IMG/VR virus record: IMGVR_UViG_3300028384_001376
Coordinates: 815 to 64,814 of that record
DNA length: 64,000 nt
Strand: one strand, 5' to 3'
Origin: a virus
The number at the start of each line of letters is the position of its first letter. Within the stretch, counting starts at the first letter, position 1. Below, piece by piece: positions 1 to 64,000 of this stretch. Under the pieces are notes generated by a model. It was not told where the DNA came from, made no database searches, and saw only the letters and a list, made by a program, of their open reading frames with translations. The translations under genes and the position numbers were made by a program.

Positions 1-189
1 AAGGACGCCACCGAGAAGATGCGCAACGACCTCCGCACCAAGGGCCGTGCTGCCGTATTGGGCAGCGGTCCCTCCGGCCAGATCGATCGGCAGGGAGCCG
101 CAGGCCAAGAGCTTGCCGACTCCAAGAAGTTTGGGGGGCAGTATGCTGTACTCGCCCGTCGAAGCGCCGCACGTCGAGCCCAGTAGTAG
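1..189 (+). CDS. partial CDS entering from upstream (C-terminal fragment); possible scaffolding or head-assembly protein
   Basis: Frame 1 is open from the window edge to TAG 187-189 with strong GC3 bias. Charged Gly-rich tail. Lies directly upstream of the putative capsid gene. Confidence 0.3.
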
Positions 190-221
190 TCATAGCGTAA
201 CCGTCCCCCAGAGGGGGACAC

Positions 222-1196
222 ATGACACTACCATTTGAAGAGCTTGAAGCGATCACCAACGATTACTTCATGCTCGACGGCGGCAAAGCCGTCGACATTT
301 ACTTCGACACGTCATTTTTACTTAATTATCTGCTCAAGCAGCAAAAGGGCCTGTGGGAACGTCCGCCCGGCGGCGAGAAGATCCGCGTGCCGCTCGAATA
401 CGACGGCCAGGAAGCCGAGTTTTACGCCCGTGGCGACACGGTCAACTCCGATGACCGCGAGTCCATCAATGCGGCCTATTTCGAGTGGAAGCACGCCTAC
501 GGCAACGCGACCATCTACCGCATCGATACGCTCAAAAACGCCGATGTCTATGCCCAGGTCCAGCTGGTGGCCCAGCGCGTGGGAGGCGCCCAAAAGTCGC
601 TGACCAAGCTGCTGGCCAGCTCGATCTACGACACACCGGGGGGCAACTCCAAGCGCCTGACCGGCTTTCGGGCCTGCTGCAACGAGACCACCACGCTGGC
701 CTATGGGGCGATCCAGGAGGCGGAGCTGGTGGCCGCCGACGGCACCACGCCCTGGGAAGGCAAGATGGAGGCCACCACCACCAACTTGACTCTCAACGAG
801 CTGCGCACCGGCGCCTCCAACGCCAAGATCCGCGACGGCAAGGGCGGCAAGCCGGATTTGGTGACCACCACCGAGACCAACTGGAACACCATCGCCGATA
901 TCCTGCAGGTCCAACAGAGGTTCGTAAACTCGGATCTGACGGCCAAGGCGGGCTTTACCGGGCTGCATTTCGAGGGCAAGGACATCTTCCCCGACGACTA
1001 CTGCCCGACCAGCCACCTGTTCGAGATCAACAGCAACCACATCGGTTTTGCCGTCCACGCCAACGGCAACTTTGTCCGCACCCGCTGGGCCATCATTCCC
1101 GACAGCCCCCAGGACAAGACGCTGAAGATCTTCTTCGACGGCAACATGGTGTGCAACAACCGCAAGGGCCATCAAGGCTACAGCGACATCAGCTAA
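222..1196 (+). CDS. putative major capsid protein (324 aa)
   Basis: First long ORF of a co-directional structural run, following a scaffold-like fragment. No enzymatic motifs. Assignment by position only. Confidence 0.35.
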   Translation: MTLPFEELEAITNDYFMLDGGKAVDIYFDTSFLLNYLLKQQKGLWERPPGGEKIRVPLEYDGQEAEFYARGDTVNSDDRESINAAYFEWKHAYGNATIYRIDTLKNADVYAQVQLVAQRVGGAQKSLTKLLASSIYDTPGGNSKRLTGFRACCNETTTLAYGAIQEAELVAADGTTPWEGKMEATTTNLTLNELRTGASNAKIRDGKGGKPDLVTTTETNWNTIADILQVQQRFVNSDLTAKAGFTGLHFEGKDIFPDDYCPTSHLFEINSNHIGFAVHANGNFVRTRWAIIPDSPQDKTLKIFFDGNMVCNNRKGHQGYSDIS

Positions 1197-1280
1197 CCGT
1201 TTCCTGACATCCGGCTCCACTTGAGCCTCCAGGAAGCGGAGCAGGAGTCGGTCAACTGCTTCCAGATTGGAGCATGATCC

Positions 1281-2018
1281 ATGACCAGACCATTGAAAAA
1301 AGCGGGTTTTTCCCAAGGCATCTACGCCATCAACGCCACCCAAAAAGAGGAGCTGGGCACCATGCGCATCCTCTCCGACGGGCGGATCTTTCGCTACGCC
1401 AAGGCTGGCGCGTCGGCCCTGGCCGCCGGCAAGATGGGCGTGGCACCGGCCATTGCCGCCGACGTGATGAACGAGGCCTGCGCCAATGCGCACGCCATCG
1501 GCGACTATGTCATCGAGGAGACCATCACCTCTGCGGCCGCCGACTATGCCGAAAACCACTTCCAGGGCGGCTATCTGCAGATCAACGACGCCACCGGCGA
1601 AGGCCATCAGTACAAGATCCAAAGCTCGACGGCTGTGGCCACCGGCGGCACCTCCATCTGCCTGACCTTAGAGGACCCGATCCGCGTGGCGCTGGTGGCC
1701 GCGACCAGCGAGTTCACCATCGCCAAGAGCCCGTGGCAGGGCGTGACCGAGTCCACCACCGAAGAGTCTTTGCCTGTGGGCATCGCCCCTCGGGTGGTCA
1801 CCGCCGCGTACTACTATTGGGCGCAGACCCATGGACCGGCCCTGGCCCTGGTGGCCGGCACCCCGGCCGTAGGCTCGATGCTGACCCTGTCATCGACCGC
1901 TGGTGCGCTGGCGGCGATCAACGCCACCTTGGACATCGACCAGCCGATCTGCGCCATCAGCTGGGGGACCGTCGGCGTGTCCGGCGAATACAAGCCGGTC
2001 TTTTTGAGGATAGATTAA
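1281..2018 (+). CDS. Ala-rich virion protein (245 aa); capsid or decoration candidate
   Basis: ATG 1281 with good GC3 bias. Followed immediately by a terminator-like hairpin, typical of a highly expressed head gene. Confidence 0.35.
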   Translation: MTRPLKKAGFSQGIYAINATQKEELGTMRILSDGRIFRYAKAGASALAAGKMGVAPAIAADVMNEACANAHAIGDYVIEETITSAAADYAENHFQGGYLQINDATGEGHQYKIQSSTAVATGGTSICLTLEDPIRVALVAATSEFTIAKSPWQGVTESTTEESLPVGIAPRVVTAAYYYWAQTHGPALALVAGTPAVGSMLTLSSTAGALAAINATLDIDQPICAISWGTVGVSGEYKPVFLRID

Positions 2019-2042
2019 CGGAATCTGGGCCGCACTCAGATA

Positions 2043-2066
2043 GGCCCGGAGCCGGGTTTTTCTCTC
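2043..2066 (+). terminator. rho-independent terminator-like hairpin
   Basis: GGCCCGG-AG-CCGGG stem followed by TTTTTCTCTCTTTCTT. Confidence 0.45.
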
Positions 2067-2107
2067 TTTCTTACCGGCACCGGGCCGTTACCCAAAGGAG
2101 GTTTTAC

Positions 2108-2371
2108 ATGGCTTTTTCATCCACTGTCACCGACAAGACCGTATTTGGCAACAAACGGCGCCATGCCGGCACATTTAGCTGCGCCAGCGTGGCCACTGGC
2201 GACATCGACACGGGCCTGCGCAGCTGCGAGTCCATCACCTTGACCCACAAGAGCTCTGCGGTGGTGACCAACTGTCCGGCGGTCGACGAGACCCTGCCCT
2301 GTGCGGGCTCGGCCGTGACCATCGTCACCGACTCCAGTGCCGCAGGCTACTGGGAGGCAACGGGGTACTAA
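2108..2371 (+). CDS. hypothetical small virion protein (87 aa)
   Basis: AAAGGAGG RBS 6 nt upstream of ATG 2108. Confidence 0.4.
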   Translation: MAFSSTVTDKTVFGNKRRHAGTFSCASVATGDIDTGLRSCESITLTHKSSAVVTNCPAVDETLPCAGSAVTIVTDSSAAGYWEATGY

Positions 2372-2374
2372 CCC

Positions 2375-3094
2375 ATGGCTACTCTCAGCAACCTAAAAAT
2401 CGCCGCCGAATCGAGCCTGTACCGCCACGACGGCCAGGATCTGGTGGACAAGGTGCGCCGCAAGGTCCAGGACGACAGCTACAGTGTGGACGACATCCTG
2501 GAGCTGTTCAACGCCTGCCTGGTGGAGTTGGCCGGCGAAGTGCTCCTCGAAGAGCTGGAGACCTGGGAGCAGGTCTCGACCGATACCAGCTCATCGACGG
2601 TGCCGCTGCCGGCCAACTACCACCGCGCCCTGCGCTTTTGCCACAGCATCACCAACAAGCGCCGGATACACGTCTACGGCGGCCGGGCCCAGCTCGACCG
2701 CCACTTTGTCCAGCGCGACCAAAGCGGCCGGGTGCTCGGCGTGGCCCCGCACGGGCGCAATTTGTACTACCAGCGCATCCCGCAGACGGCCGAGGTGCTG
2801 GAGATCAACTATTTTCGCTATCCCGAGCCGCTGCGCAGCCGCGACGACAAGCCCACCTGCCTGCCGCCGCACCTGGTCGAACCCTTGCTGGTCAACTACG
2901 CGGCCAAGGAGCTGTTCTCCGAGATCGAAGACGGCATCGAGGGCCCCCAGGTCAACACTGAGCGCTACACGGCCAAGTACGACAAGGCCCGCGCAGCGCT
3001 GGTGCGCTTTGTCGGACCCGAAGAGCGTGCCCCGGTGGAGCTGGTCGACGACCTGCACTGGGACAATCTGGCCTACGGCACAGCGGCCTGGTAG
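2375..3094 (+). CDS. hypothetical protein (239 aa); head-completion or adaptor candidate by position
   Basis: Tightly packed after the head genes. ATG 2375. Confidence 0.3.
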   Translation: MATLSNLKIAAESSLYRHDGQDLVDKVRRKVQDDSYSVDDILELFNACLVELAGEVLLEELETWEQVSTDTSSSTVPLPANYHRALRFCHSITNKRRIHVYGGRAQLDRHFVQRDQSGRVLGVAPHGRNLYYQRIPQTAEVLEINYFRYPEPLRSRDDKPTCLPPHLVEPLLVNYAAKELFSEIEDGIEGPQVNTERYTAKYDKARAALVRFVGPEERAPVELVDDLHWDNLAYGTAAW

Positions 3095-3109
3095 GAGGAG
3101 GAGGGCGCC

Positions 3110-4024
3110 ATGGCCGCACCGATCACCGTTTTTTCCGGCTCGACAGGGCTCAACACCAAGGTTGACCCCACACGGGTGCGCTTTGACCGCCAGGCCGGCA
3201 TCAGCGACCTGGCCGTGGCCTATAACGTCGACCACGACGCCTCCGGGCGCGTGTCGCGCCGCAAGGGTTATAGCGCCACGGCCGTGCTGGCCTCGGCCCA
3301 CAGCCTGTGGTCGGCCGCCGACACCGGCCCGTGCTTTTTCGTCACCGGCACCGATCTGTGCCGGCTGCACAGCGGCTACACCTACACGGCCATCGCCACG
3401 GTGACCGCCGGGGCAACGGTGCGCTACGCACCGCTGGCCGATGTGATCTGCTGGCTCAACGGCCATGAAAAGGGGCAGATACAATTCGGCACCAACAACA
3501 GCTGGGAGGTCGGCGCCTACTATGGGCCGACCACCCACCGCACCTTGAGCGACCCGCCCATCGGCCACCTGGTGGCCACCCATCGCGGGCGCATCTGGAT
3601 CGGCCAGGGATCGGTGGCCTGGTACTCCGAGCCATTTAGCGCTAACCAGTTCGACCTGGCACGCAACTTCGTGCCCTTTGGCACCCGGCTGCGCATGATC
3701 GCGCCCACCGGCCACGCCCTGTTCATCTCCGACGAAAACGGCACCTGGGCGCTGACCGGCGCCGTGCCCGACGACATGCTGCTCAACCAGGTGGCCAACT
3801 ACCCGGCCATCGAGGGCACCGAAGCGGCCATCGATTTGAGCCGCATCGGCGCAGGGGAGATGTTTGGCACCGGGGCCATCTGGACCTCGACCCGTGGGCT
3901 GTGCCTGGGCCTGCCCGACGGCACCATGCTCAACCTGACCGAAAAGAAGTTTGACCTGCCCACCGCAGCCGCCGGCGCTGGCGCCGTGGTGGGCGATCGT
4001 TATGTGGGATTACTGCAACCATAG
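3110..4024 (+). CDS. hypothetical structural protein (304 aa)
   Basis: GGAGGAGGAGGG RBS then ATG 3110. Confidence 0.4.
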   Translation: MAAPITVFSGSTGLNTKVDPTRVRFDRQAGISDLAVAYNVDHDASGRVSRRKGYSATAVLASAHSLWSAADTGPCFFVTGTDLCRLHSGYTYTAIATVTAGATVRYAPLADVICWLNGHEKGQIQFGTNNSWEVGAYYGPTTHRTLSDPPIGHLVATHRGRIWIGQGSVAWYSEPFSANQFDLARNFVPFGTRLRMIAPTGHALFISDENGTWALTGAVPDDMLLNQVANYPAIEGTEAAIDLSRIGAGEMFGTGAIWTSTRGLCLGLPDGTMLNLTEKKFDLPTAAAGAGAVVGDRYVGLLQP

Positions 4025-4041
4025 ACAAGGAGGACCAGCAC

Positions 4042-4911
4042 ATGGACAGCACCAACAACACTCGGATTTTGTACCTGGAGGCCTGCAAGCACGATTTTAG
4101 CGAGTTCATGCACACCCATCCGGGCTATTTTCGCCGGCCCAGCGACGGGCGCATCGACTTCAAGAAAAAGATGATGGAGGACGTGCCCTGGCTCTACGTC
4201 AAGGGCGGACGCAGTCAAAACTGTATTTTGTGGCACAAGATTATGTTCAATGTAATCCATAAGATGAACAAGGTGCCCATCCCCTGCCAGAATTGCTGGA
4301 AAGTGGTGATCATGCCGCGCAATTTGGAGGAGCTCATGGCCACCTGGATACTGCAGCAGGAGCTGGGCCGGCCGAGCAAGTGCGGCACCGAGGGCGAGCG
4401 CTCCAACACCGACCGGCTCTATGGCGGCTACTGGTACAACAACAGCCTGGACGAAGGGCTGGCGTGCTACGAGGCTGTTAAAAATCAGATGGCTGATCAT
4501 CGGACCTACCGGCGCGAGTTTCTCGGCGTGCCGCTGAGCTGCAGCTTCGGAAACAATTACCTGGAAGGCGATGTCGGCTTGTTTCCCCGTTTGATCCTAA
4601 AGCGCGGCTGCACCGAGATGGAGCAGCACTGCGGCCCGTCGGACCAGTGGGACTACGACGGCGTCCAGAAAGAGACCGAGGCGATTGCCACCGACGCCTT
4701 TGCCGCCGATATCGTCGGGCTGCACCAGAGCGAAAACCACATCGCCTCGATCTTAAAGACCTACATCCACAAGGCCTTTCAGTGGGGTGACCCGAGCTAC
4801 GTCAAGTTTACCAACGGCAACCGGCTGTTCGAGCCGCCGGTGACCTATCACGATAAAGATGAGGAGTTTTTAAACCAGGTCAGAAAGCGGACCTTCGAGC
4901 CCATGCGCTGA
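4042..4911 (+). CDS. Cys/His/Trp-rich hypothetical protein (289 aa)
   Basis: AAGGAGG RBS. Local GC dip at 4150-4330. Many CxxC and HxxxH pairs. No family recognised. Confidence 0.45.
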   Translation: MDSTNNTRILYLEACKHDFSEFMHTHPGYFRRPSDGRIDFKKKMMEDVPWLYVKGGRSQNCILWHKIMFNVIHKMNKVPIPCQNCWKVVIMPRNLEELMATWILQQELGRPSKCGTEGERSNTDRLYGGYWYNNSLDEGLACYEAVKNQMADHRTYRREFLGVPLSCSFGNNYLEGDVGLFPRLILKRGCTEMEQHCGPSDQWDYDGVQKETEAIATDAFAADIVGLHQSENHIASILKTYIHKAFQWGDPSYVKFTNGNRLFEPPVTYHDKDEEFLNQVRKRTFEPMR

Positions 4912-4933
4912 CCGCCAAAGGAGGAACCGAACC

Positions 4934-5356
4934 ATGGCCAAGAACGTACACAACGATGTGCTGGACCAGGCGCTGAGCTATCTGTCGACCAATGCCAACC
5001 GTCTGGTGGTGCTCACTGCCGAGCCTACCGGGGCCAGCGCCTACACCAACGCGCAGACCAACTACGACAGCAGCGGCTACCGGCTGGCCGAGGCGACCAT
5101 CAGCGCATCGGACTTTACCGGCCCGGCCGACGGCGACACCTCGGGCAGAAAGATCACGGTCAACGCCCAGAGCTCGATGAGCATCAACGGCGTGGCCAGC
5201 TCGGCTAATGCCACCCATGTGGGCCTGGTGCTCAATCATGCCAGCGCCAGCTCCCAGGCGGTGCTCTACACCACCACCTGCACCAGCCAGAGCCTGACCG
5301 GGGGCAACCAGGTCAACACGCCGGCGTGGGATATCGAGCTTCGTGATCCGACTTAA
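4934..5356 (+). CDS. Ser/Thr/Ala-rich virion protein (140 aa)
   Basis: AAAGGAGG RBS then ATG 4934. Confidence 0.4.
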   Translation: MAKNVHNDVLDQALSYLSTNANRLVVLTAEPTGASAYTNAQTNYDSSGYRLAEATISASDFTGPADGDTSGRKITVNAQSSMSINGVASSANATHVGLVLNHASASSQAVLYTTTCTSQSLTGGNQVNTPAWDIELRDPT

Positions 5357-5421
5357 TCTTGTGGGGATTTATGGGGAAAAATGGGGATTTTTTAGCTGAA
5401 AATTATGAATAGGAGACAATC

Positions 5422-5607
5422 ATGGCAAACTATGCCCTGACCCGGTACAACACCGGGCTCAAAGACACCGTGGACGAGGCCCTGGCGGCCCTGGAGACCC
5501 AGCTGGAGACCGTGGACTCAACGGCCAATCCCATCCGGGGCATGGGCATCGAGATGACCGGCCGCGACCAGCAGCAGTGCATCGGCTGGGTTATTTACGA
5601 CACCTAA
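5422..5607 (+). CDS. small hypothetical protein (61 aa)
   Basis: AGGAGA RBS then ATG 5422. Confidence 0.3.
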   Translation: MANYALTRYNTGLKDTVDEALAALETQLETVDSTANPIRGMGIEMTGRDQQQCIGWVIYDT

Positions 5608-5625
5608 CAGCGCAGCGGGGCAGCC

Positions 5626-6459
5626 ATGGCAGACTGGCCATTTAATATCGATAGTGCCCAGGTCAAGTGCTATCCGACCGGCGCGTCCACCTACAACACG
5701 CAGGTGCAAACCAACTCAAGCGCCAACACCAAGGGCAGTTGGACCGAGCTGGTGGCTTCAACGCCTTTTGATGGGTTTTTAGAGATCCTCATTAGCGCCC
5801 ACATACAACAGTATGATCACCTGTATGATGTTGCAATCGGCGCTGCCAGCTCCGAGCAGGCCATCATAGAAAATGTGCTATTTTCGTGTGCGAATACGGT
5901 TCAAACCAGGATAGTGCATAGGGTGATCCTTCCAGTCCTGGTTCCATCAGGCACCAGAATTTCGATGCGGGCGCAAAGCGCTTATTCGGGCACCACCAGT
6001 ATTTATGCGGCGGTGATGTGCCACCGTATCGGCAGCATGACAGGGGTGCAGCACTATACCAAGATCGACACCTATGGCGCTGACACGGCTGACTCGGGTG
6101 GCACGGCCATCGATCCGGGCGGCACTGCCAACACCAAGGGCAGCTACGTTCAGCTGACATCTTCTTTGGACCGTGACATCAAGGGGTTTTTTCTTTGTAT
6201 AGGATGCCGGCGTGAGTTGGTGCGTGCTAACGCTTATTGGAAGTACGATGTGGCCGTGGGGGCAGCATCGAGTGAAGAAGATATCGTTTCAGACAGCCCC
6301 ATGGCCGTTCATTCAAACAATGAATTGGTAAACCCGGTGATTTCGCCGATCTACTGGATCGCCGTGTCCTCGGGCACTCGCATGTCGATGAGGGCACAAT
6401 GCAGCCTTACCAATGTAGATGATCGGCAGTTTGACGCGATTTTGTACGCCATCAGCTAA
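5626..6459 (+). CDS. two-module repeat protein (277 aa); fibre or baseplate candidate
   Basis: Internal tandem duplication of an ~85-aa module (YDVA[IV]GAASSE...SGTR[IM]SMRAQ...) read in the translation. Confidence 0.45.
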   Translation: MADWPFNIDSAQVKCYPTGASTYNTQVQTNSSANTKGSWTELVASTPFDGFLEILISAHIQQYDHLYDVAIGAASSEQAIIENVLFSCANTVQTRIVHRVILPVLVPSGTRISMRAQSAYSGTTSIYAAVMCHRIGSMTGVQHYTKIDTYGADTADSGGTAIDPGGTANTKGSYVQLTSSLDRDIKGFFLCIGCRRELVRANAYWKYDVAVGAASSEEDIVSDSPMAVHSNNELVNPVISPIYWIAVSSGTRMSMRAQCSLTNVDDRQFDAILYAIS

Positions 6460-6473
6460 AGGGGGAAAGGGTT

Positions 6474-6803
6474 ATGGCAGTAACATCGGTTGGCAGCGGC
6501 TCCCAGACCGCAACGATTGACACCGAGCACACCCTGGATACCGAAACCACCGCCGGGGTCTATGTGCTGGTGGTGGACACGGCCAATTTGGCCGATGGCG
6601 ATGTGCTGATCCTGCGGCTCAAGACCAAGTACGCCAGCGGCGGCACCTCGCGGCTGGCCTTTGTGGCCACCTACGCCAACGCCCAGGTCGAGCCCAACAA
6701 ATATTCGCCGCCGGTCCCGGTGGACACCGAAATTGTGGCAACATTGGAGCAGACCGACGGCACCGGTCGGTCGTTTCCCTGGAATTTTTTAAAGGTGGGC
6801 TAA
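6474..6803 (+). CDS. hypothetical virion protein (109 aa)
   Basis: RBS then ATG 6474. Stop overlaps the next gene's start. Confidence 0.4.
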   Translation: MAVTSVGSGSQTATIDTEHTLDTETTAGVYVLVVDTANLADGDVLILRLKTKYASGGTSRLAFVATYANAQVEPNKYSPPVPVDTEIVATLEQTDGTGRSFPWNFLKVG

Positions 6804-8567
6804 GTGTCTATTCTCACTCGATATGGAGCTTTGCTTTATGGAGGCGGCGCACCTCCCACCGATCTGGAGGTGGCCGACGGCGATCACCTCCACGACGCCG
6901 ACAACATCGCCCTGGCCTCCGACGGCCCGTCGGATCGATGGCGTATCTATGTAGATGCCTTTAATGGCTCGACCAGCTACGGTCAAATTAGCGAAATTCA
7001 GCTGCGCATTTCCGTGTCAGGCGCCGATCAGTGTAGCGGTGGCACGCCATCGGCCTCCAGTGAACGCAACGCTTCCTATGCAGCCGACAAGGCGTTCGAC
7101 GACTCGCAATATAACATGTGGAACACCTCCTTTGGGCAGGTAACCAATCAGTGGGTCGAATATCAGTTCGCCTCGGTAAAGGATATCGTCGAGTACACCC
7201 TCCAGAGCAACACCTCCGGCTTTAGCACCTGGATGGCCAAGGATTTTCACCTGCAGTATTACAATGGAACCAGCTGGGTGACGGTGGACACCCGCACAGA
7301 CGAAACCGGCTGGGGACAATACGAGACCCGCACTTATACGGTCGGCGTATATGACCTTGCGGTCGCCGAGGCCGACCACCTGCATACAGCCGACAATGTG
7401 GTGGTGACCACGCCCACGCTTTTGGAGGTAGCCGCAGCCGACCACCTGCATGTGACCGACAACATCGCCCTGACCCAAGTTCACAACCTGTCCGTGGCCG
7501 CCAGCGATCACCTAAACGTGGCCGATAACATCGCTCTGACCCAGAATCACAGCCTGGCCGTGGCGGCCGCAGATCACCTGCACACGGCCGACGAGCTGAC
7601 CATTGTCACCTTTATCGGCTTGACCATCTCCGAGCCGGTTCATCTGCATACAGCCGACAGCGTGACCTTGACCCAGCACCATATTCTTACGGTCCTGGAG
7701 TGTTATCATGTCCATGCGCCGCCGAACCTTGCCCTGATTCTGCCGCTTTCTGTTCAAGAAAGCGCTCATTTGCATGATGCCGATAGCCTGGCCCTATCCC
7801 AACAACACGAATTATCCGATTTATCAGCCGATCATCTCCACGTTTCCGATCCAATTTCGCTGACCCAGGCGCATACCTTACAGGTGGCCGCCGCAGACCA
7901 CCCGAGCTGGTCCTCCGTGGTCGCGGTGACCCAGCGCCATGCGCTTGCGGTCGGCGATTCAAACCACTTGCATCTTGCCGATGCCCTGTCGCTGAGCATA
8001 TACCTGACAGGCCTCGACGCCTACCACGACCTGGCATCGCCCCAGCTCAATGTTTACTCCGCCTTTGAGCTATTAGTGGCCGAAGCGGCCCACGACCTGG
8101 CCAGCGACGCCCTGAGCTTGGCGCTGACACCTTCCGTTCAGCCGGCCGACCACCTGCATTTTGTCGACCTCATCGATTTGACCGGCACCCATAACCTGGC
8201 CGTGGACGACAGCGCCCACTACCACGAAGGGGAAAAGCCGGACATCTATATGGTTGGCGATCTGCCGTTGCAATCGGCGGTCCAGCAGACGGCCAGCGAC
8301 AACATCGACCTGGGCGGCTCACACTATCTGGCGGTGGCCGACAGCGCCCATGCCACCACGGCCGACGAAGCCCTGACCATCACCCAGGGCCATCGCCTGG
8401 ATATGGATGCTGGCTATGGGCACAGCCACCACATCCACAGCGCCGACAACATCGAATTTGCGGCTCTGCCCGACGTCGAGGGGGTGCCCGTGATGGCCAG
8501 CTTGACCATCCAGCGCAGCTTCTGGCCCAGCAGCACGGTCTATACCATCGAAAGGAGTGTGGCATAG
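6804..8567 (+). CDS. tail fibre / receptor-binding protein (587 aa): discoidin-like domain plus ~15 tandem 22-aa repeats
   Basis: GTG start after an AAAGGTGGG RBS. The N-terminal region resembles an F5/8 type C (discoidin) fold (NMWNTS...QWVEYQF). A 66-nt tandem repeat encodes A(A)DHLHxADNIALTQxHxLxVA about 15 times. Confidence 0.55.
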   Translation: MSILTRYGALLYGGGAPPTDLEVADGDHLHDADNIALASDGPSDRWRIYVDAFNGSTSYGQISEIQLRISVSGADQCSGGTPSASSERNASYAADKAFDDSQYNMWNTSFGQVTNQWVEYQFASVKDIVEYTLQSNTSGFSTWMAKDFHLQYYNGTSWVTVDTRTDETGWGQYETRTYTVGVYDLAVAEADHLHTADNVVVTTPTLLEVAAADHLHVTDNIALTQVHNLSVAASDHLNVADNIALTQNHSLAVAAADHLHTADELTIVTFIGLTISEPVHLHTADSVTLTQHHILTVLECYHVHAPPNLALILPLSVQESAHLHDADSLALSQQHELSDLSADHLHVSDPISLTQAHTLQVAAADHPSWSSVVAVTQRHALAVGDSNHLHLADALSLSIYLTGLDAYHDLASPQLNVYSAFELLVAEAAHDLASDALSLALTPSVQPADHLHFVDLIDLTGTHNLAVDDSAHYHEGEKPDIYMVGDLPLQSAVQQTASDNIDLGGSHYLAVADSAHATTADEALTITQGHRLDMDAGYGHSHHIHSADNIEFAALPDVEGVPVMASLTIQRSFWPSSTVYTIERSVA

Positions 8568-9084
8568 CATGTCTGTCAAGATCAGAGATGTCACCATGAC
8601 CCGGCCGTCCGACGATATCACTATTGAGGCCGGCCACAGCTTTGTCATGGGGGGCCAGATCGTCACCCATGGCGGCGGCCCCTTCTGGAAAGAATCCGGC
8701 GACATGTACTTTGAGTGGGACCAGGGCAACGGCGCCTGGGTCCCCATCGACACCAGCGGCGATCTATATCACGTCACTGACAACCCGGTTGCCGGGCTAC
8801 AAACCAGTGAAGAGCAGACCATCGATATATATTCGGATGCTATGGCCGATGGCACATATCAATTACGAGTCAAGATTGTCGAAGATGATGGCACCACCGA
8901 GCATATCAGCACGGTCCATACCGTCACGGTCACCAGCAGGGCACAGCTTGAGCTACATGATTGTGTCCATATGCACCTGGGCCAAAACATAACGCTGGCC
9001 CAGGCCAGGGCCGTCAACGCGCTGCCCGCTTATGGCCACGACCTTCATCCTGTTCGCGGACGCAAACGATCACGGAGAGCATGA
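8557..9084 (+). CDS. hypothetical protein (175 aa; alternative ATG at 8569)
   Basis: ORF overlapping the fibre gene's stop, in the structural run. Confidence 0.4.
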   Translation: MWHSMSVKIRDVTMTRPSDDITIEAGHSFVMGGQIVTHGGGPFWKESGDMYFEWDQGNGAWVPIDTSGDLYHVTDNPVAGLQTSEEQTIDIYSDAMADGTYQLRVKIVEDDGTTEHISTVHTVTVTSRAQLELHDCVHMHLGQNITLAQARAVNALPAYGHDLHPVRGRKRSRRA

Positions 9085-9115
9085 GCCCGCGACCATGAAA
9101 TAGGGGAGAATTTCA

Positions 9116-9421
9116 ATGATCACCGAAACCGTGTACCGCAACCGCGACAACATCATCTCGTTGGAACTGCGTGCCAACGGCGAGGCCCAGGATATCACCG
9201 GCACCACGCGCATGACGCTGGCCATCGGCGACAAGACCATCGACTCTAACTTGGCCTCGGGCGTGTTCGACTGGACCACCAACGGCGCCGGCGGCCAGCT
9301 GGACCTGACCCTGGGCCACCAGGGCCTGGAAAAGGGCACCTACACGGCAACATTGACCATCTTTGACCTGACCTACCCCAACGGCCTGTGCTGGGGCGAT
9401 TTCGTGGTCAAGGTGCGATAG
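9116..9421 (+). CDS. hypothetical protein (101 aa)
   Basis: GGGGAGA RBS then ATG 9116. Confidence 0.4.
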   Translation: MITETVYRNRDNIISLELRANGEAQDITGTTRMTLAIGDKTIDSNLASGVFDWTTNGAGGQLDLTLGHQGLEKGTYTATLTIFDLTYPNGLCWGDFVVKVR

Positions 9422-9430
9422 GAGGCCAAA

Positions 9431-9931
9431 ATGACCGACTATTTAGGTATTTGCTATCATCTGGAGGGAAAACAGGCCAGCCAGTACGCCAACTTCAACT
9501 TCAACTCCATGTGCCGCTTCAACGGGGTGGACTTAGGGGCCAACGAAAACGGCATCTTTGTCCTCGACGACGGCGATTTCGACTACTCCGATGCGAGCAC
9601 CTACGAGCAGATCGACGCCTTTGTCGAGCTGCCCACCAGCGACTGGGGCATCGAAAACCAGAAGCGCATCCGCAGCGCCCACCTGGGCATCGAGACCAAC
9701 GGCGAGCTTTTGCTCACGTTGACCGACGATGAGGGCGTGGACCACCGCTACGACGTGGTGCCTGACTTTGTCGCTCACAAGCAGCACAGCGTGCGCATCA
9801 CAGCCGGGCGCAACAATGGCAAGGGCCGCTACTGGCGGGTGCGTCTGGACAATATCAACGGGGCCGACTTTAGCCTCAACAACCTGCGCGTCTATCCGGT
9901 CGTGCTGGGCGTGCGGCCGGCCCGCAGCTAA
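9431..9931 (+). CDS. hypothetical protein (166 aa)
   Basis: TAGGAGG RBS then ATG 9431. Confidence 0.4.
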   Translation: MTDYLGICYHLEGKQASQYANFNFNSMCRFNGVDLGANENGIFVLDDGDFDYSDASTYEQIDAFVELPTSDWGIENQKRIRSAHLGIETNGELLLTLTDDEGVDHRYDVVPDFVAHKQHSVRITAGRNNGKGRYWRVRLDNINGADFSLNNLRVYPVVLGVRPARS

Positions 9932-9949
9932 AAAAAAGGAGTATTGGTC

Positions 9950-10192
9950 ATGCCAGATTTTAAAAATCCATTTCCCTTCCATGGGCTGTATAGGTCTTCC
10001 CTCGAAAAACTGCAAAATGCCACCGGCGGCAGAACACCGAAGCCGGCGCCGAAGCCCCCGGTAAAGCAGAAAAGGCCTGTGATTCGGACGCCGGCCCGGC
10101 AGGCGGCTTCGATCGAGACCATGTCGCCCGAGCAGCGGGCCCAATACATGAAGCGGGTAAAAAAGCTCTATCAAGACAGGCGCGGCCCATGA
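9950..10192 (+). CDS. small basic Pro/Lys-rich protein (80 aa)
   Basis: AAAGGAG RBS then ATG 9950. The track start at 9944 is a TTG. Confidence 0.35.
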   Translation: MPDFKNPFPFHGLYRSSLEKLQNATGGRTPKPAPKPPVKQKRPVIRTPARQAASIETMSPEQRAQYMKRVKKLYQDRRGP

Positions 10193-10211
10193 TCGCCGAC
10201 TCCGAAGGGGG

Positions 10212-10460
10212 GTGAGGACCATTTTATTTCCGACATCATTTAAGCCGGAGACATCATTTAAGCCGACGACCTCTTATTTGCCACAGACCTCTTTCAAACC
10301 GGTCACATCATTTAAGCCGACGTTTTCCTCTGCGCGGAGGCCGAAGAAACCCATCGATTCGGCCACAGAAGAGTCCATGCGCTACGCGGAAGAAGAGCAA
10401 GCACGCATCGAGGATCGTGAGCGGCAGCGACGGCGAAGGGCGATTGAGATGCAGGGTTGA
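10212..10460 (+). CDS. small protein with 5x TSFKP peptide repeats and a charged C-terminus (82 aa)
   Basis: GTG start after GAAGGGGGG. DNA direct repeats of ACATCATTTAAGCCG are kept in frame. Confidence 0.3.
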   Translation: MRTILFPTSFKPETSFKPTTSYLPQTSFKPVTSFKPTFSSARRPKKPIDSATEESMRYAEEEQARIEDRERQRRRRAIEMQG

Positions 10461-10546
10461 TCGGTTAGAGCCTGATTAAAACAACAGTGCGGCACCAGGA
10501 AAGAAAGGGAGACACATAAACCCTTATTTTTAAGGAGGATTTAGCA

Positions 10547-11299
10547 ATGTCTCTCAAGCTTTCCACTGGACTTAGAAACAAAATGCTGGGCCTGCAAGCC
10601 ACCGTGACGGCCTCGTTTCAAGGCGCCACCGGCGCTTTTGTCGACGGCGGCGCCGGCGCGGACACCATCACCGACTCGGGCAACGGCTTCATCACCGCCG
10701 GGTTTGCCCCCGGCCAGGTGCTTTTTTGCAAAGGGGCCACCACGGCAGCCAACGACACGGCCGTCACCGGGGCTGTGATCCAAGGGGTGGCCGCTGGCAC
10801 CATTACTTTACTTACCGGCATCGTCAACACCGCCGAGGCCTTTGCTGCAGCCACTCTCATCTGCGCGGCCGAAGGCGGCTCGCTCAAGGACGTGCTGCGC
10901 GACGGCGTGCTGCGCATCTACAGCGGCGCCCAACCCACCAGCCCGGATGCGGCGGTCTCGGGCACCTTGCTGCTGGAGATCAGCGAAAGCGCCGGAGCCT
11001 TTGTGGCCGGCGCCTTCGACAACGGGTTGGAGTTCGGCGATGCGGCCAGCGGAGCCATCTCCAAGGCCAGCGGCGAGACCTGGCAGGATACCGGCATCGC
11101 CACCGGCACGGCCGGCTGGTTCCGCTTCGTGGGCAACCCCACCGACGACGGCTCGGCCAGCACCAGCTTGCCGCGCCTCGACGGATCGGTGGGCACCAGC
11201 GGGGCCGATCTGAACATGAGCAGCACCTCGGTCACCGTGGGGGCCACCTACACCATCGACAGCTTCACCTTGACGCTGCCGGAATATTACGGGGCATAA
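10547..11299 (+). CDS. Gly/Ala/Thr-rich virion protein (250 aa)
   Basis: AAGGAGG RBS. Composition typical of fibre or tube proteins. Confidence 0.45.
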   Translation: MSLKLSTGLRNKMLGLQATVTASFQGATGAFVDGGAGADTITDSGNGFITAGFAPGQVLFCKGATTAANDTAVTGAVIQGVAAGTITLLTGIVNTAEAFAAATLICAAEGGSLKDVLRDGVLRIYSGAQPTSPDAAVSGTLLLEISESAGAFVAGAFDNGLEFGDAASGAISKASGETWQDTGIATGTAGWFRFVGNPTDDGSASTSLPRLDGSVGTSGADLNMSSTSVTVGATYTIDSFTLTLPEYYGA

Positions 11300-11366
11300 G
11301 GGACAAAACCCATCTTTTTTTGGGGGTAGTTTTGTCCCTACAATCGGAGAATTGTAGGAGGCAATT

Positions 11367-12203
11367 ATGGCTGACCTTGTAATGCAGGAGGCGCATCACG
11401 TCCACGCGGCCGACAATGTGGTATTAATCCTGACGGTCACCGTCCAGGAGAGTTACCACGACATCGTGTGTGCGTGCGACATCAGCCCGAGCTGGCACGG
11501 GACAACGCTTTTTGACGACGGCAAGACGCACCCGCACCTTCCCGACCTGCGCATAGAGGCCCAGGCGGGAGAGCGCATCGACGCGGACGCCGAACTGCCC
11601 GGCGTCCAGCTGACCGACATGCGCGGCGGCGCACGGATGGACGACACACCCAACCTGCCCGATCTGGAGCTAAGCGCCGCAGCGCTGGTCGGCGCCACCG
11701 CATCGCTGGACCAGCGCCTGCCGGCCATGGAGGCCTCCGGGCGCACCGGCGCAAGGGCTGACGATGAGCTCATGCTGCCGGCCATGGAGCTGGGCATCTC
11801 CATCTGGGGCGATCTGCTGGCGCGTCTGGATAGGACCCTGCCGGGCTTGACGATCTCGGCCCAAGCATCGACGCCGGTGGTGGCCACCTTGGCCAAAGAT
11901 CTGCCCCCGCTATCTATCTCTGCGGCCGCATCGGCCATCACCACAGCGAGCCTAAACCGGGATCTGCCAGCCCTTAAAATCTCGGCCCAGGCCCTGATCG
12001 GCGCAACGGGCACCCTGGACGCCACGTTGCCCGACCTGGAGCTTGATTCGGACAGCGGCCTGTATGGCGATGCGCTGAGCCTGGATGCCACCCTGCCGGC
12101 CGTGGTGATGGCCAGCATTGCCACCGGCACCTTCGGCGGGCAGGCCGGAGAGCTGGTCGATAGCTCCCGGTTTACCGACTATGTGATGAGGTACGAGCGA
12201 TGA
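11367..12203 (+). CDS. repeat protein (278 aa), fibre-associated
   Basis: N-terminal HHVHAADNVV motif matches the fibre repeat unit. Then about seven ~20-aa LPxLx[IL]SAxA repeats. Confidence 0.45.
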   Translation: MADLVMQEAHHVHAADNVVLILTVTVQESYHDIVCACDISPSWHGTTLFDDGKTHPHLPDLRIEAQAGERIDADAELPGVQLTDMRGGARMDDTPNLPDLELSAAALVGATASLDQRLPAMEASGRTGARADDELMLPAMELGISIWGDLLARLDRTLPGLTISAQASTPVVATLAKDLPPLSISAAASAITTASLNRDLPALKISAQALIGATGTLDATLPDLELDSDSGLYGDALSLDATLPAVVMASIATGTFGGQAGELVDSSRFTDYVMRYER

Positions 12204-13660
12204 CGCACCTGGTCGGCCTCTTGACCCTAATCTGCATGTTTTTTGGAGTGGCCATGGATGAGCGCTCAGATCGACGCTATTTCAACTTAAACGGCATCAG
12301 CTTTGAGCTGTACGGCGACGTGGAGCAGGCCCGCAGGATTGTCCCGGCAGCCCAACGGCTGATGTTTAAGACCAAGTTGACCAACACACAAGGCCTGAGA
12401 CAGCTGCGCAACGAGGCGATGTTAGGCAATGGGATCGAGATCCGGGTTTCCAGCGTATTTGGAGACGATCGCGCCAAGATCTACTATCCGCCGGGGCCGC
12501 CGGTGGGTGTAAAACCCAAAGAGCGGATCATCACCCGCAAGAGGATGTACCCGGTGCTGGGCATCAGCCTGTCGCCCCATGAATACCTGGGCGAGCGTGT
12601 CGGCGACATGTATCAAGAGGGCCCCGTGCCGCTTTCGACCATCACCAGCTACTACATGGGCTTAGAGCAGGACCGCCTCTGGTATGAAAGCATCTTGTCG
12701 GACAAAAGCACGGAGTGGAAGAAATATAACCGCCTGGTCGATGTCAGCCTCTACGGCAACCAATATTCCACTTCCCCAAGCGAATATAGCTATACGCCCG
12801 TAGAAGATCACATCATCTGGGACCATGAATTTGCCTACCGCACCATTTGGGACCCCTTCGGCCACTCTTACAATGTTGACCCGGTGATTTTTACCTGCGG
12901 CGATTATGTGCCCGAGACCGAGCTTGAGATCGAGCTTTACCATGATGAGATCCGGGCGGCAGAGTTTGAACGGCGCTACGACTATAGCCTGGTCGTTGCC
13001 GTTGGAGCAGGGCGCAGCAGCACTTCGTCCAGCCATTACGTATATGACCGGGAATTTATGGAGGACTACAACATCCCCGACGACCTGGTCGCCGACGGCT
13101 GGCCGGAGGCGATGAGAAATCGCTGCTGTTATGCCGACGGCGATTACGAGGTGTGGGAGCGCAGGGGCTCTACCGCCACGCATAGCGGCATCTCAATCTA
13201 TTGGGAGGAGGGTTGCGAGACCAATGGGGAAGCGTCTTTCGATGAAAACGAGCACAGCGCATGCCTTTACTCCCGATATAATCTCAGCGGCGCCCGCAAC
13301 TACAGCTATCAGCTGATTTTGTACGTCGATGGCGAAGACTATCTGGTCTATTCGGGCACCCGCACAGACGATTCGGAGATGCCCGACGATATCTATGTGG
13401 TGAGCGTCAAGATCTTCGATTTTTACGGCCTGCCGGTGGTAGTCTTCGGTTATGTCCAGTTCTTTGTCTCCCAGCCCGATATCGCCAAGTACGGGATTTG
13501 GTTTAATGGCGAGCTTCGCCTGACCGAAGATTGGCCCATCGACGCATACATTACGCATCCCGTCAACGTGCCCGATGAATATTCGCACTTGTACGGTTAC
13601 GGAGAGCCGGTCGCTTTCGGCATCGAGGTCGAAGAGACGACTATCGTCGACAGCGTTTAA
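12200..13660 (+). CDS. Tyr/Trp/Asp-rich hypothetical virion protein (486 aa)
   Basis: ATGA overlap with the upstream gene. Aromatic-rich composition suggests a carbohydrate-binding or tail-spike-like role (inference). Confidence 0.45.
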   Translation: MTHLVGLLTLICMFFGVAMDERSDRRYFNLNGISFELYGDVEQARRIVPAAQRLMFKTKLTNTQGLRQLRNEAMLGNGIEIRVSSVFGDDRAKIYYPPGPPVGVKPKERIITRKRMYPVLGISLSPHEYLGERVGDMYQEGPVPLSTITSYYMGLEQDRLWYESILSDKSTEWKKYNRLVDVSLYGNQYSTSPSEYSYTPVEDHIIWDHEFAYRTIWDPFGHSYNVDPVIFTCGDYVPETELEIELYHDEIRAAEFERRYDYSLVVAVGAGRSSTSSSHYVYDREFMEDYNIPDDLVADGWPEAMRNRCCYADGDYEVWERRGSTATHSGISIYWEEGCETNGEASFDENEHSACLYSRYNLSGARNYSYQLILYVDGEDYLVYSGTRTDDSEMPDDIYVVSVKIFDFYGLPVVVFGYVQFFVSQPDIAKYGIWFNGELRLTEDWPIDAYITHPVNVPDEYSHLYGYGEPVAFGIEVEETTIVDSV

Positions 13661-13683
13661 AGCCTAATGCAAGGAGGTTACCT

Positions 13684-15648
13684 ATGTCCTTTACTTTTCC
13701 GGGTGATCCCGTAAACCTAACGGCACCGCAAGCGGTGTCCTCTTCGGGCCAAACCGTGCTCGAAAAGTTCCAGCAGGCGCAAAGCTATGCCGATTCGGCC
13801 TGGAACGAAACCTGGAACCTGCTCGACCAGCTCAGAAACCAAGAGTACTTGATCGAGTGGGAGCCCATCGAGGTGGACGATCTGGACCTGATGGGTCTGG
13901 ACGGGCTGGGCATGGAAGAGCCGGCCGAGCCTGCGGTGGACACCGACATCGCCGTGGCCACCACGACCATGAGCGCGGAGGCGCCCACCTTAGATGATGT
14001 GGATATCTCAGCCGAGACGCCGCCGGCCATGAACGTGGCCGATCCGCAGTTTGCCATCCCGGACGCGCCCACCGACGAGTTCCCGGTCTTTAGCGAAAAC
14101 GCCCCGGACCTGACGGCCATCGACTATCCGACCCGGCCGGACATCGATCTGCCGGCCGTACCGCAGCTGACCGATGTGTCGATCCCCAGCCCGCCCGAGT
14201 ACAACATCGCCGATTTCGAGGGCACGGCGCCCACTGCGGATCTGACGCCGCCGGATGTGAGCTTCAACTTTGACGAGGCGGCATATACCAGCGCAGTCGG
14301 AGACGAGCTGGCGACCAAGCTGTTGGGCGACCTGCAGACCGGCGGCAGCGGCCTGGACGAGGCCACCGAGCAGGCCATCTACGATCGGGCCATCTCGCGC
14401 CAGCAGACCGAAAACGAAAAGGTGGTCAACGATGCCTTGAACTTTTTTGCCAGCCGGGGCTTTACCCTGCCGCCCGGTGCGCTATCCGGGGCGATCATCG
14501 AGGCCAACACCCGCGTGGCCCAGATCCGCGAGGATCTGAACAACGACATTCTGATCCAGCAGTCCAACCTGGCGCAGAAAAACACCCACTTTACCATCTC
14601 CTCGTCCATCGAGCAGGAAAAGGGCTTGATGGCCCTGCACAACCAGGTCCAGCAACGCGCCTTCGAGGTGGCCCAATACACGGTGGAGGCCGCCGTGAAG
14701 ATCTACGGCATCCGGGTCGAAGCCTACAAGGCCCAGCTGGAGGCCTATAAGGCCCTGGCTCAAGTCTATGAAGTGCGCATCCGGGCCGAGATCGGCAAGG
14801 CCGAGATCTACAGGGCCCAGATCGAAGGGGTCAAGGCCGTGGTGGAGGTGGACCGGGCACGGGTGGAGGCCTATCGGGCCCAGGTGCAAGGCGTTGCCAC
14901 GCTGATCGAGCTCTACCGAGCCGAGATGGAAGGCACGCGGGTCCGCGCCGAGGTGGACCGCACCCGCGTGCAGTCTTTCGGCGCCCTGGTCGAGGCCTAC
15001 CGGGCACAGATCCAAGCGGTCACGGCCCGATACGAGGCCTACCGCTACCAGATCGAAGGCGAGAAGGTCAAAGCCGACATGTACCGCAGCCAGGTTGAGG
15101 CCTATGTCGCCCAGGTCCAGGCCTATAAGGCACGGGCCGATGTGGATGTCTCCCGCGCCCAGGTGGCCGTCGAACTCAACCGTGGCCGGGTGGAGGTCTA
15201 CCGGGCCGAGATCGAACGCTACCGGGCCGAAGTGCAGGCGGCCATCGCCCAGGCCGAGACCGAAGTCAAGGTCGAAGAGCTGGAGGTGGGGGTTTACGAG
15301 AGCCAGATCAAAAGATATCAGGCCGAGGTAGATGCCACCGTGCGGGCCTTTCTCGGTCGCGTCGAAGAGCTCAAGGCCCAGATCGACCTGGAGATCAAAG
15401 AGGCCGATGTCTCCACGCGCACGGCCATTGCCAGGTACGAGATGATGACCGAGTCGATCCGCAGCGCCGCCCGTGTGTCGGGCCAGCTGGCCGCATCGGC
15501 CATGGCCTCGGTATCGGCGTCGGCCGATATTTCGCACCGGGAGAGCCGCAGCGACTCGACGAGCCAATCGGCCAACGCCTCGGCCAGCAGCAGTCATAGC
15601 AGGGCGTACAGCCACAGCTGGCAAGATATTACCGTACATCATACTTAA
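13684..15648 (+). CDS. internal-virion / ejection protein candidate (654 aa) with ~30 tandem 11-residue helical repeats
   Basis: AAGGAGG RBS. Acidic/Pro N-terminus. A 33-nt periodic repeat encodes VEAYRAQIxGV-type 11-mers. Ser-rich C-terminal tail. Confidence 0.5.
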   Translation: MSFTFPGDPVNLTAPQAVSSSGQTVLEKFQQAQSYADSAWNETWNLLDQLRNQEYLIEWEPIEVDDLDLMGLDGLGMEEPAEPAVDTDIAVATTTMSAEAPTLDDVDISAETPPAMNVADPQFAIPDAPTDEFPVFSENAPDLTAIDYPTRPDIDLPAVPQLTDVSIPSPPEYNIADFEGTAPTADLTPPDVSFNFDEAAYTSAVGDELATKLLGDLQTGGSGLDEATEQAIYDRAISRQQTENEKVVNDALNFFASRGFTLPPGALSGAIIEANTRVAQIREDLNNDILIQQSNLAQKNTHFTISSSIEQEKGLMALHNQVQQRAFEVAQYTVEAAVKIYGIRVEAYKAQLEAYKALAQVYEVRIRAEIGKAEIYRAQIEGVKAVVEVDRARVEAYRAQVQGVATLIELYRAEMEGTRVRAEVDRTRVQSFGALVEAYRAQIQAVTARYEAYRYQIEGEKVKADMYRSQVEAYVAQVQAYKARADVDVSRAQVAVELNRGRVEVYRAEIERYRAEVQAAIAQAETEVKVEELEVGVYESQIKRYQAEVDATVRAFLGRVEELKAQIDLEIKEADVSTRTAIARYEMMTESIRSAARVSGQLAASAMASVSASADISHRESRSDSTSQSANASASSSHSRAYSHSWQDITVHHT

Positions 15649-15663
15649 TCTTAGGAGGCCGCC

Positions 15664-16737
15664 ATGCCATACGAATATGAATACAAGCCGCCTTTTCAAA
15701 GGGGCACCGATCCGTTGACCCCCATGCAGCGGCTGAACTACCACTACACCAACCGCATGGGGTCCTATGCGCCCCGGCCCAGTCCCACCCCGGACATAGG
15801 CCCAGGTGCCGTGCGGCGCGGTGCCGGCGATATCTGGACGCGGGTGCGCACCGAGCTGAGCAACATCAAACAGGGCTTTACCACCATGGGACGCGGTTTT
15901 GCCGAGGCGGGCAGAGATGTGGGCCGAACCACCGGCATTACCCAATTTGGCCAGGGTGCCATCGAGGCGGGCCGTGATGTGGGCCAGGCGCTGCAGCGCC
16001 TCAATCTGGGCCCGCAGGGACCGACCCGGTTTACCCTTAATGACCCCAATGCCCGGCCGGATCGTCCTGGACCCGGCACGGCGGCCGCCAGCCCGGCGCC
16101 CAACGCACCCACCGTGGAGACCGTCGAAAGAGGTGCGCCAAGAAGCACCTACGATCGCGGCGAAGGCGCCCCCACCGGTGCCACCCGAACCCAGGCGGCC
16201 GCCGCCACCGGCACGGCGCCGCCGCCGGTGGGGACAAATGTCCCCGCCCGCAACCGCTACCTGCAGATGTACTACGCCGGCGCCGATGCTCAGGATAAAT
16301 TTTTATCCGGCCTGCCCACCGGCCGGGCGCCCATCGAGGCCATCCGGGGCACCAAGCGCAGCTACTGGTCGCCGACCACCGAAAAAGAGTACGGCACGAA
16401 GCTGGAGGCGGCCTTTGGCGTCGAGCACAAGGAAGTGGCCGCCAAGGCGGGAGCGAAGTCGAAGCAGCAGTTCGAGCTGACCAAAGAGCGCATCAAGGCG
16501 CAGAAACCAGCCGAAATTCACAGGGTCACAGATCCTGAGACCCTCAAAGAAGAGCTCAAAATCTTTGATCCCAATACCAAGAAATTCATCGATAACGATG
16601 TCGAAAGGGACAAGGCGATTGCAGAGGCCCTGCGGGCCGGGACCGTTTCCGAAGATGAGTTCAAAGACTATTACAATAAGGCCAGCGCCGCACAGAAAAA
16701 GCGTTTGCGAGAGCTTATCGCTGGATTTCAGAAATAA
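15664..16737 (+). CDS. Pro/Ala/Gly-rich protein with charged helical C-terminus (357 aa); internal virion protein candidate
   Basis: AGGAGG RBS. Sits between the repeat protein and the giant gene. Confidence 0.45.
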   Translation: MPYEYEYKPPFQRGTDPLTPMQRLNYHYTNRMGSYAPRPSPTPDIGPGAVRRGAGDIWTRVRTELSNIKQGFTTMGRGFAEAGRDVGRTTGITQFGQGAIEAGRDVGQALQRLNLGPQGPTRFTLNDPNARPDRPGPGTAAASPAPNAPTVETVERGAPRSTYDRGEGAPTGATRTQAAAATGTAPPPVGTNVPARNRYLQMYYAGADAQDKFLSGLPTGRAPIEAIRGTKRSYWSPTTEKEYGTKLEAAFGVEHKEVAAKAGAKSKQQFELTKERIKAQKPAEIHRVTDPETLKEELKIFDPNTKKFIDNDVERDKAIAEALRAGTVSEDEFKDYYNKASAAQKKRLRELIAGFQK

Positions 16738-16749
16738 CAAGGAGGCAAA

Positions 16750-19700
16750 ATGGCTGTCTCATTGGCAGAAATAAGCCGGTGGATGGATGAGCAGGACGAG
16801 GCCCCGCGCTCAGCGCCGCAGGCCTTTCGTTTTGAACCACCGCCCCAGGCAGAGCCTTACCTGCCCCACATTAAAGCGGCCGAGCAAAAATATGGGCTGC
16901 CGGAAAACCTGCTGGCACGGGTGATTGCCCAAGAGAGTAACTTTAACCCGCAGGCGGTCTCGCCCAAAGGGGCCAGAGGTATCGCCCAGATCATGCCCGA
17001 CTATCATCCCGATGTGGACCCGGACGACCCGGTCCAGGCCATCGACTATGCAGCCGGCTATCTGCGCCAGAACGCCGACCGCTTCGGTGGCGACTGGGAC
17101 AAGGCCATCGCCGCCTATAATGCCGGCCCCGGCAATATTGAAAAAGGCATTATGCCGGCCGAAACCCAAGATTATCTCAAACGCATCAAGGGAGATGTCG
17201 CCCCGGTAGCCGGCGACGTGGATCTGCAATCGATTCTGGCCTGGATGGACGAAGAGGACCGGCGCCAGGCTGCGCCCGAGCCCGGCCTGATCAAGTCCGT
17301 CACAGGCGATGTCGCCGGCGGCTTGATCGATCTTGGCGAAATGTACGCCCGCGCCGGTCGCGCCCTGCCCGGCGGCCCGGAGGCCGGCGTCGAAGGCGGT
17401 GACTTTTTATCCAAGGCCGTCGTGTGGGCCGAAGACTTTCGCAAGGCCAACCCGAGCCTGGATGTCAATCCCAACCGCAAGGGGTTTTCGCGCTGGTTTC
17501 ACGAAGGCCTGCGTGCAGCCACTACTTCTATAGCCGCAGGCCTGCCCGGTGCGGCCGCCGGTGCCGCCATAGGTTCTCTTGTCAGCCCTGGCGTGGGCAC
17601 CTTCATCGGCGGTCTTCTCGGTTATGCCACCGGTGGCGCCACCCTTTTCGGTATGAGCGAATATGACTCGTTTCTGGAAGAGGCTCTCAATGCCGGCGTG
17701 CCGCTGGACCAGGCCGAGCCGGCCGCGATGCGCAGCGGCATGTACGAGTGGAGTTTCGAGTTTGGCGCCGATCTTTTGGAAGGTTTGACCCTGGGTGCTG
17801 GCAAACTGGCTTCCGCCGCTGGCAAGCAAGCCCTCAAGGAGACGGTTGCATCCCTTTTCAAGCAGGGCGTCAAGTCCGCTTTGAAGCGCGGGACGGGCAT
17901 CGTGGGCATCGAGACCGCCTCAGAGATGCTCACCGCCGGTTTACAGGCCGAAGAGTTGCAAGGCTTGGGCATCGGCAGCCAGCGCTTTACCGAGGCGGCC
18001 ATCCATGCCTTTGGCCCCTCGCTGGTGGCCTCGATGATCTTTGCCGGCCTGGGCGAGTATGGCCGGCATCGGGTGAGCAAGCGGGTGCAAAACACCTTGA
18101 AAGACCCCGAGGCCTCACCGGAGGCCCGCGAGGCTGCGGTCAAGATGGTCCACGACGCCATCGCCCCGGTCAATGAGCAAGTGGCGGCGCTGTGGCAGGA
18201 CACGGCCATGCAGGCGGTGGCAAACAACGAGGCCATCGACCTGGATGCGCCCATCGCCACCGACGCCCAGCTCGATGCCATGATCGAGGCCGACGTGGAC
18301 CTGGGCGAAAACGCGGCCAATGCCGTGGCCCAGGAGGAGGCTGCCGCTGCGGCCACCGAGCAGACCACCATTGAAGAAGACATCGACGCCCATGAGGCCT
18401 CCAAGGCCGCCGACCCGCTGGGCGACGACGCCATCGCCCAGGATATCATCGACAAGATCGCTGGCGGCCGTACCGCCCCGGTGGCCACCGTGCCACGCGG
18501 GCAAGGGGCCGAAGAGCTCAAGGCGGCCATTAGTGACTCAAAAACGGCCGAAAGTGAGCCACAAACCGGTTTGCCATTAACGGGTGAGGCACAAGCCTAT
18601 GAGCTGCCGCCTAAAACCGAAGGCGACTACAACCGCATCAAAGACTATGCCCAGTGGTTCAGAGCCAACCGCGATATGTCCAAGCGCTCCAATGCGGCCA
18701 GGGCCGATGAATTGGACTATTTTCTGGAGCGTCTGAGCCTGGGCAATCTGCCCATGCGACTGGCCCGAGTGATCAAAGGCAAAGGCAAGACCTGGGGCGA
18801 CGAGCGCATGGACCGCGTGGTCGATTTGCACGAACCGGTGCGCCGGGCCCTGGCTGATAAGTATGGCATGAACCTGATCAACAAGGCTTTTGAGGACCCC
18901 GAGTATAAAAAGAAGATCCGGGCCAAGCAAAAGGCCCAGGAGGAGCTACACCAACAGGCCCGCGAGCTGCTGACCGAGGACGAGTACCGCAAGGTCAGCA
19001 TGACCAACGTGCTGAGCCACTACTTCGACCCGGAGAAAAAAGAGCGGCCCACCACCTACGGCCTGGCACGCCGGCTTAACACCAGTGTGGAGGAGATCCG
19101 CGAGGCCATCGCCCTGGTCAACGAGTTCACCGACGGCGGACTCTATGTGGGCGAGCGCGGCGTGATCGACGGCACCATGTTCGATCGTGACGGTTATGAT
19201 ATGCACCGCGTCTTTCAGGGGGTGATCGACAAACGGGGTCAAACCGGGCCAAAACCGGAAGAACCGGGTGAAACCGTTTCAACCCAGGTTGAAACGCCGA
19301 CCGAAAAACCGCAAACCAAGCGCGAAAAGGCCGAAGCCGAATATAACGAGTTGGTGGCCTCTCTCACCGACGAGCAGCGCACCGCCCTGGGAGATCTGGT
19401 CAAAGAGACCGCGCCGAAAAACCCCTCGGTGTTGACCCACCGCATCCGCAAAAAGCTGGCCGAGATGGAAAAGGCGCCAGAAGCGCCGCAGATCCCCACC
19501 GATGTTATGCGAATGGTCAATGGCCGCTATGTCCAGATGACTGAGGCCGAGCGCCCTGCCCTGTACGAGCAGCTGGCTGACCTTAAAAAACAGGCCCAGG
19601 CCCACGGCGACAAGTTCCCACGGGGTACGATGCTGGCCGTCAATGCGCAGATGCGAACCCTGGAAAACGGGGCGGGCGAAATACCGACCTTCAAGACCAT

Positions 19701-22700
19701 TATCAACGAGGCCAAAGAGGAATTGGCCAAGCTGGAAAAGCCCCCGGCGCCGGCAGAAGAACCTGCCGATTCAACCTGGTGGGATAAAGAGCTGACACCC
19801 CAGGGCCGCCGCGAAGTTATGGCCAAGGCCGGCATTAAGCTGCCCGCCAGGGTCTTGTGGCGCAACATTTCGGATGAGAATCGGGCACGGCTATTGAGGG
19901 CCAAAGAAAGTGAACCTCCGGCCGGCAAAAAAACCGGCCTGACACCCGAGGGGCGAAGATCGCTCACCCGCCTGCGCGACCACCTCGAAAACAAGGGCGC
20001 CGGCTGGATACCGTCGGCAAAAAATACCTCCGAGCGCGTATCCTATCGCATTGTCCCGAGCGAAGCCAAGGACGGCTATTACAGCATCGAGCGTATTGAC
20101 GAGCGGAAGCTGCGCCAGATCCACACCGGCCCCTGGAATATGGAGCAGGCCAGGGCCGCCGCCATGAGGATGGCCAGGATGGAGCTGGAAACCGGGGAAA
20201 AACCCCCTCACCCTTCCAGTATCAAGAAGACCAAAGAAGAAAAAGCATCCGTGAAATTTGAGATCGGCGATATCGTGCGCCCCAAGCAGGGCAGCGGCAT
20301 CAGCGAAAAAAATGCCGGACGAATCGAACACATCAGCCGCGACAGCCAGGGCAATGAGTCGATCCAGACCGAAAACACCGGCAGCATGCACTTTGACGCC
20401 AAAGATTGGGAGCTGGTCACGCCCGAGGCTGAAAAGCCCTTGACACCAGATTCACAGATAGCAAATAATAAACCATTAGCCAGCGTTAGCGCCGACGACC
20501 TTCTGGCCGAGTGGGACCGGCAGGCGGCCGAGGCCGAAAAGCCGAAAAAGCCGAAAAAGCCGGAGACCTTAAAAGAGCGCCGCAAAAAGGTCAAGGCCCG
20601 GCAAAAGCAAAACGCCCAGGCGGCCAAACAGCCGGCCAAAGTAAAAAAGGCCGCCCGGCAAAAGGCCAAAGAGACCAAACAGCACCTGGCCAACGCCCTG
20701 GACGCCCTCAAGCAGATCAATAAGATTGTGGGCGAAAAGGGCCAGCTCGGCGAGGTCGACCCAACCAAATGGGAGCAGATCCGGCCGCTGCTCAAACTGG
20801 CCTGGGATGAAATGCTGGCCGCCGGCAAATCGGCCAAGGAGTTTGTGGCCCTGTCGCTGCAGACCCTGAGTCCGGCAGGCCGCCCCTATTTCGAGAAATT
20901 CGTAAGAGAGGAGATCGCCAATGAGCCTGTATCCGGTGAGAATGAAATACCTTTTGATGAGGGACTTTTACGGGACCGTGAAGAAGTGGCGGGAGAACCC
21001 CGACCAGCTGGACCAGGAGATCAGACAGACGCTGATCAATTCGGGCCAGTACGCGCAGGAGCTGAAGAGCAAGAACCTGGCATACGACCAGAGACAGGAG
21101 CTGATCAACAACTTCATCGCCCCGGCGGACGTACCGGACAAGCAAAGCCCGGACGAAAACCTGTTCGAGCAGATGATCAAGTGGGCGGAGGAAAAGGGAG
21201 CTCAGTTTCTCCAGGAGCGCAAGGCACAGAAGCGTTAGCGCCCGAGGATCGCAACCACGTCATCGCCCCCGACGATGTTATCGCCCCGCCTGGGATCGAG
21301 GGCAAAATCAACGCCAACATCAAGGCTATTCGCCTGCTCAAACAGCTGGAAGAACAAGATCGCAACCCCACCCCTGACGAAAAGAAAATCCTGGCCCAAT
21401 ATGTCGGTTGGGGCGCCTTTTCGCAAAAGGTGTTCAACGCCGACTATCACCGCTACTTGACCAAAAACAAAGACACGGCCCCGGAGGATTACTTTTGGCA
21501 GCCCGAAACGCTGAAAAAGTACAACCAGTGGGCCAACAAGTACGGCAAAAAGCTGCACCCCCAGCTCGGCGGCTTGATGACCCAGGAGGAGTGGAGCTCG
21601 GCGGCAGCGTCTACGATCAACGCTCATTTCACTTCAAAAGAGGTCGTTACCAACATGTGGGACCTGGCCAAACGTCTGGGGTTTAAGGGCGGCACCGTGC
21701 TCGAACCCGCCGCCGGCGTCGGCAACTTCTTTGGTCTCATGCCCCAGGATATCGCCCAAGAATCGGTTCTTTTCGGCGTGGAAAAAGACAGCCTCTCCGG
21801 CCGGATTCTCACCAAGCTGTATCCCCAAGCCGCCATAGAGGTGGGCCCGTTTGAAAAAAGCAGGGCGGTGCTGGACAACTCCATCGACCTGACCATTACC
21901 AACGTGCCCTTTGGCCGCGTTTCGATCTCAGACAAGCGCCATCCTGACTATGACGGCTGGCGGCTGCACAACTACTTTCTGGCCCGCAGCCTGGACGCCA
22001 CCAAGCCCGGCGGTCTGATGATGGCCATCACCTCGGCCTGGTCCATGGACGCCAAGAGCAACGGCAATGTGCGCGAATACCTGGCCAACAAAGCCGACCT
22101 GATCGGCGCCATACGCCTGCCCAACACGGCATTTAAGAGCAATGCCGGCACAGAGGTTGTCACCGATGTGCTGGTATTTCGCAAAAAGGACTCCAACGCC
22201 GCGAGCCTGGGCCACGATTTTCGCGTGGTCGACTATCTCGACAACAAAGAGTTCAGGGCGGCCGAAAAAAAGCTGATGCAAGCGCGGGAGCGGTTTGCCC
22301 GAGTGAAGAAAACCAAGCCCCAAAAAGACGCCAAGGCCCATGTCATGCGTGCCTATCGCCGGCGGTACAAGGCGGCCAAAGAGGCCGTCTCAGAGGCCAT
22401 GACAGACTATCGGGCCAGCTACGCGATCAACGAATACTTTATCAAAAACCCTGAGATGGTCCTGGGCAAGCACTCGATGAAAGGCTCGATGTACGCGGCC
22501 AACACTTACACCGTTGAGCCCTCGGGTGATCTGGCCGGGCAGATGGCCGAGGCCGTGACATCGTTTCCAGAAAATATTGCCGGCGAAGGCAGCGATCTGA
22601 GTCAACTGGAAAGGGTGGAGCTGGCCGGGATGAACGCCAAAGAGGGCACGCTGACCGTAAAAGACGGCGAGATCAAACTCATTGAAAACGGCCGTCTGGT

Positions 22701-25700
22701 CTCCCCACACTATGTGGGCAGCAAAGGTGAAAAGATGCCGCTCAAGCCGGCACAGCTCAAGCGCGTCAAGGCTTATCTCAAGCTGCGCGACCTGACGGCC
22801 GAGACCATTGCGGCCATGGGCGATGAGGCCACCACCGACGCCCAGGTCACAGACTACCAGCGCCGACTCAACCAGACCTATGATGCCTACGTCAAAAAAT
22901 TCAAGGCTTTCAACGGCAACGCTGCAAACAGTTTTCTGTCAAAGCTGGACAACGATTTTGCCTTGGTCGACGCCCTGGAGGTCCGCGTGGGCGATGGGCC
23001 CGACGCCGAATGGGTCAAGGCGCCGATCTTTACCGAGCGCACCGTATATCCTTTCAGAGAGCCCGACTCGGCCGACAGCATCGAGGACGCCATAAACCTT
23101 TCGATCATCTACCGTGGCGAGGTGTCGATGCCGTACCTGTCCGAGCTGTTGAGCATCCAGGATGCCGAAGCGATCAAGCGCGAGATCGTTGAAAAGGGCC
23201 TGGGGTTTGTCAACCCGGACACCGGCAAGGTCGAGCAGCGCGACCTGTATCTGTCCGGCAACGTGAAAAAAAAGCTGGCCAAGGCCAAGACGCTCGCTCA
23301 GGGCGATCCGTCTTATAATGCCAATGTCAAGGCGCTTGAGGCGGTTATTCCCGAAGATATTGATATCGAGTTTATCACCTTTCGCCTGGGCTCGACCTGG
23401 CTGCCGGCCGAAGCGGTCCAGGACTTTATAAAAGAGGTCATCGAGGTCGACGCCACCGTTGAGTACGTCGAAAAGGCCGGTGTGTCGCGCTGGCATATCG
23501 GCATAAACTCCGGCGCTTTCAACATAAAAAACCGTGAGACCTATGCCAGCGGCGATATTTCGGCCGTCGGTCTGATCGATCTGGCCCTTAACCTTAAATC
23601 GCCAAAGGTCATGGTGCCCACCGAGGACGGCAAGAGCACCTACGAGGATAAGGAAAAATCCAGAGAGGCTCGGATCAAGATGAACGAGGTCAGCGACGAG
23701 TTTGTCGCCTGGGCCAAGGGGCACGCCGACTGGACCTCCAGGTTGACCGCCAAGTATAACGAAGAGAAAAACGGCACCGTGCTGAGAAAGCACACCGCCC
23801 CGGATATCGATGTTTACCCCAACGCCAGCCCGGTTAATGTGGATGGCGCCCCGTTGCGGCTGCGTGAGCATCAGAAAATTGCCGTATCACGGGCCCTGCA
23901 AGAGTCTGTCCTGCTGGCCTACGGTGTGGGCACCGGCAAGACCTTTATCCTGATCACCACGGCCATGGAGATGAAACGCATCGGCACGGCCCGCAAGCCG
24001 CTGATCGTGGCCCACAACTCGACCATCGACCAGTACCGCAACAGCTTTAAGGTGCTCTATCCGGGCGCCAAGGTGCTGATCCCCAACGACAAACAGCGCA
24101 ACGCCAAGCAGCGCAAAAAGCTGCTGATCAGCATGGCCACCAATGACTGGGACGCCATCGTGCTGCCCCAGAGCTTTTTCGACGGCATCGCCAACGATCC
24201 GGCCAGAGAGCAGGCCTTTGTCGATGAGCAGATCGCACAAATCGAGGATGCCATTGCCGAGGCGGTAGCCGAGGAGGGCTCCGACTCCTGGACGGTCAAG
24301 GATCTGGAAACCCTCAAGGAGAACCGCATCCAGCGTCTGGATCGCCTGCTGGACCGTCGCCAAGACGAGGCGCTGACCTTTGAGCAGATGGGCATCGACG
24401 CCCTGTTGGTCGACGAGGTCCACTCCTATAAGCGCAGCGAGTTTTACACCAAGCTGAACAAGGTGCGCGGCATCGACAACGGCTCCAGCCAAAAGTCGAC
24501 CAGCCTGATCTTAAAGAGCCAGTTTGTCCGGCAAAAGACCGGCGGGAAAAACATTATCACGGCCACCGGCACCCCGATATCCAACACCCTGGCCGAGCTG
24601 TGGACCATGCTGCGCTATGTGCGGCCCGATCTGCTCGAAGACTATGGCGTGGCGATGTTCGACAACTTCGCCTCCACCTTCGGGGTGGTCGATGAGGACA
24701 CCGAACAGACGGCCAGCGGCTTCAAAGAGATCGAGCGCTTTAAGAGTTACACCAACGGCCCCGAGTTGCTGAGCATGTTCTACAGCGGCGCCGACGTGCG
24801 CCTGACCAAAGATGCCAACCTGCGCCTGCCGGACATCAAGGGCGACAAGCCCACGATGGTCGTCAACGACAAGTCGCCCGAGCTGACGCTCTATATCAAG
24901 GATATCATCGATCGATGGAAGGCATGGGAATTGTTGACCGGCCGAGAAAAGCGGCAACAGAAGCATGTGCCCATCGTGCTCTATGGCCTGGCCAAAAAGG
25001 CCGCCGTGGATATGCGCCTGGTCGACCCGCAGTATTTCCAAGACGATCCCAACAGCAAGGTCAACAACTGTGTGCGCGAGGCCCAGCGCATCTACAAAGA
25101 GTCTGCCGATATCCAGGGGACACAGGTCATATTTTGCGATCTGATTCGAGACAACGCCAAAGCTCCGCGCTTTAACCTGCACGAAGATCTTAGGGCCAAG
25201 CTGATCAAAACCGGCATCGGCGATGACGAAGTTGTCATATTTGAGTCCGGCCTATCCGATACCAAAGAAGAAGCCATCAAAGACCGGGTGCGCAGCGGGG
25301 CGATCCGGGTGATTATCGGCACCACCGAGCGCCTGGGCATTGGCGTTGACATCGCCGACAAGATCGTGGCCGGCCATCATCTGACCGTGCCGGATCGGCC
25401 CATGGATATGGAGCAGCGCAACGGCCGGTTTATCCGTCAAAGCAACAAAAACAGCCAGGTCGAAGTGCTACAATACGCCACCAAGGACACCCTGGACGCG
25501 GTTATGTTCCAGCGCCTGGCCACCAAGCAAAAGGGCGCCGACCAGGTTCTGACCGGCGATATCGACGGCCGCGACTTCGAGGACCCGTACAGCGCCGAGC
25601 AGGCCGATTTTAACGAGTTCGCCGCTGCGGCCTCGGGCAAGGCCGGCAAGCTGTTGTTTGAAAAGAGCAAGCTGACCAGCCAATTGCACAAACACCGGAT

Positions 25701-28700
25701 CGCCGAACAGGCCCATATTCGCAAGGTCTCCAACGCCCGACGGGAGATCAACCAGATCCCGGAACTGATCAGGCACGCAGAGATCGACTTGGCAAACGCC
25801 GAGCAGTTCAAGGCATACACGGACGAGGCCTTTCCTACCGGCAGGCTTGAAAAGCTGACCATCGACGGCAAGGAGATGCCCCGCAAGGAGGCCTATGAGA
25901 TCCTCACCAAGCGCATCGAGAGCCAGATCAGCGCCTGGGAGGACGAGTTTATCGGCAAGCCCATGGGCGATTTTCGCAAAAACGCTCCTGACAAAGATGG
26001 GTATGGAGACCCCAGGCTCAGCGCCGAGTATAAGCTGGCCGCCGGCGATATCGAGCTAAGGGTCGAGCTGATCGGCCGGGAAAACTATACTAAGGAGAGA
26101 AAGCCGTCGACTAAGCTGCAATGGTCTGAGGTCCGGGATAGGAGGGACGAAGATTGGCGCACCCAAAAGGTCGGCAATATCCCGATCAGCCTAAGATTCA
26201 AGGGCCGATTCCTGGGCCATATCTACAACGTAGGGCGCAAAAGCCTGGCCCAGCGGATCACCAGAAAACTCAACGAGCTAATTGCCGAAAGCAAAACGAG
26301 GCCGGATTATCATCGCAAGGCCATTAAGGCGCACAAAGCGGATATGGCCGAATATGAGAAGATCGCCCAGGAGTCGTTCAAATACCGCGAGGAAATGACC
26401 GAGATCCAACGCCGCATCGCCGAGATCAAAGCGGAGCTGACCCGGCTGAGCTCCGATGAGCTGCTCGGCGTCGAAGACGAGACGGCCGAGCAAGAGACGC
26501 CGGCGCCCAGCGGCATAGTCTACCATACGAAAAGCTCGGGACAGATCCGCACCCAGGCCATGAAGGACTTAAAAAACGGGATCATGCGCCTGCTGGTCGA
26601 CGACCTTAACCTCCACCGCCATGAAATCGAGGACTGGAAAGAACACATCAAAGAGGTCAAGGATACGCCCAAGGGCATTGTGATCGCCACCAGGAACTTT
26701 ATGGCCGCTTATGACTATGAGCTCAGCGCCGATGCGCGTCGGGCCCTGGGCCGGTTGATGCGCAATGCCACCGAGCAGATCAACCAGGGCCAACTGGTCG
26801 GCACCTTTGGAGAACCGCTGAGCGCCGGTATTCCAAAGGCCCTGGACGAAACCTTGCCCGATGACCTGCCCGAAGGGGTCACCCGGTTTGCCATGGGCAC
26901 CGCCGTCGAACGCCGGGCCCTAAATGTCCAACAGGTGCGCAACGTCCAGCGTGCCGCCGAGGTGGTCACCGCCGCCTTGTCCAAAGCCGGAGTCTCCAAG
27001 GCGTTGCGCAAGCAGATCACCCTCGACTTTAAGCCGATCATCGACCTGCGCGGCAAGGACATCGAGCAGACCGTCAAGGAGTGGGCCGCCCAGAAAAAGA
27101 GCGTTTCCACCATCTTGGGCGCCACCACTTTTAGCCGCTTCAACGCCCTGGTACAGCTCTCCCTGGAGCAGGACCTGACCAGACTGGAGCGCACCAGCTA
27201 CCACGAAGCGCTGCATATCCTGGCCCGCTGGGTGCTGCCCGAGGCCGAATATGGCCGGTTGATGAAGATGTATGACGGCAACGAAGAGGCCGCCGCCGAG
27301 GGCTTTGCCGACTATATGGCCGGGCGCACCAAACCGATCGGATGGCTGCGGCGCATCTTCATCAAGCTGCGCAACTTGCTCCGGCGGGTGGGAGGCGCCC
27401 TGCGCGGCGCCGGCTTTGTCAGCGCCGAGGATATCTTCGGTCGAATGGCCGGCCGGGCCTATACCGGTCAACCGATGCGACCGGCTACGGGCACCAGCAT
27501 CGCCCTGATGGCCGAACAGCGGGCCGCCAAATGGTACAGTCAGATGGAACGTCACCTGGAAGCCAAATTGCCGGGCAAAGGCACGCCGGCGCAGATCAAA
27601 AAGCTGCTCGACATCTGGGCCAAAAAGGGCCAGATCAACGCCGAGGAGCTGGAGTGGTCGGGGCTGCGCGAGTGGTTGGATGATTTCCAAAAGACAAAAG
27701 AGGCCGAATGGGTCGAGCAGCAAAAGCAATCCAAACAGATCAAAGACGAGCTTGGAAGGGGATATATGGACTTCTTGCTCGGAAGACATGAAACCGCCCT
27801 CGAAGGCATCAAAAGCTATGACCGGATCATAGACCGCTTAAAGGGCGAGGCTAAAAAGCAAAAGTTTGCCGTTACAAAGGCTGACGTGCTGGCCCAGCTG
27901 GCCGCCGGCCGGGTGCGGATCGAGGAGGTGGTAAAGGGTACATATCCGGTTTTAGACACCATCGCCAAAGAGATGGGTTATGGTGGATGGACGGCAGATT
28001 TAACAGATGAACAACAGCAAGAGATTATTGCTGAATCAGAAAGATATCCCCATCTTGGCGATGCCACCAAATTCGCCCAATGGCAAGAACCCGGCGGCGA
28101 GAACTACCGCGAGTTGCTGCTGACGCTGCCGGCAAAACAAGCACCTTTAAAAGATATTGATACGTCAAGCTGGACAGTCGAAACAATAGAAGAAAATGAG
28201 TACACTGGGCAGCGCGATATAGTCATTTTTGATGAAAACGGAAATCGATTAACTACGCGGTATGGGTTTAGAGGCACTGACGAAATGGCCATTGGCCAAA
28301 TGTCTGAAATAGAGAAAGACAGAGCACAACGGGCAAAGCAAAAAGAAGCAACCTATAAATCCACCCACTGGGACGAGCCCAACGTGTTGGCCCATGTCCG
28401 TTTCAACGAGCGCACCGGCACCGATGGCGAGCGCATCCTGTTCATCGAGGAGATCCAGAGCGACTGGCACCAGACCGGGCGCCAGAAGGGGTATAAAGGC
28501 GATATACCACACCCAAAAATCCGCAAGGTCGGCACCGTCCACACTTATACGCAAGAAGAATTAAAAAAAGAAGCAGACCATTGGCCCGTTGATTACATGC
28601 GAGATATTTCCGGGTTGAAGGCATCGGACATAACCTCTTTATCTGATCGCCTGACGAGGGAGGATCAAGAGCGGATACTCGAAGGGATAAAGGCTGGTGG

Positions 28701-31700
28701 GCGTCTCGGCAAAACCAATCCAATATGGGTGGTGAAAAATCCTGCCGGGGAGATTGTTTTTGCCACAATGTGGGGCAAAGGTGTGGCAGAGCAAACCGCA
28801 AACAAGTGGACCATGGCAGATCCCAAAACAGATAAGGAGCTGTTGGACAGAGAGGGGGATAGAATACGCCATAGCTCAAAAGAGGTTGTCGAACAACAGG
28901 CCCACTACCGCAGGGTCAACATGCAAGAGGGCATGGTCCCCGACGCCCCCTACAAAAAGACCTGGCCCCTGCTGGCCATGAAAAGGATGGTGCGCTACGC
29001 CGCCGAGGCCGGCTTCGACGCCATCGCCTGGACGCCGGGCGAGGTGCAGGCCGAGCGGTATGATTTGAGAAAGCACATCGATAATCTTTACTACGAGAAG
29101 CATCCAGACGGCATCACCATCGTTGCCAACAAAGATGATCGGCCCATCCTTGAGAAAGACAAGCTGTCCGAGCGTGCTTTAGAAGACCATGTTGGCAAGG
29201 ATTTGGCCAAAAAGATCATCGATGCAAAGGATGACCAAGGCATCTTCGACGGCCTGGATCTCAAAGTCGGCGGCCAGGGAATGCGCGGCTTTTACGACAA
29301 GATCCTGCCGGCCACGGTCAACAAGTTCTTCGGCAAAAAGGCCTGGGGCAAGGCCAAGGCCGAGACAATAGTGATCCCAAAAACCGCATTGTCTCCAGGG
29401 GAAAAAATTGACAGGTCAAGCCCATATGCCAGGGAAGTCTGGCACCTGCCCATCACCCGCGAGATGCGTCAAAAAGCCCTGGGCGAGGGCATGACCTTGT
29501 TCCAGGTGGCCGACACCACCGACGTTTTCGGCGAGGTGCTGCCCGAACCGGTGGAAGAGCAGATGAAAGCCGCCCGTGGCCGCGACAAGGCCAGCGTCAA
29601 GCAGCGTTTTTCCGACTGGCTCAAAACGGCCATCGCCACCTTCACGCCGGGCCAGATGTATCCGCAGATGCCCAACAAATACTTTGGCAAGGAAAACGAG
29701 ATCCTGCGCCGCTTCGTGGAGATCGCCAGCTACTCCAAGTCGCGGGCGGTGATGGACCTAAAAGAGATCCTCAACCCCAAACAGCTGGGGCCGGCCGGAT
29801 ACGACCTGTTTAACCTAAAGATCGTGCTCGACGACATGCTCTACGACGTGGAGACCGAGGGCCGGCCGCTCAACGACTGGCAGGAGCGCTACGGCGAGCT
29901 GCCCTTCGGCTTTGAAAGCGCCGACCAGCTGCGCGAGTCATTGGCTCGCATCGACCAGCGCGTGGCGGCCAACGCCGACGTGGCCGCAGCGCTGCAAAAA
30001 CGGCGCAAGATCATGCGCAAGCTGCGCCGGGACCTGGTGGCCGAGGGCCTTTTGGACCGCTCAGTATTGGATGACGAGCGCTACTTTCACCATGAAGTGC
30101 TCCAGTATGCCAACCTGGCCCACATGGCCGGCGTGGGCACCGGCTCGCGGGATGTGCGCACCAAGAAAAAGGGCTGGCAGATCTACCGCACCGGCTCGAT
30201 CAAAGACTACAACACCGAATACATGCAAAGCGAGTTCAAGGTGCTGGCCCAAGGCTACTCCCAGCTGGAGACCAAGCGTATCCTCGATGAGCTGGATGAG
30301 TCGAGCAACATCATCGGCGAGCTGCGCCACAAGGCCCGACAGCTTAACTATGTGGCCATCGTCGGCGGCCAGGAGAACTACAACCGGCTGCAACAGCTGC
30401 GCAACCAGGTGGCCTACCTGCGCGGCGACGGTCGAGACCTGGACAGCGATACCAAGGCCCAGATCAAAGCGCTCACCGACGAGATCTGGCAGCTGGACCC
30501 CACCATGCCCTTTCGGCAAAAGATCGCCATCGGCATGAGCAAGATGGGCGAGCCCCTGGAAGATGACCTGGAGTATATGGACTTTTCCGAGATCGCACGG
30601 CTGGCCGACGCGGGCGACATGGGCGCGGCCACGGTGCTAAAGGCCGTCAACGAGCGCAAGGCCTTTATCGCCGAGGCCCTGGGCGACGCCCACATGACCT
30701 GGCAAAAGCTCATGGAAGAGCGCGAGCCGCGCAAAGGGTCGGCCGGCTGGGCCGAGTGGATACCCAAACCCGGATCGGCCTGGTATCTGACCAACTCGCT
30801 GACCGACAAGCTGCTCGAACAGGTGGCCGCCGGGCTGCCCATCAGCCAAGAAGAGATCCGTCAGGTGTGGACCCGTGGCACCGACAAGCGCTGGGTAGTG
30901 CCCGCCGAGCTGGCCGAAGTGCTCAACGGCAAGGAGTTTATGAACCTCAAGCAGGACAACGTGGTAGCCGAAGCGGCTGAAAAGACCCTTAATTGGTGGA
31001 AGCGCTGGATACTGATCAACCCTTTTCGCTTTTTCAAGTACAACTTTAACAACCTGTCCGGCGACTTCGATATCGTCCTGGCCTATGACCCCAAGATCTT
31101 AAATTGGACCAAGCAGGCCGCCATAGACCTGTGGGCCCATCACTACGACAAGCCCATGGGGCCGGCCACCAAGGCCGAGCTGACCAAGGCCCTCAAGTAC
31201 GGCGTGATCGGCTCGGGCATGACGGTGCATGACATCCCCGACATTACCGACAGCGCCCAGTTCGATCAGCTGATCAGCGCCCTGCGGGCCGACAAACGCA
31301 AGGGCATCGACTACATCAAGCGCTTTTGGGGGGGCAGTAAAAACTTTACCACCTGGCGCGAAAACGTGCTGCGCCTGGCCTCCTATCGCTATTTTCAAGA
31401 AAAAGTTAGGGCCGGCAAACGGGTCTACGGTGCCAGCGACGTGGCCAAGGTCGATGCGGTCACCGATCCAGACAAAAAGGCCGCCTTGCTGGCCCGCGAG
31501 CTGATCGGCGACTACGGCGGGCTGAGCAAGGGCGGTCAGTGGCTGCGCCGCAATGCGATCCCCTTTTACAGCTGGAATGAGATCAACGCCCCGCGCTACT
31601 GGCGCATGTTCAAAAACCTGCCCGTCGAGGGCGAGCCCAGGGGCCGGCGCCTGCGCATGGGCGGCGCCCTGGCCAAAAAGGCCGGCGTAACCACGGCCAA

Positions 31701-37075: not shown

Positions 37076-37941
37076 CCGAAAACCCCAAAATCAAACTCGG
37101 CTTAAATGCCGGCCTGTCGCTGGCCGACTATCACGGCCACAAGACCAGCTACTCTAAGAGTGACCTGGTCAACTATGCCAAGACGCCGCTGGAGTGTTAC
37201 ACCAAAAAGCACGCCACCGAGGAGAAAAAGCGCGACATCTTCGAGCTGGGCACCGCCGCCCATGCCGCCATCCTCGAAGGCCTGGAGGCTTACTGGAGCC
37301 GGGTGGCCATCGTGCCCGACGAGGTGCTGGGCAAAAACGGTGCGCGTAGCACCAAGGCCTACAAAGAGTGGGCCGTCGCCCACACCCACAAGACAACCTT
37401 GACCGCCGACCAGGCCCGCGCCGTGGAGCAAATCTTCCACAGCGCCTTTAAAAAGACCATCTTCGAGCAGCTGCTCAACGGCGGCATCCCGGAAATGAGC
37501 GCCTTCTGGATCGAAGACTTCGACGGCCATCCGCTCATGCTCAAGTGCCGCCCCGACTATCTTCCGGCCAATGCCGTGGTGGTCGATCTCAAGACCACCG
37601 GCGACATCCACAACTTTTCCAGGACGGCCCACAACCTCAAGTACCACTGGAGCGCCTGGCTGACCTGCCGGGGTCTGACTCAGATCACCGGCCAGCTGCA
37701 CAACCAGTATTACTTCGCCGTGGTCGAGGTCGAAGAGCCCTTTGATTCGATGATGGTCCAGGTCATGCCCGAGCATTTTGAGCTGGCCGAATACGAGATC
37801 ATGGAGCTGCTGCCGCGCCTGGCCGCCTGTGACCGCGACGACTTCTGGCCAGGACTGCCCGACGATGTCATCGCCATGGAGATGCCCAGCTGGGCCTTTA
37901 GGAACGCTCGACATATCTTGGATCAGGCCCAGGCGGCGTAA
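37072..37941 (+). CDS. PD-(D/E)XK nuclease (YqaJ/RecE-like phage exonuclease) (289 aa)
   Basis: D...EVK..K-type signature (VVDLKTTGD). Sits in a recombination-gene position. Confidence 0.55.
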   Translation: MTENPKIKLGLNAGLSLADYHGHKTSYSKSDLVNYAKTPLECYTKKHATEEKKRDIFELGTAAHAAILEGLEAYWSRVAIVPDEVLGKNGARSTKAYKEWAVAHTHKTTLTADQARAVEQIFHSAFKKTIFEQLLNGGIPEMSAFWIEDFDGHPLMLKCRPDYLPANAVVVDLKTTGDIHNFSRTAHNLKYHWSAWLTCRGLTQITGQLHNQYYFAVVEVEEPFDSMMVQVMPEHFELAEYEIMELLPRLAACDRDDFWPGLPDDVIAMEMPSWAFRNARHILDQAQAA

Positions 37942-37953
37942 GAGAGGTGTTCT

Positions 37954-38175
37954 ATGTCCATACCATCCTCGCGCTGCCGCAGCTGTGGCGCCCCAATCCT
38001 TTGGGTCACCATGGAAAGTGGAAAGTCCATGCCCGTCAACCCGGAAAGGTTGCGGGTCGTGCTGACCAACAGGGACTACACCGGCGGCACAGTGATCACC
38101 GGGCACCTGCCCCACTGGGCCACCTGTCCCCATGCCGACAAGCACCGCAAAACAAAGCATAGGAGAGGATTATGA
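37954..38175 (+). CDS. zinc-ribbon protein (73 aa)
   Basis: CRSCG...CPHADKH motif pair. Confidence 0.4.
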   Translation: MSIPSSRCRSCGAPILWVTMESGKSMPVNPERLRVVLTNRDYTGGTVITGHLPHWATCPHADKHRKTKHRRGL

Positions 38176-39737
38176 ATCATTACCCCCAGCAGCAAAGAAC
38201 TACTACCGCGCTGGTGCCGATGAACGAGCAGGCGCTGGCCAAGATGAACAAGACCGGCAAGCAGATCTCTGCCATCATCGACGAGTGCCTGCCGGCGGCC
38301 ACCGGCAACGCGGCCGACTTTATCAGCTCGTTGGCCATCGCCAAGGGCGTCCACGACCTCAAGGCGATCTTCTTGCAGTCGCCGGAGATCCGCCAGGTGG
38401 TCATGAGCATGTGCAACAACCGGCTCGGTTTTCTCACCGACCGCACCCCGGCCATCGTGACGCGCAACCAGCGCAACGGTAAATACCCCAACAAGCTCTA
38501 CTCCTACGAGGAGCTGGTGGACCCGATCATCGAGGGCCTGCTCAAGGGCTACCGGATCAGCAATAACGAGATCAACATCATCTCCGGCCAGTTCTACGCC
38601 GCCAAGGCGGGCAACTACCGCATGATCCTGGAGTATCCGGGCCTGGCCAACTTCGCCTACAACAACTCTCCCGCCGTCTATGCCCAGGACCACAAGTCGG
38701 CGAGAGTCAAGTGCTGGGCCAGCTGGAAGATCAACGAGGTCGCCCAGTCCATCGGCATGGAGCCCAACGACGAGCTGATCCTGGCCATCCGGGTCAACTA
38801 CGGCATGGGCGACGACGCCGTGCTGGGCAAGGCCCACGCCAAGCTGTTCAAGCGGGTGCTGGAGCGCTTGAGCGGCCAGGTGATCCCGGAGAGCTCCGAT
38901 GTGGAGGTGATCAACGGCCAGGCGCTTCCGGCCGAAGAGATCCCCGCAGCTCCGGCCCAGGTCGCCCAGCCCGAGCGCCCCGCTCTGGACCTCTACGGCG
39001 AGGTCGAGCCCGCACCGGCTGCCAAGCCCACCGAGGTCGAGATCAACCCGCAGCTGCGCCAGAAGTTTGCCCAGGTGCTGCGCAAGGAGCTCGGCGGTGA
39101 AGACATTTATGTCAAAGCGGCCCTGGAAGATGTTCCCGCCGGGGCCTCCCGCCAGGGGCTCAGCGAGGCCGAGTTTATCTTGAAGATGCTCAACTTCAAG
39201 CAGGAGCGCGACGCCTGGATCGAAGGATTGGCAGGTGCAATCCTGGCCAACAACGCCAGCAAGCAGGTCGAGGTCGAGATCGAGTCCGAGGTAGAGCAAC
39301 AACTCACATTCCCTGCCCCTTCCGAGCCCCAGCCTGCGCCCCAGGAGAACAACTACTGGGCCGACAGGTCCAACTGGGTCACCCGGCGCGGAGTCCCCTT
39401 TTTGCTGCTGGTGCGCATCGGCTTAGCTCTACCCTTTGCCTCGGGCACCCTGGCCAAGCAGGACGGCGACGTGGTCGAGATCACCGAGACCGCCAAGGCG
39501 ACCTACAACGCCGAGCGGAACAAAAACCCCAGCGCCTGGGGCGCTCTTCTGACCGCCCACGCTGCCGTCAAAGTGGCCGTCAAAAACAAAATCGAAGACA
39601 AGGGGTCTATGGGGCTCGTCAGCGGCATCTTCGACCAATGGCTGGCAGAGGCATCAGGTGATAGCGATGCGTCCGGCCAGCCGCCGGAAAAGGGGCAAGA
39701 CGCCCCGCAAACGAAAGAGGCCGTCGAGCAGTTTTAA
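38172..39737 (+). CDS. recombination protein candidate (RecT/Red-beta-like SSAP?) with acidic/Pro-rich C-terminal extension (521 aa)
   Basis: Position directly after the exonuclease. Weak resemblance to the RecT core. Not certain. Confidence 0.4.
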   Translation: MNHYPQQQRTTTALVPMNEQALAKMNKTGKQISAIIDECLPAATGNAADFISSLAIAKGVHDLKAIFLQSPEIRQVVMSMCNNRLGFLTDRTPAIVTRNQRNGKYPNKLYSYEELVDPIIEGLLKGYRISNNEINIISGQFYAAKAGNYRMILEYPGLANFAYNNSPAVYAQDHKSARVKCWASWKINEVAQSIGMEPNDELILAIRVNYGMGDDAVLGKAHAKLFKRVLERLSGQVIPESSDVEVINGQALPAEEIPAAPAQVAQPERPALDLYGEVEPAPAAKPTEVEINPQLRQKFAQVLRKELGGEDIYVKAALEDVPAGASRQGLSEAEFILKMLNFKQERDAWIEGLAGAILANNASKQVEVEIESEVEQQLTFPAPSEPQPAPQENNYWADRSNWVTRRGVPFLLLVRIGLALPFASGTLAKQDGDVVEITETAKATYNAERNKNPSAWGALLTAHAAVKVAVKNKIEDKGSMGLVSGIFDQWLAEASGDSDASGQPPEKGQDAPQTKEAVEQF

Positions 39738-39855
39738 CCTGTAACCAGGGTCGGCAGTCTTCTGTGCTGCCGGCCCGCAGCCCGCTCCATCGTTCCAGCC
39801 AGCCCCATCCAAGCTCCAGATCCATCAAATGACAATCAAATAAGCACCGGAGACA

Positions 39856-40863
39856 TTGACAATGAAAGGCTTCGTCGGAAAATCTCCTTCCATCCAGTGG
39901 TACTACAAAGATTGGCTGGCCGATCGGCAGCTGCAACGTACCACGGTGGCAACCCGAGGAGTGTGGATGAACCTGCTCATGTATATGATCGACGGCAGTT
40001 TCGACCTCACCAATGGCCAGCCCGGCCGGATGGAGTCCGTCACGATTCGGGAGATCTGTGCTCTGGCGCACTGCAGAGAGCAGGAGGCCTGGGACTTTTT
40101 GGAAGAGGCATTTCAATATGGCTTTTGCGAAGTTCAAGTGGACAGAAACAGGACTTTCCACATAATGTCCAGGCGCTTGTCCGCCGACGCAGAGAACAGG
40201 GCCAAGTGGCGGGAACAAAAGAGAAAACAGCGCGAAGAGAAAAGAAAAAGGAAAGATGTCCGCGACGATGTCCGCGATGTGTCCACCCCCTGTCCACCCC
40301 TATCTCCTACTCCTACTCCTACTCCAACTCCTAAAGGAGTATATAAGAGTGTGTGTATTGGCATTTCGCTGCTCAGCCAAATCGCCAAACTGTTCAATGA
40401 GCTCCTCAGCCCCCCGTTAGCTCCGGTCCGAATTTCGGCCGACGGCAAGCTCATGTCCAAGTCGCTCGCCGAGCTGCTCGGCCAGAGGTGCTCGGCCAGC
40501 TCCGAGCTCAAGGCCCCGGAGTGGTGGCGATCGTTTTTTTTGGAGATCAAGCAGATGCCTTTTCTGCTCGGCGAAAGCGACAGCGGCTGGAAGGCCAGCC
40601 TGCACTGGATCGCCAAGCGCAACAACTTCGAGAAGATCTTGGACGGCAACTATCGCCAGAGCTCGACGAGGCGCCCCCGGAGCTCAAGGTCGCCCCCGCC
40701 GCCGCCGGCCAACTCCAGGGAGGCCCGCCGGCAAGACATCTTAAAACAGTGTGACTACCTCAACGCGCTATCCGATGCGCAGCGAAAGGCCGAAGATGAG
40801 ACAAACCAAACACAGAATCGCGGCGATCAGCACGGCCCTCATGCGATTGAACATCGCCAATAA
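39856..40863 (+). CDS. DUF1376 (YdaU-like) phage replication-associated protein (335 aa)
   Basis: N-terminal WYYKDWLADRQL...GVWMNLLMYM motif. Low-complexity PTPTPTP linker. Confidence 0.5.
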   Translation: MTMKGFVGKSPSIQWYYKDWLADRQLQRTTVATRGVWMNLLMYMIDGSFDLTNGQPGRMESVTIREICALAHCREQEAWDFLEEAFQYGFCEVQVDRNRTFHIMSRRLSADAENRAKWREQKRKQREEKRKRKDVRDDVRDVSTPCPPLSPTPTPTPTPKGVYKSVCIGISLLSQIAKLFNELLSPPLAPVRISADGKLMSKSLAELLGQRCSASSELKAPEWWRSFFLEIKQMPFLLGESDSGWKASLHWIAKRNNFEKILDGNYRQSSTRRPRSSRSPPPPPANSREARRQDILKQCDYLNALSDAQRKAEDETNQTQNRGDQHGPHAIEHRQ

Positions 40864-41170
40864 CCTGGGCAAGACCAGCAAGGAGATCAAGGTCTACGTC
40901 GATGCCATCTTGCCGAGCTTGAGCTCGTTCAGTACCGAGGTCCTCATCCGGGCCATCGATGATTTTTCGCGGAGCTCAAAGTGGTGGCCCAAGCTGGCCG
41001 AGCTCATCGAAGGAGCTCGGATCACGGCGCAGGCTATGGAGTACGAGCGCCAGCGCAAGATCGCCAAGCTGCCCCCACCTGCAGAGCTCACCGACCGCCA
41101 GCGGTTGAAAAACCTGGTCGCCATAAAAAAATTGCGCCAGCGCTTGGCGCAGCAAAGGAGGATGTCATGA
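40796..41170 (+). CDS. hypothetical protein (about 124 aa; start uncertain, overlaps the upstream gene)
   Basis: ORF 40751-41170. Several in-frame candidate starts. Confidence 0.3.
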   Translation: MRQTKHRIAAISTALMRLNIANNLGKTSKEIKVYVDAILPSLSSFSTEVLIRAIDDFSRSSKWWPKLAELIEGARITAQAMEYERQRKIAKLPPPAELTDRQRLKNLVAIKKLRQRLAQQRRMS

Positions 41171-41484
41171 AACCTGCTTTTCAGCTGATGGCCCCGCCCA
41201 TCAATGTCATTACAGCCATTGCCCGCGACAAATTCTGGCGCGGCGTCTGGCGCGTGTGCTACCACAACGGCGGCCAGAGCCGCATCAGCCTGGAGCTGGT
41301 GGCCACCTACGAGGTCGAAAAAGAGTTGTTCCACCTGGAAAACAGCAGCCAGGTGCTCGACGCACCGGCCTTCGAGGCCTACCGGCGCCAGCACTGGCCC
41401 ATGCCCCACGAAAAAGAGCGCAACCCGGACAACGTCACCCTGGGCGTCCACTCCGGGTCCAGCCCCAACCGAGCCAAATTGTAG
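41167..41484 (+). CDS. hypothetical protein (105 aa)
   Basis: ATGA overlap with the upstream gene. Confidence 0.35.
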   Translation: MKPAFQLMAPPINVITAIARDKFWRGVWRVCYHNGGQSRISLELVATYEVEKELFHLENSSQVLDAPAFEAYRRQHWPMPHEKERNPDNVTLGVHSGSSPNRAKL

Positions 41485-41493
41485 GAGGAGATC

Positions 41494-41871
41494 ATGTCAA
41501 CGATTTTGGAGTACATCAAAAACATACTGGCCAGCGGCGTGTTGAGCATCGTCAACATCGCCGACGGCGCCGCCGTTGAGATGGCCGATCATGGGCTGGC
41601 CAAACTGATCGCCGACTGCGCCGACCCCAACACGGCCACCAAGGCCAAGCGGGTGCTCAACCTCAAGCTGACCATCATGCCGTCGGCCGACCGCACTATC
41701 TTGACCTACGACATCGACGTATCGCTCAAGCTGGCGGGCCTGGCGCCGGCCTCGGGCTCGGCCGATATCGAGCAGACCGGTCGGGGCGTAATCGCCAAGC
41801 AGCGCGGCGCAGCCCAGCTGCAGCTTTTTGACAATGTTTCATTCAAACTCGAAGAGGAGGATAGCAAATGA
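41494..41871 (+). CDS. hypothetical protein (125 aa)
   Basis: GGAGGAG RBS then ATG 41494. Confidence 0.4.
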   Translation: MSTILEYIKNILASGVLSIVNIADGAAVEMADHGLAKLIADCADPNTATKAKRVLNLKLTIMPSADRTILTYDIDVSLKLAGLAPASGSADIEQTGRGVIAKQRGAAQLQLFDNVSFKLEEEDSK

Positions 41872-42593
41872 TCAAAGAAGCCATCGAGAAGATTTTGGAC
41901 CTGGCGCCGATCGAAGATAAGACCATCGAAATCCACGATCGTCTCTACACCCGTAAACACCTAACTCGGGTACTCCGGCCCGATGAAGCGGCGCCCGATG
42001 TAATCAAGCTGCACACCCTCAAGGGCGTGGTCGATTTTGTCTACCAAAACGCCGGCATCGATATGCCCGCCAAACAAGGACTGAGCATCCATGTGGCCAG
42101 CGAGCACCTCGTTTTGCTGGCCGGCCACCTGCAGCCGACCAACGACAATAAGCGCTTTTACTACCTGGAAAGTCGGCTGGCCCACGACATGTTCAGCTTC
42201 GGCCACTGGTGGAGCCAGGAGGATTTTATCATCGGGCTCAATGCCCTGTTTGTCCCGGACGAGATGCGCGACAAGGTCCTGCAGCTGGTCAGCCACATGA
42301 TCGACGACGAGGGCACCGAGTACCGAGACGACGGCGTCGGACAGACCGTCACCGTGCGCTCGGGCGTCCACATGGCCGGCGAGCAGGCCGTGCCGCCGAC
42401 CATCCGACTAAAGCCCTATCGCACCTTCCGCGAGGTCGATCAGCCGGCCAGCGACTTTTGCCTGCGCGTGCGCCAAAAACCATTGCGCCTGGCCTTGTTC
42501 GAGGCCGACGGCGGCGTGTGGCGCCTTGAGGCCATCAAGCGGATCAAGCAGTATTTTAACGATCAGCTGCCTGAGTTGGCGGTGTGGGGGTAG
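41868..42593 (+). CDS. hypothetical protein (241 aa)
   Basis: ATGA overlap. Operon context. Confidence 0.4.
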   Translation: MIKEAIEKILDLAPIEDKTIEIHDRLYTRKHLTRVLRPDEAAPDVIKLHTLKGVVDFVYQNAGIDMPAKQGLSIHVASEHLVLLAGHLQPTNDNKRFYYLESRLAHDMFSFGHWWSQEDFIIGLNALFVPDEMRDKVLQLVSHMIDDEGTEYRDDGVGQTVTVRSGVHMAGEQAVPPTIRLKPYRTFREVDQPASDFCLRVRQKPLRLALFEADGGVWRLEAIKRIKQYFNDQLPELAVWG

Positions 42594-42597
42594 TGAT

Positions 42598-42885
42598 ATG
42601 GCCTATCAAGCCGACTTTGAGAGCCTGGCAGAGTATTGGCAATCGTTTGAGCGGCGCTGTGTGCCGGATGATGCGTCTCCGGCGCAGCGCTTTGACACCC
42701 AGGCGGCCTTTTTTGCGGGCGCAATTTCGACGCTTATGCTGCTGGACGGCGCTTTTTTTGACCCGCAGGCCTCCGAGGAGGATAAGTCGGCCCGGTTGGC
42801 TGAGATCCGAAAAGAGATCCGGGCCTATACCGACCCTGCGATGGTGCAGGCGGTGATGGAGTCGCTGGTGAGCGAGATCCATTAA
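42598..42885 (+). CDS. hypothetical protein (95 aa)
   Basis: ATG 42598 directly after the upstream stop. Confidence 0.35.
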   Translation: MAYQADFESLAEYWQSFERRCVPDDASPAQRFDTQAAFFAGAISTLMLLDGAFFDPQASEEDKSARLAEIRKEIRAYTDPAMVQAVMESLVSEIH

Positions 42886-42910
42886 CACCAAAAAAAGAAA
42901 GGGAAAAGCA

Positions 42911-43717
42911 ATGAAAAAGAGATGGTTTGTGCTGCTGTTCTGTGGCCTACTGGCAATGGGATGCTCCAATCCTTTCACACCGGCCGGCCATGAGGGCTAT
43001 GTCTATGAGACGCCGCGCATATTCGGCAAGGGCGGCTTCAAGGGGATTGTCAAGGGCCCTGGCAACTACGGCGCCTCTTTATGGCTCAACCAAGCGATCA
43101 ATATCGATGTCCGGCCCAAAACCTATATCGAGAATTTCAAAATCTTGGCCAAGGATGATCTGAACGTCAGCTTCAAGTTCGAGGCGGTGATCAAATTAAC
43201 GCCAGGCCAAGTGGACAAGGTGGTCCAAAATTACGCCAGCGAACAGTGGTACATGCGTTTTGTCAAAGAGCCCTTCCGTTCGTTCGTGCGCAATTCGACC
43301 CAAAAGCATACCTCCCGCGAGCTCAAGGCCCAGCGCGAGGTGATATCCGAGGAGGTCAAAACCAGCCTGGAGCGGTATCTGGACGGCTCGCCCTTTGTCC
43401 TGGTCAAGATGGTGGTGGGCAACATCGACTACCCGCCGGTGGTGGCCAAGGCCGTGGAGAAGAAGCTGGCCGCCCAGCAATTGTTGGAGGAGAAAGAGAC
43501 TCAGAAAAAGATCGCCAAGCGTGATGCCGAGATCAAAATCGAAGAGGCCAAGGGCATTGCCGAGTCCCAGCGCATCATCAACGCCACGTTGACGGCTAAT
43601 TATTTGCAACATGAGGCCATCCAGGCACAACTGGCCATGGCTGACAGCCCTAACCATACCACGGTGTATATTCCCTCGGGTGCTAACGGTATTCCCGTGG
43701 TCAAGACAGTCAAGTGA
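42911..43717 (+). CDS. SPFH/band-7 (prohibitin-like) lipoprotein (268 aa)
   Basis: Lipobox LLAMGC. SPFH core followed by a coiled-coil. Confidence 0.65.
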   Translation: MKKRWFVLLFCGLLAMGCSNPFTPAGHEGYVYETPRIFGKGGFKGIVKGPGNYGASLWLNQAINIDVRPKTYIENFKILAKDDLNVSFKFEAVIKLTPGQVDKVVQNYASEQWYMRFVKEPFRSFVRNSTQKHTSRELKAQREVISEEVKTSLERYLDGSPFVLVKMVVGNIDYPPVVAKAVEKKLAAQQLLEEKETQKKIAKRDAEIKIEEAKGIAESQRIINATLTANYLQHEAIQAQLAMADSPNHTTVYIPSGANGIPVVKTVK

Positions 43718-43723
43718 GGAAAA

Positions 43724-43805
43724 AATTTACAGAAGAAGTAATGTATTGAATCAAAATGTTTACAGGGCGTAAACGAGTATAGGGTAAAAATTTGCAGGAT
43801 GTAAA
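43724..43805. promoter_or_regulatory. operator-like TTTAC-N5-GTAAA sites upstream of the integrase gene
   Basis: TTTACagggcGTAAA at 43759-43773. TTTGCaggatGTAAA at 43791-43805. A weaker site at 43726. Same motif as in the cI/cro switch. Confidence 0.35.
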
Positions 43806-43854
43806 TTCATATGATAGGATACCTCCCATAGTTCAATCGTACAGGGAGGTAAAT

Positions 43855-45093
43855 ATGGACGGTTCAATCACGACCAGAAGTAAATGTCGCTGTGGTGGCT
43901 CTTTTGTCTTTGATCGCGGGCGCCGTGATCTTTTTTGCGATAAATGTGACGCAAGGACCACCGGCACCTATGTCGTTAGGTTTGGCAAAGGTAAAAACAG
44001 ACACTACAAATCGTTTGGTCATAACATTGAGGCCGCAATACAACACTTGGATCATATCCGATGCCAACGGGGCAACCCGGAAGTTTACGGCAAGTATGAT
44101 CCGAGGGACTGGCAAAAGCATAGCCCCTTGAGTATTGCGGCGCTGGGAGAAGCATGGGTTCGAAAAAAGAAGGCCACCAAGCCACCCCTTACCTTGACCA
44201 GAATGGGGATGATCACTAACTCGATTATGCGTTTGACCGAGCACATTGACATGGATGGCAGCAGACTCGGCGATAGGAGTATTAAGACCTTGACCGATAT
44301 GGATTTGGAGTTGTTCTATACTACCGATCACCGCAAGCTCAACAATCCCAAAGAGGAGTTGTCAAGCAAGACATTGTTCGACACCTGCAATACTCTGAAT
44401 GAGTTTTTTGTGTGGGCGGCCAAGATGGCTGGCTGCGAGCCGATCAAATTTAGAGATCTCGGATATGAGCGCAATGAAACGGAGCCGATTACCATCCAGC
44501 AGCAAGTTGCCCTGGTTGAATGGGTCAAAGAGAATTGCCCCGAGCCCAAGATCTGGTTTGCCATCGAGGGGTTGGCCAGAAACCCAAACGTCAGGCCGAG
44601 TGCGTTTTGTTATATCCTCTGGGAGCACATCAGTCCAACTGTCGGCAGGATATACGTTTATCGGCGTAAATCCCGACGTAAGATCAAGCAGGGTGCGCCC
44701 AAACCTAAAATCGTCATAATGAGCCAGGAGATGATGGATTATATCAAGTCCATCGAGTGGGGCACCGGGCCGTTTATGACCTATACGACACAACGATCCG
44801 GCGTTAAAATCGGCCAGCGCATCCATCCGAAGGTGCTAAACATTTGGGTCAAAAAGGCTGGCAAAGCATTGGGTATCGACACCACCTTGTATGCGGCCAC
44901 CAAGCACACCAGCGTCACCGGCATTAAGGCCTACATGGATGACGAGGCTATCCGGCGTGGGTTTTCGCAGCATGCAACCGAGGACGCATACATGCACTAT
45001 CAACATGATCAACTTACAGATCAGATCCGGGCGCAAAAAGCCTACGATCAGATGCTGGAAGATGCAAAAAGTAAATTGAAAGTGGTCAAATAA
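43855..45093 (+). CDS. integrase (tyrosine recombinase candidate) with N-terminal zinc-ribbon (412 aa)
   Basis: AGGGAGGT RBS. C-terminal ...ATKHTSVTG...YMHY resembles the R-H-R-Y catalytic region. Adjacent repeat and hairpin region. Confidence 0.55.
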   Translation: MDGSITTRSKCRCGGSFVFDRGRRDLFCDKCDARTTGTYVVRFGKGKNRHYKSFGHNIEAAIQHLDHIRCQRGNPEVYGKYDPRDWQKHSPLSIAALGEAWVRKKKATKPPLTLTRMGMITNSIMRLTEHIDMDGSRLGDRSIKTLTDMDLELFYTTDHRKLNNPKEELSSKTLFDTCNTLNEFFVWAAKMAGCEPIKFRDLGYERNETEPITIQQQVALVEWVKENCPEPKIWFAIEGLARNPNVRPSAFCYILWEHISPTVGRIYVYRRKSRRKIKQGAPKPKIVIMSQEMMDYIKSIEWGTGPFMTYTTQRSGVKIGQRIHPKVLNIWVKKAGKALGIDTTLYAATKHTSVTGIKAYMDDEAIRRGFSQHATEDAYMHYQHDQLTDQIRAQKAYDQMLEDAKSKLKVVK

Positions 45094-45106
45094 TGCGGAA
45101 GAACAA

Positions 45107-45276
45107 CTGCGCGACCATTGCGCGACCTTTTTTGAGGTTTGAAATTTTTAACCAATTGAAATTTAAGGGTAAATTGGAGGCGGCATCCAGATTCGAATTG
45201 GATGCCTCCTAATAACTACTTGAAATACCTCATATAAAAACCGCACTTTTGACCGCTGCGCGACCATTGCGCGACC
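45107..45276. repeat. attP-like region: two copies of CTGCGCGACCATTGCGCGACC flanking an AT-rich segment and a 12-bp-stem hairpin (45176-45209)
   Basis: Direct repeats at 45107-45127 and 45256-45276. Hairpin GGAGGCGGCATCCAG/ATTCGAAT/TGGATGCCTCC. Confidence 0.35.
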
Positions 45277-45371
45277 TACCAGGTCTATCGGTAGTTATCA
45301 CCGACAGAAAATACAATCAATAATCGACCGCTCCTTGGTCGAAAAAAATCATTTTCACAGGAGGAGGACCC

Positions 45372-45710
45372 ATGCCCCGACACATGAGTTTTACCCTGAC
45401 CAAGGAACAGATCCGCAATCACACCAAGGATGTCACCCGCCGCCGAGGCTGGTGGTTTTTAGAGCCCGGCGATGAGATCGTCGCCGTCGAGCAGATCATG
45501 GGCCTGCGGCGCGGCGAAAAGGTCGCCCCGCTGTGCAAGATCCGCGTGATCTCCACCCGGCCCGAGCCGCTCAACGCCATCACGCCGGCCGAGGTGGAGC
45601 GCGAGGGGTTCCCGAAGCTGAGCCCTGAGCAGTTAATCGAGCTGTATTGCCAGCACATGAGGTGCCCGTCGACAGAGGAGGTCAACCGGATTGAGTTTGA
45701 ATATTTGTAG
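45372..45710 (+). CDS. ASCH-domain protein (112 aa)
   Basis: GGAGGAGG RBS. ...DVTRRRG...PGDEIVAV... pattern resembles the ASCH beta-barrel. Confidence 0.45.
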   Translation: MPRHMSFTLTKEQIRNHTKDVTRRRGWWFLEPGDEIVAVEQIMGLRRGEKVAPLCKIRVISTRPEPLNAITPAEVEREGFPKLSPEQLIELYCQHMRCPSTEEVNRIEFEYL

Positions 45711-45719
45711 GAGGTGCAG

Positions 45720-46086
45720 GATGACATTTGACCCGCGCATAAATCAGATCAAAGAAATCCTGGAGCAACATCGAGGTAAAAGCAATCAAATAAGCGCCGG
45801 CGAAGTTGGCCCGATGGTTGGGATTAATGAAGACCCAACGCATTTTCAGACGCGCAAGCTGATTCTTCAAACAATTAAGCGTTTCCAGCTGCCAGTTGCT
45901 GCTTCAAGTCGTGGTTACTACCTGATTAGCACCAGCCAAGAGCTTGAAAAATATCTCAGCAGTATCGATGGCAGGATGCGCGAAATGCAAAAGAGAAAAA
46001 AAATAGTCCGGCAAGCCTTTGATAACTACTACAGCGCAGCCAAAAAGGCACAAAGCCACAGCTTTGATCAACTGCATCTGTTTTGA
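45720..46086 (+). CDS. hypothetical protein (122 aa), low-GC accessory gene
   Basis: ATG 45720. GC dip across 45700-46400. Confidence 0.4.
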
Positions 46087-46145
46087 TGAGCTGCGCCTGC
46101 AGTCGAAAAAACACACAAGCCTTTTGGGAGGATGGACTGCTGATA

Positions 46146-46378
46146 TGAAAGAAAAAATAGTGCAAATTGTATCGGCCCACCAGCCAGTGTGGGCTGTTTA
46201 TAAAAACGAGTGGGGAGAGACATGTGAAAAAATACATCTATGGGCATTGTTAGATGACGGTGAAGGCTACACGCATATAGAGGGAATCGCTCTTTGTGAT
46301 GATTGTTTAGAGCCAGTTGAAAGATATAGTAATTTTAATCGCTATACAGAAACATCTCCATCCGAGTTGGCAGAGTAG
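46146..46378 (+). CDS. hypothetical Cys-containing protein (77 aa)
   Basis: ATG 46146. Confidence 0.35.
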
Positions 46379-46469
46379 GCGAGCTGGAACGAGATGCCCG
46401 ACGTGCTTTTTCACGAAGAAGACTCATAGGGTGCGGACCCAATAACAACTTAAAAAAAAGGGAATTGCC

Positions 46470-46775
46470 ATGTCCGATAACCTTGAGAAGCTCCAAGAGG
46501 TGACCACCAAAGAGCTCATCGGCTTTTTCGATGGCCCGAAGGCGGTGCGCGAGAGCAAAGACGCCCTCAACGCCGCCCGGCTCGCCGTCAGCACGCTGTC
46601 GGCGGTCGGCCGCATCAAGGCCACCGAGCGGGCCAAGGACGCCACCCAGCTGATGGTGCTCAAGAATATTTGCAAAGACCAGGCGCAGTTTGACCAGTAC
46701 GTCAAGATTGCCATGCCCCACCTCAATCCGGGGTTGATGATTGAGGCCGGCAATGCGCTTCCCGACCAGGCGTGA
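46470..46775 (+). CDS. hypothetical protein (101 aa)
   Basis: AAGGGAATTGCC then ATG 46470. Confidence 0.4.
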   Translation: MSDNLEKLQEVTTKELIGFFDGPKAVRESKDALNAARLAVSTLSAVGRIKATERAKDATQLMVLKNICKDQAQFDQYVKIAMPHLNPGLMIEAGNALPDQA

Positions 46776-46789
46776 CATGGACTGATAGG

Positions 46790-47290
46790 GCCAGGGATGG
46801 TGCAGTGCGATATGGAGAGTCAAGGCGGCTCAGGGCTATATATGGCTAAATTAGTCCAGGCTGGTTCCGGTGATGCAAGCCAAGGCTGCTCTTGTCTTGG
46901 ATAGACCGGGTGCGACATAGCCGGGCGATGCCGAGCCGGGCACTCCAAGCCAAGGCAGCCCGTAGCATGGCGAGTTAATGCTGGGCGCTGTAATGCACTA
47001 CAAGGCGGCTCGCGGACTGACCGATGCAATGCGCTGCAATGCGCGACCGGGCAGTACCAGACGTAGCTTTGTCTGTCAAGGCGGCCCATGACCTGACTTG
47101 ATATGGCCCGTCGATGCTTGGAAAGCCAATGCGGCCCTTGTTTAGGCCGGGCTGGGCCAAGCCGGGCGATGTCCGACTTTGCCGTGCCCGGCAAGCCAAG
47201 GCAAGGCAATGCGACCCCGAGCACGTCACGATTAGATCAGGCGTTACACGGCAAAGCAAGGCTCCACAAGTCAAGGCGAAAGGAGAAGAA
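46790..47290. repeat. non-coding array of about 9 CAAGGC(N)GC motifs plus two ~45-bp AGCCGGGCGATG...CCAAGGCA units
   Basis: Motif starts at 46821, 46881, 46951, 47001, 47077, 47127, 47197, 47257 and 47273. No convincing ORF on either strand. Confidence 0.45.
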
Positions 47291-47291
47291 G

Positions 47292-47501
47292 ATGCTGGCA
47301 AGATCGGGATATAACAGGAGTTGGCCCAAAAAACGGAAGATGCCGGTTTGTATCCGGTGCGAGCAACCGTTTCGGCCCAAACCCAATAAAAGCATCACGA
47401 TTTGCCAAGCGTGTCTATTAACCCAAAGCCAAAAAGAAAGGGAGAAGAACAATGAGAAAGATCACAGCCGTAATCGAAGGAATTGCGCCCATTTTGTTTA
47501 A
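47292..47501 (+). CDS. small zinc-ribbon protein (69 aa), uncertain
   Basis: GGAGAAGAAG then ATG 47292. CxxC...CxxC pair. Overlaps the next gene by 50 nt. Confidence 0.3.
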   Translation: MLARSGYNRSWPKKRKMPVCIRCEQPFRPKPNKSITICQACLLTQSQKEREKNNEKDHSRNRRNCAHFV

Positions 47502-48096
47502 CCGTTTCACCGAAGAGGCCATCGATGCGATGGAAAAGATGTCCGGTGGAAAAAAGAAAACCAAAAAGGACAAGGTTGTAGAGGCTACCACCAAAGTCTA
47601 CCGGGATGCTGAGGGATTTTTGTGTGTTCCGTCAGACAACGTCAAAAAATGTATCCTGGAAGGATGTGCCATGGGTGGCTATAAGATCGGCCGCCGCAGC
47701 GCTATGCCGTTTATGCGGGCCACTTTGTTTCTTGAAGGGCAAACCGTATCATTTGGCAAAAAAGATCCCGATGGCCATCATACGACGGAGGTTTTCCGAC
47801 ACGACGGAAAGACCTTCTACCACATAAAAGAACCCGATGGCATCCATGAGTGTACGGGTCGCATACCTCCGCGCACAGGTGCCCGTGTAGTGATCCGGCG
47901 CCCCTATCTTGACACGGGCTGGACCTTGACGCTGCCTCTTATCGCCATGGATGATCGCATCAACGATGAAATGATCCAGGGCTCAATCCAAGAGGGTGGT
48001 CTGCTGGTGGGGTTGTGCGATCATCGGCCCGAATATGGTCGCTTTAAGATCAATAAATTTGAGATTAAAGAGGCTAAGGTTAAGAAAGCTGCATAG
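47452..48096 (+). CDS. hypothetical protein (214 aa)
   Basis: AGGGAG RBS then ATG 47452. Confidence 0.45.
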   Translation: MRKITAVIEGIAPILFNRFTEEAIDAMEKMSGGKKKTKKDKVVEATTKVYRDAEGFLCVPSDNVKKCILEGCAMGGYKIGRRSAMPFMRATLFLEGQTVSFGKKDPDGHHTTEVFRHDGKTFYHIKEPDGIHECTGRIPPRTGARVVIRRPYLDTGWTLTLPLIAMDDRINDEMIQGSIQEGGLLVGLCDHRPEYGRFKINKFEIKEAKVKKAA

Positions 48097-48147
48097 AGTC
48101 AAAGTGGGCCCCAGGCGGTCCTGGGGTCCACTCAGAGGAGACCTTAG

Positions 48148-48510
48148 ATGAAAAACCAAATCCCCCCCAACATCGAAAAATTGCGCATCACCCACGGCCC
48201 GCTGGCCTCCGATCCCAGCTATGGCCGCAACGGCGTATTTTTCATCCCCTACGCCGACACCGAGCTGCGGGTGATCATCTCCGACGGCGGCGGCTGGGAC
48301 CATGTCAGCGTGAGCACAGGCCACCGCTGCCCCACGTTTGAGGAACTCAAGTGGATAAAAGGGCTGTTTTGGGACAAGGAGGAGACCGTCGTCCATTTCT
48401 TCCCCAAAGAGAGCCAATACGTAAATTGTCACCCATACACCCTGCACCTGTGGAAAAAGCAGGGCGTAGACCATGAGCTGCCACCGTCGGTCTTTGTCGG
48501 GCCCAGCTGA
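48148..48510 (+). CDS. hypothetical protein (120 aa)
   Basis: GGAGACC...ATG 48148. Confidence 0.45.
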   Translation: MKNQIPPNIEKLRITHGPLASDPSYGRNGVFFIPYADTELRVIISDGGGWDHVSVSTGHRCPTFEELKWIKGLFWDKEETVVHFFPKESQYVNCHPYTLHLWKKQGVDHELPPSVFVGPS

Positions 48511-48530
48511 AAAACAAGAGGAGGAAAACA

Positions 48531-49274
48531 ATGGGTAAACTTCACGAATTGTTGTCAGTAGAGGGCGACCTGGAGGGCACCTTCAAGGCCATCTTGAAAG
48601 AGACCCAGCACAGCTTCGCCAAAAAGCCGGGCCTTTTTTTCGGCTACAACAAGCGCCTGGAGATGTTCGCCGAGGATGCGCCCCAGGCCCCGGAAGAGTC
48701 CCAGGAGATGACCAGCACCGTCAAGGAGAAGGTCAACTACGCCTCCGGCCACATCATCAAGTACCTGGACGCGGTCTTACAGAAAGAGGCCACCAACCAG
48801 CTGGCCAAGGCCGACCTGGTGGTCGACGGCGTCACCTTGGGCTCGGACCTGCCGGCCACCTTCCTGCTGGGCCTGGAGACCCGGCTCAAAAAAGTGCGCG
48901 AGGCCCTGGCCGCCATGCCCACCCTGCCCTCGGGCCGCAGGTGGACGGTCGATACGACCAGGGGCGAGGATGTCTACCTTTCCGAGACGCCCGACGAGAA
49001 GTTTAAGACAGCCAAGACCTTCCGGCACAAAGTGCTTTATGAGGCCACCGAGCACCACCCGGCGCAGATCGAGCGCTGGGAGGAGACCGAAAACGTGGGA
49101 AAATATATTACGACGACCTGGTCCGGGATGTTGTCATCGGCGCAAAAGTCTGCCATATTGGGCCGAATGGATAAGCTAATCCAGGCCACCAAAAAGGCCC
49201 GACAGCGGGCCAACACGCAAGACGTGCTCCAGCGTACCATCGGCAAGGAGCTGTTCGATTATTTAGCGGTTTAG
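48531..49274 (+). CDS. hypothetical protein (247 aa)
   Basis: AGGAGGAAAACA then ATG 48531. Confidence 0.45.
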   Translation: MGKLHELLSVEGDLEGTFKAILKETQHSFAKKPGLFFGYNKRLEMFAEDAPQAPEESQEMTSTVKEKVNYASGHIIKYLDAVLQKEATNQLAKADLVVDGVTLGSDLPATFLLGLETRLKKVREALAAMPTLPSGRRWTVDTTRGEDVYLSETPDEKFKTAKTFRHKVLYEATEHHPAQIERWEETENVGKYITTTWSGMLSSAQKSAILGRMDKLIQATKKARQRANTQDVLQRTIGKELFDYLAV

Positions 49275-49373
49275 CTATGGGACAGCGTCAGCCTTAGTCT
49301 CAGCGTCAGTATTTCAATTTAGTGTTTTGATCCCTCAGTTTTAAGTGCGGGCAAAAAAAATTTGGCAACCAGG

Positions 49374-49417
49374 TCGATTGCACCTGTGCGACGGTTCAAA
49401 TCCGTTCCTCCCCTCCA
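49374..49417 (+). other. tRNA 3'-half fragment (variable region, T-arm, acceptor 3' strand CCTCCCC, T, CCA)
   Basis: GACGG-TTCAAAT-CCGTT T-arm followed by CCTCCCCTCCA. No matching 5' half upstream. Confidence 0.4.
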
Positions 49418-49430
49418 AACCAAACTCTAT

Positions 49431-49455
49431 GGGGAGGTAGCTCAGTGGTAGAGCA
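49431..49455 (+). other. tRNA 5'-half fragment (acceptor GGGGAGG plus D-arm)
   Basis: GGGGAGG-TA-GCTC-AGTGGTA-GAGC-A. No anticodon arm or T-arm follows. The acceptor is perfectly complementary to the fragment at 49407-49413. Confidence 0.4.
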
Positions 49456-49508
49456 AGGCATGTGAGTCTGAGCCAGGTTGTTCAACATCAAAGGTAAAAC
49501 CCGCCACA

Positions 49509-49582
49509 GCGCACATCGCTCAGTCTGGTTAGAGCATACGCCCTTGGAGCGTAGGACATCGGTTCAAATCCGATTGTGCATG
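49509..49582 (+). tRNA. tRNA (anticodon loop CCTTGGA, probably UUG/Gln; imperfect acceptor stem)
   Basis: Manual fold gives acceptor GCGCACA, D-arm GCTC/GAGC, anticodon stem TACGC/GCGTA, T-arm ATCGG-TTCAAAT-CCGAT and 3' strand TGTGCAT. Acceptor positions 2:71 and 1:72 are a mismatch and a wobble. Confidence 0.45.
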
Positions 49583-49649
49583 ACATTGAAGCTGGGGGTC
49601 TCGGCACGGATAGGTCGGGGCCCCCATACACCCAACAACGGAGGAGCAC

Positions 49650-49901
49650 ATGGACGATATAGCAAAACAGCAGTATCTCGAAACTCTATTGCGCGGGATG
49701 GCTGCGGCCATCGATGAAACCATTAACGAGAAGCTGGGCAACTTGGGCTTTGCCCTGGTCGTGTTCGAGTTTAATAAGCTCGACCTCGGCCATTACGTCT
49801 CCAACGCCCGGCGCGACGATATGATCAAGGCCCTGCGCGAGCTGGCCGACCGGCTGGAGAAAAACCAGACCATCCCGCCGGGCCATGAGGTGGTGCAGTA
49901 G
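49650..49901 (+). CDS. hypothetical protein (83 aa)
   Basis: GGAGGAGCAC then ATG 49650. Confidence 0.4.
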   Translation: MDDIAKQQYLETLLRGMAAAIDETINEKLGNLGFALVVFEFNKLDLGHYVSNARRDDMIKALRELADRLEKNQTIPPGHEVVQ

Positions 49902-50320
49902 TGCGGCCCAACCCCACCGAAACCGAGGACCACAAGGCCCTGATCCGCTGGGTGCGGTTCATGGAACTGCAGATCCCGGACCTGCGCTTTTTCATCCATT
50001 ACCCGGCGTCCGGGTTCAACGTCGGCGCCCGCGAGCAAAAGGCCCGGAACAAGGTGGTGATCATCCAGCGGCAGATCCTCAAGCAGCTGGGCGTGAGCAA
50101 CGACGTGGCCGATTTTTTGTGGCCCGTGCGCCGGGGCCCCTACCCTGGCCTGTGGATGGAGCTCAAGCGCCGTCGTGGCGGCAAGCTGCGCCAGGGCCAA
50201 AGAGAGTGGCTCAACGCCATGGAGGCCCAGGGCTATGCCGTGGCCGTGGCCCGTGGGCTGGAGGCGGCCAAGGCGGTGGTGCTGCAGTATGAGGGGCTCA
50301 AAGATGACGAGCAGACCTAA
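49901..50320 (+). CDS. VRR-NUC domain nuclease (139 aa)
   Basis: GTG start overlapping the upstream stop. VRR-NUC-like conserved D/E/K/Q pattern. Confidence 0.5.
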   Translation: MRPNPTETEDHKALIRWVRFMELQIPDLRFFIHYPASGFNVGAREQKARNKVVIIQRQILKQLGVSNDVADFLWPVRRGPYPGLWMELKRRRGGKLRQGQREWLNAMEAQGYAVAVARGLEAAKAVVLQYEGLKDDEQT

Positions 50321-50501
50321 GCCATATCAACTCAAGCCCGGCCTGCCGCAGGCCTGCCCGCTGATCACCCGGATGGTGCCCAAGGCCTGCCGGTTTGCGC
50401 CCCGGTTGTTTTTCCAGCTGCTGCATGAGGGCGTGCTGCCCATCGATGATGATTGCCCGTATCGAGGAATTTGCAAACTCTACAAGAGGAGGAAAAGATG
50501 A
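50304..50501 (+). CDS. small Cys-containing protein (65 aa), uncertain
   Basis: ATG 50304 overlapping the stop of the VRR-NUC gene. Confidence 0.25.
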   Translation: MTSRPKPYQLKPGLPQACPLITRMVPKACRFAPRLFFQLLHEGVLPIDDDCPYRGICKLYKRRKR

Positions 50502-51115
50502 AAAAAGGATTAAGCGAGATCGTATGTATCATAGATCGATCGGGTTCCATGGAGAAAATCAAGCACGACGCCATCGGCGGGTTCAACACCTTCGTGGCCG
50601 ATCAAAAAAGACACCCCGGCGAGGCCACCATGACCTATGTGCAATTCGACAACCAGTATGAAATCGTCTTTGAGGGCAAACCCCTCAACGAGGTTCAACC
50701 GATTGACGCATCTACATTTGTGCCCAGAGGATCTACGGCGTTGTTGGATGCAGTGGGCCGTACCATCAACAATGTCGGGGCACGACTGTCAAACATACCA
50801 GAAGACCAACGGCCGGAAAGTGTTATCGTGGTAATCATCACCGACGGCGAGGAAAACGCCAGCCAGGAGATGACGCGGAAGATGATCAAGGGCATGATCA
50901 CCCATCAGCAGGACAAGTACGGCTGGCAGTTTATCTTCCTGGCGGCCAATCAGGATGCCTTTGCCGAGGCTGGCAAGCTGGGCATCCCACAGTTTAACAC
51001 GAATAATTTTGCACCCACCGGCGAAGGCGTAAGGTCGGCCTATAAAATCTCAAGCGATACAACGGCCAGCTATCGGGCACAAGGGAGCTCACATGAAAAA
51101 GATACTACTATTTGA
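50498..51115 (+). CDS. von Willebrand factor A (vWA) domain protein (205 aa)
   Basis: AGGAGGAAAAG RBS. MIDAS motif IIDRSGSM. Confidence 0.6.
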   Translation: MKKGLSEIVCIIDRSGSMEKIKHDAIGGFNTFVADQKRHPGEATMTYVQFDNQYEIVFEGKPLNEVQPIDASTFVPRGSTALLDAVGRTINNVGARLSNIPEDQRPESVIVVIITDGEENASQEMTRKMIKGMITHQQDKYGWQFIFLAANQDAFAEAGKLGIPQFNTNNFAPTGEGVRSAYKISSDTTASYRAQGSSHEKDTTI

Positions 51116-51560
51116 CTTCGACGGCGTGATCCACAGCTATGAGAGCGGCTGGAAAGGCGCCCGCGTCATCCCTGACGGGCCTGTGCCAGGGGCCATCGAG
51201 TGTTTGATCGAGCTGGTGCTCGACGGCAGATACGAGGTGTGCATCTACTCCAGCCGATCGAGCCAGCGGGGCGGCAAGCGTGCCATGAAGCGATGGCTGC
51301 GCGAGTGGTTCGTCAATCTGTGCCGCGCTAAGCCCTACCCTATGCTGTCGGGTCCGCTCAGGACCTGGATGGACCAGTATGCGTTTGGCAAGGCCTACTT
51401 TGTCGGTGCCGATCAACTGATCCGCGCCATCAGCTGGCCCAACAAAAAGCCGCCGGCGTGGCTGACCATCGATGACCGGGCAGTCACATTCACGGGCGAC
51501 TTCGAGACCCTGCGCGGGGTCATCGAGACATTCAAACCGTGGAATAAGAAGAAGGTATAA
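51093..51560 (+). CDS. HAD-superfamily phosphatase / nucleotidase-like (155 aa)
   Basis: Motif I FDFDGV at the N-terminus. Confidence 0.55.
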   Translation: MKKILLFDFDGVIHSYESGWKGARVIPDGPVPGAIECLIELVLDGRYEVCIYSSRSSQRGGKRAMKRWLREWFVNLCRAKPYPMLSGPLRTWMDQYAFGKAYFVGADQLIRAISWPNKKPPAWLTIDDRAVTFTGDFETLRGVIETFKPWNKKKV

Positions 51561-51565
51561 GCGCT

Positions 51566-51754
51566 ATGTCGGATCGAATCACGCATTTATTGAGATACAT
51601 GGAGTACGATTACCTGACGGACGCAGAGCATGATCTGGTCTGCAGTTTTGAAAAACAGTTTGAGCGCAAGGGCAGCCTATCGGATCGCCAGCTGAAAATC
51701 CTGGAGGATATCAATGAGCGGGCTGATCTGAGGAATGGCCCCTTCCGACGATAA
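51566..51754 (+). CDS. small hypothetical protein (62 aa)
   Basis: ATG 51566 directly after the upstream stop. Confidence 0.35.
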   Translation: MSDRITHLLRYMEYDYLTDAEHDLVCSFEKQFERKGSLSDRQLKILEDINERADLRNGPFRR

Positions 51755-51772
51755 TCGAAAAGGAGACCCATC

Positions 51773-52045
51773 ATGAATAGACATCAGAGCGCCAGGGGCT
51801 CAATGCCCATCGGCAATCAACGGCCCAGGGCCATCGAGGTCAAGATTGCCGACACCGAGGAGCTGACCTGCGAACAGTGCGGCGCTGCGGCCTGGCAGGA
51901 TGCCGTGAGAATTTTTCGCGTGTCCCGGTTGCTGGCGGGTACACCCACGGACATTTTCGCCCGTGCTAATACTGTCGTGTGCGCCAAGTGCGGGGCGCGT
52001 AAGGACGACGAGACGCCGCTGCAAGTGCTCCATATAACGCTATGA
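51773..52045 (+). CDS. small zinc-ribbon protein (90 aa)
   Basis: CEQCG...CAKCG motif pair. Confidence 0.4.
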   Translation: MNRHQSARGSMPIGNQRPRAIEVKIADTEELTCEQCGAAAWQDAVRIFRVSRLLAGTPTDIFARANTVVCAKCGARKDDETPLQVLHITL

Positions 52046-52290
52046 ATCGGGACCTATATCTCAAGCGCGTCGCCGAGCTGTGTGGCGATGACGAGCGCCT
52101 GGAGGGCCTGGATGCCATCCGAAAATTCATCGATCCGACGATGAGCATGCGCACGTTTTACAATCACCACAGGGAGCCGCTGCGCCCGTGGATCGTCGAG
52201 CGAAAAATGTGGTGGAAAAAGCGATTGCCGCAGTTCTACAGTTACAAGCGGTTAATTTTGCTATACATGCTCAAACGCAAAATCATCTGA
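52042..52290 (+). CDS. hypothetical protein (82 aa)
   Basis: ATGA overlap. Last gene before the terminator. Confidence 0.4.
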   Translation: MNRDLYLKRVAELCGDDERLEGLDAIRKFIDPTMSMRTFYNHHREPLRPWIVERKMWWKKRLPQFYSYKRLILLYMLKRKII

Positions 52291-52454
52291 ATTTGCACCA
52301 AAAAAGCGCGCTCCTCTGTGAATATTTCGGCACTCGGCAAGGGTGAAGGCCGAGATATCAACACAGGAGCGCCTCCCAGCGGGCGCGATCCCGCTAATGC
52401 GGTGGGAATTGTCTGTCGGCTTGGCAGGTTGCACGGCAGGGAGGCCAAAAGAAG

Positions 52455-52486
52455 AGGCCCGTCGGATCTCGGCGGGCCTTTTTTGG
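52455..52486. terminator. rho-independent terminator (GGCCCG...CGGGCC + TTTTTT), possibly bidirectional
   Basis: Hairpin and T-tract read directly. Lies between convergent gene blocks. Confidence 0.5.
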
Positions 52487-52520
52487 GTTGTAGCTATGTA
52501 GTTTGATTCCTATTGTTACC

Positions 52521-52796
52521 CTATTTACAGCGATATGAGGCTGCGCACCCTCCGATACATTGTGGATCGCCATTGCAGAGCGCCATGCATGTTTCCATCT
52601 GATATCGGCAGCTGTAACCGTTGATGCATAGCTTATAGTTCGCAGCGCAATTGCTGTTACAATACGGATCGCCACCGCAAAAAGCCATACACTCCGCCAC
52701 CTGTTGGCGACAGCTATCCTCCCCACCAATAGCGGCGGCGGCAAAAATGGTGACCAACAACGAAATGACGACTGATAAAATGGCAGTTTTCGTCAT
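52521..52796 (-). CDS. secreted Cys-rich small protein (91 aa; signal peptide plus two CMAxCxGDPxCxxxCAAxYxxC repeats, 14 Cys)
   Basis: Strong RBS ATAGGAGGTATTT and an AT-rich promoter-like upstream segment. Hydrophobic N-terminus with an AAA-IGG cleavage-like site. Confidence 0.45.
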   Translation of the reverse strand: MTKTAILSVVISLLVTIFAAAAIGGEDSCRQQVAECMAFCGGDPYCNSNCAANYKLCINGYSCRYQMETCMALCNGDPQCIGGCAASYRCK

Positions 52797-52864
52797 AAAT
52801 ACCTCCTATAGAACAAATTACACATTTTGTACCTGCTGATAGATTGCTGCATCAAGCATGCCGG

Positions 52865-53098
52865 TTAGAGGCCCAGGACGACTTCGAGCTCGTTGCAGTC
52901 GCGCAGGAGATGCTGGTATCTGAGCTCAAGCGGCAGCCGGACGCTGGCGGGCACCTCCGCGTCGTAGGCGCCATCACGGGCCAGCTGGTCCAAGATGTTG
53001 ATCTTGTTTGCCAGCATTTCTTCGAGCACGGCGGGATGGTAGCCGCCGCCCTGGTAGTACAATAGTTCTGTGTTTTTTTGACAATGTGGACAGATCAT
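52865..53098 (-). CDS. hypothetical protein (77 aa) with N-terminal CPHC
   Basis: Preceded by the conserved AACCCCACGCCAAAGGAGG motif. Confidence 0.35.
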   Translation of the reverse strand: MICPHCQKNTELLYYQGGGYHPAVLEEMLANKINILDQLARDGAYDAEVPASVRLPLELRYQHLLRDCNELEVVLGL

Positions 53099-53136
53099 GG
53101 TTTTCTTCCTCCTTTGGCGTGGGGTTGGTTAAGGTC

Positions 53137-53442
53137 CTACTGTTCATCCCTCCTGAATTTGGCCAGCCAGGCCTTGACGGCCTCTTTCGAGCCCCAACAG
53201 TCGCGTGGGGCATGGTTATGCAGATAGTTGACGTAGGCGGGCAGGTTGCCGATGTTGTTGTGGTCCGCTCGACCAATGGCCGTGTGCAGATCGTTGATTA
53301 ACACGGCGTATAAGAACTCGCCCGGCATATAGCCCTTTTCGATATAGTCGATCACCGACTGGCGCATGTAGTCGGGCACGGCATAGGTTTGGAAACCGTA
53401 CTCGAACGTCCAAGGGTCGCTGGTTGTTTGATAGTCTGGCAT
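53137..53442 (-). CDS. hypothetical protein (101 aa)
   Basis: AAGGAG RBS then ATG at 53442 (minus strand). Confidence 0.4.
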   Translation of the reverse strand: MPDYQTTSDPWTFEYGFQTYAVPDYMRQSVIDYIEKGYMPGEFLYAVLINDLHTAIGRADHNNIGNLPAYVNYLHNHAPRDCWGSKEAVKAWLAKFRRDEQ

Positions 53443-53452
53443 AGGCGGCTCC

Positions 53453-53701
53453 TTAATTCTCCACAAAGCCCTGTTTGATTTTAGTTTCTTCGGTGATGAG
53501 CCCCAGTTTTTTGAGATCTGCGGTCATAGACTCCTCGGTCTGGCCCCAAAAAATCAGCAGATCAACGTCTATACCCACATCTTCGGCCATGATATGGATA
53601 GGCTTGCCCTCCCGCAACTTGCCCAGGTTGGCCTCAGATAAGCCCAGGCCGAGCATTTCTCTATTTCCACTTCCACGTCCTGCTTTAAATTTGATCATCA
53701 T
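53453..53701 (-). CDS. hypothetical protein (82 aa)
   Basis: ATGA overlap with the upstream gene. Confidence 0.4.
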   Translation of the reverse strand: MMIKFKAGRGSGNREMLGLGLSEANLGKLREGKPIHIMAEDVGIDVDLLIFWGQTEESMTADLKKLGLITEETKIKQGFVEN

Positions 53702-54048
53702 ACCTCCTGTGCGCCGAGAAAGGCCACAAGCCCCTCGGCCTCTAAGTTTTCTGTTTCTGCGATCTGCTCGCAAATGTATCTATGGCCTGCAGCGGCCTCT
53801 GACCATGTGCTATAGCGCCGCCGGATTTCCACCTCGTCCGGCCCGAAGATGGCCGTTTCAAATAGCAGCGGCGGGCCCTTCCAGAACTGATGGTCTAATC
53901 CCAGGAATACGGTGCTGATCCAATATCCGGCGATATTAGCGTCAGCGACTCGGCGACGGTCGATATCGTTCATCATCAGCCCCCACTCTGTGATGTCGAA
54001 CGTGGGGATGGGGTTGTTGTCGTCGTCGAGGATGTAGAGGCCTATCAT
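53698..54048 (-). CDS. hypothetical protein (116 aa)
   Basis: Start MIGLYILDDDNN at 54048 (minus strand). Confidence 0.35.
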   Translation of the reverse strand: MIGLYILDDDNNPIPTFDITEWGLMMNDIDRRRVADANIAGYWISTVFLGLDHQFWKGPPLLFETAIFGPDEVEIRRRYSTWSEAAAGHRYICEQIAETENLEAEGLVAFLGAQEV

Positions 54049-54049
54049 G

Positions 54050-54340
54050 CTATATCGCCTTGCGCCGGGCATCGGCGACCGCCCGACGCTTGAGTTTTGC
54101 TGGCAGGGCGGCAAAGTCGTACTCGACGCCGTGCCGATAGGCCCGCGCTTTGATACAGCAACCATCGCCCACGGGCACCAGCCCCCTTTTCACCAGGGAG
54201 CACTTGGCCCGGCCCTGGCGATTGAAGCGCAGGCTGGGGCACCGGTCGAGCTCGCCGATGCCGTGGTAAGCCTGCCCGGCGATGCAGGTGGTGGAAAGGC
54301 AGCAGAAGCCGCAGCGGACGCATTTGTGGGGGTAGTTCAT
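54050..54340 (-). CDS. CxxCxxCC cysteine-cluster protein (UPF0153/YkgJ-like) (96 aa)
   Basis: CVRCGFCC motif plus additional Cys. Confidence 0.45.
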   Translation of the reverse strand: MNYPHKCVRCGFCCLSTTCIAGQAYHGIGELDRCPSLRFNRQGRAKCSLVKRGLVPVGDGCCIKARAYRHGVEYDFAALPAKLKRRAVADARRKAI

Positions 54341-54361
54341 CCTTCCTCGCTCAGCTTTGGG

Positions 54362-54700
54362 TTAGGCGTCTTCGATGATATCGCCGAAATACTTCTCGAT
54401 CACGTCAGTACTCAGATACTGCTCAGCCCACTCCAGGGCCTCATCCTTCGACATGGGGATGAGCTTGGACCCGCCGGAGCTGCCGGAGCTGCTGTGCTGG
54501 TCAACCTTGTGCCCGAAACGGGTCATTGGCCCGCCAGTGCCCGCGAGGAAATATCGCTTGGACCTGGGGGTGACGTAGAGCCCGGCCTCCCACCAGGAGA
54601 AGTCGGACCTGCTGCTGGCGCCTGCGCCGATGTTGTCGGTCTCGCCGATTAACGTGGCTTTGTCGGTGTCGTAGCGGACACCTTGGATGATGCGTTTCAT
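54362..54700 (-). CDS. hypothetical protein (112 aa)
   Basis: Preceded by the conserved motif and a double GGAGG RBS. Confidence 0.45.
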   Translation of the reverse strand: MKRIIQGVRYDTDKATLIGETDNIGAGASSRSDFSWWEAGLYVTPRSKRYFLAGTGGPMTRFGHKVDQHSSSGSSGGSKLIPMSKDEALEWAEQYLSTDVIEKYFGDIIEDA

Positions 54701-54770
54701 GATGCCTCCTTATGCCTCCTTTGGCGTGGGGTTATGGGGCCAGCCATGCCAGCCCCTGGTGGTTGTCGTT

Positions 54771-54971
54771 TTACTTCTGGAAATCTGCGACGCGACCATC
54801 ATAGTCGCAGTCTGTGCAGGAGCAGAAGTTTTCACTCTCCCACTCGAAGTCGCCGGTCTTTTCAACGCCATTGTCGGATACGCGGGCGGTCGTGCCGCCC
54901 TGGATGCTGAAAGGGCCCTCGCTGCCGCATTTGGGGCAGGCCATGCCTGCTAATACGTTTGTGTTTGCCAT
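54771..54971 (-). CDS. zinc-ribbon protein (66 aa)
   Basis: GGAGGG RBS. CPKCG...CSCTDC motif pair. Confidence 0.4.
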   Translation of the reverse strand: MANTNVLAGMACPKCGSEGPFSIQGGTTARVSDNGVEKTGDFEWESENFCSCTDCDYDGRVADFQK

Positions 54972-54979
54972 ATTCCCTC

Positions 54980-55237
54980 CTAATACTCCATATCGCCTTC
55001 TTCGATGACCTCGGCCTCGAAATAATTGATGGCCTCGAACATAACGCTTTTGACTTCCGATACGTCCAGCCCGCACTCGCGGGCCAGTAGGTGCCCCAGG
55101 TTGACCATCAGGTCCTTCACGTTTTGCCGCGTTTCGCCCTCCTCCGTGGCCGGGAAGGCCTCCAGGGCGGCCAGCGCCCAGTCGGCTCGCACGTCGTTGA
55201 GTGGCTGGCCTGAGTTTTTGATTGGGGTGTGTGACAT
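54980..55237 (-). CDS. acidic hypothetical protein (85 aa); first gene of the leftward small-gene block
   Basis: AAGGAGAAACA then ATG (minus strand). Conserved motif upstream. Confidence 0.4.
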   Translation of the reverse strand: MSHTPIKNSGQPLNDVRADWALAALEAFPATEEGETRQNVKDLMVNLGHLLARECGLDVSEVKSVMFEAINYFEAEVIEEGDMEY

Positions 55238-55424
55238 TGTTTCTCCTTTCGCTTGGCGTGGGTTCGATATGTACCACCTATTATATACACCCAAAGGGTG
55301 CGTAGGTCAAGCACAAAAGCACCCCCGAGGTGGGTTTTGTAAACGGATTTGCAGCGTCATGAATTGCACGGTCATGCGTTACAACCTATTGATTTCAGGT
55401 GTTTAGGTGTAATATGTTCAACCT

Positions 55425-56015
55425 ATGGTTGAACATGATGCGATATTGCCGGACCTGCCGAGCAAGGCCCGCACGGGGGGCCGATACTCCCCCGAGCGGC
55501 TCGCCGAGGCCGAGGAGGATGCCCAGCGAACCCTGCTGGAGGGCTATCAGTCTGCCCTGGCCGGACGGGGGATCACCGAGGAGCGGCTGGCCCGGCTGCG
55601 GGTACAGCAGCTCGGCGCAATCAAGGTGCAGCTGGTCAAGCTCAAGGGCCACCTGCCCCGCCAGCTCAAGCTGCCCAGGGGCTACAAGATCATCACGCCC
55701 ACCGAGCGCATCGCCATCACCGACCCGGAGACCGGCGCGGAGCTCGTCGTCGATCCTGGCGAGACGTTGATCGAGCTCAGGCTGCCCGATTGGGCGACCA
55801 GGGAGAAGGCCATCCAGGCCATCGAGGCCATCATGGGCTATCGCACCGAGGTGCAACCCGGTGGTGATGGGCGCAGCGTGATCGTGGTCAACTCGCTGGT
55901 GCCGCTGCCCGAGCCGCCGCCCAGCCCCGAGGCCCTGGCCCTGGTCCACGGCACCGACCCGGATGCGCCGAGCGGCGGCAACGGCAATGGTGGCGGCAAC
56001 GGAGGCGGGCCATGA
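55425..56015 (+). CDS. terminase small subunit candidate (196 aa)
   Basis: Sits immediately upstream of and overlapping (ATGA) the terminase large subunit. No independent motif support. Confidence 0.35.
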   Translation: MVEHDAILPDLPSKARTGGRYSPERLAEAEEDAQRTLLEGYQSALAGRGITEERLARLRVQQLGAIKVQLVKLKGHLPRQLKLPRGYKIITPTERIAITDPETGAELVVDPGETLIELRLPDWATREKAIQAIEAIMGYRTEVQPGGDGRSVIVVNSLVPLPEPPPSPEALALVHGTDPDAPSGGNGNGGGNGGGP

Positions 56016-57655
56016 CCATCTCCAACCGCGACATCGGCTACCAGCCCCAGCCCAAGCAGGCCCTGCTGCACGGCTGCCCGGCCAACGAGATCCTCTACGG
56101 CGGCGCTGCGGGCCCCGGAAAGTCCCACGCCCTGCGCTACGACGGGCTCATGCTGGCCATGCTCATTCCAGGCCTGCAGGTCTATCTGTTCCGGCGCACC
56201 TACCCGGAGCTGGAGCGCAACCACATCCTGTTCATCCTCAGCGAGTGGGGCAACCAGCACGGCACCTGGAACGCGGGCAAGAAGCGCTACATCCTGCCCA
56301 ACGGGGCCACCATCCACGCCTGCCACGCCCAGCACGAAAAAGATGTGATGCTCTACCACGGCGCCGAAATCCACTACTTGATCATCGACGAGCTCACAAC
56401 GTTCACAGAGTGGCAGTACACCTACCTACGCAACCGCGTGCGCTGCACCCTGGAGATCCCGGTCCAGTTCCGCCACAAGATCCCCGGCATCGCCTGCGGC
56501 TCCAACCCCGGCGGGCCCGGCCATGAGTTTTGCAAGCGCACCTGGGTCGATTTTTGCCGCGTCACCGCTGCCCAGGCCGAAGTGGCCAAGGCCTCCGGCG
56601 TGCGCGTCTACGAGCACAAGACCCACCGCGACGACACGATGATACACTACGCCGTCAAGCAGGCCAGCGCCAACGACGGCGGCATGCTGCGGGCCTACAT
56701 CCCCGGCCTGCTCGAAGACAACCAGATCCTGATGCAGCGCGATCCGGGCTACATCAACCGCGTCAAGGCCATGCCCGAGCCCTACCGCAGCGCGTATCTC
56801 GATGGCGATTGGGAGATCTTCATCGGCCAAGCGTTCAATTTCTCCCGCCAGCACCACGTCTGCCACGACCACCCCGTGCCGCGCTATGCCCCGTTGTATT
56901 TCACGTTCGATTGGGGTTTCGCCAAGCCGTACAGCTGCGGCTGGTGGTACGTCGACGCCGACGGTCGCATCTTCCGCTTCGCCGAGCTCTACGGCTGGGC
57001 CCGCACCCCGGACGTGGGCCTGCGCCAGACCGACTCCGAGATGGCCGAGGCCGTGATCGCCCGCGAGGTGCAGCTCGGGCTGCGCGATCAGATGGGCAAG
57101 TGGATCGGCAAGCGCCACATCGTCAGGCTGGCAGATCCCACCTGCATGAACAAGAAACCGGACTACAAAGGCGGCGGCCAGGGCCCGAGCACCTCCGAGG
57201 TGTGGGCCGCCCATGGCCTCATCCTCCAGCCCGGAGACCCGTCCCGCGAGCTCAAGATCCGCCAGTTCCATGAGAGGTTGCGCGTACCCAAAGACGGCAG
57301 CATGCCAATGATGATGATTTTCGAGTCATGCAAGCAGTTCATCCGCACCATCCCGCTGCTCCAGCAAGACGAGCACAAGCCCGAGGACGTGGACACCGAC
57401 ATGGAGGACCACATCTACGACGAGGCCGCCCATGTGTGCATGGCCCGGCCCATCAAGCTCACCCTGCCCAAACCCAAGCCCAACACATACGCCGCCAGGA
57501 TCGATGCCCTCAAGCGCGGCGACGCCGACAGCTACGAGACCTACGCCACCGCAGAGGCCGACGCGGCCATGCGGGCCCTGGACGGCGATAGCTGGGACGC
57601 AACCGGAGAGGAGGACCACTATGACGACGGCCAGTTGGTTGACACTGTTGATTAG
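56012..57655 (+). CDS. terminase large subunit (547 aa)
   Basis: Walker A GGAAGPGKS. Walker B-like LIIDELTTF. C-terminal RNase-H-like nuclease region with conserved acidic residues. Confidence 0.85.
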   Translation: MTISNRDIGYQPQPKQALLHGCPANEILYGGAAGPGKSHALRYDGLMLAMLIPGLQVYLFRRTYPELERNHILFILSEWGNQHGTWNAGKKRYILPNGATIHACHAQHEKDVMLYHGAEIHYLIIDELTTFTEWQYTYLRNRVRCTLEIPVQFRHKIPGIACGSNPGGPGHEFCKRTWVDFCRVTAAQAEVAKASGVRVYEHKTHRDDTMIHYAVKQASANDGGMLRAYIPGLLEDNQILMQRDPGYINRVKAMPEPYRSAYLDGDWEIFIGQAFNFSRQHHVCHDHPVPRYAPLYFTFDWGFAKPYSCGWWYVDADGRIFRFAELYGWARTPDVGLRQTDSEMAEAVIAREVQLGLRDQMGKWIGKRHIVRLADPTCMNKKPDYKGGGQGPSTSEVWAAHGLILQPGDPSRELKIRQFHERLRVPKDGSMPMMMIFESCKQFIRTIPLLQQDEHKPEDVDTDMEDHIYDEAAHVCMARPIKLTLPKPKPNTYAARIDALKRGDADSYETYATAEADAAMRALDGDSWDATGEEDHYDDGQLVDTVD

Positions 57656-57878
57656 CACTGTAATCGCCCCGGCGCTGCTGTACCTGGGCATCTGGACCGG
57701 CTACTGGATGGGCCGCAACAGCCAGGACAAGCCGGTGCGCAGCCAGCTCAACCCACCTAAGCGCCCGCTGCGGCGCAAGCCCATCGACGAGCCCGAGGGC
57801 GACCCCTACGTGGAGGCCATGACGGCCCCACCCACCGACGAGGGCCGCGTGCCCACGCTGCCCGACGAGAGGAGATGA
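57621..57878 (+). CDS. small membrane protein (85 aa)
   Basis: One TM segment. Overlaps the end of TerL. Confidence 0.35.
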   Translation: MTTASWLTLLISTVIAPALLYLGIWTGYWMGRNSQDKPVRSQLNPPKRPLRRKPIDEPEGDPYVEAMTAPPTDEGRVPTLPDERR

Positions 57879-57879
57879 G

Positions 57880-58365
57880 ATGAAACTGATATGTGAGATA
57901 TGTCACACCTACATCGGCCAGTTCGACCATCTGACGATTTTCGAGCCCATCGCCGGAGTGATGTTCACCAGCCCCAGGCCGCGCCGCGAGGTGCCGCCGC
58001 CCTTCGCCCCATCGCTGGGTTGGGTGGATATGCGCTGTCCGGTCTGCCGCAAGCGGCCCATGATCAAGCCCCACCGGATCATGATCAGCCACCCCAGGTG
58101 TTTCGAGACCTCCGGCACCACCACCGCCGCCTATTTCAAGGTGCCCGAGCGGGCCCGCGAGGCGGCCAAGATCGAGGTGGTCTCGGCCAGCGCCGAGGAG
58201 GTAGTCCAGACCTCCACCGCAGCTCCGCCGGTGGACGATACGGCTGTCGCCGACGAGGAGGGCCCGCGCATCTGCGCCACCTGCGGCAAGGAGTACACAT
58301 CCCACGAAAACCTGATGAGATACCACCACCCGTGCCCCAAACTGGCCAAGGGCAACGAGGACTAA
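57880..58365 (+). CDS. zinc-finger protein (161 aa)
   Basis: CEICH...CPVCRK...CATCGK...HHPCP motifs. Confidence 0.4.
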   Translation: MKLICEICHTYIGQFDHLTIFEPIAGVMFTSPRPRREVPPPFAPSLGWVDMRCPVCRKRPMIKPHRIMISHPRCFETSGTTTAAYFKVPERAREAAKIEVVSASAEEVVQTSTAAPPVDDTAVADEEGPRICATCGKEYTSHENLMRYHHPCPKLAKGNED

Positions 58366-58376
58366 GGAGGTGCGCC

Positions 58377-58622
58377 ATGACGCTGATCCGACCCGACACC
58401 GACCCGTGGAGCCTGACCGATGGCCATGTCTGCGACATGTGCTCGACCAGCGACAACGAGGTCGCCCGTCGCAACTGCGGGCGCCAACTCCCCGCCACCA
58501 AGGGCGACATCGAAGACCTCTACCGGCAGCTGGTCCAGAGCCAGCGCACCTTTTTAGACGAGATCGTGGACATGCTCGCAGAATCCCTGCGATGCAAACC
58601 GATCAGGAGAGATGACCAATGA
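58377..58622 (+). CDS. hypothetical protein (81 aa)
   Basis: GGAGGTGCGCC then ATG 58377. Confidence 0.35.
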   Translation: MTLIRPDTDPWSLTDGHVCDMCSTSDNEVARRNCGRQLPATKGDIEDLYRQLVQSQRTFLDEIVDMLAESLRCKPIRRDDQ

Positions 58623-60910
58623 CCACCGCAACCGCAGTACGACAACCACCGCCCGACACCGAGCTCATCCCGGTCGAGGGCAACGAGGAGACCGGCTACC
58701 GCGTGTTCCATGTGTTGGACGAGATCCTCAAGTTCAAAAACGAGATGGGCCTGCCCGGCAAGTGGCAGCGCAACTACGAGCTGTCGAGGAATAAGCACTG
58801 GAAGAACAAGAACGTCAAGGCCCCGCTGGTCACCGCCAATTTGCTCTACAACCACCGGCAAAGGACCGTCAACCAGCTCACCGACAACAACCCCACTTTC
58901 AACGTCAAGCAGGTCGGAGAAGTCGAGACCGAGAAAGAAGACGTGTTCGAGATGCTGCTGCACACCGCAGAGTACTGGTGGGGCGACACCGAGCAGCAGG
59001 CCGAGCTGGAGCGCAGCGTGCTCAACGGCGAGACCTACGGCTGCGCCATCGAAAAGATCTATTTCAACCCGGAGCTGGAAAACGGCATCGGCGAAGTAGA
59101 GTCGGCCATCGTGGACCCCTATCATTTCGGCTGGTATCCGGTTAAGCAGATGGACGTGCAAAAGGCCGAGGCCGTGCTGCACTACTACCCGCAGTCGGTG
59201 CGCACCCTGCGCCGCGAGTACCCGGACAAGGCCCACGCCATCAAATCAGACGACGAGTACCTCAAGAGCCTGGGCGACGAGCGCCTGGAGATGATCGGCA
59301 CGGCGGCCAAGCGCCCCAGCGGCTATTTGAGCACCTTCGCGGGCATCGTCAAGAACCTGCTCAACCTGCAGGCCGAGGGCCAGGGCGTGGACGCCGAGAC
59401 CCTGGTGGTCGAGTGCTGGGTGCGCGACTACTCCCAGCTGCCCGACGACGGCGGTGATAAGTACCCTGGCAAGATAAGGATGGTCAAGTGCTGCAGCGGC
59501 GGCAGTGTGGTCCTGGAGGACCGGGCCAACCCGTCCATCAACCCGGACCTGGAGCCCGAGCAGGCCTCGCTGACGTACTTGTACTCCCGCTTTCCGTTTG
59601 TCTTCACCCACAGCGTCACCGACACCTCGTTTCCATGGGGCATGAGCGACTACGAGCAGCTCGAAGAGCTCAACGTCGAGGTCAACAAGACCCTGAGCCA
59701 GCTGACCATGATCAAGGACCGGCTGAGCCGCATCAAGCTGCTCAACCCGAGCGACAGCGGCGTCTCCAACGAGGAGCTGACCAACAAGCCAGGGATACTC
59801 AACCCCACCTCGGCCATGACCGCCCAGGGCATCCGCTACCTGGACCCGCCCCAGCTGCCGCCGGACCTGCCCAACCTGCTGACCATCTATCGTGAGCTGT
59901 TCTATGCGGTCGCAGGCTCCTTCGAGCTGGAGCAGGCCCAGCGCGACGGCAGAGACGTGATCGCCTACAAGGCCATCGCCGCGCTGATGGAGCGGGCGGC
60001 CACCATGTTGCGCGGCAAGATCCGCAACTACTCCAAGCTGATCAGAGAACGGGGCCGGATGTACCTGAGCTGCGCGATGAATTGGTACACCGAGCCGCGC
60101 TGGATCAGCTACGAGCAAGACGGCGAGGAGCTGTCCGCCGCCATCGAGGGCCGCGAGATGATGATCCCGGCCAAGCTCAACGTGGTCTCCGGCTCCACCA
60201 TGCCGGTCTCCAAGGTCCAGGAGCGTGAAGAGGCCCTGGCGCTGTTCGACAAGCAAGCCATCGACGCCGAGGAGCTGCTCAAGAAGATCGAGTGGCGCGA
60301 CTGGAAGAAAGTCGTCGAGCGCATGCGCCTGGGTCCGCTGGGCGTGTTCCTCCAGCGCCTGGGCGTGATGGGATTTCCCCCGGCCATGCTCCAGGCCCTG
60401 GAAGAGATCGGCGCCATGGAGGAAAAGGATTTCGAGCGGGCCATCGAGGCCGGTGAGATTCCGCCGCTGGCCGCCCTGCTGCCCGGCCCCGAAGATGTCA
60501 TCGACATCGAGCCCCAGGTGCCACCCGAACTGCAGGCCGAGATGGACAAGGCCGCCGCCGAGGTGCGCAAGATCGATGCGGACACCCGTCTGATCGAGGA
60601 GAAGATCGTCACCGAAAAGGTCGAGCAGCAGGTCAAGCTGGCCGGAGTCCAATTCGACGAGGACAAGCTCAAGATCGAGCGGGCCCGCACCGTCGCCGAC
60701 ATCGAAAACGCCGCCCGTGGCCAGGAGCGCGAGGATGTCAACGTCGGCCAGAACATCGACAAGGCCGAAAAGGACGAGGCCCGCGCCGAGCGCAACGAAG
60801 AGCGCGAAGACAAGCGCCTGGCCGCCGAGATCGAGACCAAGGAGAGTGAGCAACGCGCCCAGGGTCCGCACCGCGAGCGCGGGCTCAAGAGCAACAACAA
60901 GGAGAAGTAA
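58619..60910 (+). CDS. portal (head-to-tail connector) protein candidate (763 aa) with charged coiled-coil C-terminus
   Basis: Size and position right after the terminase. AGGAGA RBS. ATGA overlap with the upstream gene. Confidence 0.55.
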   Translation: MTTATAVRQPPPDTELIPVEGNEETGYRVFHVLDEILKFKNEMGLPGKWQRNYELSRNKHWKNKNVKAPLVTANLLYNHRQRTVNQLTDNNPTFNVKQVGEVETEKEDVFEMLLHTAEYWWGDTEQQAELERSVLNGETYGCAIEKIYFNPELENGIGEVESAIVDPYHFGWYPVKQMDVQKAEAVLHYYPQSVRTLRREYPDKAHAIKSDDEYLKSLGDERLEMIGTAAKRPSGYLSTFAGIVKNLLNLQAEGQGVDAETLVVECWVRDYSQLPDDGGDKYPGKIRMVKCCSGGSVVLEDRANPSINPDLEPEQASLTYLYSRFPFVFTHSVTDTSFPWGMSDYEQLEELNVEVNKTLSQLTMIKDRLSRIKLLNPSDSGVSNEELTNKPGILNPTSAMTAQGIRYLDPPQLPPDLPNLLTIYRELFYAVAGSFELEQAQRDGRDVIAYKAIAALMERAATMLRGKIRNYSKLIRERGRMYLSCAMNWYTEPRWISYEQDGEELSAAIEGREMMIPAKLNVVSGSTMPVSKVQEREEALALFDKQAIDAEELLKKIEWRDWKKVVERMRLGPLGVFLQRLGVMGFPPAMLQALEEIGAMEEKDFERAIEAGEIPPLAALLPGPEDVIDIEPQVPPELQAEMDKAAAEVRKIDADTRLIEEKIVTEKVEQQVKLAGVQFDEDKLKIERARTVADIENAARGQEREDVNVGQNIDKAEKDEARAERNEEREDKRLAAEIETKESEQRAQGPHRERGLKSNNKEK

Positions 60911-60952
60911 CTAACGCCCTGGTGCGGCCCAGGCAAAAAGAAAGGAGATGCA

Positions 60953-61462
60953 ATGGATAAGGAAGGAGCCATCACCGAACGTAACATCGACAAGCTGATA
61001 GATGTCGTAGATCGGCAAACCTATGAGAACACCTGTTTGAGAAACGAGCTGGAGGTGCTGAAACATCAAAACAGCTTGCTTGAAAGGGCTGATTACAAGA
61101 GATGGCGCAATATAGACCCACAGCTGGAGGCCGTAGTCGTAGCAACGGCCCTGGCTGGTATCGACCCGTATGTCGTGAAGTATTTTGTCGATGGTCATTA
61201 CTTTCCACCCGGCACTGACGATGAGCCCCTGTACTGCCTGCTGAGCATCGACGAAGCAAAGTTCAAGAGCGATCTAAAGAGCTTTGTATTTCACGAGATT
61301 ACCCAGGAGGCGGTTGACGAGCTGTGGGCTGAGATCCAAAAGCGCATAGAGCCCATTGGCAAAGCACTGCTTGAATTGAAGGAATCGTTTTTGCTCAGAG
61401 AGAGATATTGGCGAAATTTCTTTTCTATACGCTGGTTTAGCCCAGAAGACGAGGAGGATTAG
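60953..61462 (+). CDS. hypothetical protein (169 aa), low-GC accessory gene
   Basis: AAAGGAGATGCA then ATG 60953. GC dip. Confidence 0.4.
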   Translation: MDKEGAITERNIDKLIDVVDRQTYENTCLRNELEVLKHQNSLLERADYKRWRNIDPQLEAVVVATALAGIDPYVVKYFVDGHYFPPGTDDEPLYCLLSIDEAKFKSDLKSFVFHEITQEAVDELWAEIQKRIEPIGKALLELKESFLLRERYWRNFFSIRWFSPEDEED

Positions 61463-61464
61463 CT

Positions 61465-61647
61465 ATGCCCGCAGCCTACGAAGCCATGCGAGACCACTTC
61501 GCCCGCCAAAACCGCGCCGACGGCATGAGCGCCGCCGCAGCGCTCAAGGCGGCCAAGACCAAGGCGGCCAAGATCTACAACGCCAAGCACAAGAGTCGCC
61601 CGGTCCATCCGGGCATGCACGGCAAAAAGCGCAAGCGCAAACGCTAA
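61465..61647 (+). CDS. small basic protein (60 aa)
   Basis: GGAGGATTAGCT then ATG 61465. Confidence 0.3.
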   Translation: MPAAYEAMRDHFARQNRADGMSAAAALKAAKTKAAKIYNAKHKSRPVHPGMHGKKRKRKR

Positions 61648-61693
61648 CAACGCCCTGGTGCGGCCCAGGGCCCCAAAAGAAAGGAGAGATCCC

Positions 61694-61939
61694 ATGACCC
61701 AACGCATCGACGCCCACTACCACCACCCCAACCCGTGGTCCACGCGCATGGAGCTCGACTACATCACCCGCATGGGCAGCCACCGCCATGGCCGGGGCAA
61801 AAACGGACCCAAGATCAGCCGCGCAAGACTGCTGCGCCGCTACATCCGCGCCAGCGCCCAGCGCAATTGGGGCAAAATCGACGGGCGGCGGGCCATGGCA
61901 TTTGCCCGCGCTGAGCTCATGCGCGAGGCCGGGACATAG
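61694..61939 (+). CDS. hypothetical His-rich protein (81 aa)
   Basis: AAAGGAGAGATCCC then ATG 61694. Confidence 0.35.
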   Translation: MTQRIDAHYHHPNPWSTRMELDYITRMGSHRHGRGKNGPKISRARLLRRYIRASAQRNWGKIDGRRAMAFARAELMREAGT

Positions 61940-61950
61940 GAGAAGACAAG

Positions 61951-62352
61951 ATGCCTGTCTACGACTACGAGTGCGCCGCCTGCGGCCACATCCACGAACG
62001 CATCGAAGAGGCCGACGACCAGCTGAGCAAGCCGTGCCCGGCCTGCGAGCTGGCCGTGGCCGTGCGCATCATCAGCTGCGGCAACAGCGCCTACATCGGC
62101 AACCAGGACGCCCCCTGGCTCAAGTCGGTCAGAGAGGTGGTCGGCGATGAGACCCGCGAGGGCCGCGAGTTTCTCCGAGACCCTACGCGGGCCAACTACC
62201 GCGCCTGGATGGATCGCAAGGGGCTGCGGCCCCTGGAGCCCGGCGAAAAGGGCGGCAAGCAGCAAAAGCGCGAGATCGTCAGCCAGCGCATGGTGGCCAA
62301 GCTGGCCGAGCTGCACCGACAGCGCACGGCGCTCAAGGTGGGTCGCCGATGA
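61951..62352 (+). CDS. FmdB-family zinc-ribbon protein (133 aa)
   Basis: N-terminal MPVYDYECAACGH...CPAC motif. Confidence 0.45.
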   Translation: MPVYDYECAACGHIHERIEEADDQLSKPCPACELAVAVRIISCGNSAYIGNQDAPWLKSVREVVGDETREGREFLRDPTRANYRAWMDRKGLRPLEPGEKGGKQQKREIVSQRMVAKLAELHRQRTALKVGRR

Positions 62353-62511
62353 TACGCATCACCGCCCCCCACTTTTGCGCCGGTGCCATCTTCCGGCACG
62401 GCAAGATCGTAGAGGCCGCGCCCATCATCAAGTGGATGATCGGCCGGTCGGTCGCCGATATGCGGAGGTATTGTGAGCAGATGGCGTGGCGTTTCGAGAT
62501 GTTGGAGTAGA
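62349..62511 (+). CDS. small hypothetical protein (54 aa), uncertain
   Basis: ATGA overlap with the upstream gene. Confidence 0.25.
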
Positions 62512-62656
62512 CGGACGGCAGGCGATTCACTCCGAATCTAACCCCACGCCAATGGAGGTAGGAAGGAAGGGTCGCGTAACACCTGCCGTCCAACCGCAAC
62601 CCGCTGGCACTATAGGCACACAATCACCGGCAATGCAACCCGAAAGAGAGGATGAG

Positions 62657-63043
62657 ATGACCGAGGAGATCGCCAACACCCCAGAGCCGATCCAAGCCTA
62701 CACCCGTGTAACCGCCCGCGACAAGCGGGGCCCTGGCGGCGCCTTTCACTACTATCTGGTCGAGCCGCTGGTAGAGCCGCCCAATCCGCTGGGCTCTGTG
62801 TTCGCCCAGGTCAAGTTCCAGAAGGGTCCCATCGCCGACGAGGGCGTCAACGGCTGCACCAACGAGGACCTTTTGACTATCGTGGGCCACCGGCTCGAAT
62901 GTTTCCAGGCCGGAAGTCACCCGTGCGAGGAGAACGAGCGGGCCATAGAGCATGTGCAAAAGGCCCTGCGCTACCTGCACAAGCGCACCCGCGAGCGTCA
63001 GGCCCAGGGCGTCGAGGGCACCGGTGAGCATCGCAGCCAGTGA
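62657..63043 (+). CDS. hypothetical protein (128 aa; alternative start 62552)
   Basis: AGAGAGGA then ATG 62657. An in-frame ATG at 62552 lies inside the conserved motif. Confidence 0.4.
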   Translation: MTEEIANTPEPIQAYTRVTARDKRGPGGAFHYYLVEPLVEPPNPLGSVFAQVKFQKGPIADEGVNGCTNEDLLTIVGHRLECFQAGSHPCEENERAIEHVQKALRYLHKRTRERQAQGVEGTGEHRSQ

Positions 63044-63159
63044 CCGACGAGACCACCACCTGCTTGAACGGGCGCTTTGTCGATTTTTTTGTGCGCACTC
63101 GGCCCGTGCCCCCGTGGGCCAAGCTGGCCGTGCTGCGACCACCAACACAAGAGAGGTAA

Positions 63160-63765
63160 ATGATGCAAAAAGACACCCGCTACATCTTAGAGACCGTGGC
63201 GATCATCACCCAGATCGCCAACGCCCACTATAAACCGGCCGTCGAGGCCGAGCCCCAGCGCCAGAGCGTGGAGCTGGACCGGCGCATCGTGGCCCGGCTG
63301 GTCGCCATGGCCCAGAGCGTGGCCAGCGGGCTCAACAACAAGGAGCGCTACGACCTGGAGGTGATGGTCAACCGGCTGGCCAACCACTACGGCAACACCG
63401 AGGGCTCCAGCCCCGTGGCGGAGCTGGCCGTGGACCCCAAGGAGCTCGATGTGCCCGACAGCGCCATCTACAGCCGCGACGAGCCCGAAAAGCTGCGTGC
63501 CATCCCCATGTGGGGCATCTGGACCAAGACCGGCAAGACGCTGGCCGTGCGCATCGACGGCCCCTTTGCCTGCATCACCAAAGAGGGCCCGCTGGTATGC
63601 CGCGACGGCTATCTGGCCCTGGACACGCAAGGCTATCCCTACCCTGTCAGCCGGGAGATCTTCGAGGCCACCTACGCCAACGAGCTGGGCGAGCAGATCG
63701 CCGGCAAGTGCATCCTGGCCGACGACGAGCCCGCCGAGGCGCCCCAAACCCAGGCCAAGAGGTAG
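63160..63765 (+). CDS. hypothetical protein (201 aa)
   Basis: GAGAGGTAA then ATG 63160. Confidence 0.4.
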   Translation: MMQKDTRYILETVAIITQIANAHYKPAVEAEPQRQSVELDRRIVARLVAMAQSVASGLNNKERYDLEVMVNRLANHYGNTEGSSPVAELAVDPKELDVPDSAIYSRDEPEKLRAIPMWGIWTKTGKTLAVRIDGPFACITKEGPLVCRDGYLALDTQGYPYPVSREIFEATYANELGEQIAGKCILADDEPAEAPQTQAKR

Positions 63766-63947
63766 GTGTATCTCTTGACGGGCGCAAGTTTTTGAGGTTA
63801 CAGGCATTTTTAGGATGATACTGGCTTGTTCCATGCGTGCTGTTCGCGCCCGGCGGGACCGGGTGAATATAAGCCACTGGGATGGGTTAATGTTTATTAC
63901 ACCCGCCGGGAGCGACCAGCCAGCAAACAACCACAAGGAGTTGCATC

Positions 63948-64000
63948 ATGTCAGACGACAACCAACAGGCGCTAAACAACGCAGGGGCTGCGCCTACCTC
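63948..64000 (+). CDS. partial CDS running off the window end
   Basis: AAGGAG RBS then ATG 63948. Open to the window edge. Confidence 0.3.
   Translation, partial: MSDDNQQALNNAGAAPT

What the first reader, a model, noticed from the sequence alone, without database searches (positions are those of the whole stretch)
46790..47290. 500-bp non-coding array of CAAGGC(N)GC motifs
About nine copies of CAAGGCNGC at irregular 50-76 bp spacing lie in a GC-rich segment with no credible ORF. There are also two copies of a longer ~45-bp unit (AGCCGGGCGATG...CCAAGGCA) about 240 bp apart. It is not CRISPR-like. Candidates: a replication origin or iteron field, a partition site (parS-like), a pac site, or a structured ncRNA.
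Basis: seen in the sequence. Interest (0 to 1): 0.55.

Follow-up and report, generated by a model that had tools for sequence, protein, structure and literature searches.

The report
Phage VIPR guide-RNA array
The 500-bp "non-coding motif array" is a string of about eight pentanucleotide-repeat guide RNAs lying next to a Cas7-like Vipr gene, so it is a new example of the VIPR RNA-guided DNA-silencing systems of phages first described in 2026, not an origin, partition site or packaging site.

Summary
The intergenic stretch 46776-47291 is the only place in the 64-kb window with strong 5-nt periodicity. The CAAGGCNGC motif recurs at 60, 70, 50, 76, 50 and 80 nt, which are multiples of 5 with one 1-nt slip.

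Read in register, the tract consists of YNNGG-type pentamers.

The gene just downstream (47452-48096) folds as a Cas7/Csm3-like RAMP. Its family profile matches the solved "SUSP1 Vipr protein" (PDB 36pp, E=1.3e-16). Relatives down to about 25% identity, in phage, bacterial and archaeal contigs, carry the same kind of period-5 array beside the gene.

This matches the VIPR systems of two 2026 bioRxiv preprints. In those systems Vipr polymerises on vrRNA, one protomer per repeat, and the NN dinucleotides read double-stranded DNA with a one-base skip to silence competing mobile elements.

Compared with the characterised type II system, this array is tiled end to end with an 11-nt unstructured boundary in place of a ~40-nt pseudoknot tail. 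It is also fairly degenerate. A conserved 101-aa helical protein sits upstream.

No targets were found. Verdict: a new member of a known kind.

The parts
46470..46775 (+). 101-aa all-helical protein. It is the candidate VIPR accessory gene (vap-like) and ends directly at the start of the array.
   Evidence: Homologues of 42-58% identity lie directly upstream of the array in L002-L008. There are 14 relatives with an invariant A-VGRIKATERA core. The AF2 model is all-helical with pLDDT 80. There is no informative PDB fold match and no Pfam, PHROG or PADLOC hit. Identity with vap1-6 of the preprint could not be tested.
46776..47266 (+). vrRNA array: about 98 pentamers of YNNGG type forming 8 end-to-end units.
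   Evidence: Period-5 power is unique within the window. In 82 guide pentamers, position 1 is Y in 93%, positions 2-3 are near-uniform, position 4 is G in 66% (never C) and position 5 is G in 60%. The same architecture is seen in relatives.
46776..46830 (+). Unit vr1 (11 pentamers), ending in CAAGG CGGCT.
   Evidence: Parse; boundary motif.
46831..46890 (+). Unit vr2 (12 pentamers), ending in CAAGG CTGCT.
46891..46960 (+). Unit vr3 (14 pentamers), ending in CAAGG CAGCC. It is a partial paralogue of vr7.
46961..47010 (+). Unit vr4 (10 pentamers), ending in CAAGG CGGCT.
47011..47086 (+). Unit vr5 (15 pentamers plus one extra base, G47026, which shifts the register by 1). It contains a 10-nt tandem duplication, TGCAATGCGC x2.
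47087..47136 (+). Unit vr6 (10 pentamers), ending in CAATG CGGCC.
47137..47216 (+). Unit vr7 (16 pentamers), ending in CAATG CGACC.
47217..47266 (+). Unit vr8 (10 pentamers), ending in CAAGG CTCCA. This is the least certain unit. It is followed by CAAGT CAAGG CGAAAGGAG, which contains the ribosome-binding site of the next ORF.
47292..47501 (+). 69-aa CxxC-N15-CxxC zinc-ribbon-like ORF with an AAGGAG ribosome-binding site. It overlaps the vipr start by 50 nt. Whether it belongs to the system is uncertain.
   Evidence: Sequence read. A 57%-identical ORF occupies the same position only in the closest relative, L001. It is absent from L002-L009. No family hit.
47452..48096 (+). vipr gene: a 214-aa Cas7-like RAMP protein.
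   Evidence: AF2 pLDDT 91. The Foldseek top 50 hits are all type VII/III Cas7, Csm3, Cmr4 or Cas7-11 (best E=5.8e-7). The family profile matches PDB 36pp 'SUSP1 Vipr protein' at E=1.3e-16. Residues R150, D190 and R192 align with SUSP1 R138, D177 and R179.

Best explanation
The tract is the guide-RNA array of a VIPR (Viral Interference Programmable Repeat) system carried by a podovirus-like phage.

**Proposed mechanism**
- The + strand is transcribed, probably together with the flanking + strand genes.
- The transcript gives rise to about eight vrRNAs of 50-80 nt.
- The 214-aa Vipr protein encoded immediately downstream polymerises along each vrRNA, one protomer per pentamer.
- Vipr buries the conserved G-G-Y bases and presents the variable NN dinucleotides.
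- The NN dinucleotides pair with double-stranded DNA targets of the form NNxNNx... (one skipped base per repeat) and block transcription of the target. The target is most likely a competing phage, prophage or satellite.
- The conserved 101-aa helical protein upstream is the likely accessory (vap-like) partner.

**Shown here**
- The periodic anatomy of the tract.
- The fold of the protein and its sequence match to a solved Vipr.
- The conserved linkage between the array and the gene.

**Inferred from the preprints**
- Transcription and processing of the array.
- Filament formation by Vipr on the RNA.
- The 1-nt-skip reading rule.
- Silencing of rival elements.
For: **Anatomy**
- There is a single 5.0-nt Fourier peak, and the signal is unique in the window.
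- In 82 pentamers, position 1 is Y in 93%, positions 2-3 are close to uniform, position 4 is G in 66% (never C) and position 5 is G in 60%.
- Units contain 10-16 pentamers and are bounded by a conserved motif at multiples of 5 nt. The preprint reports 9-16 repeats and guides under 100 nt.

**Protein**
- The AF2 model (pLDDT 91) matches Cas7/Csm3 backbones.
- The family profile hits PDB 36pp 'SUSP1 Vipr protein' at E=1.3e-16.
- The two residues whose mutation abolishes SUSP1 activity, R138 and D177, are conserved here as R150 (56 of 57 family members) and D190 (53 of 57). R179 corresponds to R192, which is invariant.

**Linkage**
- All close relatives (L001-L009) have a period-5 tract directly upstream of the homologue.
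- About 10 of 17 distant loci (roughly 24-38% identity over the matched segment) have one directly beside it, upstream or downstream.
- The organisms differ widely, and two of these arrays end in intrinsic terminators (L011, L026). That points to RNA.

**Consistency with published properties**
- No guide matches the phage's own genome above the shuffle null. The preprint likewise found no self-targets.
- The locus is minimal and phage-borne, and no neighbouring protein matched a PADLOC defence model.
Against: - Only 27 of 82 pentamers are strict YNNGG. The array is clearly more degenerate than those of L004 (30/35) or L002 (42/69). Some units may therefore be decaying or may follow a relaxed consensus. 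The preprint does report YNNNG, NNNGG and NNNNG variants and frequent internal degeneracy.
- There is no ~40-nt structured or pseudoknot tail like that of the characterised type II vrRNAs. The boundary is an 11-nt sequence with no consensus pairing.
- No sigma-70-like promoter or intrinsic terminator flanks the array, so expression and processing are unproven.
- No target was found. Exact NNx patterns of four guides gave 0 hits in the viral contigs, and two of them gave 0 hits in the metagenome contigs. These were exact-match searches only, whereas published natural targets were called at >=80% NN match.
- W178 of SUSP1 is H191 here, and H17 is N17.
Confidence: 0.88

Rival explanations
1. The tract is a real Vipr-bound array, but its job is to regulate the phage's own genes (for example temporal control of early or late transcription) rather than to attack rival elements.
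For: The array sits between the replication and early module (37-46 kb) and the packaging module (56 kb onward). In L006-L008 it lies directly after the repressor/cro-like switch region. No external target was found.
Against: No guide matches the 64-kb window better than order-shuffled guides do. The best hits are 14-18 matched bases out of 18-28, and the null maxima are 15-21. The preprint found no self-targets at >=80% NN match in any clade it examined.
Confidence: 0.05
2. The tract is a decaying or decoy array. It would be pentamer-repeat RNA that no longer guides anything, or that soaks up the Vipr protein of a rival phage (an anti-VIPR sponge).
For: The tract is highly degenerate (27 of 82 strict YNNGG). 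It has a 1-nt register slip at 47026 and local pentamer duplications. The preprint notes that some VIPR systems target other VIPR systems.
Against: An intact, well-conserved vipr gene with all key residues lies directly downstream. Position 1 (Y) is kept in 93% of pentamers, and the unit boundaries are preserved in register. That argues for continuing selection. Degeneracy is described as common in functional vrRNAs.
Confidence: 0.05
3. The tract is a DNA-level protein-binding field: a replication origin with iterons, a parS-like centromere, or a pac site for the small terminase.
For: It is a long non-coding tract with a repeated motif. In L002/L003 the tract lies two genes upstream of the large terminase.
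Against: The period is 5 nt, strand-asymmetric (G 171 versus C 135, all motif copies on the + strand) and continuous over 490 nt. Known iterons and par sites do not look like this. The tract follows the Cas7-like gene, not the terminase, the O/DnaD-like initiator (39856-40863) or any Par protein, and its place in the genome differs between relatives. Arrays in L011 and L026 end in intrinsic terminators.
Confidence: 0.02

Closest known systems
VIPR type II systems (Escherichia phage SUSP1, Pseudomonas fulva prophage); bioRxiv 10.64898/2026.04.26.720920 and 10.64898/2026.04.26.720927
   Same: A small (~20 kDa) Cas7-like Vipr protein. Intergenic arrays of YNNGG pentamers with conserved GGY and hypervariable NN. 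9-16 repeats per guide. A minimal phage-borne locus with one small accessory gene. No self-targets.
   Different: The Vipr here is only distantly related: single-sequence E=0.002, and the match becomes clear only with the family profile. Guides are tiled end to end between the accessory gene and vipr. Each closes with an 11-nt unstructured element, CAA(G/T)G-CNNC(C/T), instead of a ~40-nt pseudoknotted tail. The repeats are more degenerate. W178 is H and H17 is N. The Vipr carries a 22-aa insertion. The accessory protein is an uncharacterised 101-aa helical protein, and an extra zinc-ribbon ORF is present.
'Staggered' vrRNA arrays of other VIPR types (fig. S18 of the first preprint; only the legend could be read)
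   Same: Guides are contiguous, and the end of one marks the start of the next. The preprint says this architecture was not confirmed by RNA sequencing.
   Different: The figure and data tables are not held, so neither the boundary motif nor the VIPR type could be compared.
Class 1 CRISPR-Cas (Cas7/Csm3/Cmr4 backbone on crRNA)
   Same: A RAMP fold with G-loop and thumb. The protein polymerises along a guide RNA with periodic base flipping. The guides are arrayed next to the effector gene.
   Different: The period is 5 nt, not 6. The guide information is non-contiguous (2 of every 5 nt). There is no repeat-spacer array, and no Cas1/Cas2, Cas6, Cas10 or large subunit. The system is encoded by a phage.
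TRAP-trp leader RNA (Bacillus); considered before the protein was identified
   Same: A protein oligomer reads a short conserved triplet repeated with 2-nt spacers, giving a period of about 5 nt.
   Different: TRAP is an 11-mer beta-sandwich ring that reads (G/U)AG and controls attenuation. Here the protein is a RAMP, and the variable bases, not the conserved ones, carry the information.
Type III toxin-antitoxin loci (ToxIN); considered and rejected
   Same: A tandem RNA repeat array lies directly upstream of a ~170-190-aa protein gene, sometimes separated from it by a terminator.
   Different: ToxI repeats are 34-36-nt identical units processed by the toxin. Here the units are variable and built of pentamers. 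The protein is a Cas7-like RAMP, and no PADLOC toxin model matches it.

Membership tests
VIPR system | The Vipr protein is a minimal single-RRM RAMP with a G-loop and thumb, related to solved or described Viprs. | tested here: met
   AF2 pLDDT 91. The top Foldseek PDB hits are Cas7, Csm3, Cmr4 and Cas7-11. The profile of 57 relatives hits PDB 36pp 'SUSP1 Vipr protein' at E=1.3e-16 over nearly its full length. The G-loop motif GLCDHRPEYGRF aligns with GVGDWRPRFGRF.
VIPR system | The functionally essential RNA-contact residues of SUSP1 Vipr (R138 in the thumb, D177 in the G-loop, and R179) are conserved. | tested here: met
   R150, D190 and R192 align with them. In the 57-member family they are R in 56/57, D in 53/57 and R in 57/57. 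W178 is H191 and H17 is N17.
VIPR system | vrRNA consists of tandem YNNGG pentamers with conserved GGY and hypervariable NN. | tested here: met
   Period 5.0. Y 93%, N2/N3 near-uniform, G4 66%, G5 60%. Only 27 of 82 pentamers are strict YNNGG, so this is the degenerate end of the range the preprint describes.
VIPR system | 9-16 repeats per guide, each guide under 100 nt. | tested here: met
   Units are 50-80 nt, or 10-16 pentamers including the 2-pentamer boundary. The unit ends are inferred from the motif, not from RNA ends.
VIPR system | An invariant 3' tail caps each guide (a structured pseudoknot in type II). | tested here: inconclusive
   A conserved 3' element, CAA(G/T)G-CNNC(C/T), closes every unit here. 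Its counterpart YAAGG-YNNYY does so in L002, L004 and L006. It is short and has no consensus structure, and the whole tract folds no better than shuffles.
VIPR system | The array lies in the intergenic sequence flanking vipr, and the linkage is conserved. | tested here: met
   All close relatives and about 10 of 17 distant ones have a period-5 tract directly beside the gene, and almost nowhere else in the loci.
VIPR system | An accessory vap gene (vap1-6) is present. | not testable with these tools
   A 101-aa helical protein is syntenic in L002-L008. No vap sequences are available for comparison, and there is no fold match.
VIPR system | vrRNAs are expressed, processed and bound by Vipr. | not testable with these tools
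   This needs small-RNA sequencing and a pull-down. The only indirect support is the presence of terminators after arrays in L011 and L026.
VIPR system | The NN code matches natural DNA targets under the 1-nt skip rule, and there is no self-targeting. | tested here: inconclusive
   No self-target above the null. No target among the fetched loci. Exact patterns of four guides gave 0 hits. A mismatch-tolerant search of large databases could not be run.
CRISPR array | Near-identical direct repeats of 23-50 nt separated by unique spacers of similar length, with cas genes nearby. | tested here: not met
   The longest repeat families are 25-35 nt at 66-83% identity. The conserved element is only about 11 nt. 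There is no Cas1, Cas2 or Cas6, and no PADLOC hit in the neighbouring genes.
Iteron origin / parS / pac site | Repeats of about 7-22 bp are bound as duplex DNA, and the site is linked to a Rep, ParB/ParR or TerS gene. | tested here: not met
   The unit is 5 nt and strand-specific. It is linked to the Cas7-like gene, and its genomic position varies.
Rfam ncRNA families | A match to a curated covariance model (including hammerhead ribozymes, which are interspersed in some VIPR arrays). | tested here: not met
   The only hit in the window at gathering threshold is tRNA-Gln at 49509-49582.

The most novel reading that the evidence does not exclude
This Vipr clade may be an undescribed VIPR subtype. 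Its members share the G-loop GLCDHRPEYGRF, with H in place of the G2-stacking Trp and N in place of His17.

The features that would set it apart are:
- a relaxed repeat code, in which Y and one G are enough;
- guides tiled end to end and released at a short unstructured YAAGG|YNNYY punctuation by a host or unknown RNase, rather than capped by a pseudoknot or cut by a ribozyme;
- its own accessory set, namely the 101-aa VGRIKATERA helical protein and, in two members, a zinc-ribbon protein.

If so, it would show how a Vipr filament is started and stopped without a structured cap.
Probability: 0.25. Interest if true: 0.5.

Novelty: new member of a known kind. Interest (0 to 1): 0.4.

Why it matters
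VIPR is a very recently described way of recognising DNA with RNA. It uses a non-contiguous 2-of-5 code and is proposed to be ancestral to the CRISPR RAMPs.

This locus adds an uncultured, roughly 65-kb podovirus-like phage carrying an eight-guide array. The array is unusually compact and has no structured tail. It would therefore be a useful natural test case for two questions: what defines the ends of a guide, and how much repeat degeneracy Vipr tolerates.

The profile built here finds 5,978 family representatives at 50% clustering, so such arrays should be common in metagenomes. A simple period-5 scan located them cleanly in the loci examined here. For annotation, the lesson is that long 'non-coding' G-rich tracts beside ~185-aa hypothetical phage proteins should be read as guide arrays. 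Their NN code could then be mined to map phage-phage conflicts.

Tried and rejected
**Database searches that found nothing**
- DNA search of 45500-48500 against cultured phages: no match.
- tblastn of the Vipr against cultured phages: no match.
- Single-protein scans of IMG/VR with the Vipr and the 101-aa protein: nothing.
- Rfam at gathering threshold: only tRNA-Gln. There are no hammerheads, so this is not a ribozyme-interspersed array.
- Tandem Repeats Finder reported only two short local duplications and missed the array.

**Hypotheses held before the protein was identified**
- A TRAP-like ring binding a 5' leader.
- A CsrB-like sponge.
- Two-tetrad G-quadruplexes of (GGNNN)n.
- A ToxIN-like type III toxin-antitoxin locus.
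- A small-terminase wrapping site.

All were dropped once the fold search and PDB match identified Vipr. The G-quadruplex idea also fails because only about a third of the pentamers keep GG.

**Coding potential**
- The ORFs on the - strand (134 and 108 aa) and on the + strand (132 and 66 aa) have no Pfam hit and no conserved frame in relatives.

**Target prediction with the 1-nt skip rule**
- No self-target in the window, and nothing in the 26 fetched loci beyond the shuffle null. The best result was vr7 at 22/30 against a null maximum of 21, which is not significant.
- Guides of relatives do not target the window.
- Exact patterns: vr7 and vr3 against the viral and metagenome contigs, and vr5 (3' part) and vr2 against the viral contigs. 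All gave 0 hits.

**Other dead ends**
- The AFDB fold library was unavailable.
- The window's own contig could not be looked up by protein.
- No UniProt link to the preprint's seed proteins was found.
- The fold search with the 101-aa protein was uninformative.
- The VIPR type (I-VII) could not be assigned because the preprint's data files are not held.

Full report
**1. What is in the sequence**

The finding covers the whole intergenic gap 46776-47291. The gap lies between a 101-aa ORF (46470-46775, + strand) and a 69-aa ORF with a good AAGGAG ribosome-binding site (47292-47501, + strand). A 214-aa ORF follows at 47452-48096.

Exact CAAGGCNGC occurs five times in the gap, all on the + strand. 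The rest of the 64-kb window has eight copies on both strands, and shuffles give about 5.8 for the whole window. Two more copies are CAATGCGNC variants. The bare hexamer CAAGGC occurs nine times.

The single exception comes from one extra base at 47026. A Fourier analysis of the gap gives one dominant peak at 5.0 nt. In a sliding scan of the whole window, only windows starting 46751-47151 (spanning 46751-47300) exceed a period-5 power of 4. The window mean is 0.78, the 99th percentile 2.6 and the maximum 9.35.

**2. Anatomy of the tract**

Written in register, the tract is a continuous run of about 98 pentamers. Among the 82 pentamers that are not part of the boundary motif:
- position 1 is a pyrimidine in 93%;
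- positions 2 and 3 are close to uniform in composition;
- position 4 is G in 66% and never C;
- position 5 is G in 60%.

In it the usual GG of the second pentamer is replaced by two pyrimidines. This punctuation divides the tract into eight units of 10-16 pentamers (50-80 nt).

The '~45-bp repeat' is a partial duplication between units 3 and 7, with a two-pentamer indel. Two small tandem duplications, 10 nt x2 and 5 nt x4, are also whole-pentamer events.

The RNA of the tract folds no better than shuffled sequence (z=-0.10). The boundary has no consensus pairing. Open frames across the tract have no Pfam match and no conserved frame in relatives.

**3. Context**

The window is a phage genome or most of one. 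It contains:
- a large terminase at 56012-57655;
- a P22-like portal at 58619-60910;
- tail and virion proteins;
- a RecE-like exonuclease;
- an O/DnaD-like initiator at 39856-40863;
- a tRNA-Gln gene.

No cultured phage in the held collection is similar at the DNA level, and none matches the 214-aa protein.

**4. Relatives**

The 214-aa protein has 56 metagenomic relatives. In every contig fetched for the closer ones (L001-L009, 48-69% identity), the homologue is preceded by a 200-370-nt non-coding gap with the same period-5 signal. That signal occurs nowhere else in those loci.

Several of these arrays are much cleaner than the one in the window:
- L004 reads (CNNGG)n almost perfectly, with 30 of 35 pentamers strict.
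- L002 uses T at position 1.
- L006 alternates GG and GT.

The same boundary, YAAGG-YNNYY, recurs in them at multiples of five: 60, 50, 60, 60, 50 in L002; 55 in L004; and 75, 65, 65, 75 in L006. It closes the last unit just before the gene, so it marks the 3' end of each unit.

A profile of the family also retrieved distant relatives. These show roughly 24-38% identity over the matched segment. They come from IMG/VR contigs, an Ammonifex genome, Bradyrhizobium genomes and archaeal MAGs. About 10 of these 17 loci again have a period-5 tract directly beside the gene, upstream or downstream. Their consensus follows local base composition, for example NGTTN in AT-rich contigs. Two of them end in intrinsic terminators, which points to RNA products.

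The position of the module in the genome varies. It sits next to the repressor and integrase genes in L006-L008, two genes before the terminase in L002/L003, and 9 kb before the terminase in the window. The tract therefore follows this protein gene, not a replication, partition or packaging gene.

**5. The protein**

An AlphaFold model built on the 57-sequence alignment is confident (pLDDT 91). Its top 50 PDB matches are all Cas7-type RAMP backbone subunits from type VII, III-A, III-B and III-E systems, with a best E-value of 5.8e-7.

The family profile matches one solved chain by sequence: 36pp, 'SUSP1 Vipr protein', at E=1.3e-16 over residues 4-191.

**6. Identification**

Two bioRxiv preprints of April-June 2026 describe Viral Interference Programmable Repeat systems. 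According to them:
- VIPR loci are minimal and mostly phage-borne. They consist of a ~20-kDa ancestral RAMP (Vipr), one accessory gene (vap), and vrRNAs encoded in the intergenic DNA flanking vipr.
- vrRNAs are 9-16 YNNGG repeats with conserved GGY and hypervariable NN, followed by an invariant 3' tail.
- Vipr forms a helical filament with one protomer per repeat. It flips out GGY and presents NN.
- NN pairs with double-stranded DNA while skipping every third target base, and this represses transcription.
- Natural targets are mostly rival prophages and satellites, and no self-targets were found.
- Seven types exist. They include relaxed consensus forms (NNNGG, YNNNG, NNNNG), 'staggered' contiguous arrays and hammerhead-interspersed arrays.

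The window locus fits on every point I could test (see the membership table). The residues shown by mutagenesis to be essential in SUSP1 Vipr, R138 and D177, align with R150 and D190 here. R179 aligns with the invariant R192. W178 is His and H17 is Asn in this clade.

**7. Differences from the characterised type II systems**

- The Vipr is only remotely similar to SUSP1 Vipr.
- The guides are tiled end to end between the accessory gene and vipr.
- The 3' element is an 11-nt unstructured sequence, not a ~40-nt pseudoknot.
- There are no ribozymes.
- The repeats are more degenerate, with 27 of 82 strict.
- The Vipr has a 22-aa low-confidence insertion at about residues 104-125.
- The syntenic upstream gene encodes a 101-aa all-helical protein with an invariant VGRIKATERA core and no recognisable fold relative.
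- A small zinc-ribbon ORF lies between the array and vipr, only here and in L001.

I could not determine whether this clade is one of the preprint's seven types, or whether the 101-aa protein is one of vap1-6. The supplementary data are not held. A 49%-identical member is in NCBI nr (MBU2552486.1). The clade was therefore probably within reach of the authors' PSI-BLAST.

**8. Function and targets**

I applied the published rule (keep NN, replace GGY by one wildcard) to the eight guides.
- None matches the window itself better than order-shuffled guides. This agrees with the published absence of self-targets and argues against a self-regulatory role.
- No significant match was found in the fetched loci, in either direction.
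- Exact-match scans for four guides in the viral contigs, and for two of them in the metagenome contigs, found nothing.

These scans tolerate no mismatch, whereas natural targets were called at >=80% NN match. The negative result is therefore weak, and the targets remain unknown.

**9. Verdict**

- The DNA-site interpretations are not supported.
- The 'ncRNA' option is right in kind, although the RNA is not structured.
- 'Not CRISPR-like' is wrong in function.
- The feature is a vrRNA array of a VIPR system: a new member of a class described only months ago, with a compact array architecture that may or may not already be covered by the published 'staggered' class.

The family is large. The profile finds 5,978 representatives at 50% clustering with E<=0.001.

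I score interest as moderate. The feature is striking and biologically important, but it is no longer unexplained.

Noticed in passing
window 16750-32553 (+): A single 5,267-aa ORF takes up about a quarter of the phage genome. It has an N-terminal SLT lytic-transglycosylase domain (residues 41-139) and a ResIII/SNF2-type helicase region around residues 2370-2640. It may be a giant ejected or internal virion protein.
   Followed up: partly
window 47452-48096, residues ~104-125 of the Vipr: A 22-aa insertion that most relatives lack (P0002 has a shorter one). It looks like a partial duplication (KKDPDGHH ... IKEPDGIHE) and is the only low-confidence part of the model. It lies upstream of the thumb arginine R150.
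   Followed up: partly
window 47292-47501 (+): A 69-aa CxxC-N15-CxxC zinc-ribbon-like ORF lies between the array and vipr and overlaps vipr by 50 nt. It is conserved only in the closest relative, L001 (57% identity). It could be an extra accessory factor or a spurious frame.
   Followed up: partly
window 47025-47044 and 47190-47209; G47026: Whole-pentamer tandem duplications (TGCAATGCGC x2 and GGCAA x4) and a single-base register slip occur inside unit vr5. They suggest that guides grow and diverge by slippage in steps of 5 nt.
   Followed up: no
L012 4540-4940 (Pacearchaeota MAG contig); L026 5205-5325; L011 40-220: Distant Vipr homologues carry AT-rich variants of the array (NGTTN / NNGTT pentamers). 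In L012 there are four modules, each preceded by an ATATTCA-type box. In L026 and L011 the array runs straight into an intrinsic terminator.
   Followed up: partly
L001 1-203: The contig of the closest relative ends inside its array. This may be an assembly break caused by the repeats, so short-read metagenomes may under-recover such arrays.
   Followed up: no
window 48148-49274 (+) and L001 1298-2041: DUF7694 and DUF7873 genes follow vipr here. DUF7873 is 78% identical in L001. It also occurs in many unrelated Rhizobium, Vibrio, Klebsiella and actinophage genomes, so it is probably not part of the VIPR module.
   Followed up: partly
window 34000-37000: A low-GC island (46-53% against about 59%) with reversed AT skew and genes on the - strand, including a 400-aa ORF at 34189-35391 with no PHROG or Pfam hit. 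It may be a lysogeny or moron module.
   Followed up: no
whole window: CAAGGC is strongly strand-biased across the window, with 90 copies on the + strand and 12 on the - strand. This presumably reflects codon usage in the + strand genes. The bare hexamer is therefore not rare outside the array. The extended motif and the 5-nt phasing are what make the array distinctive.
   Followed up: no
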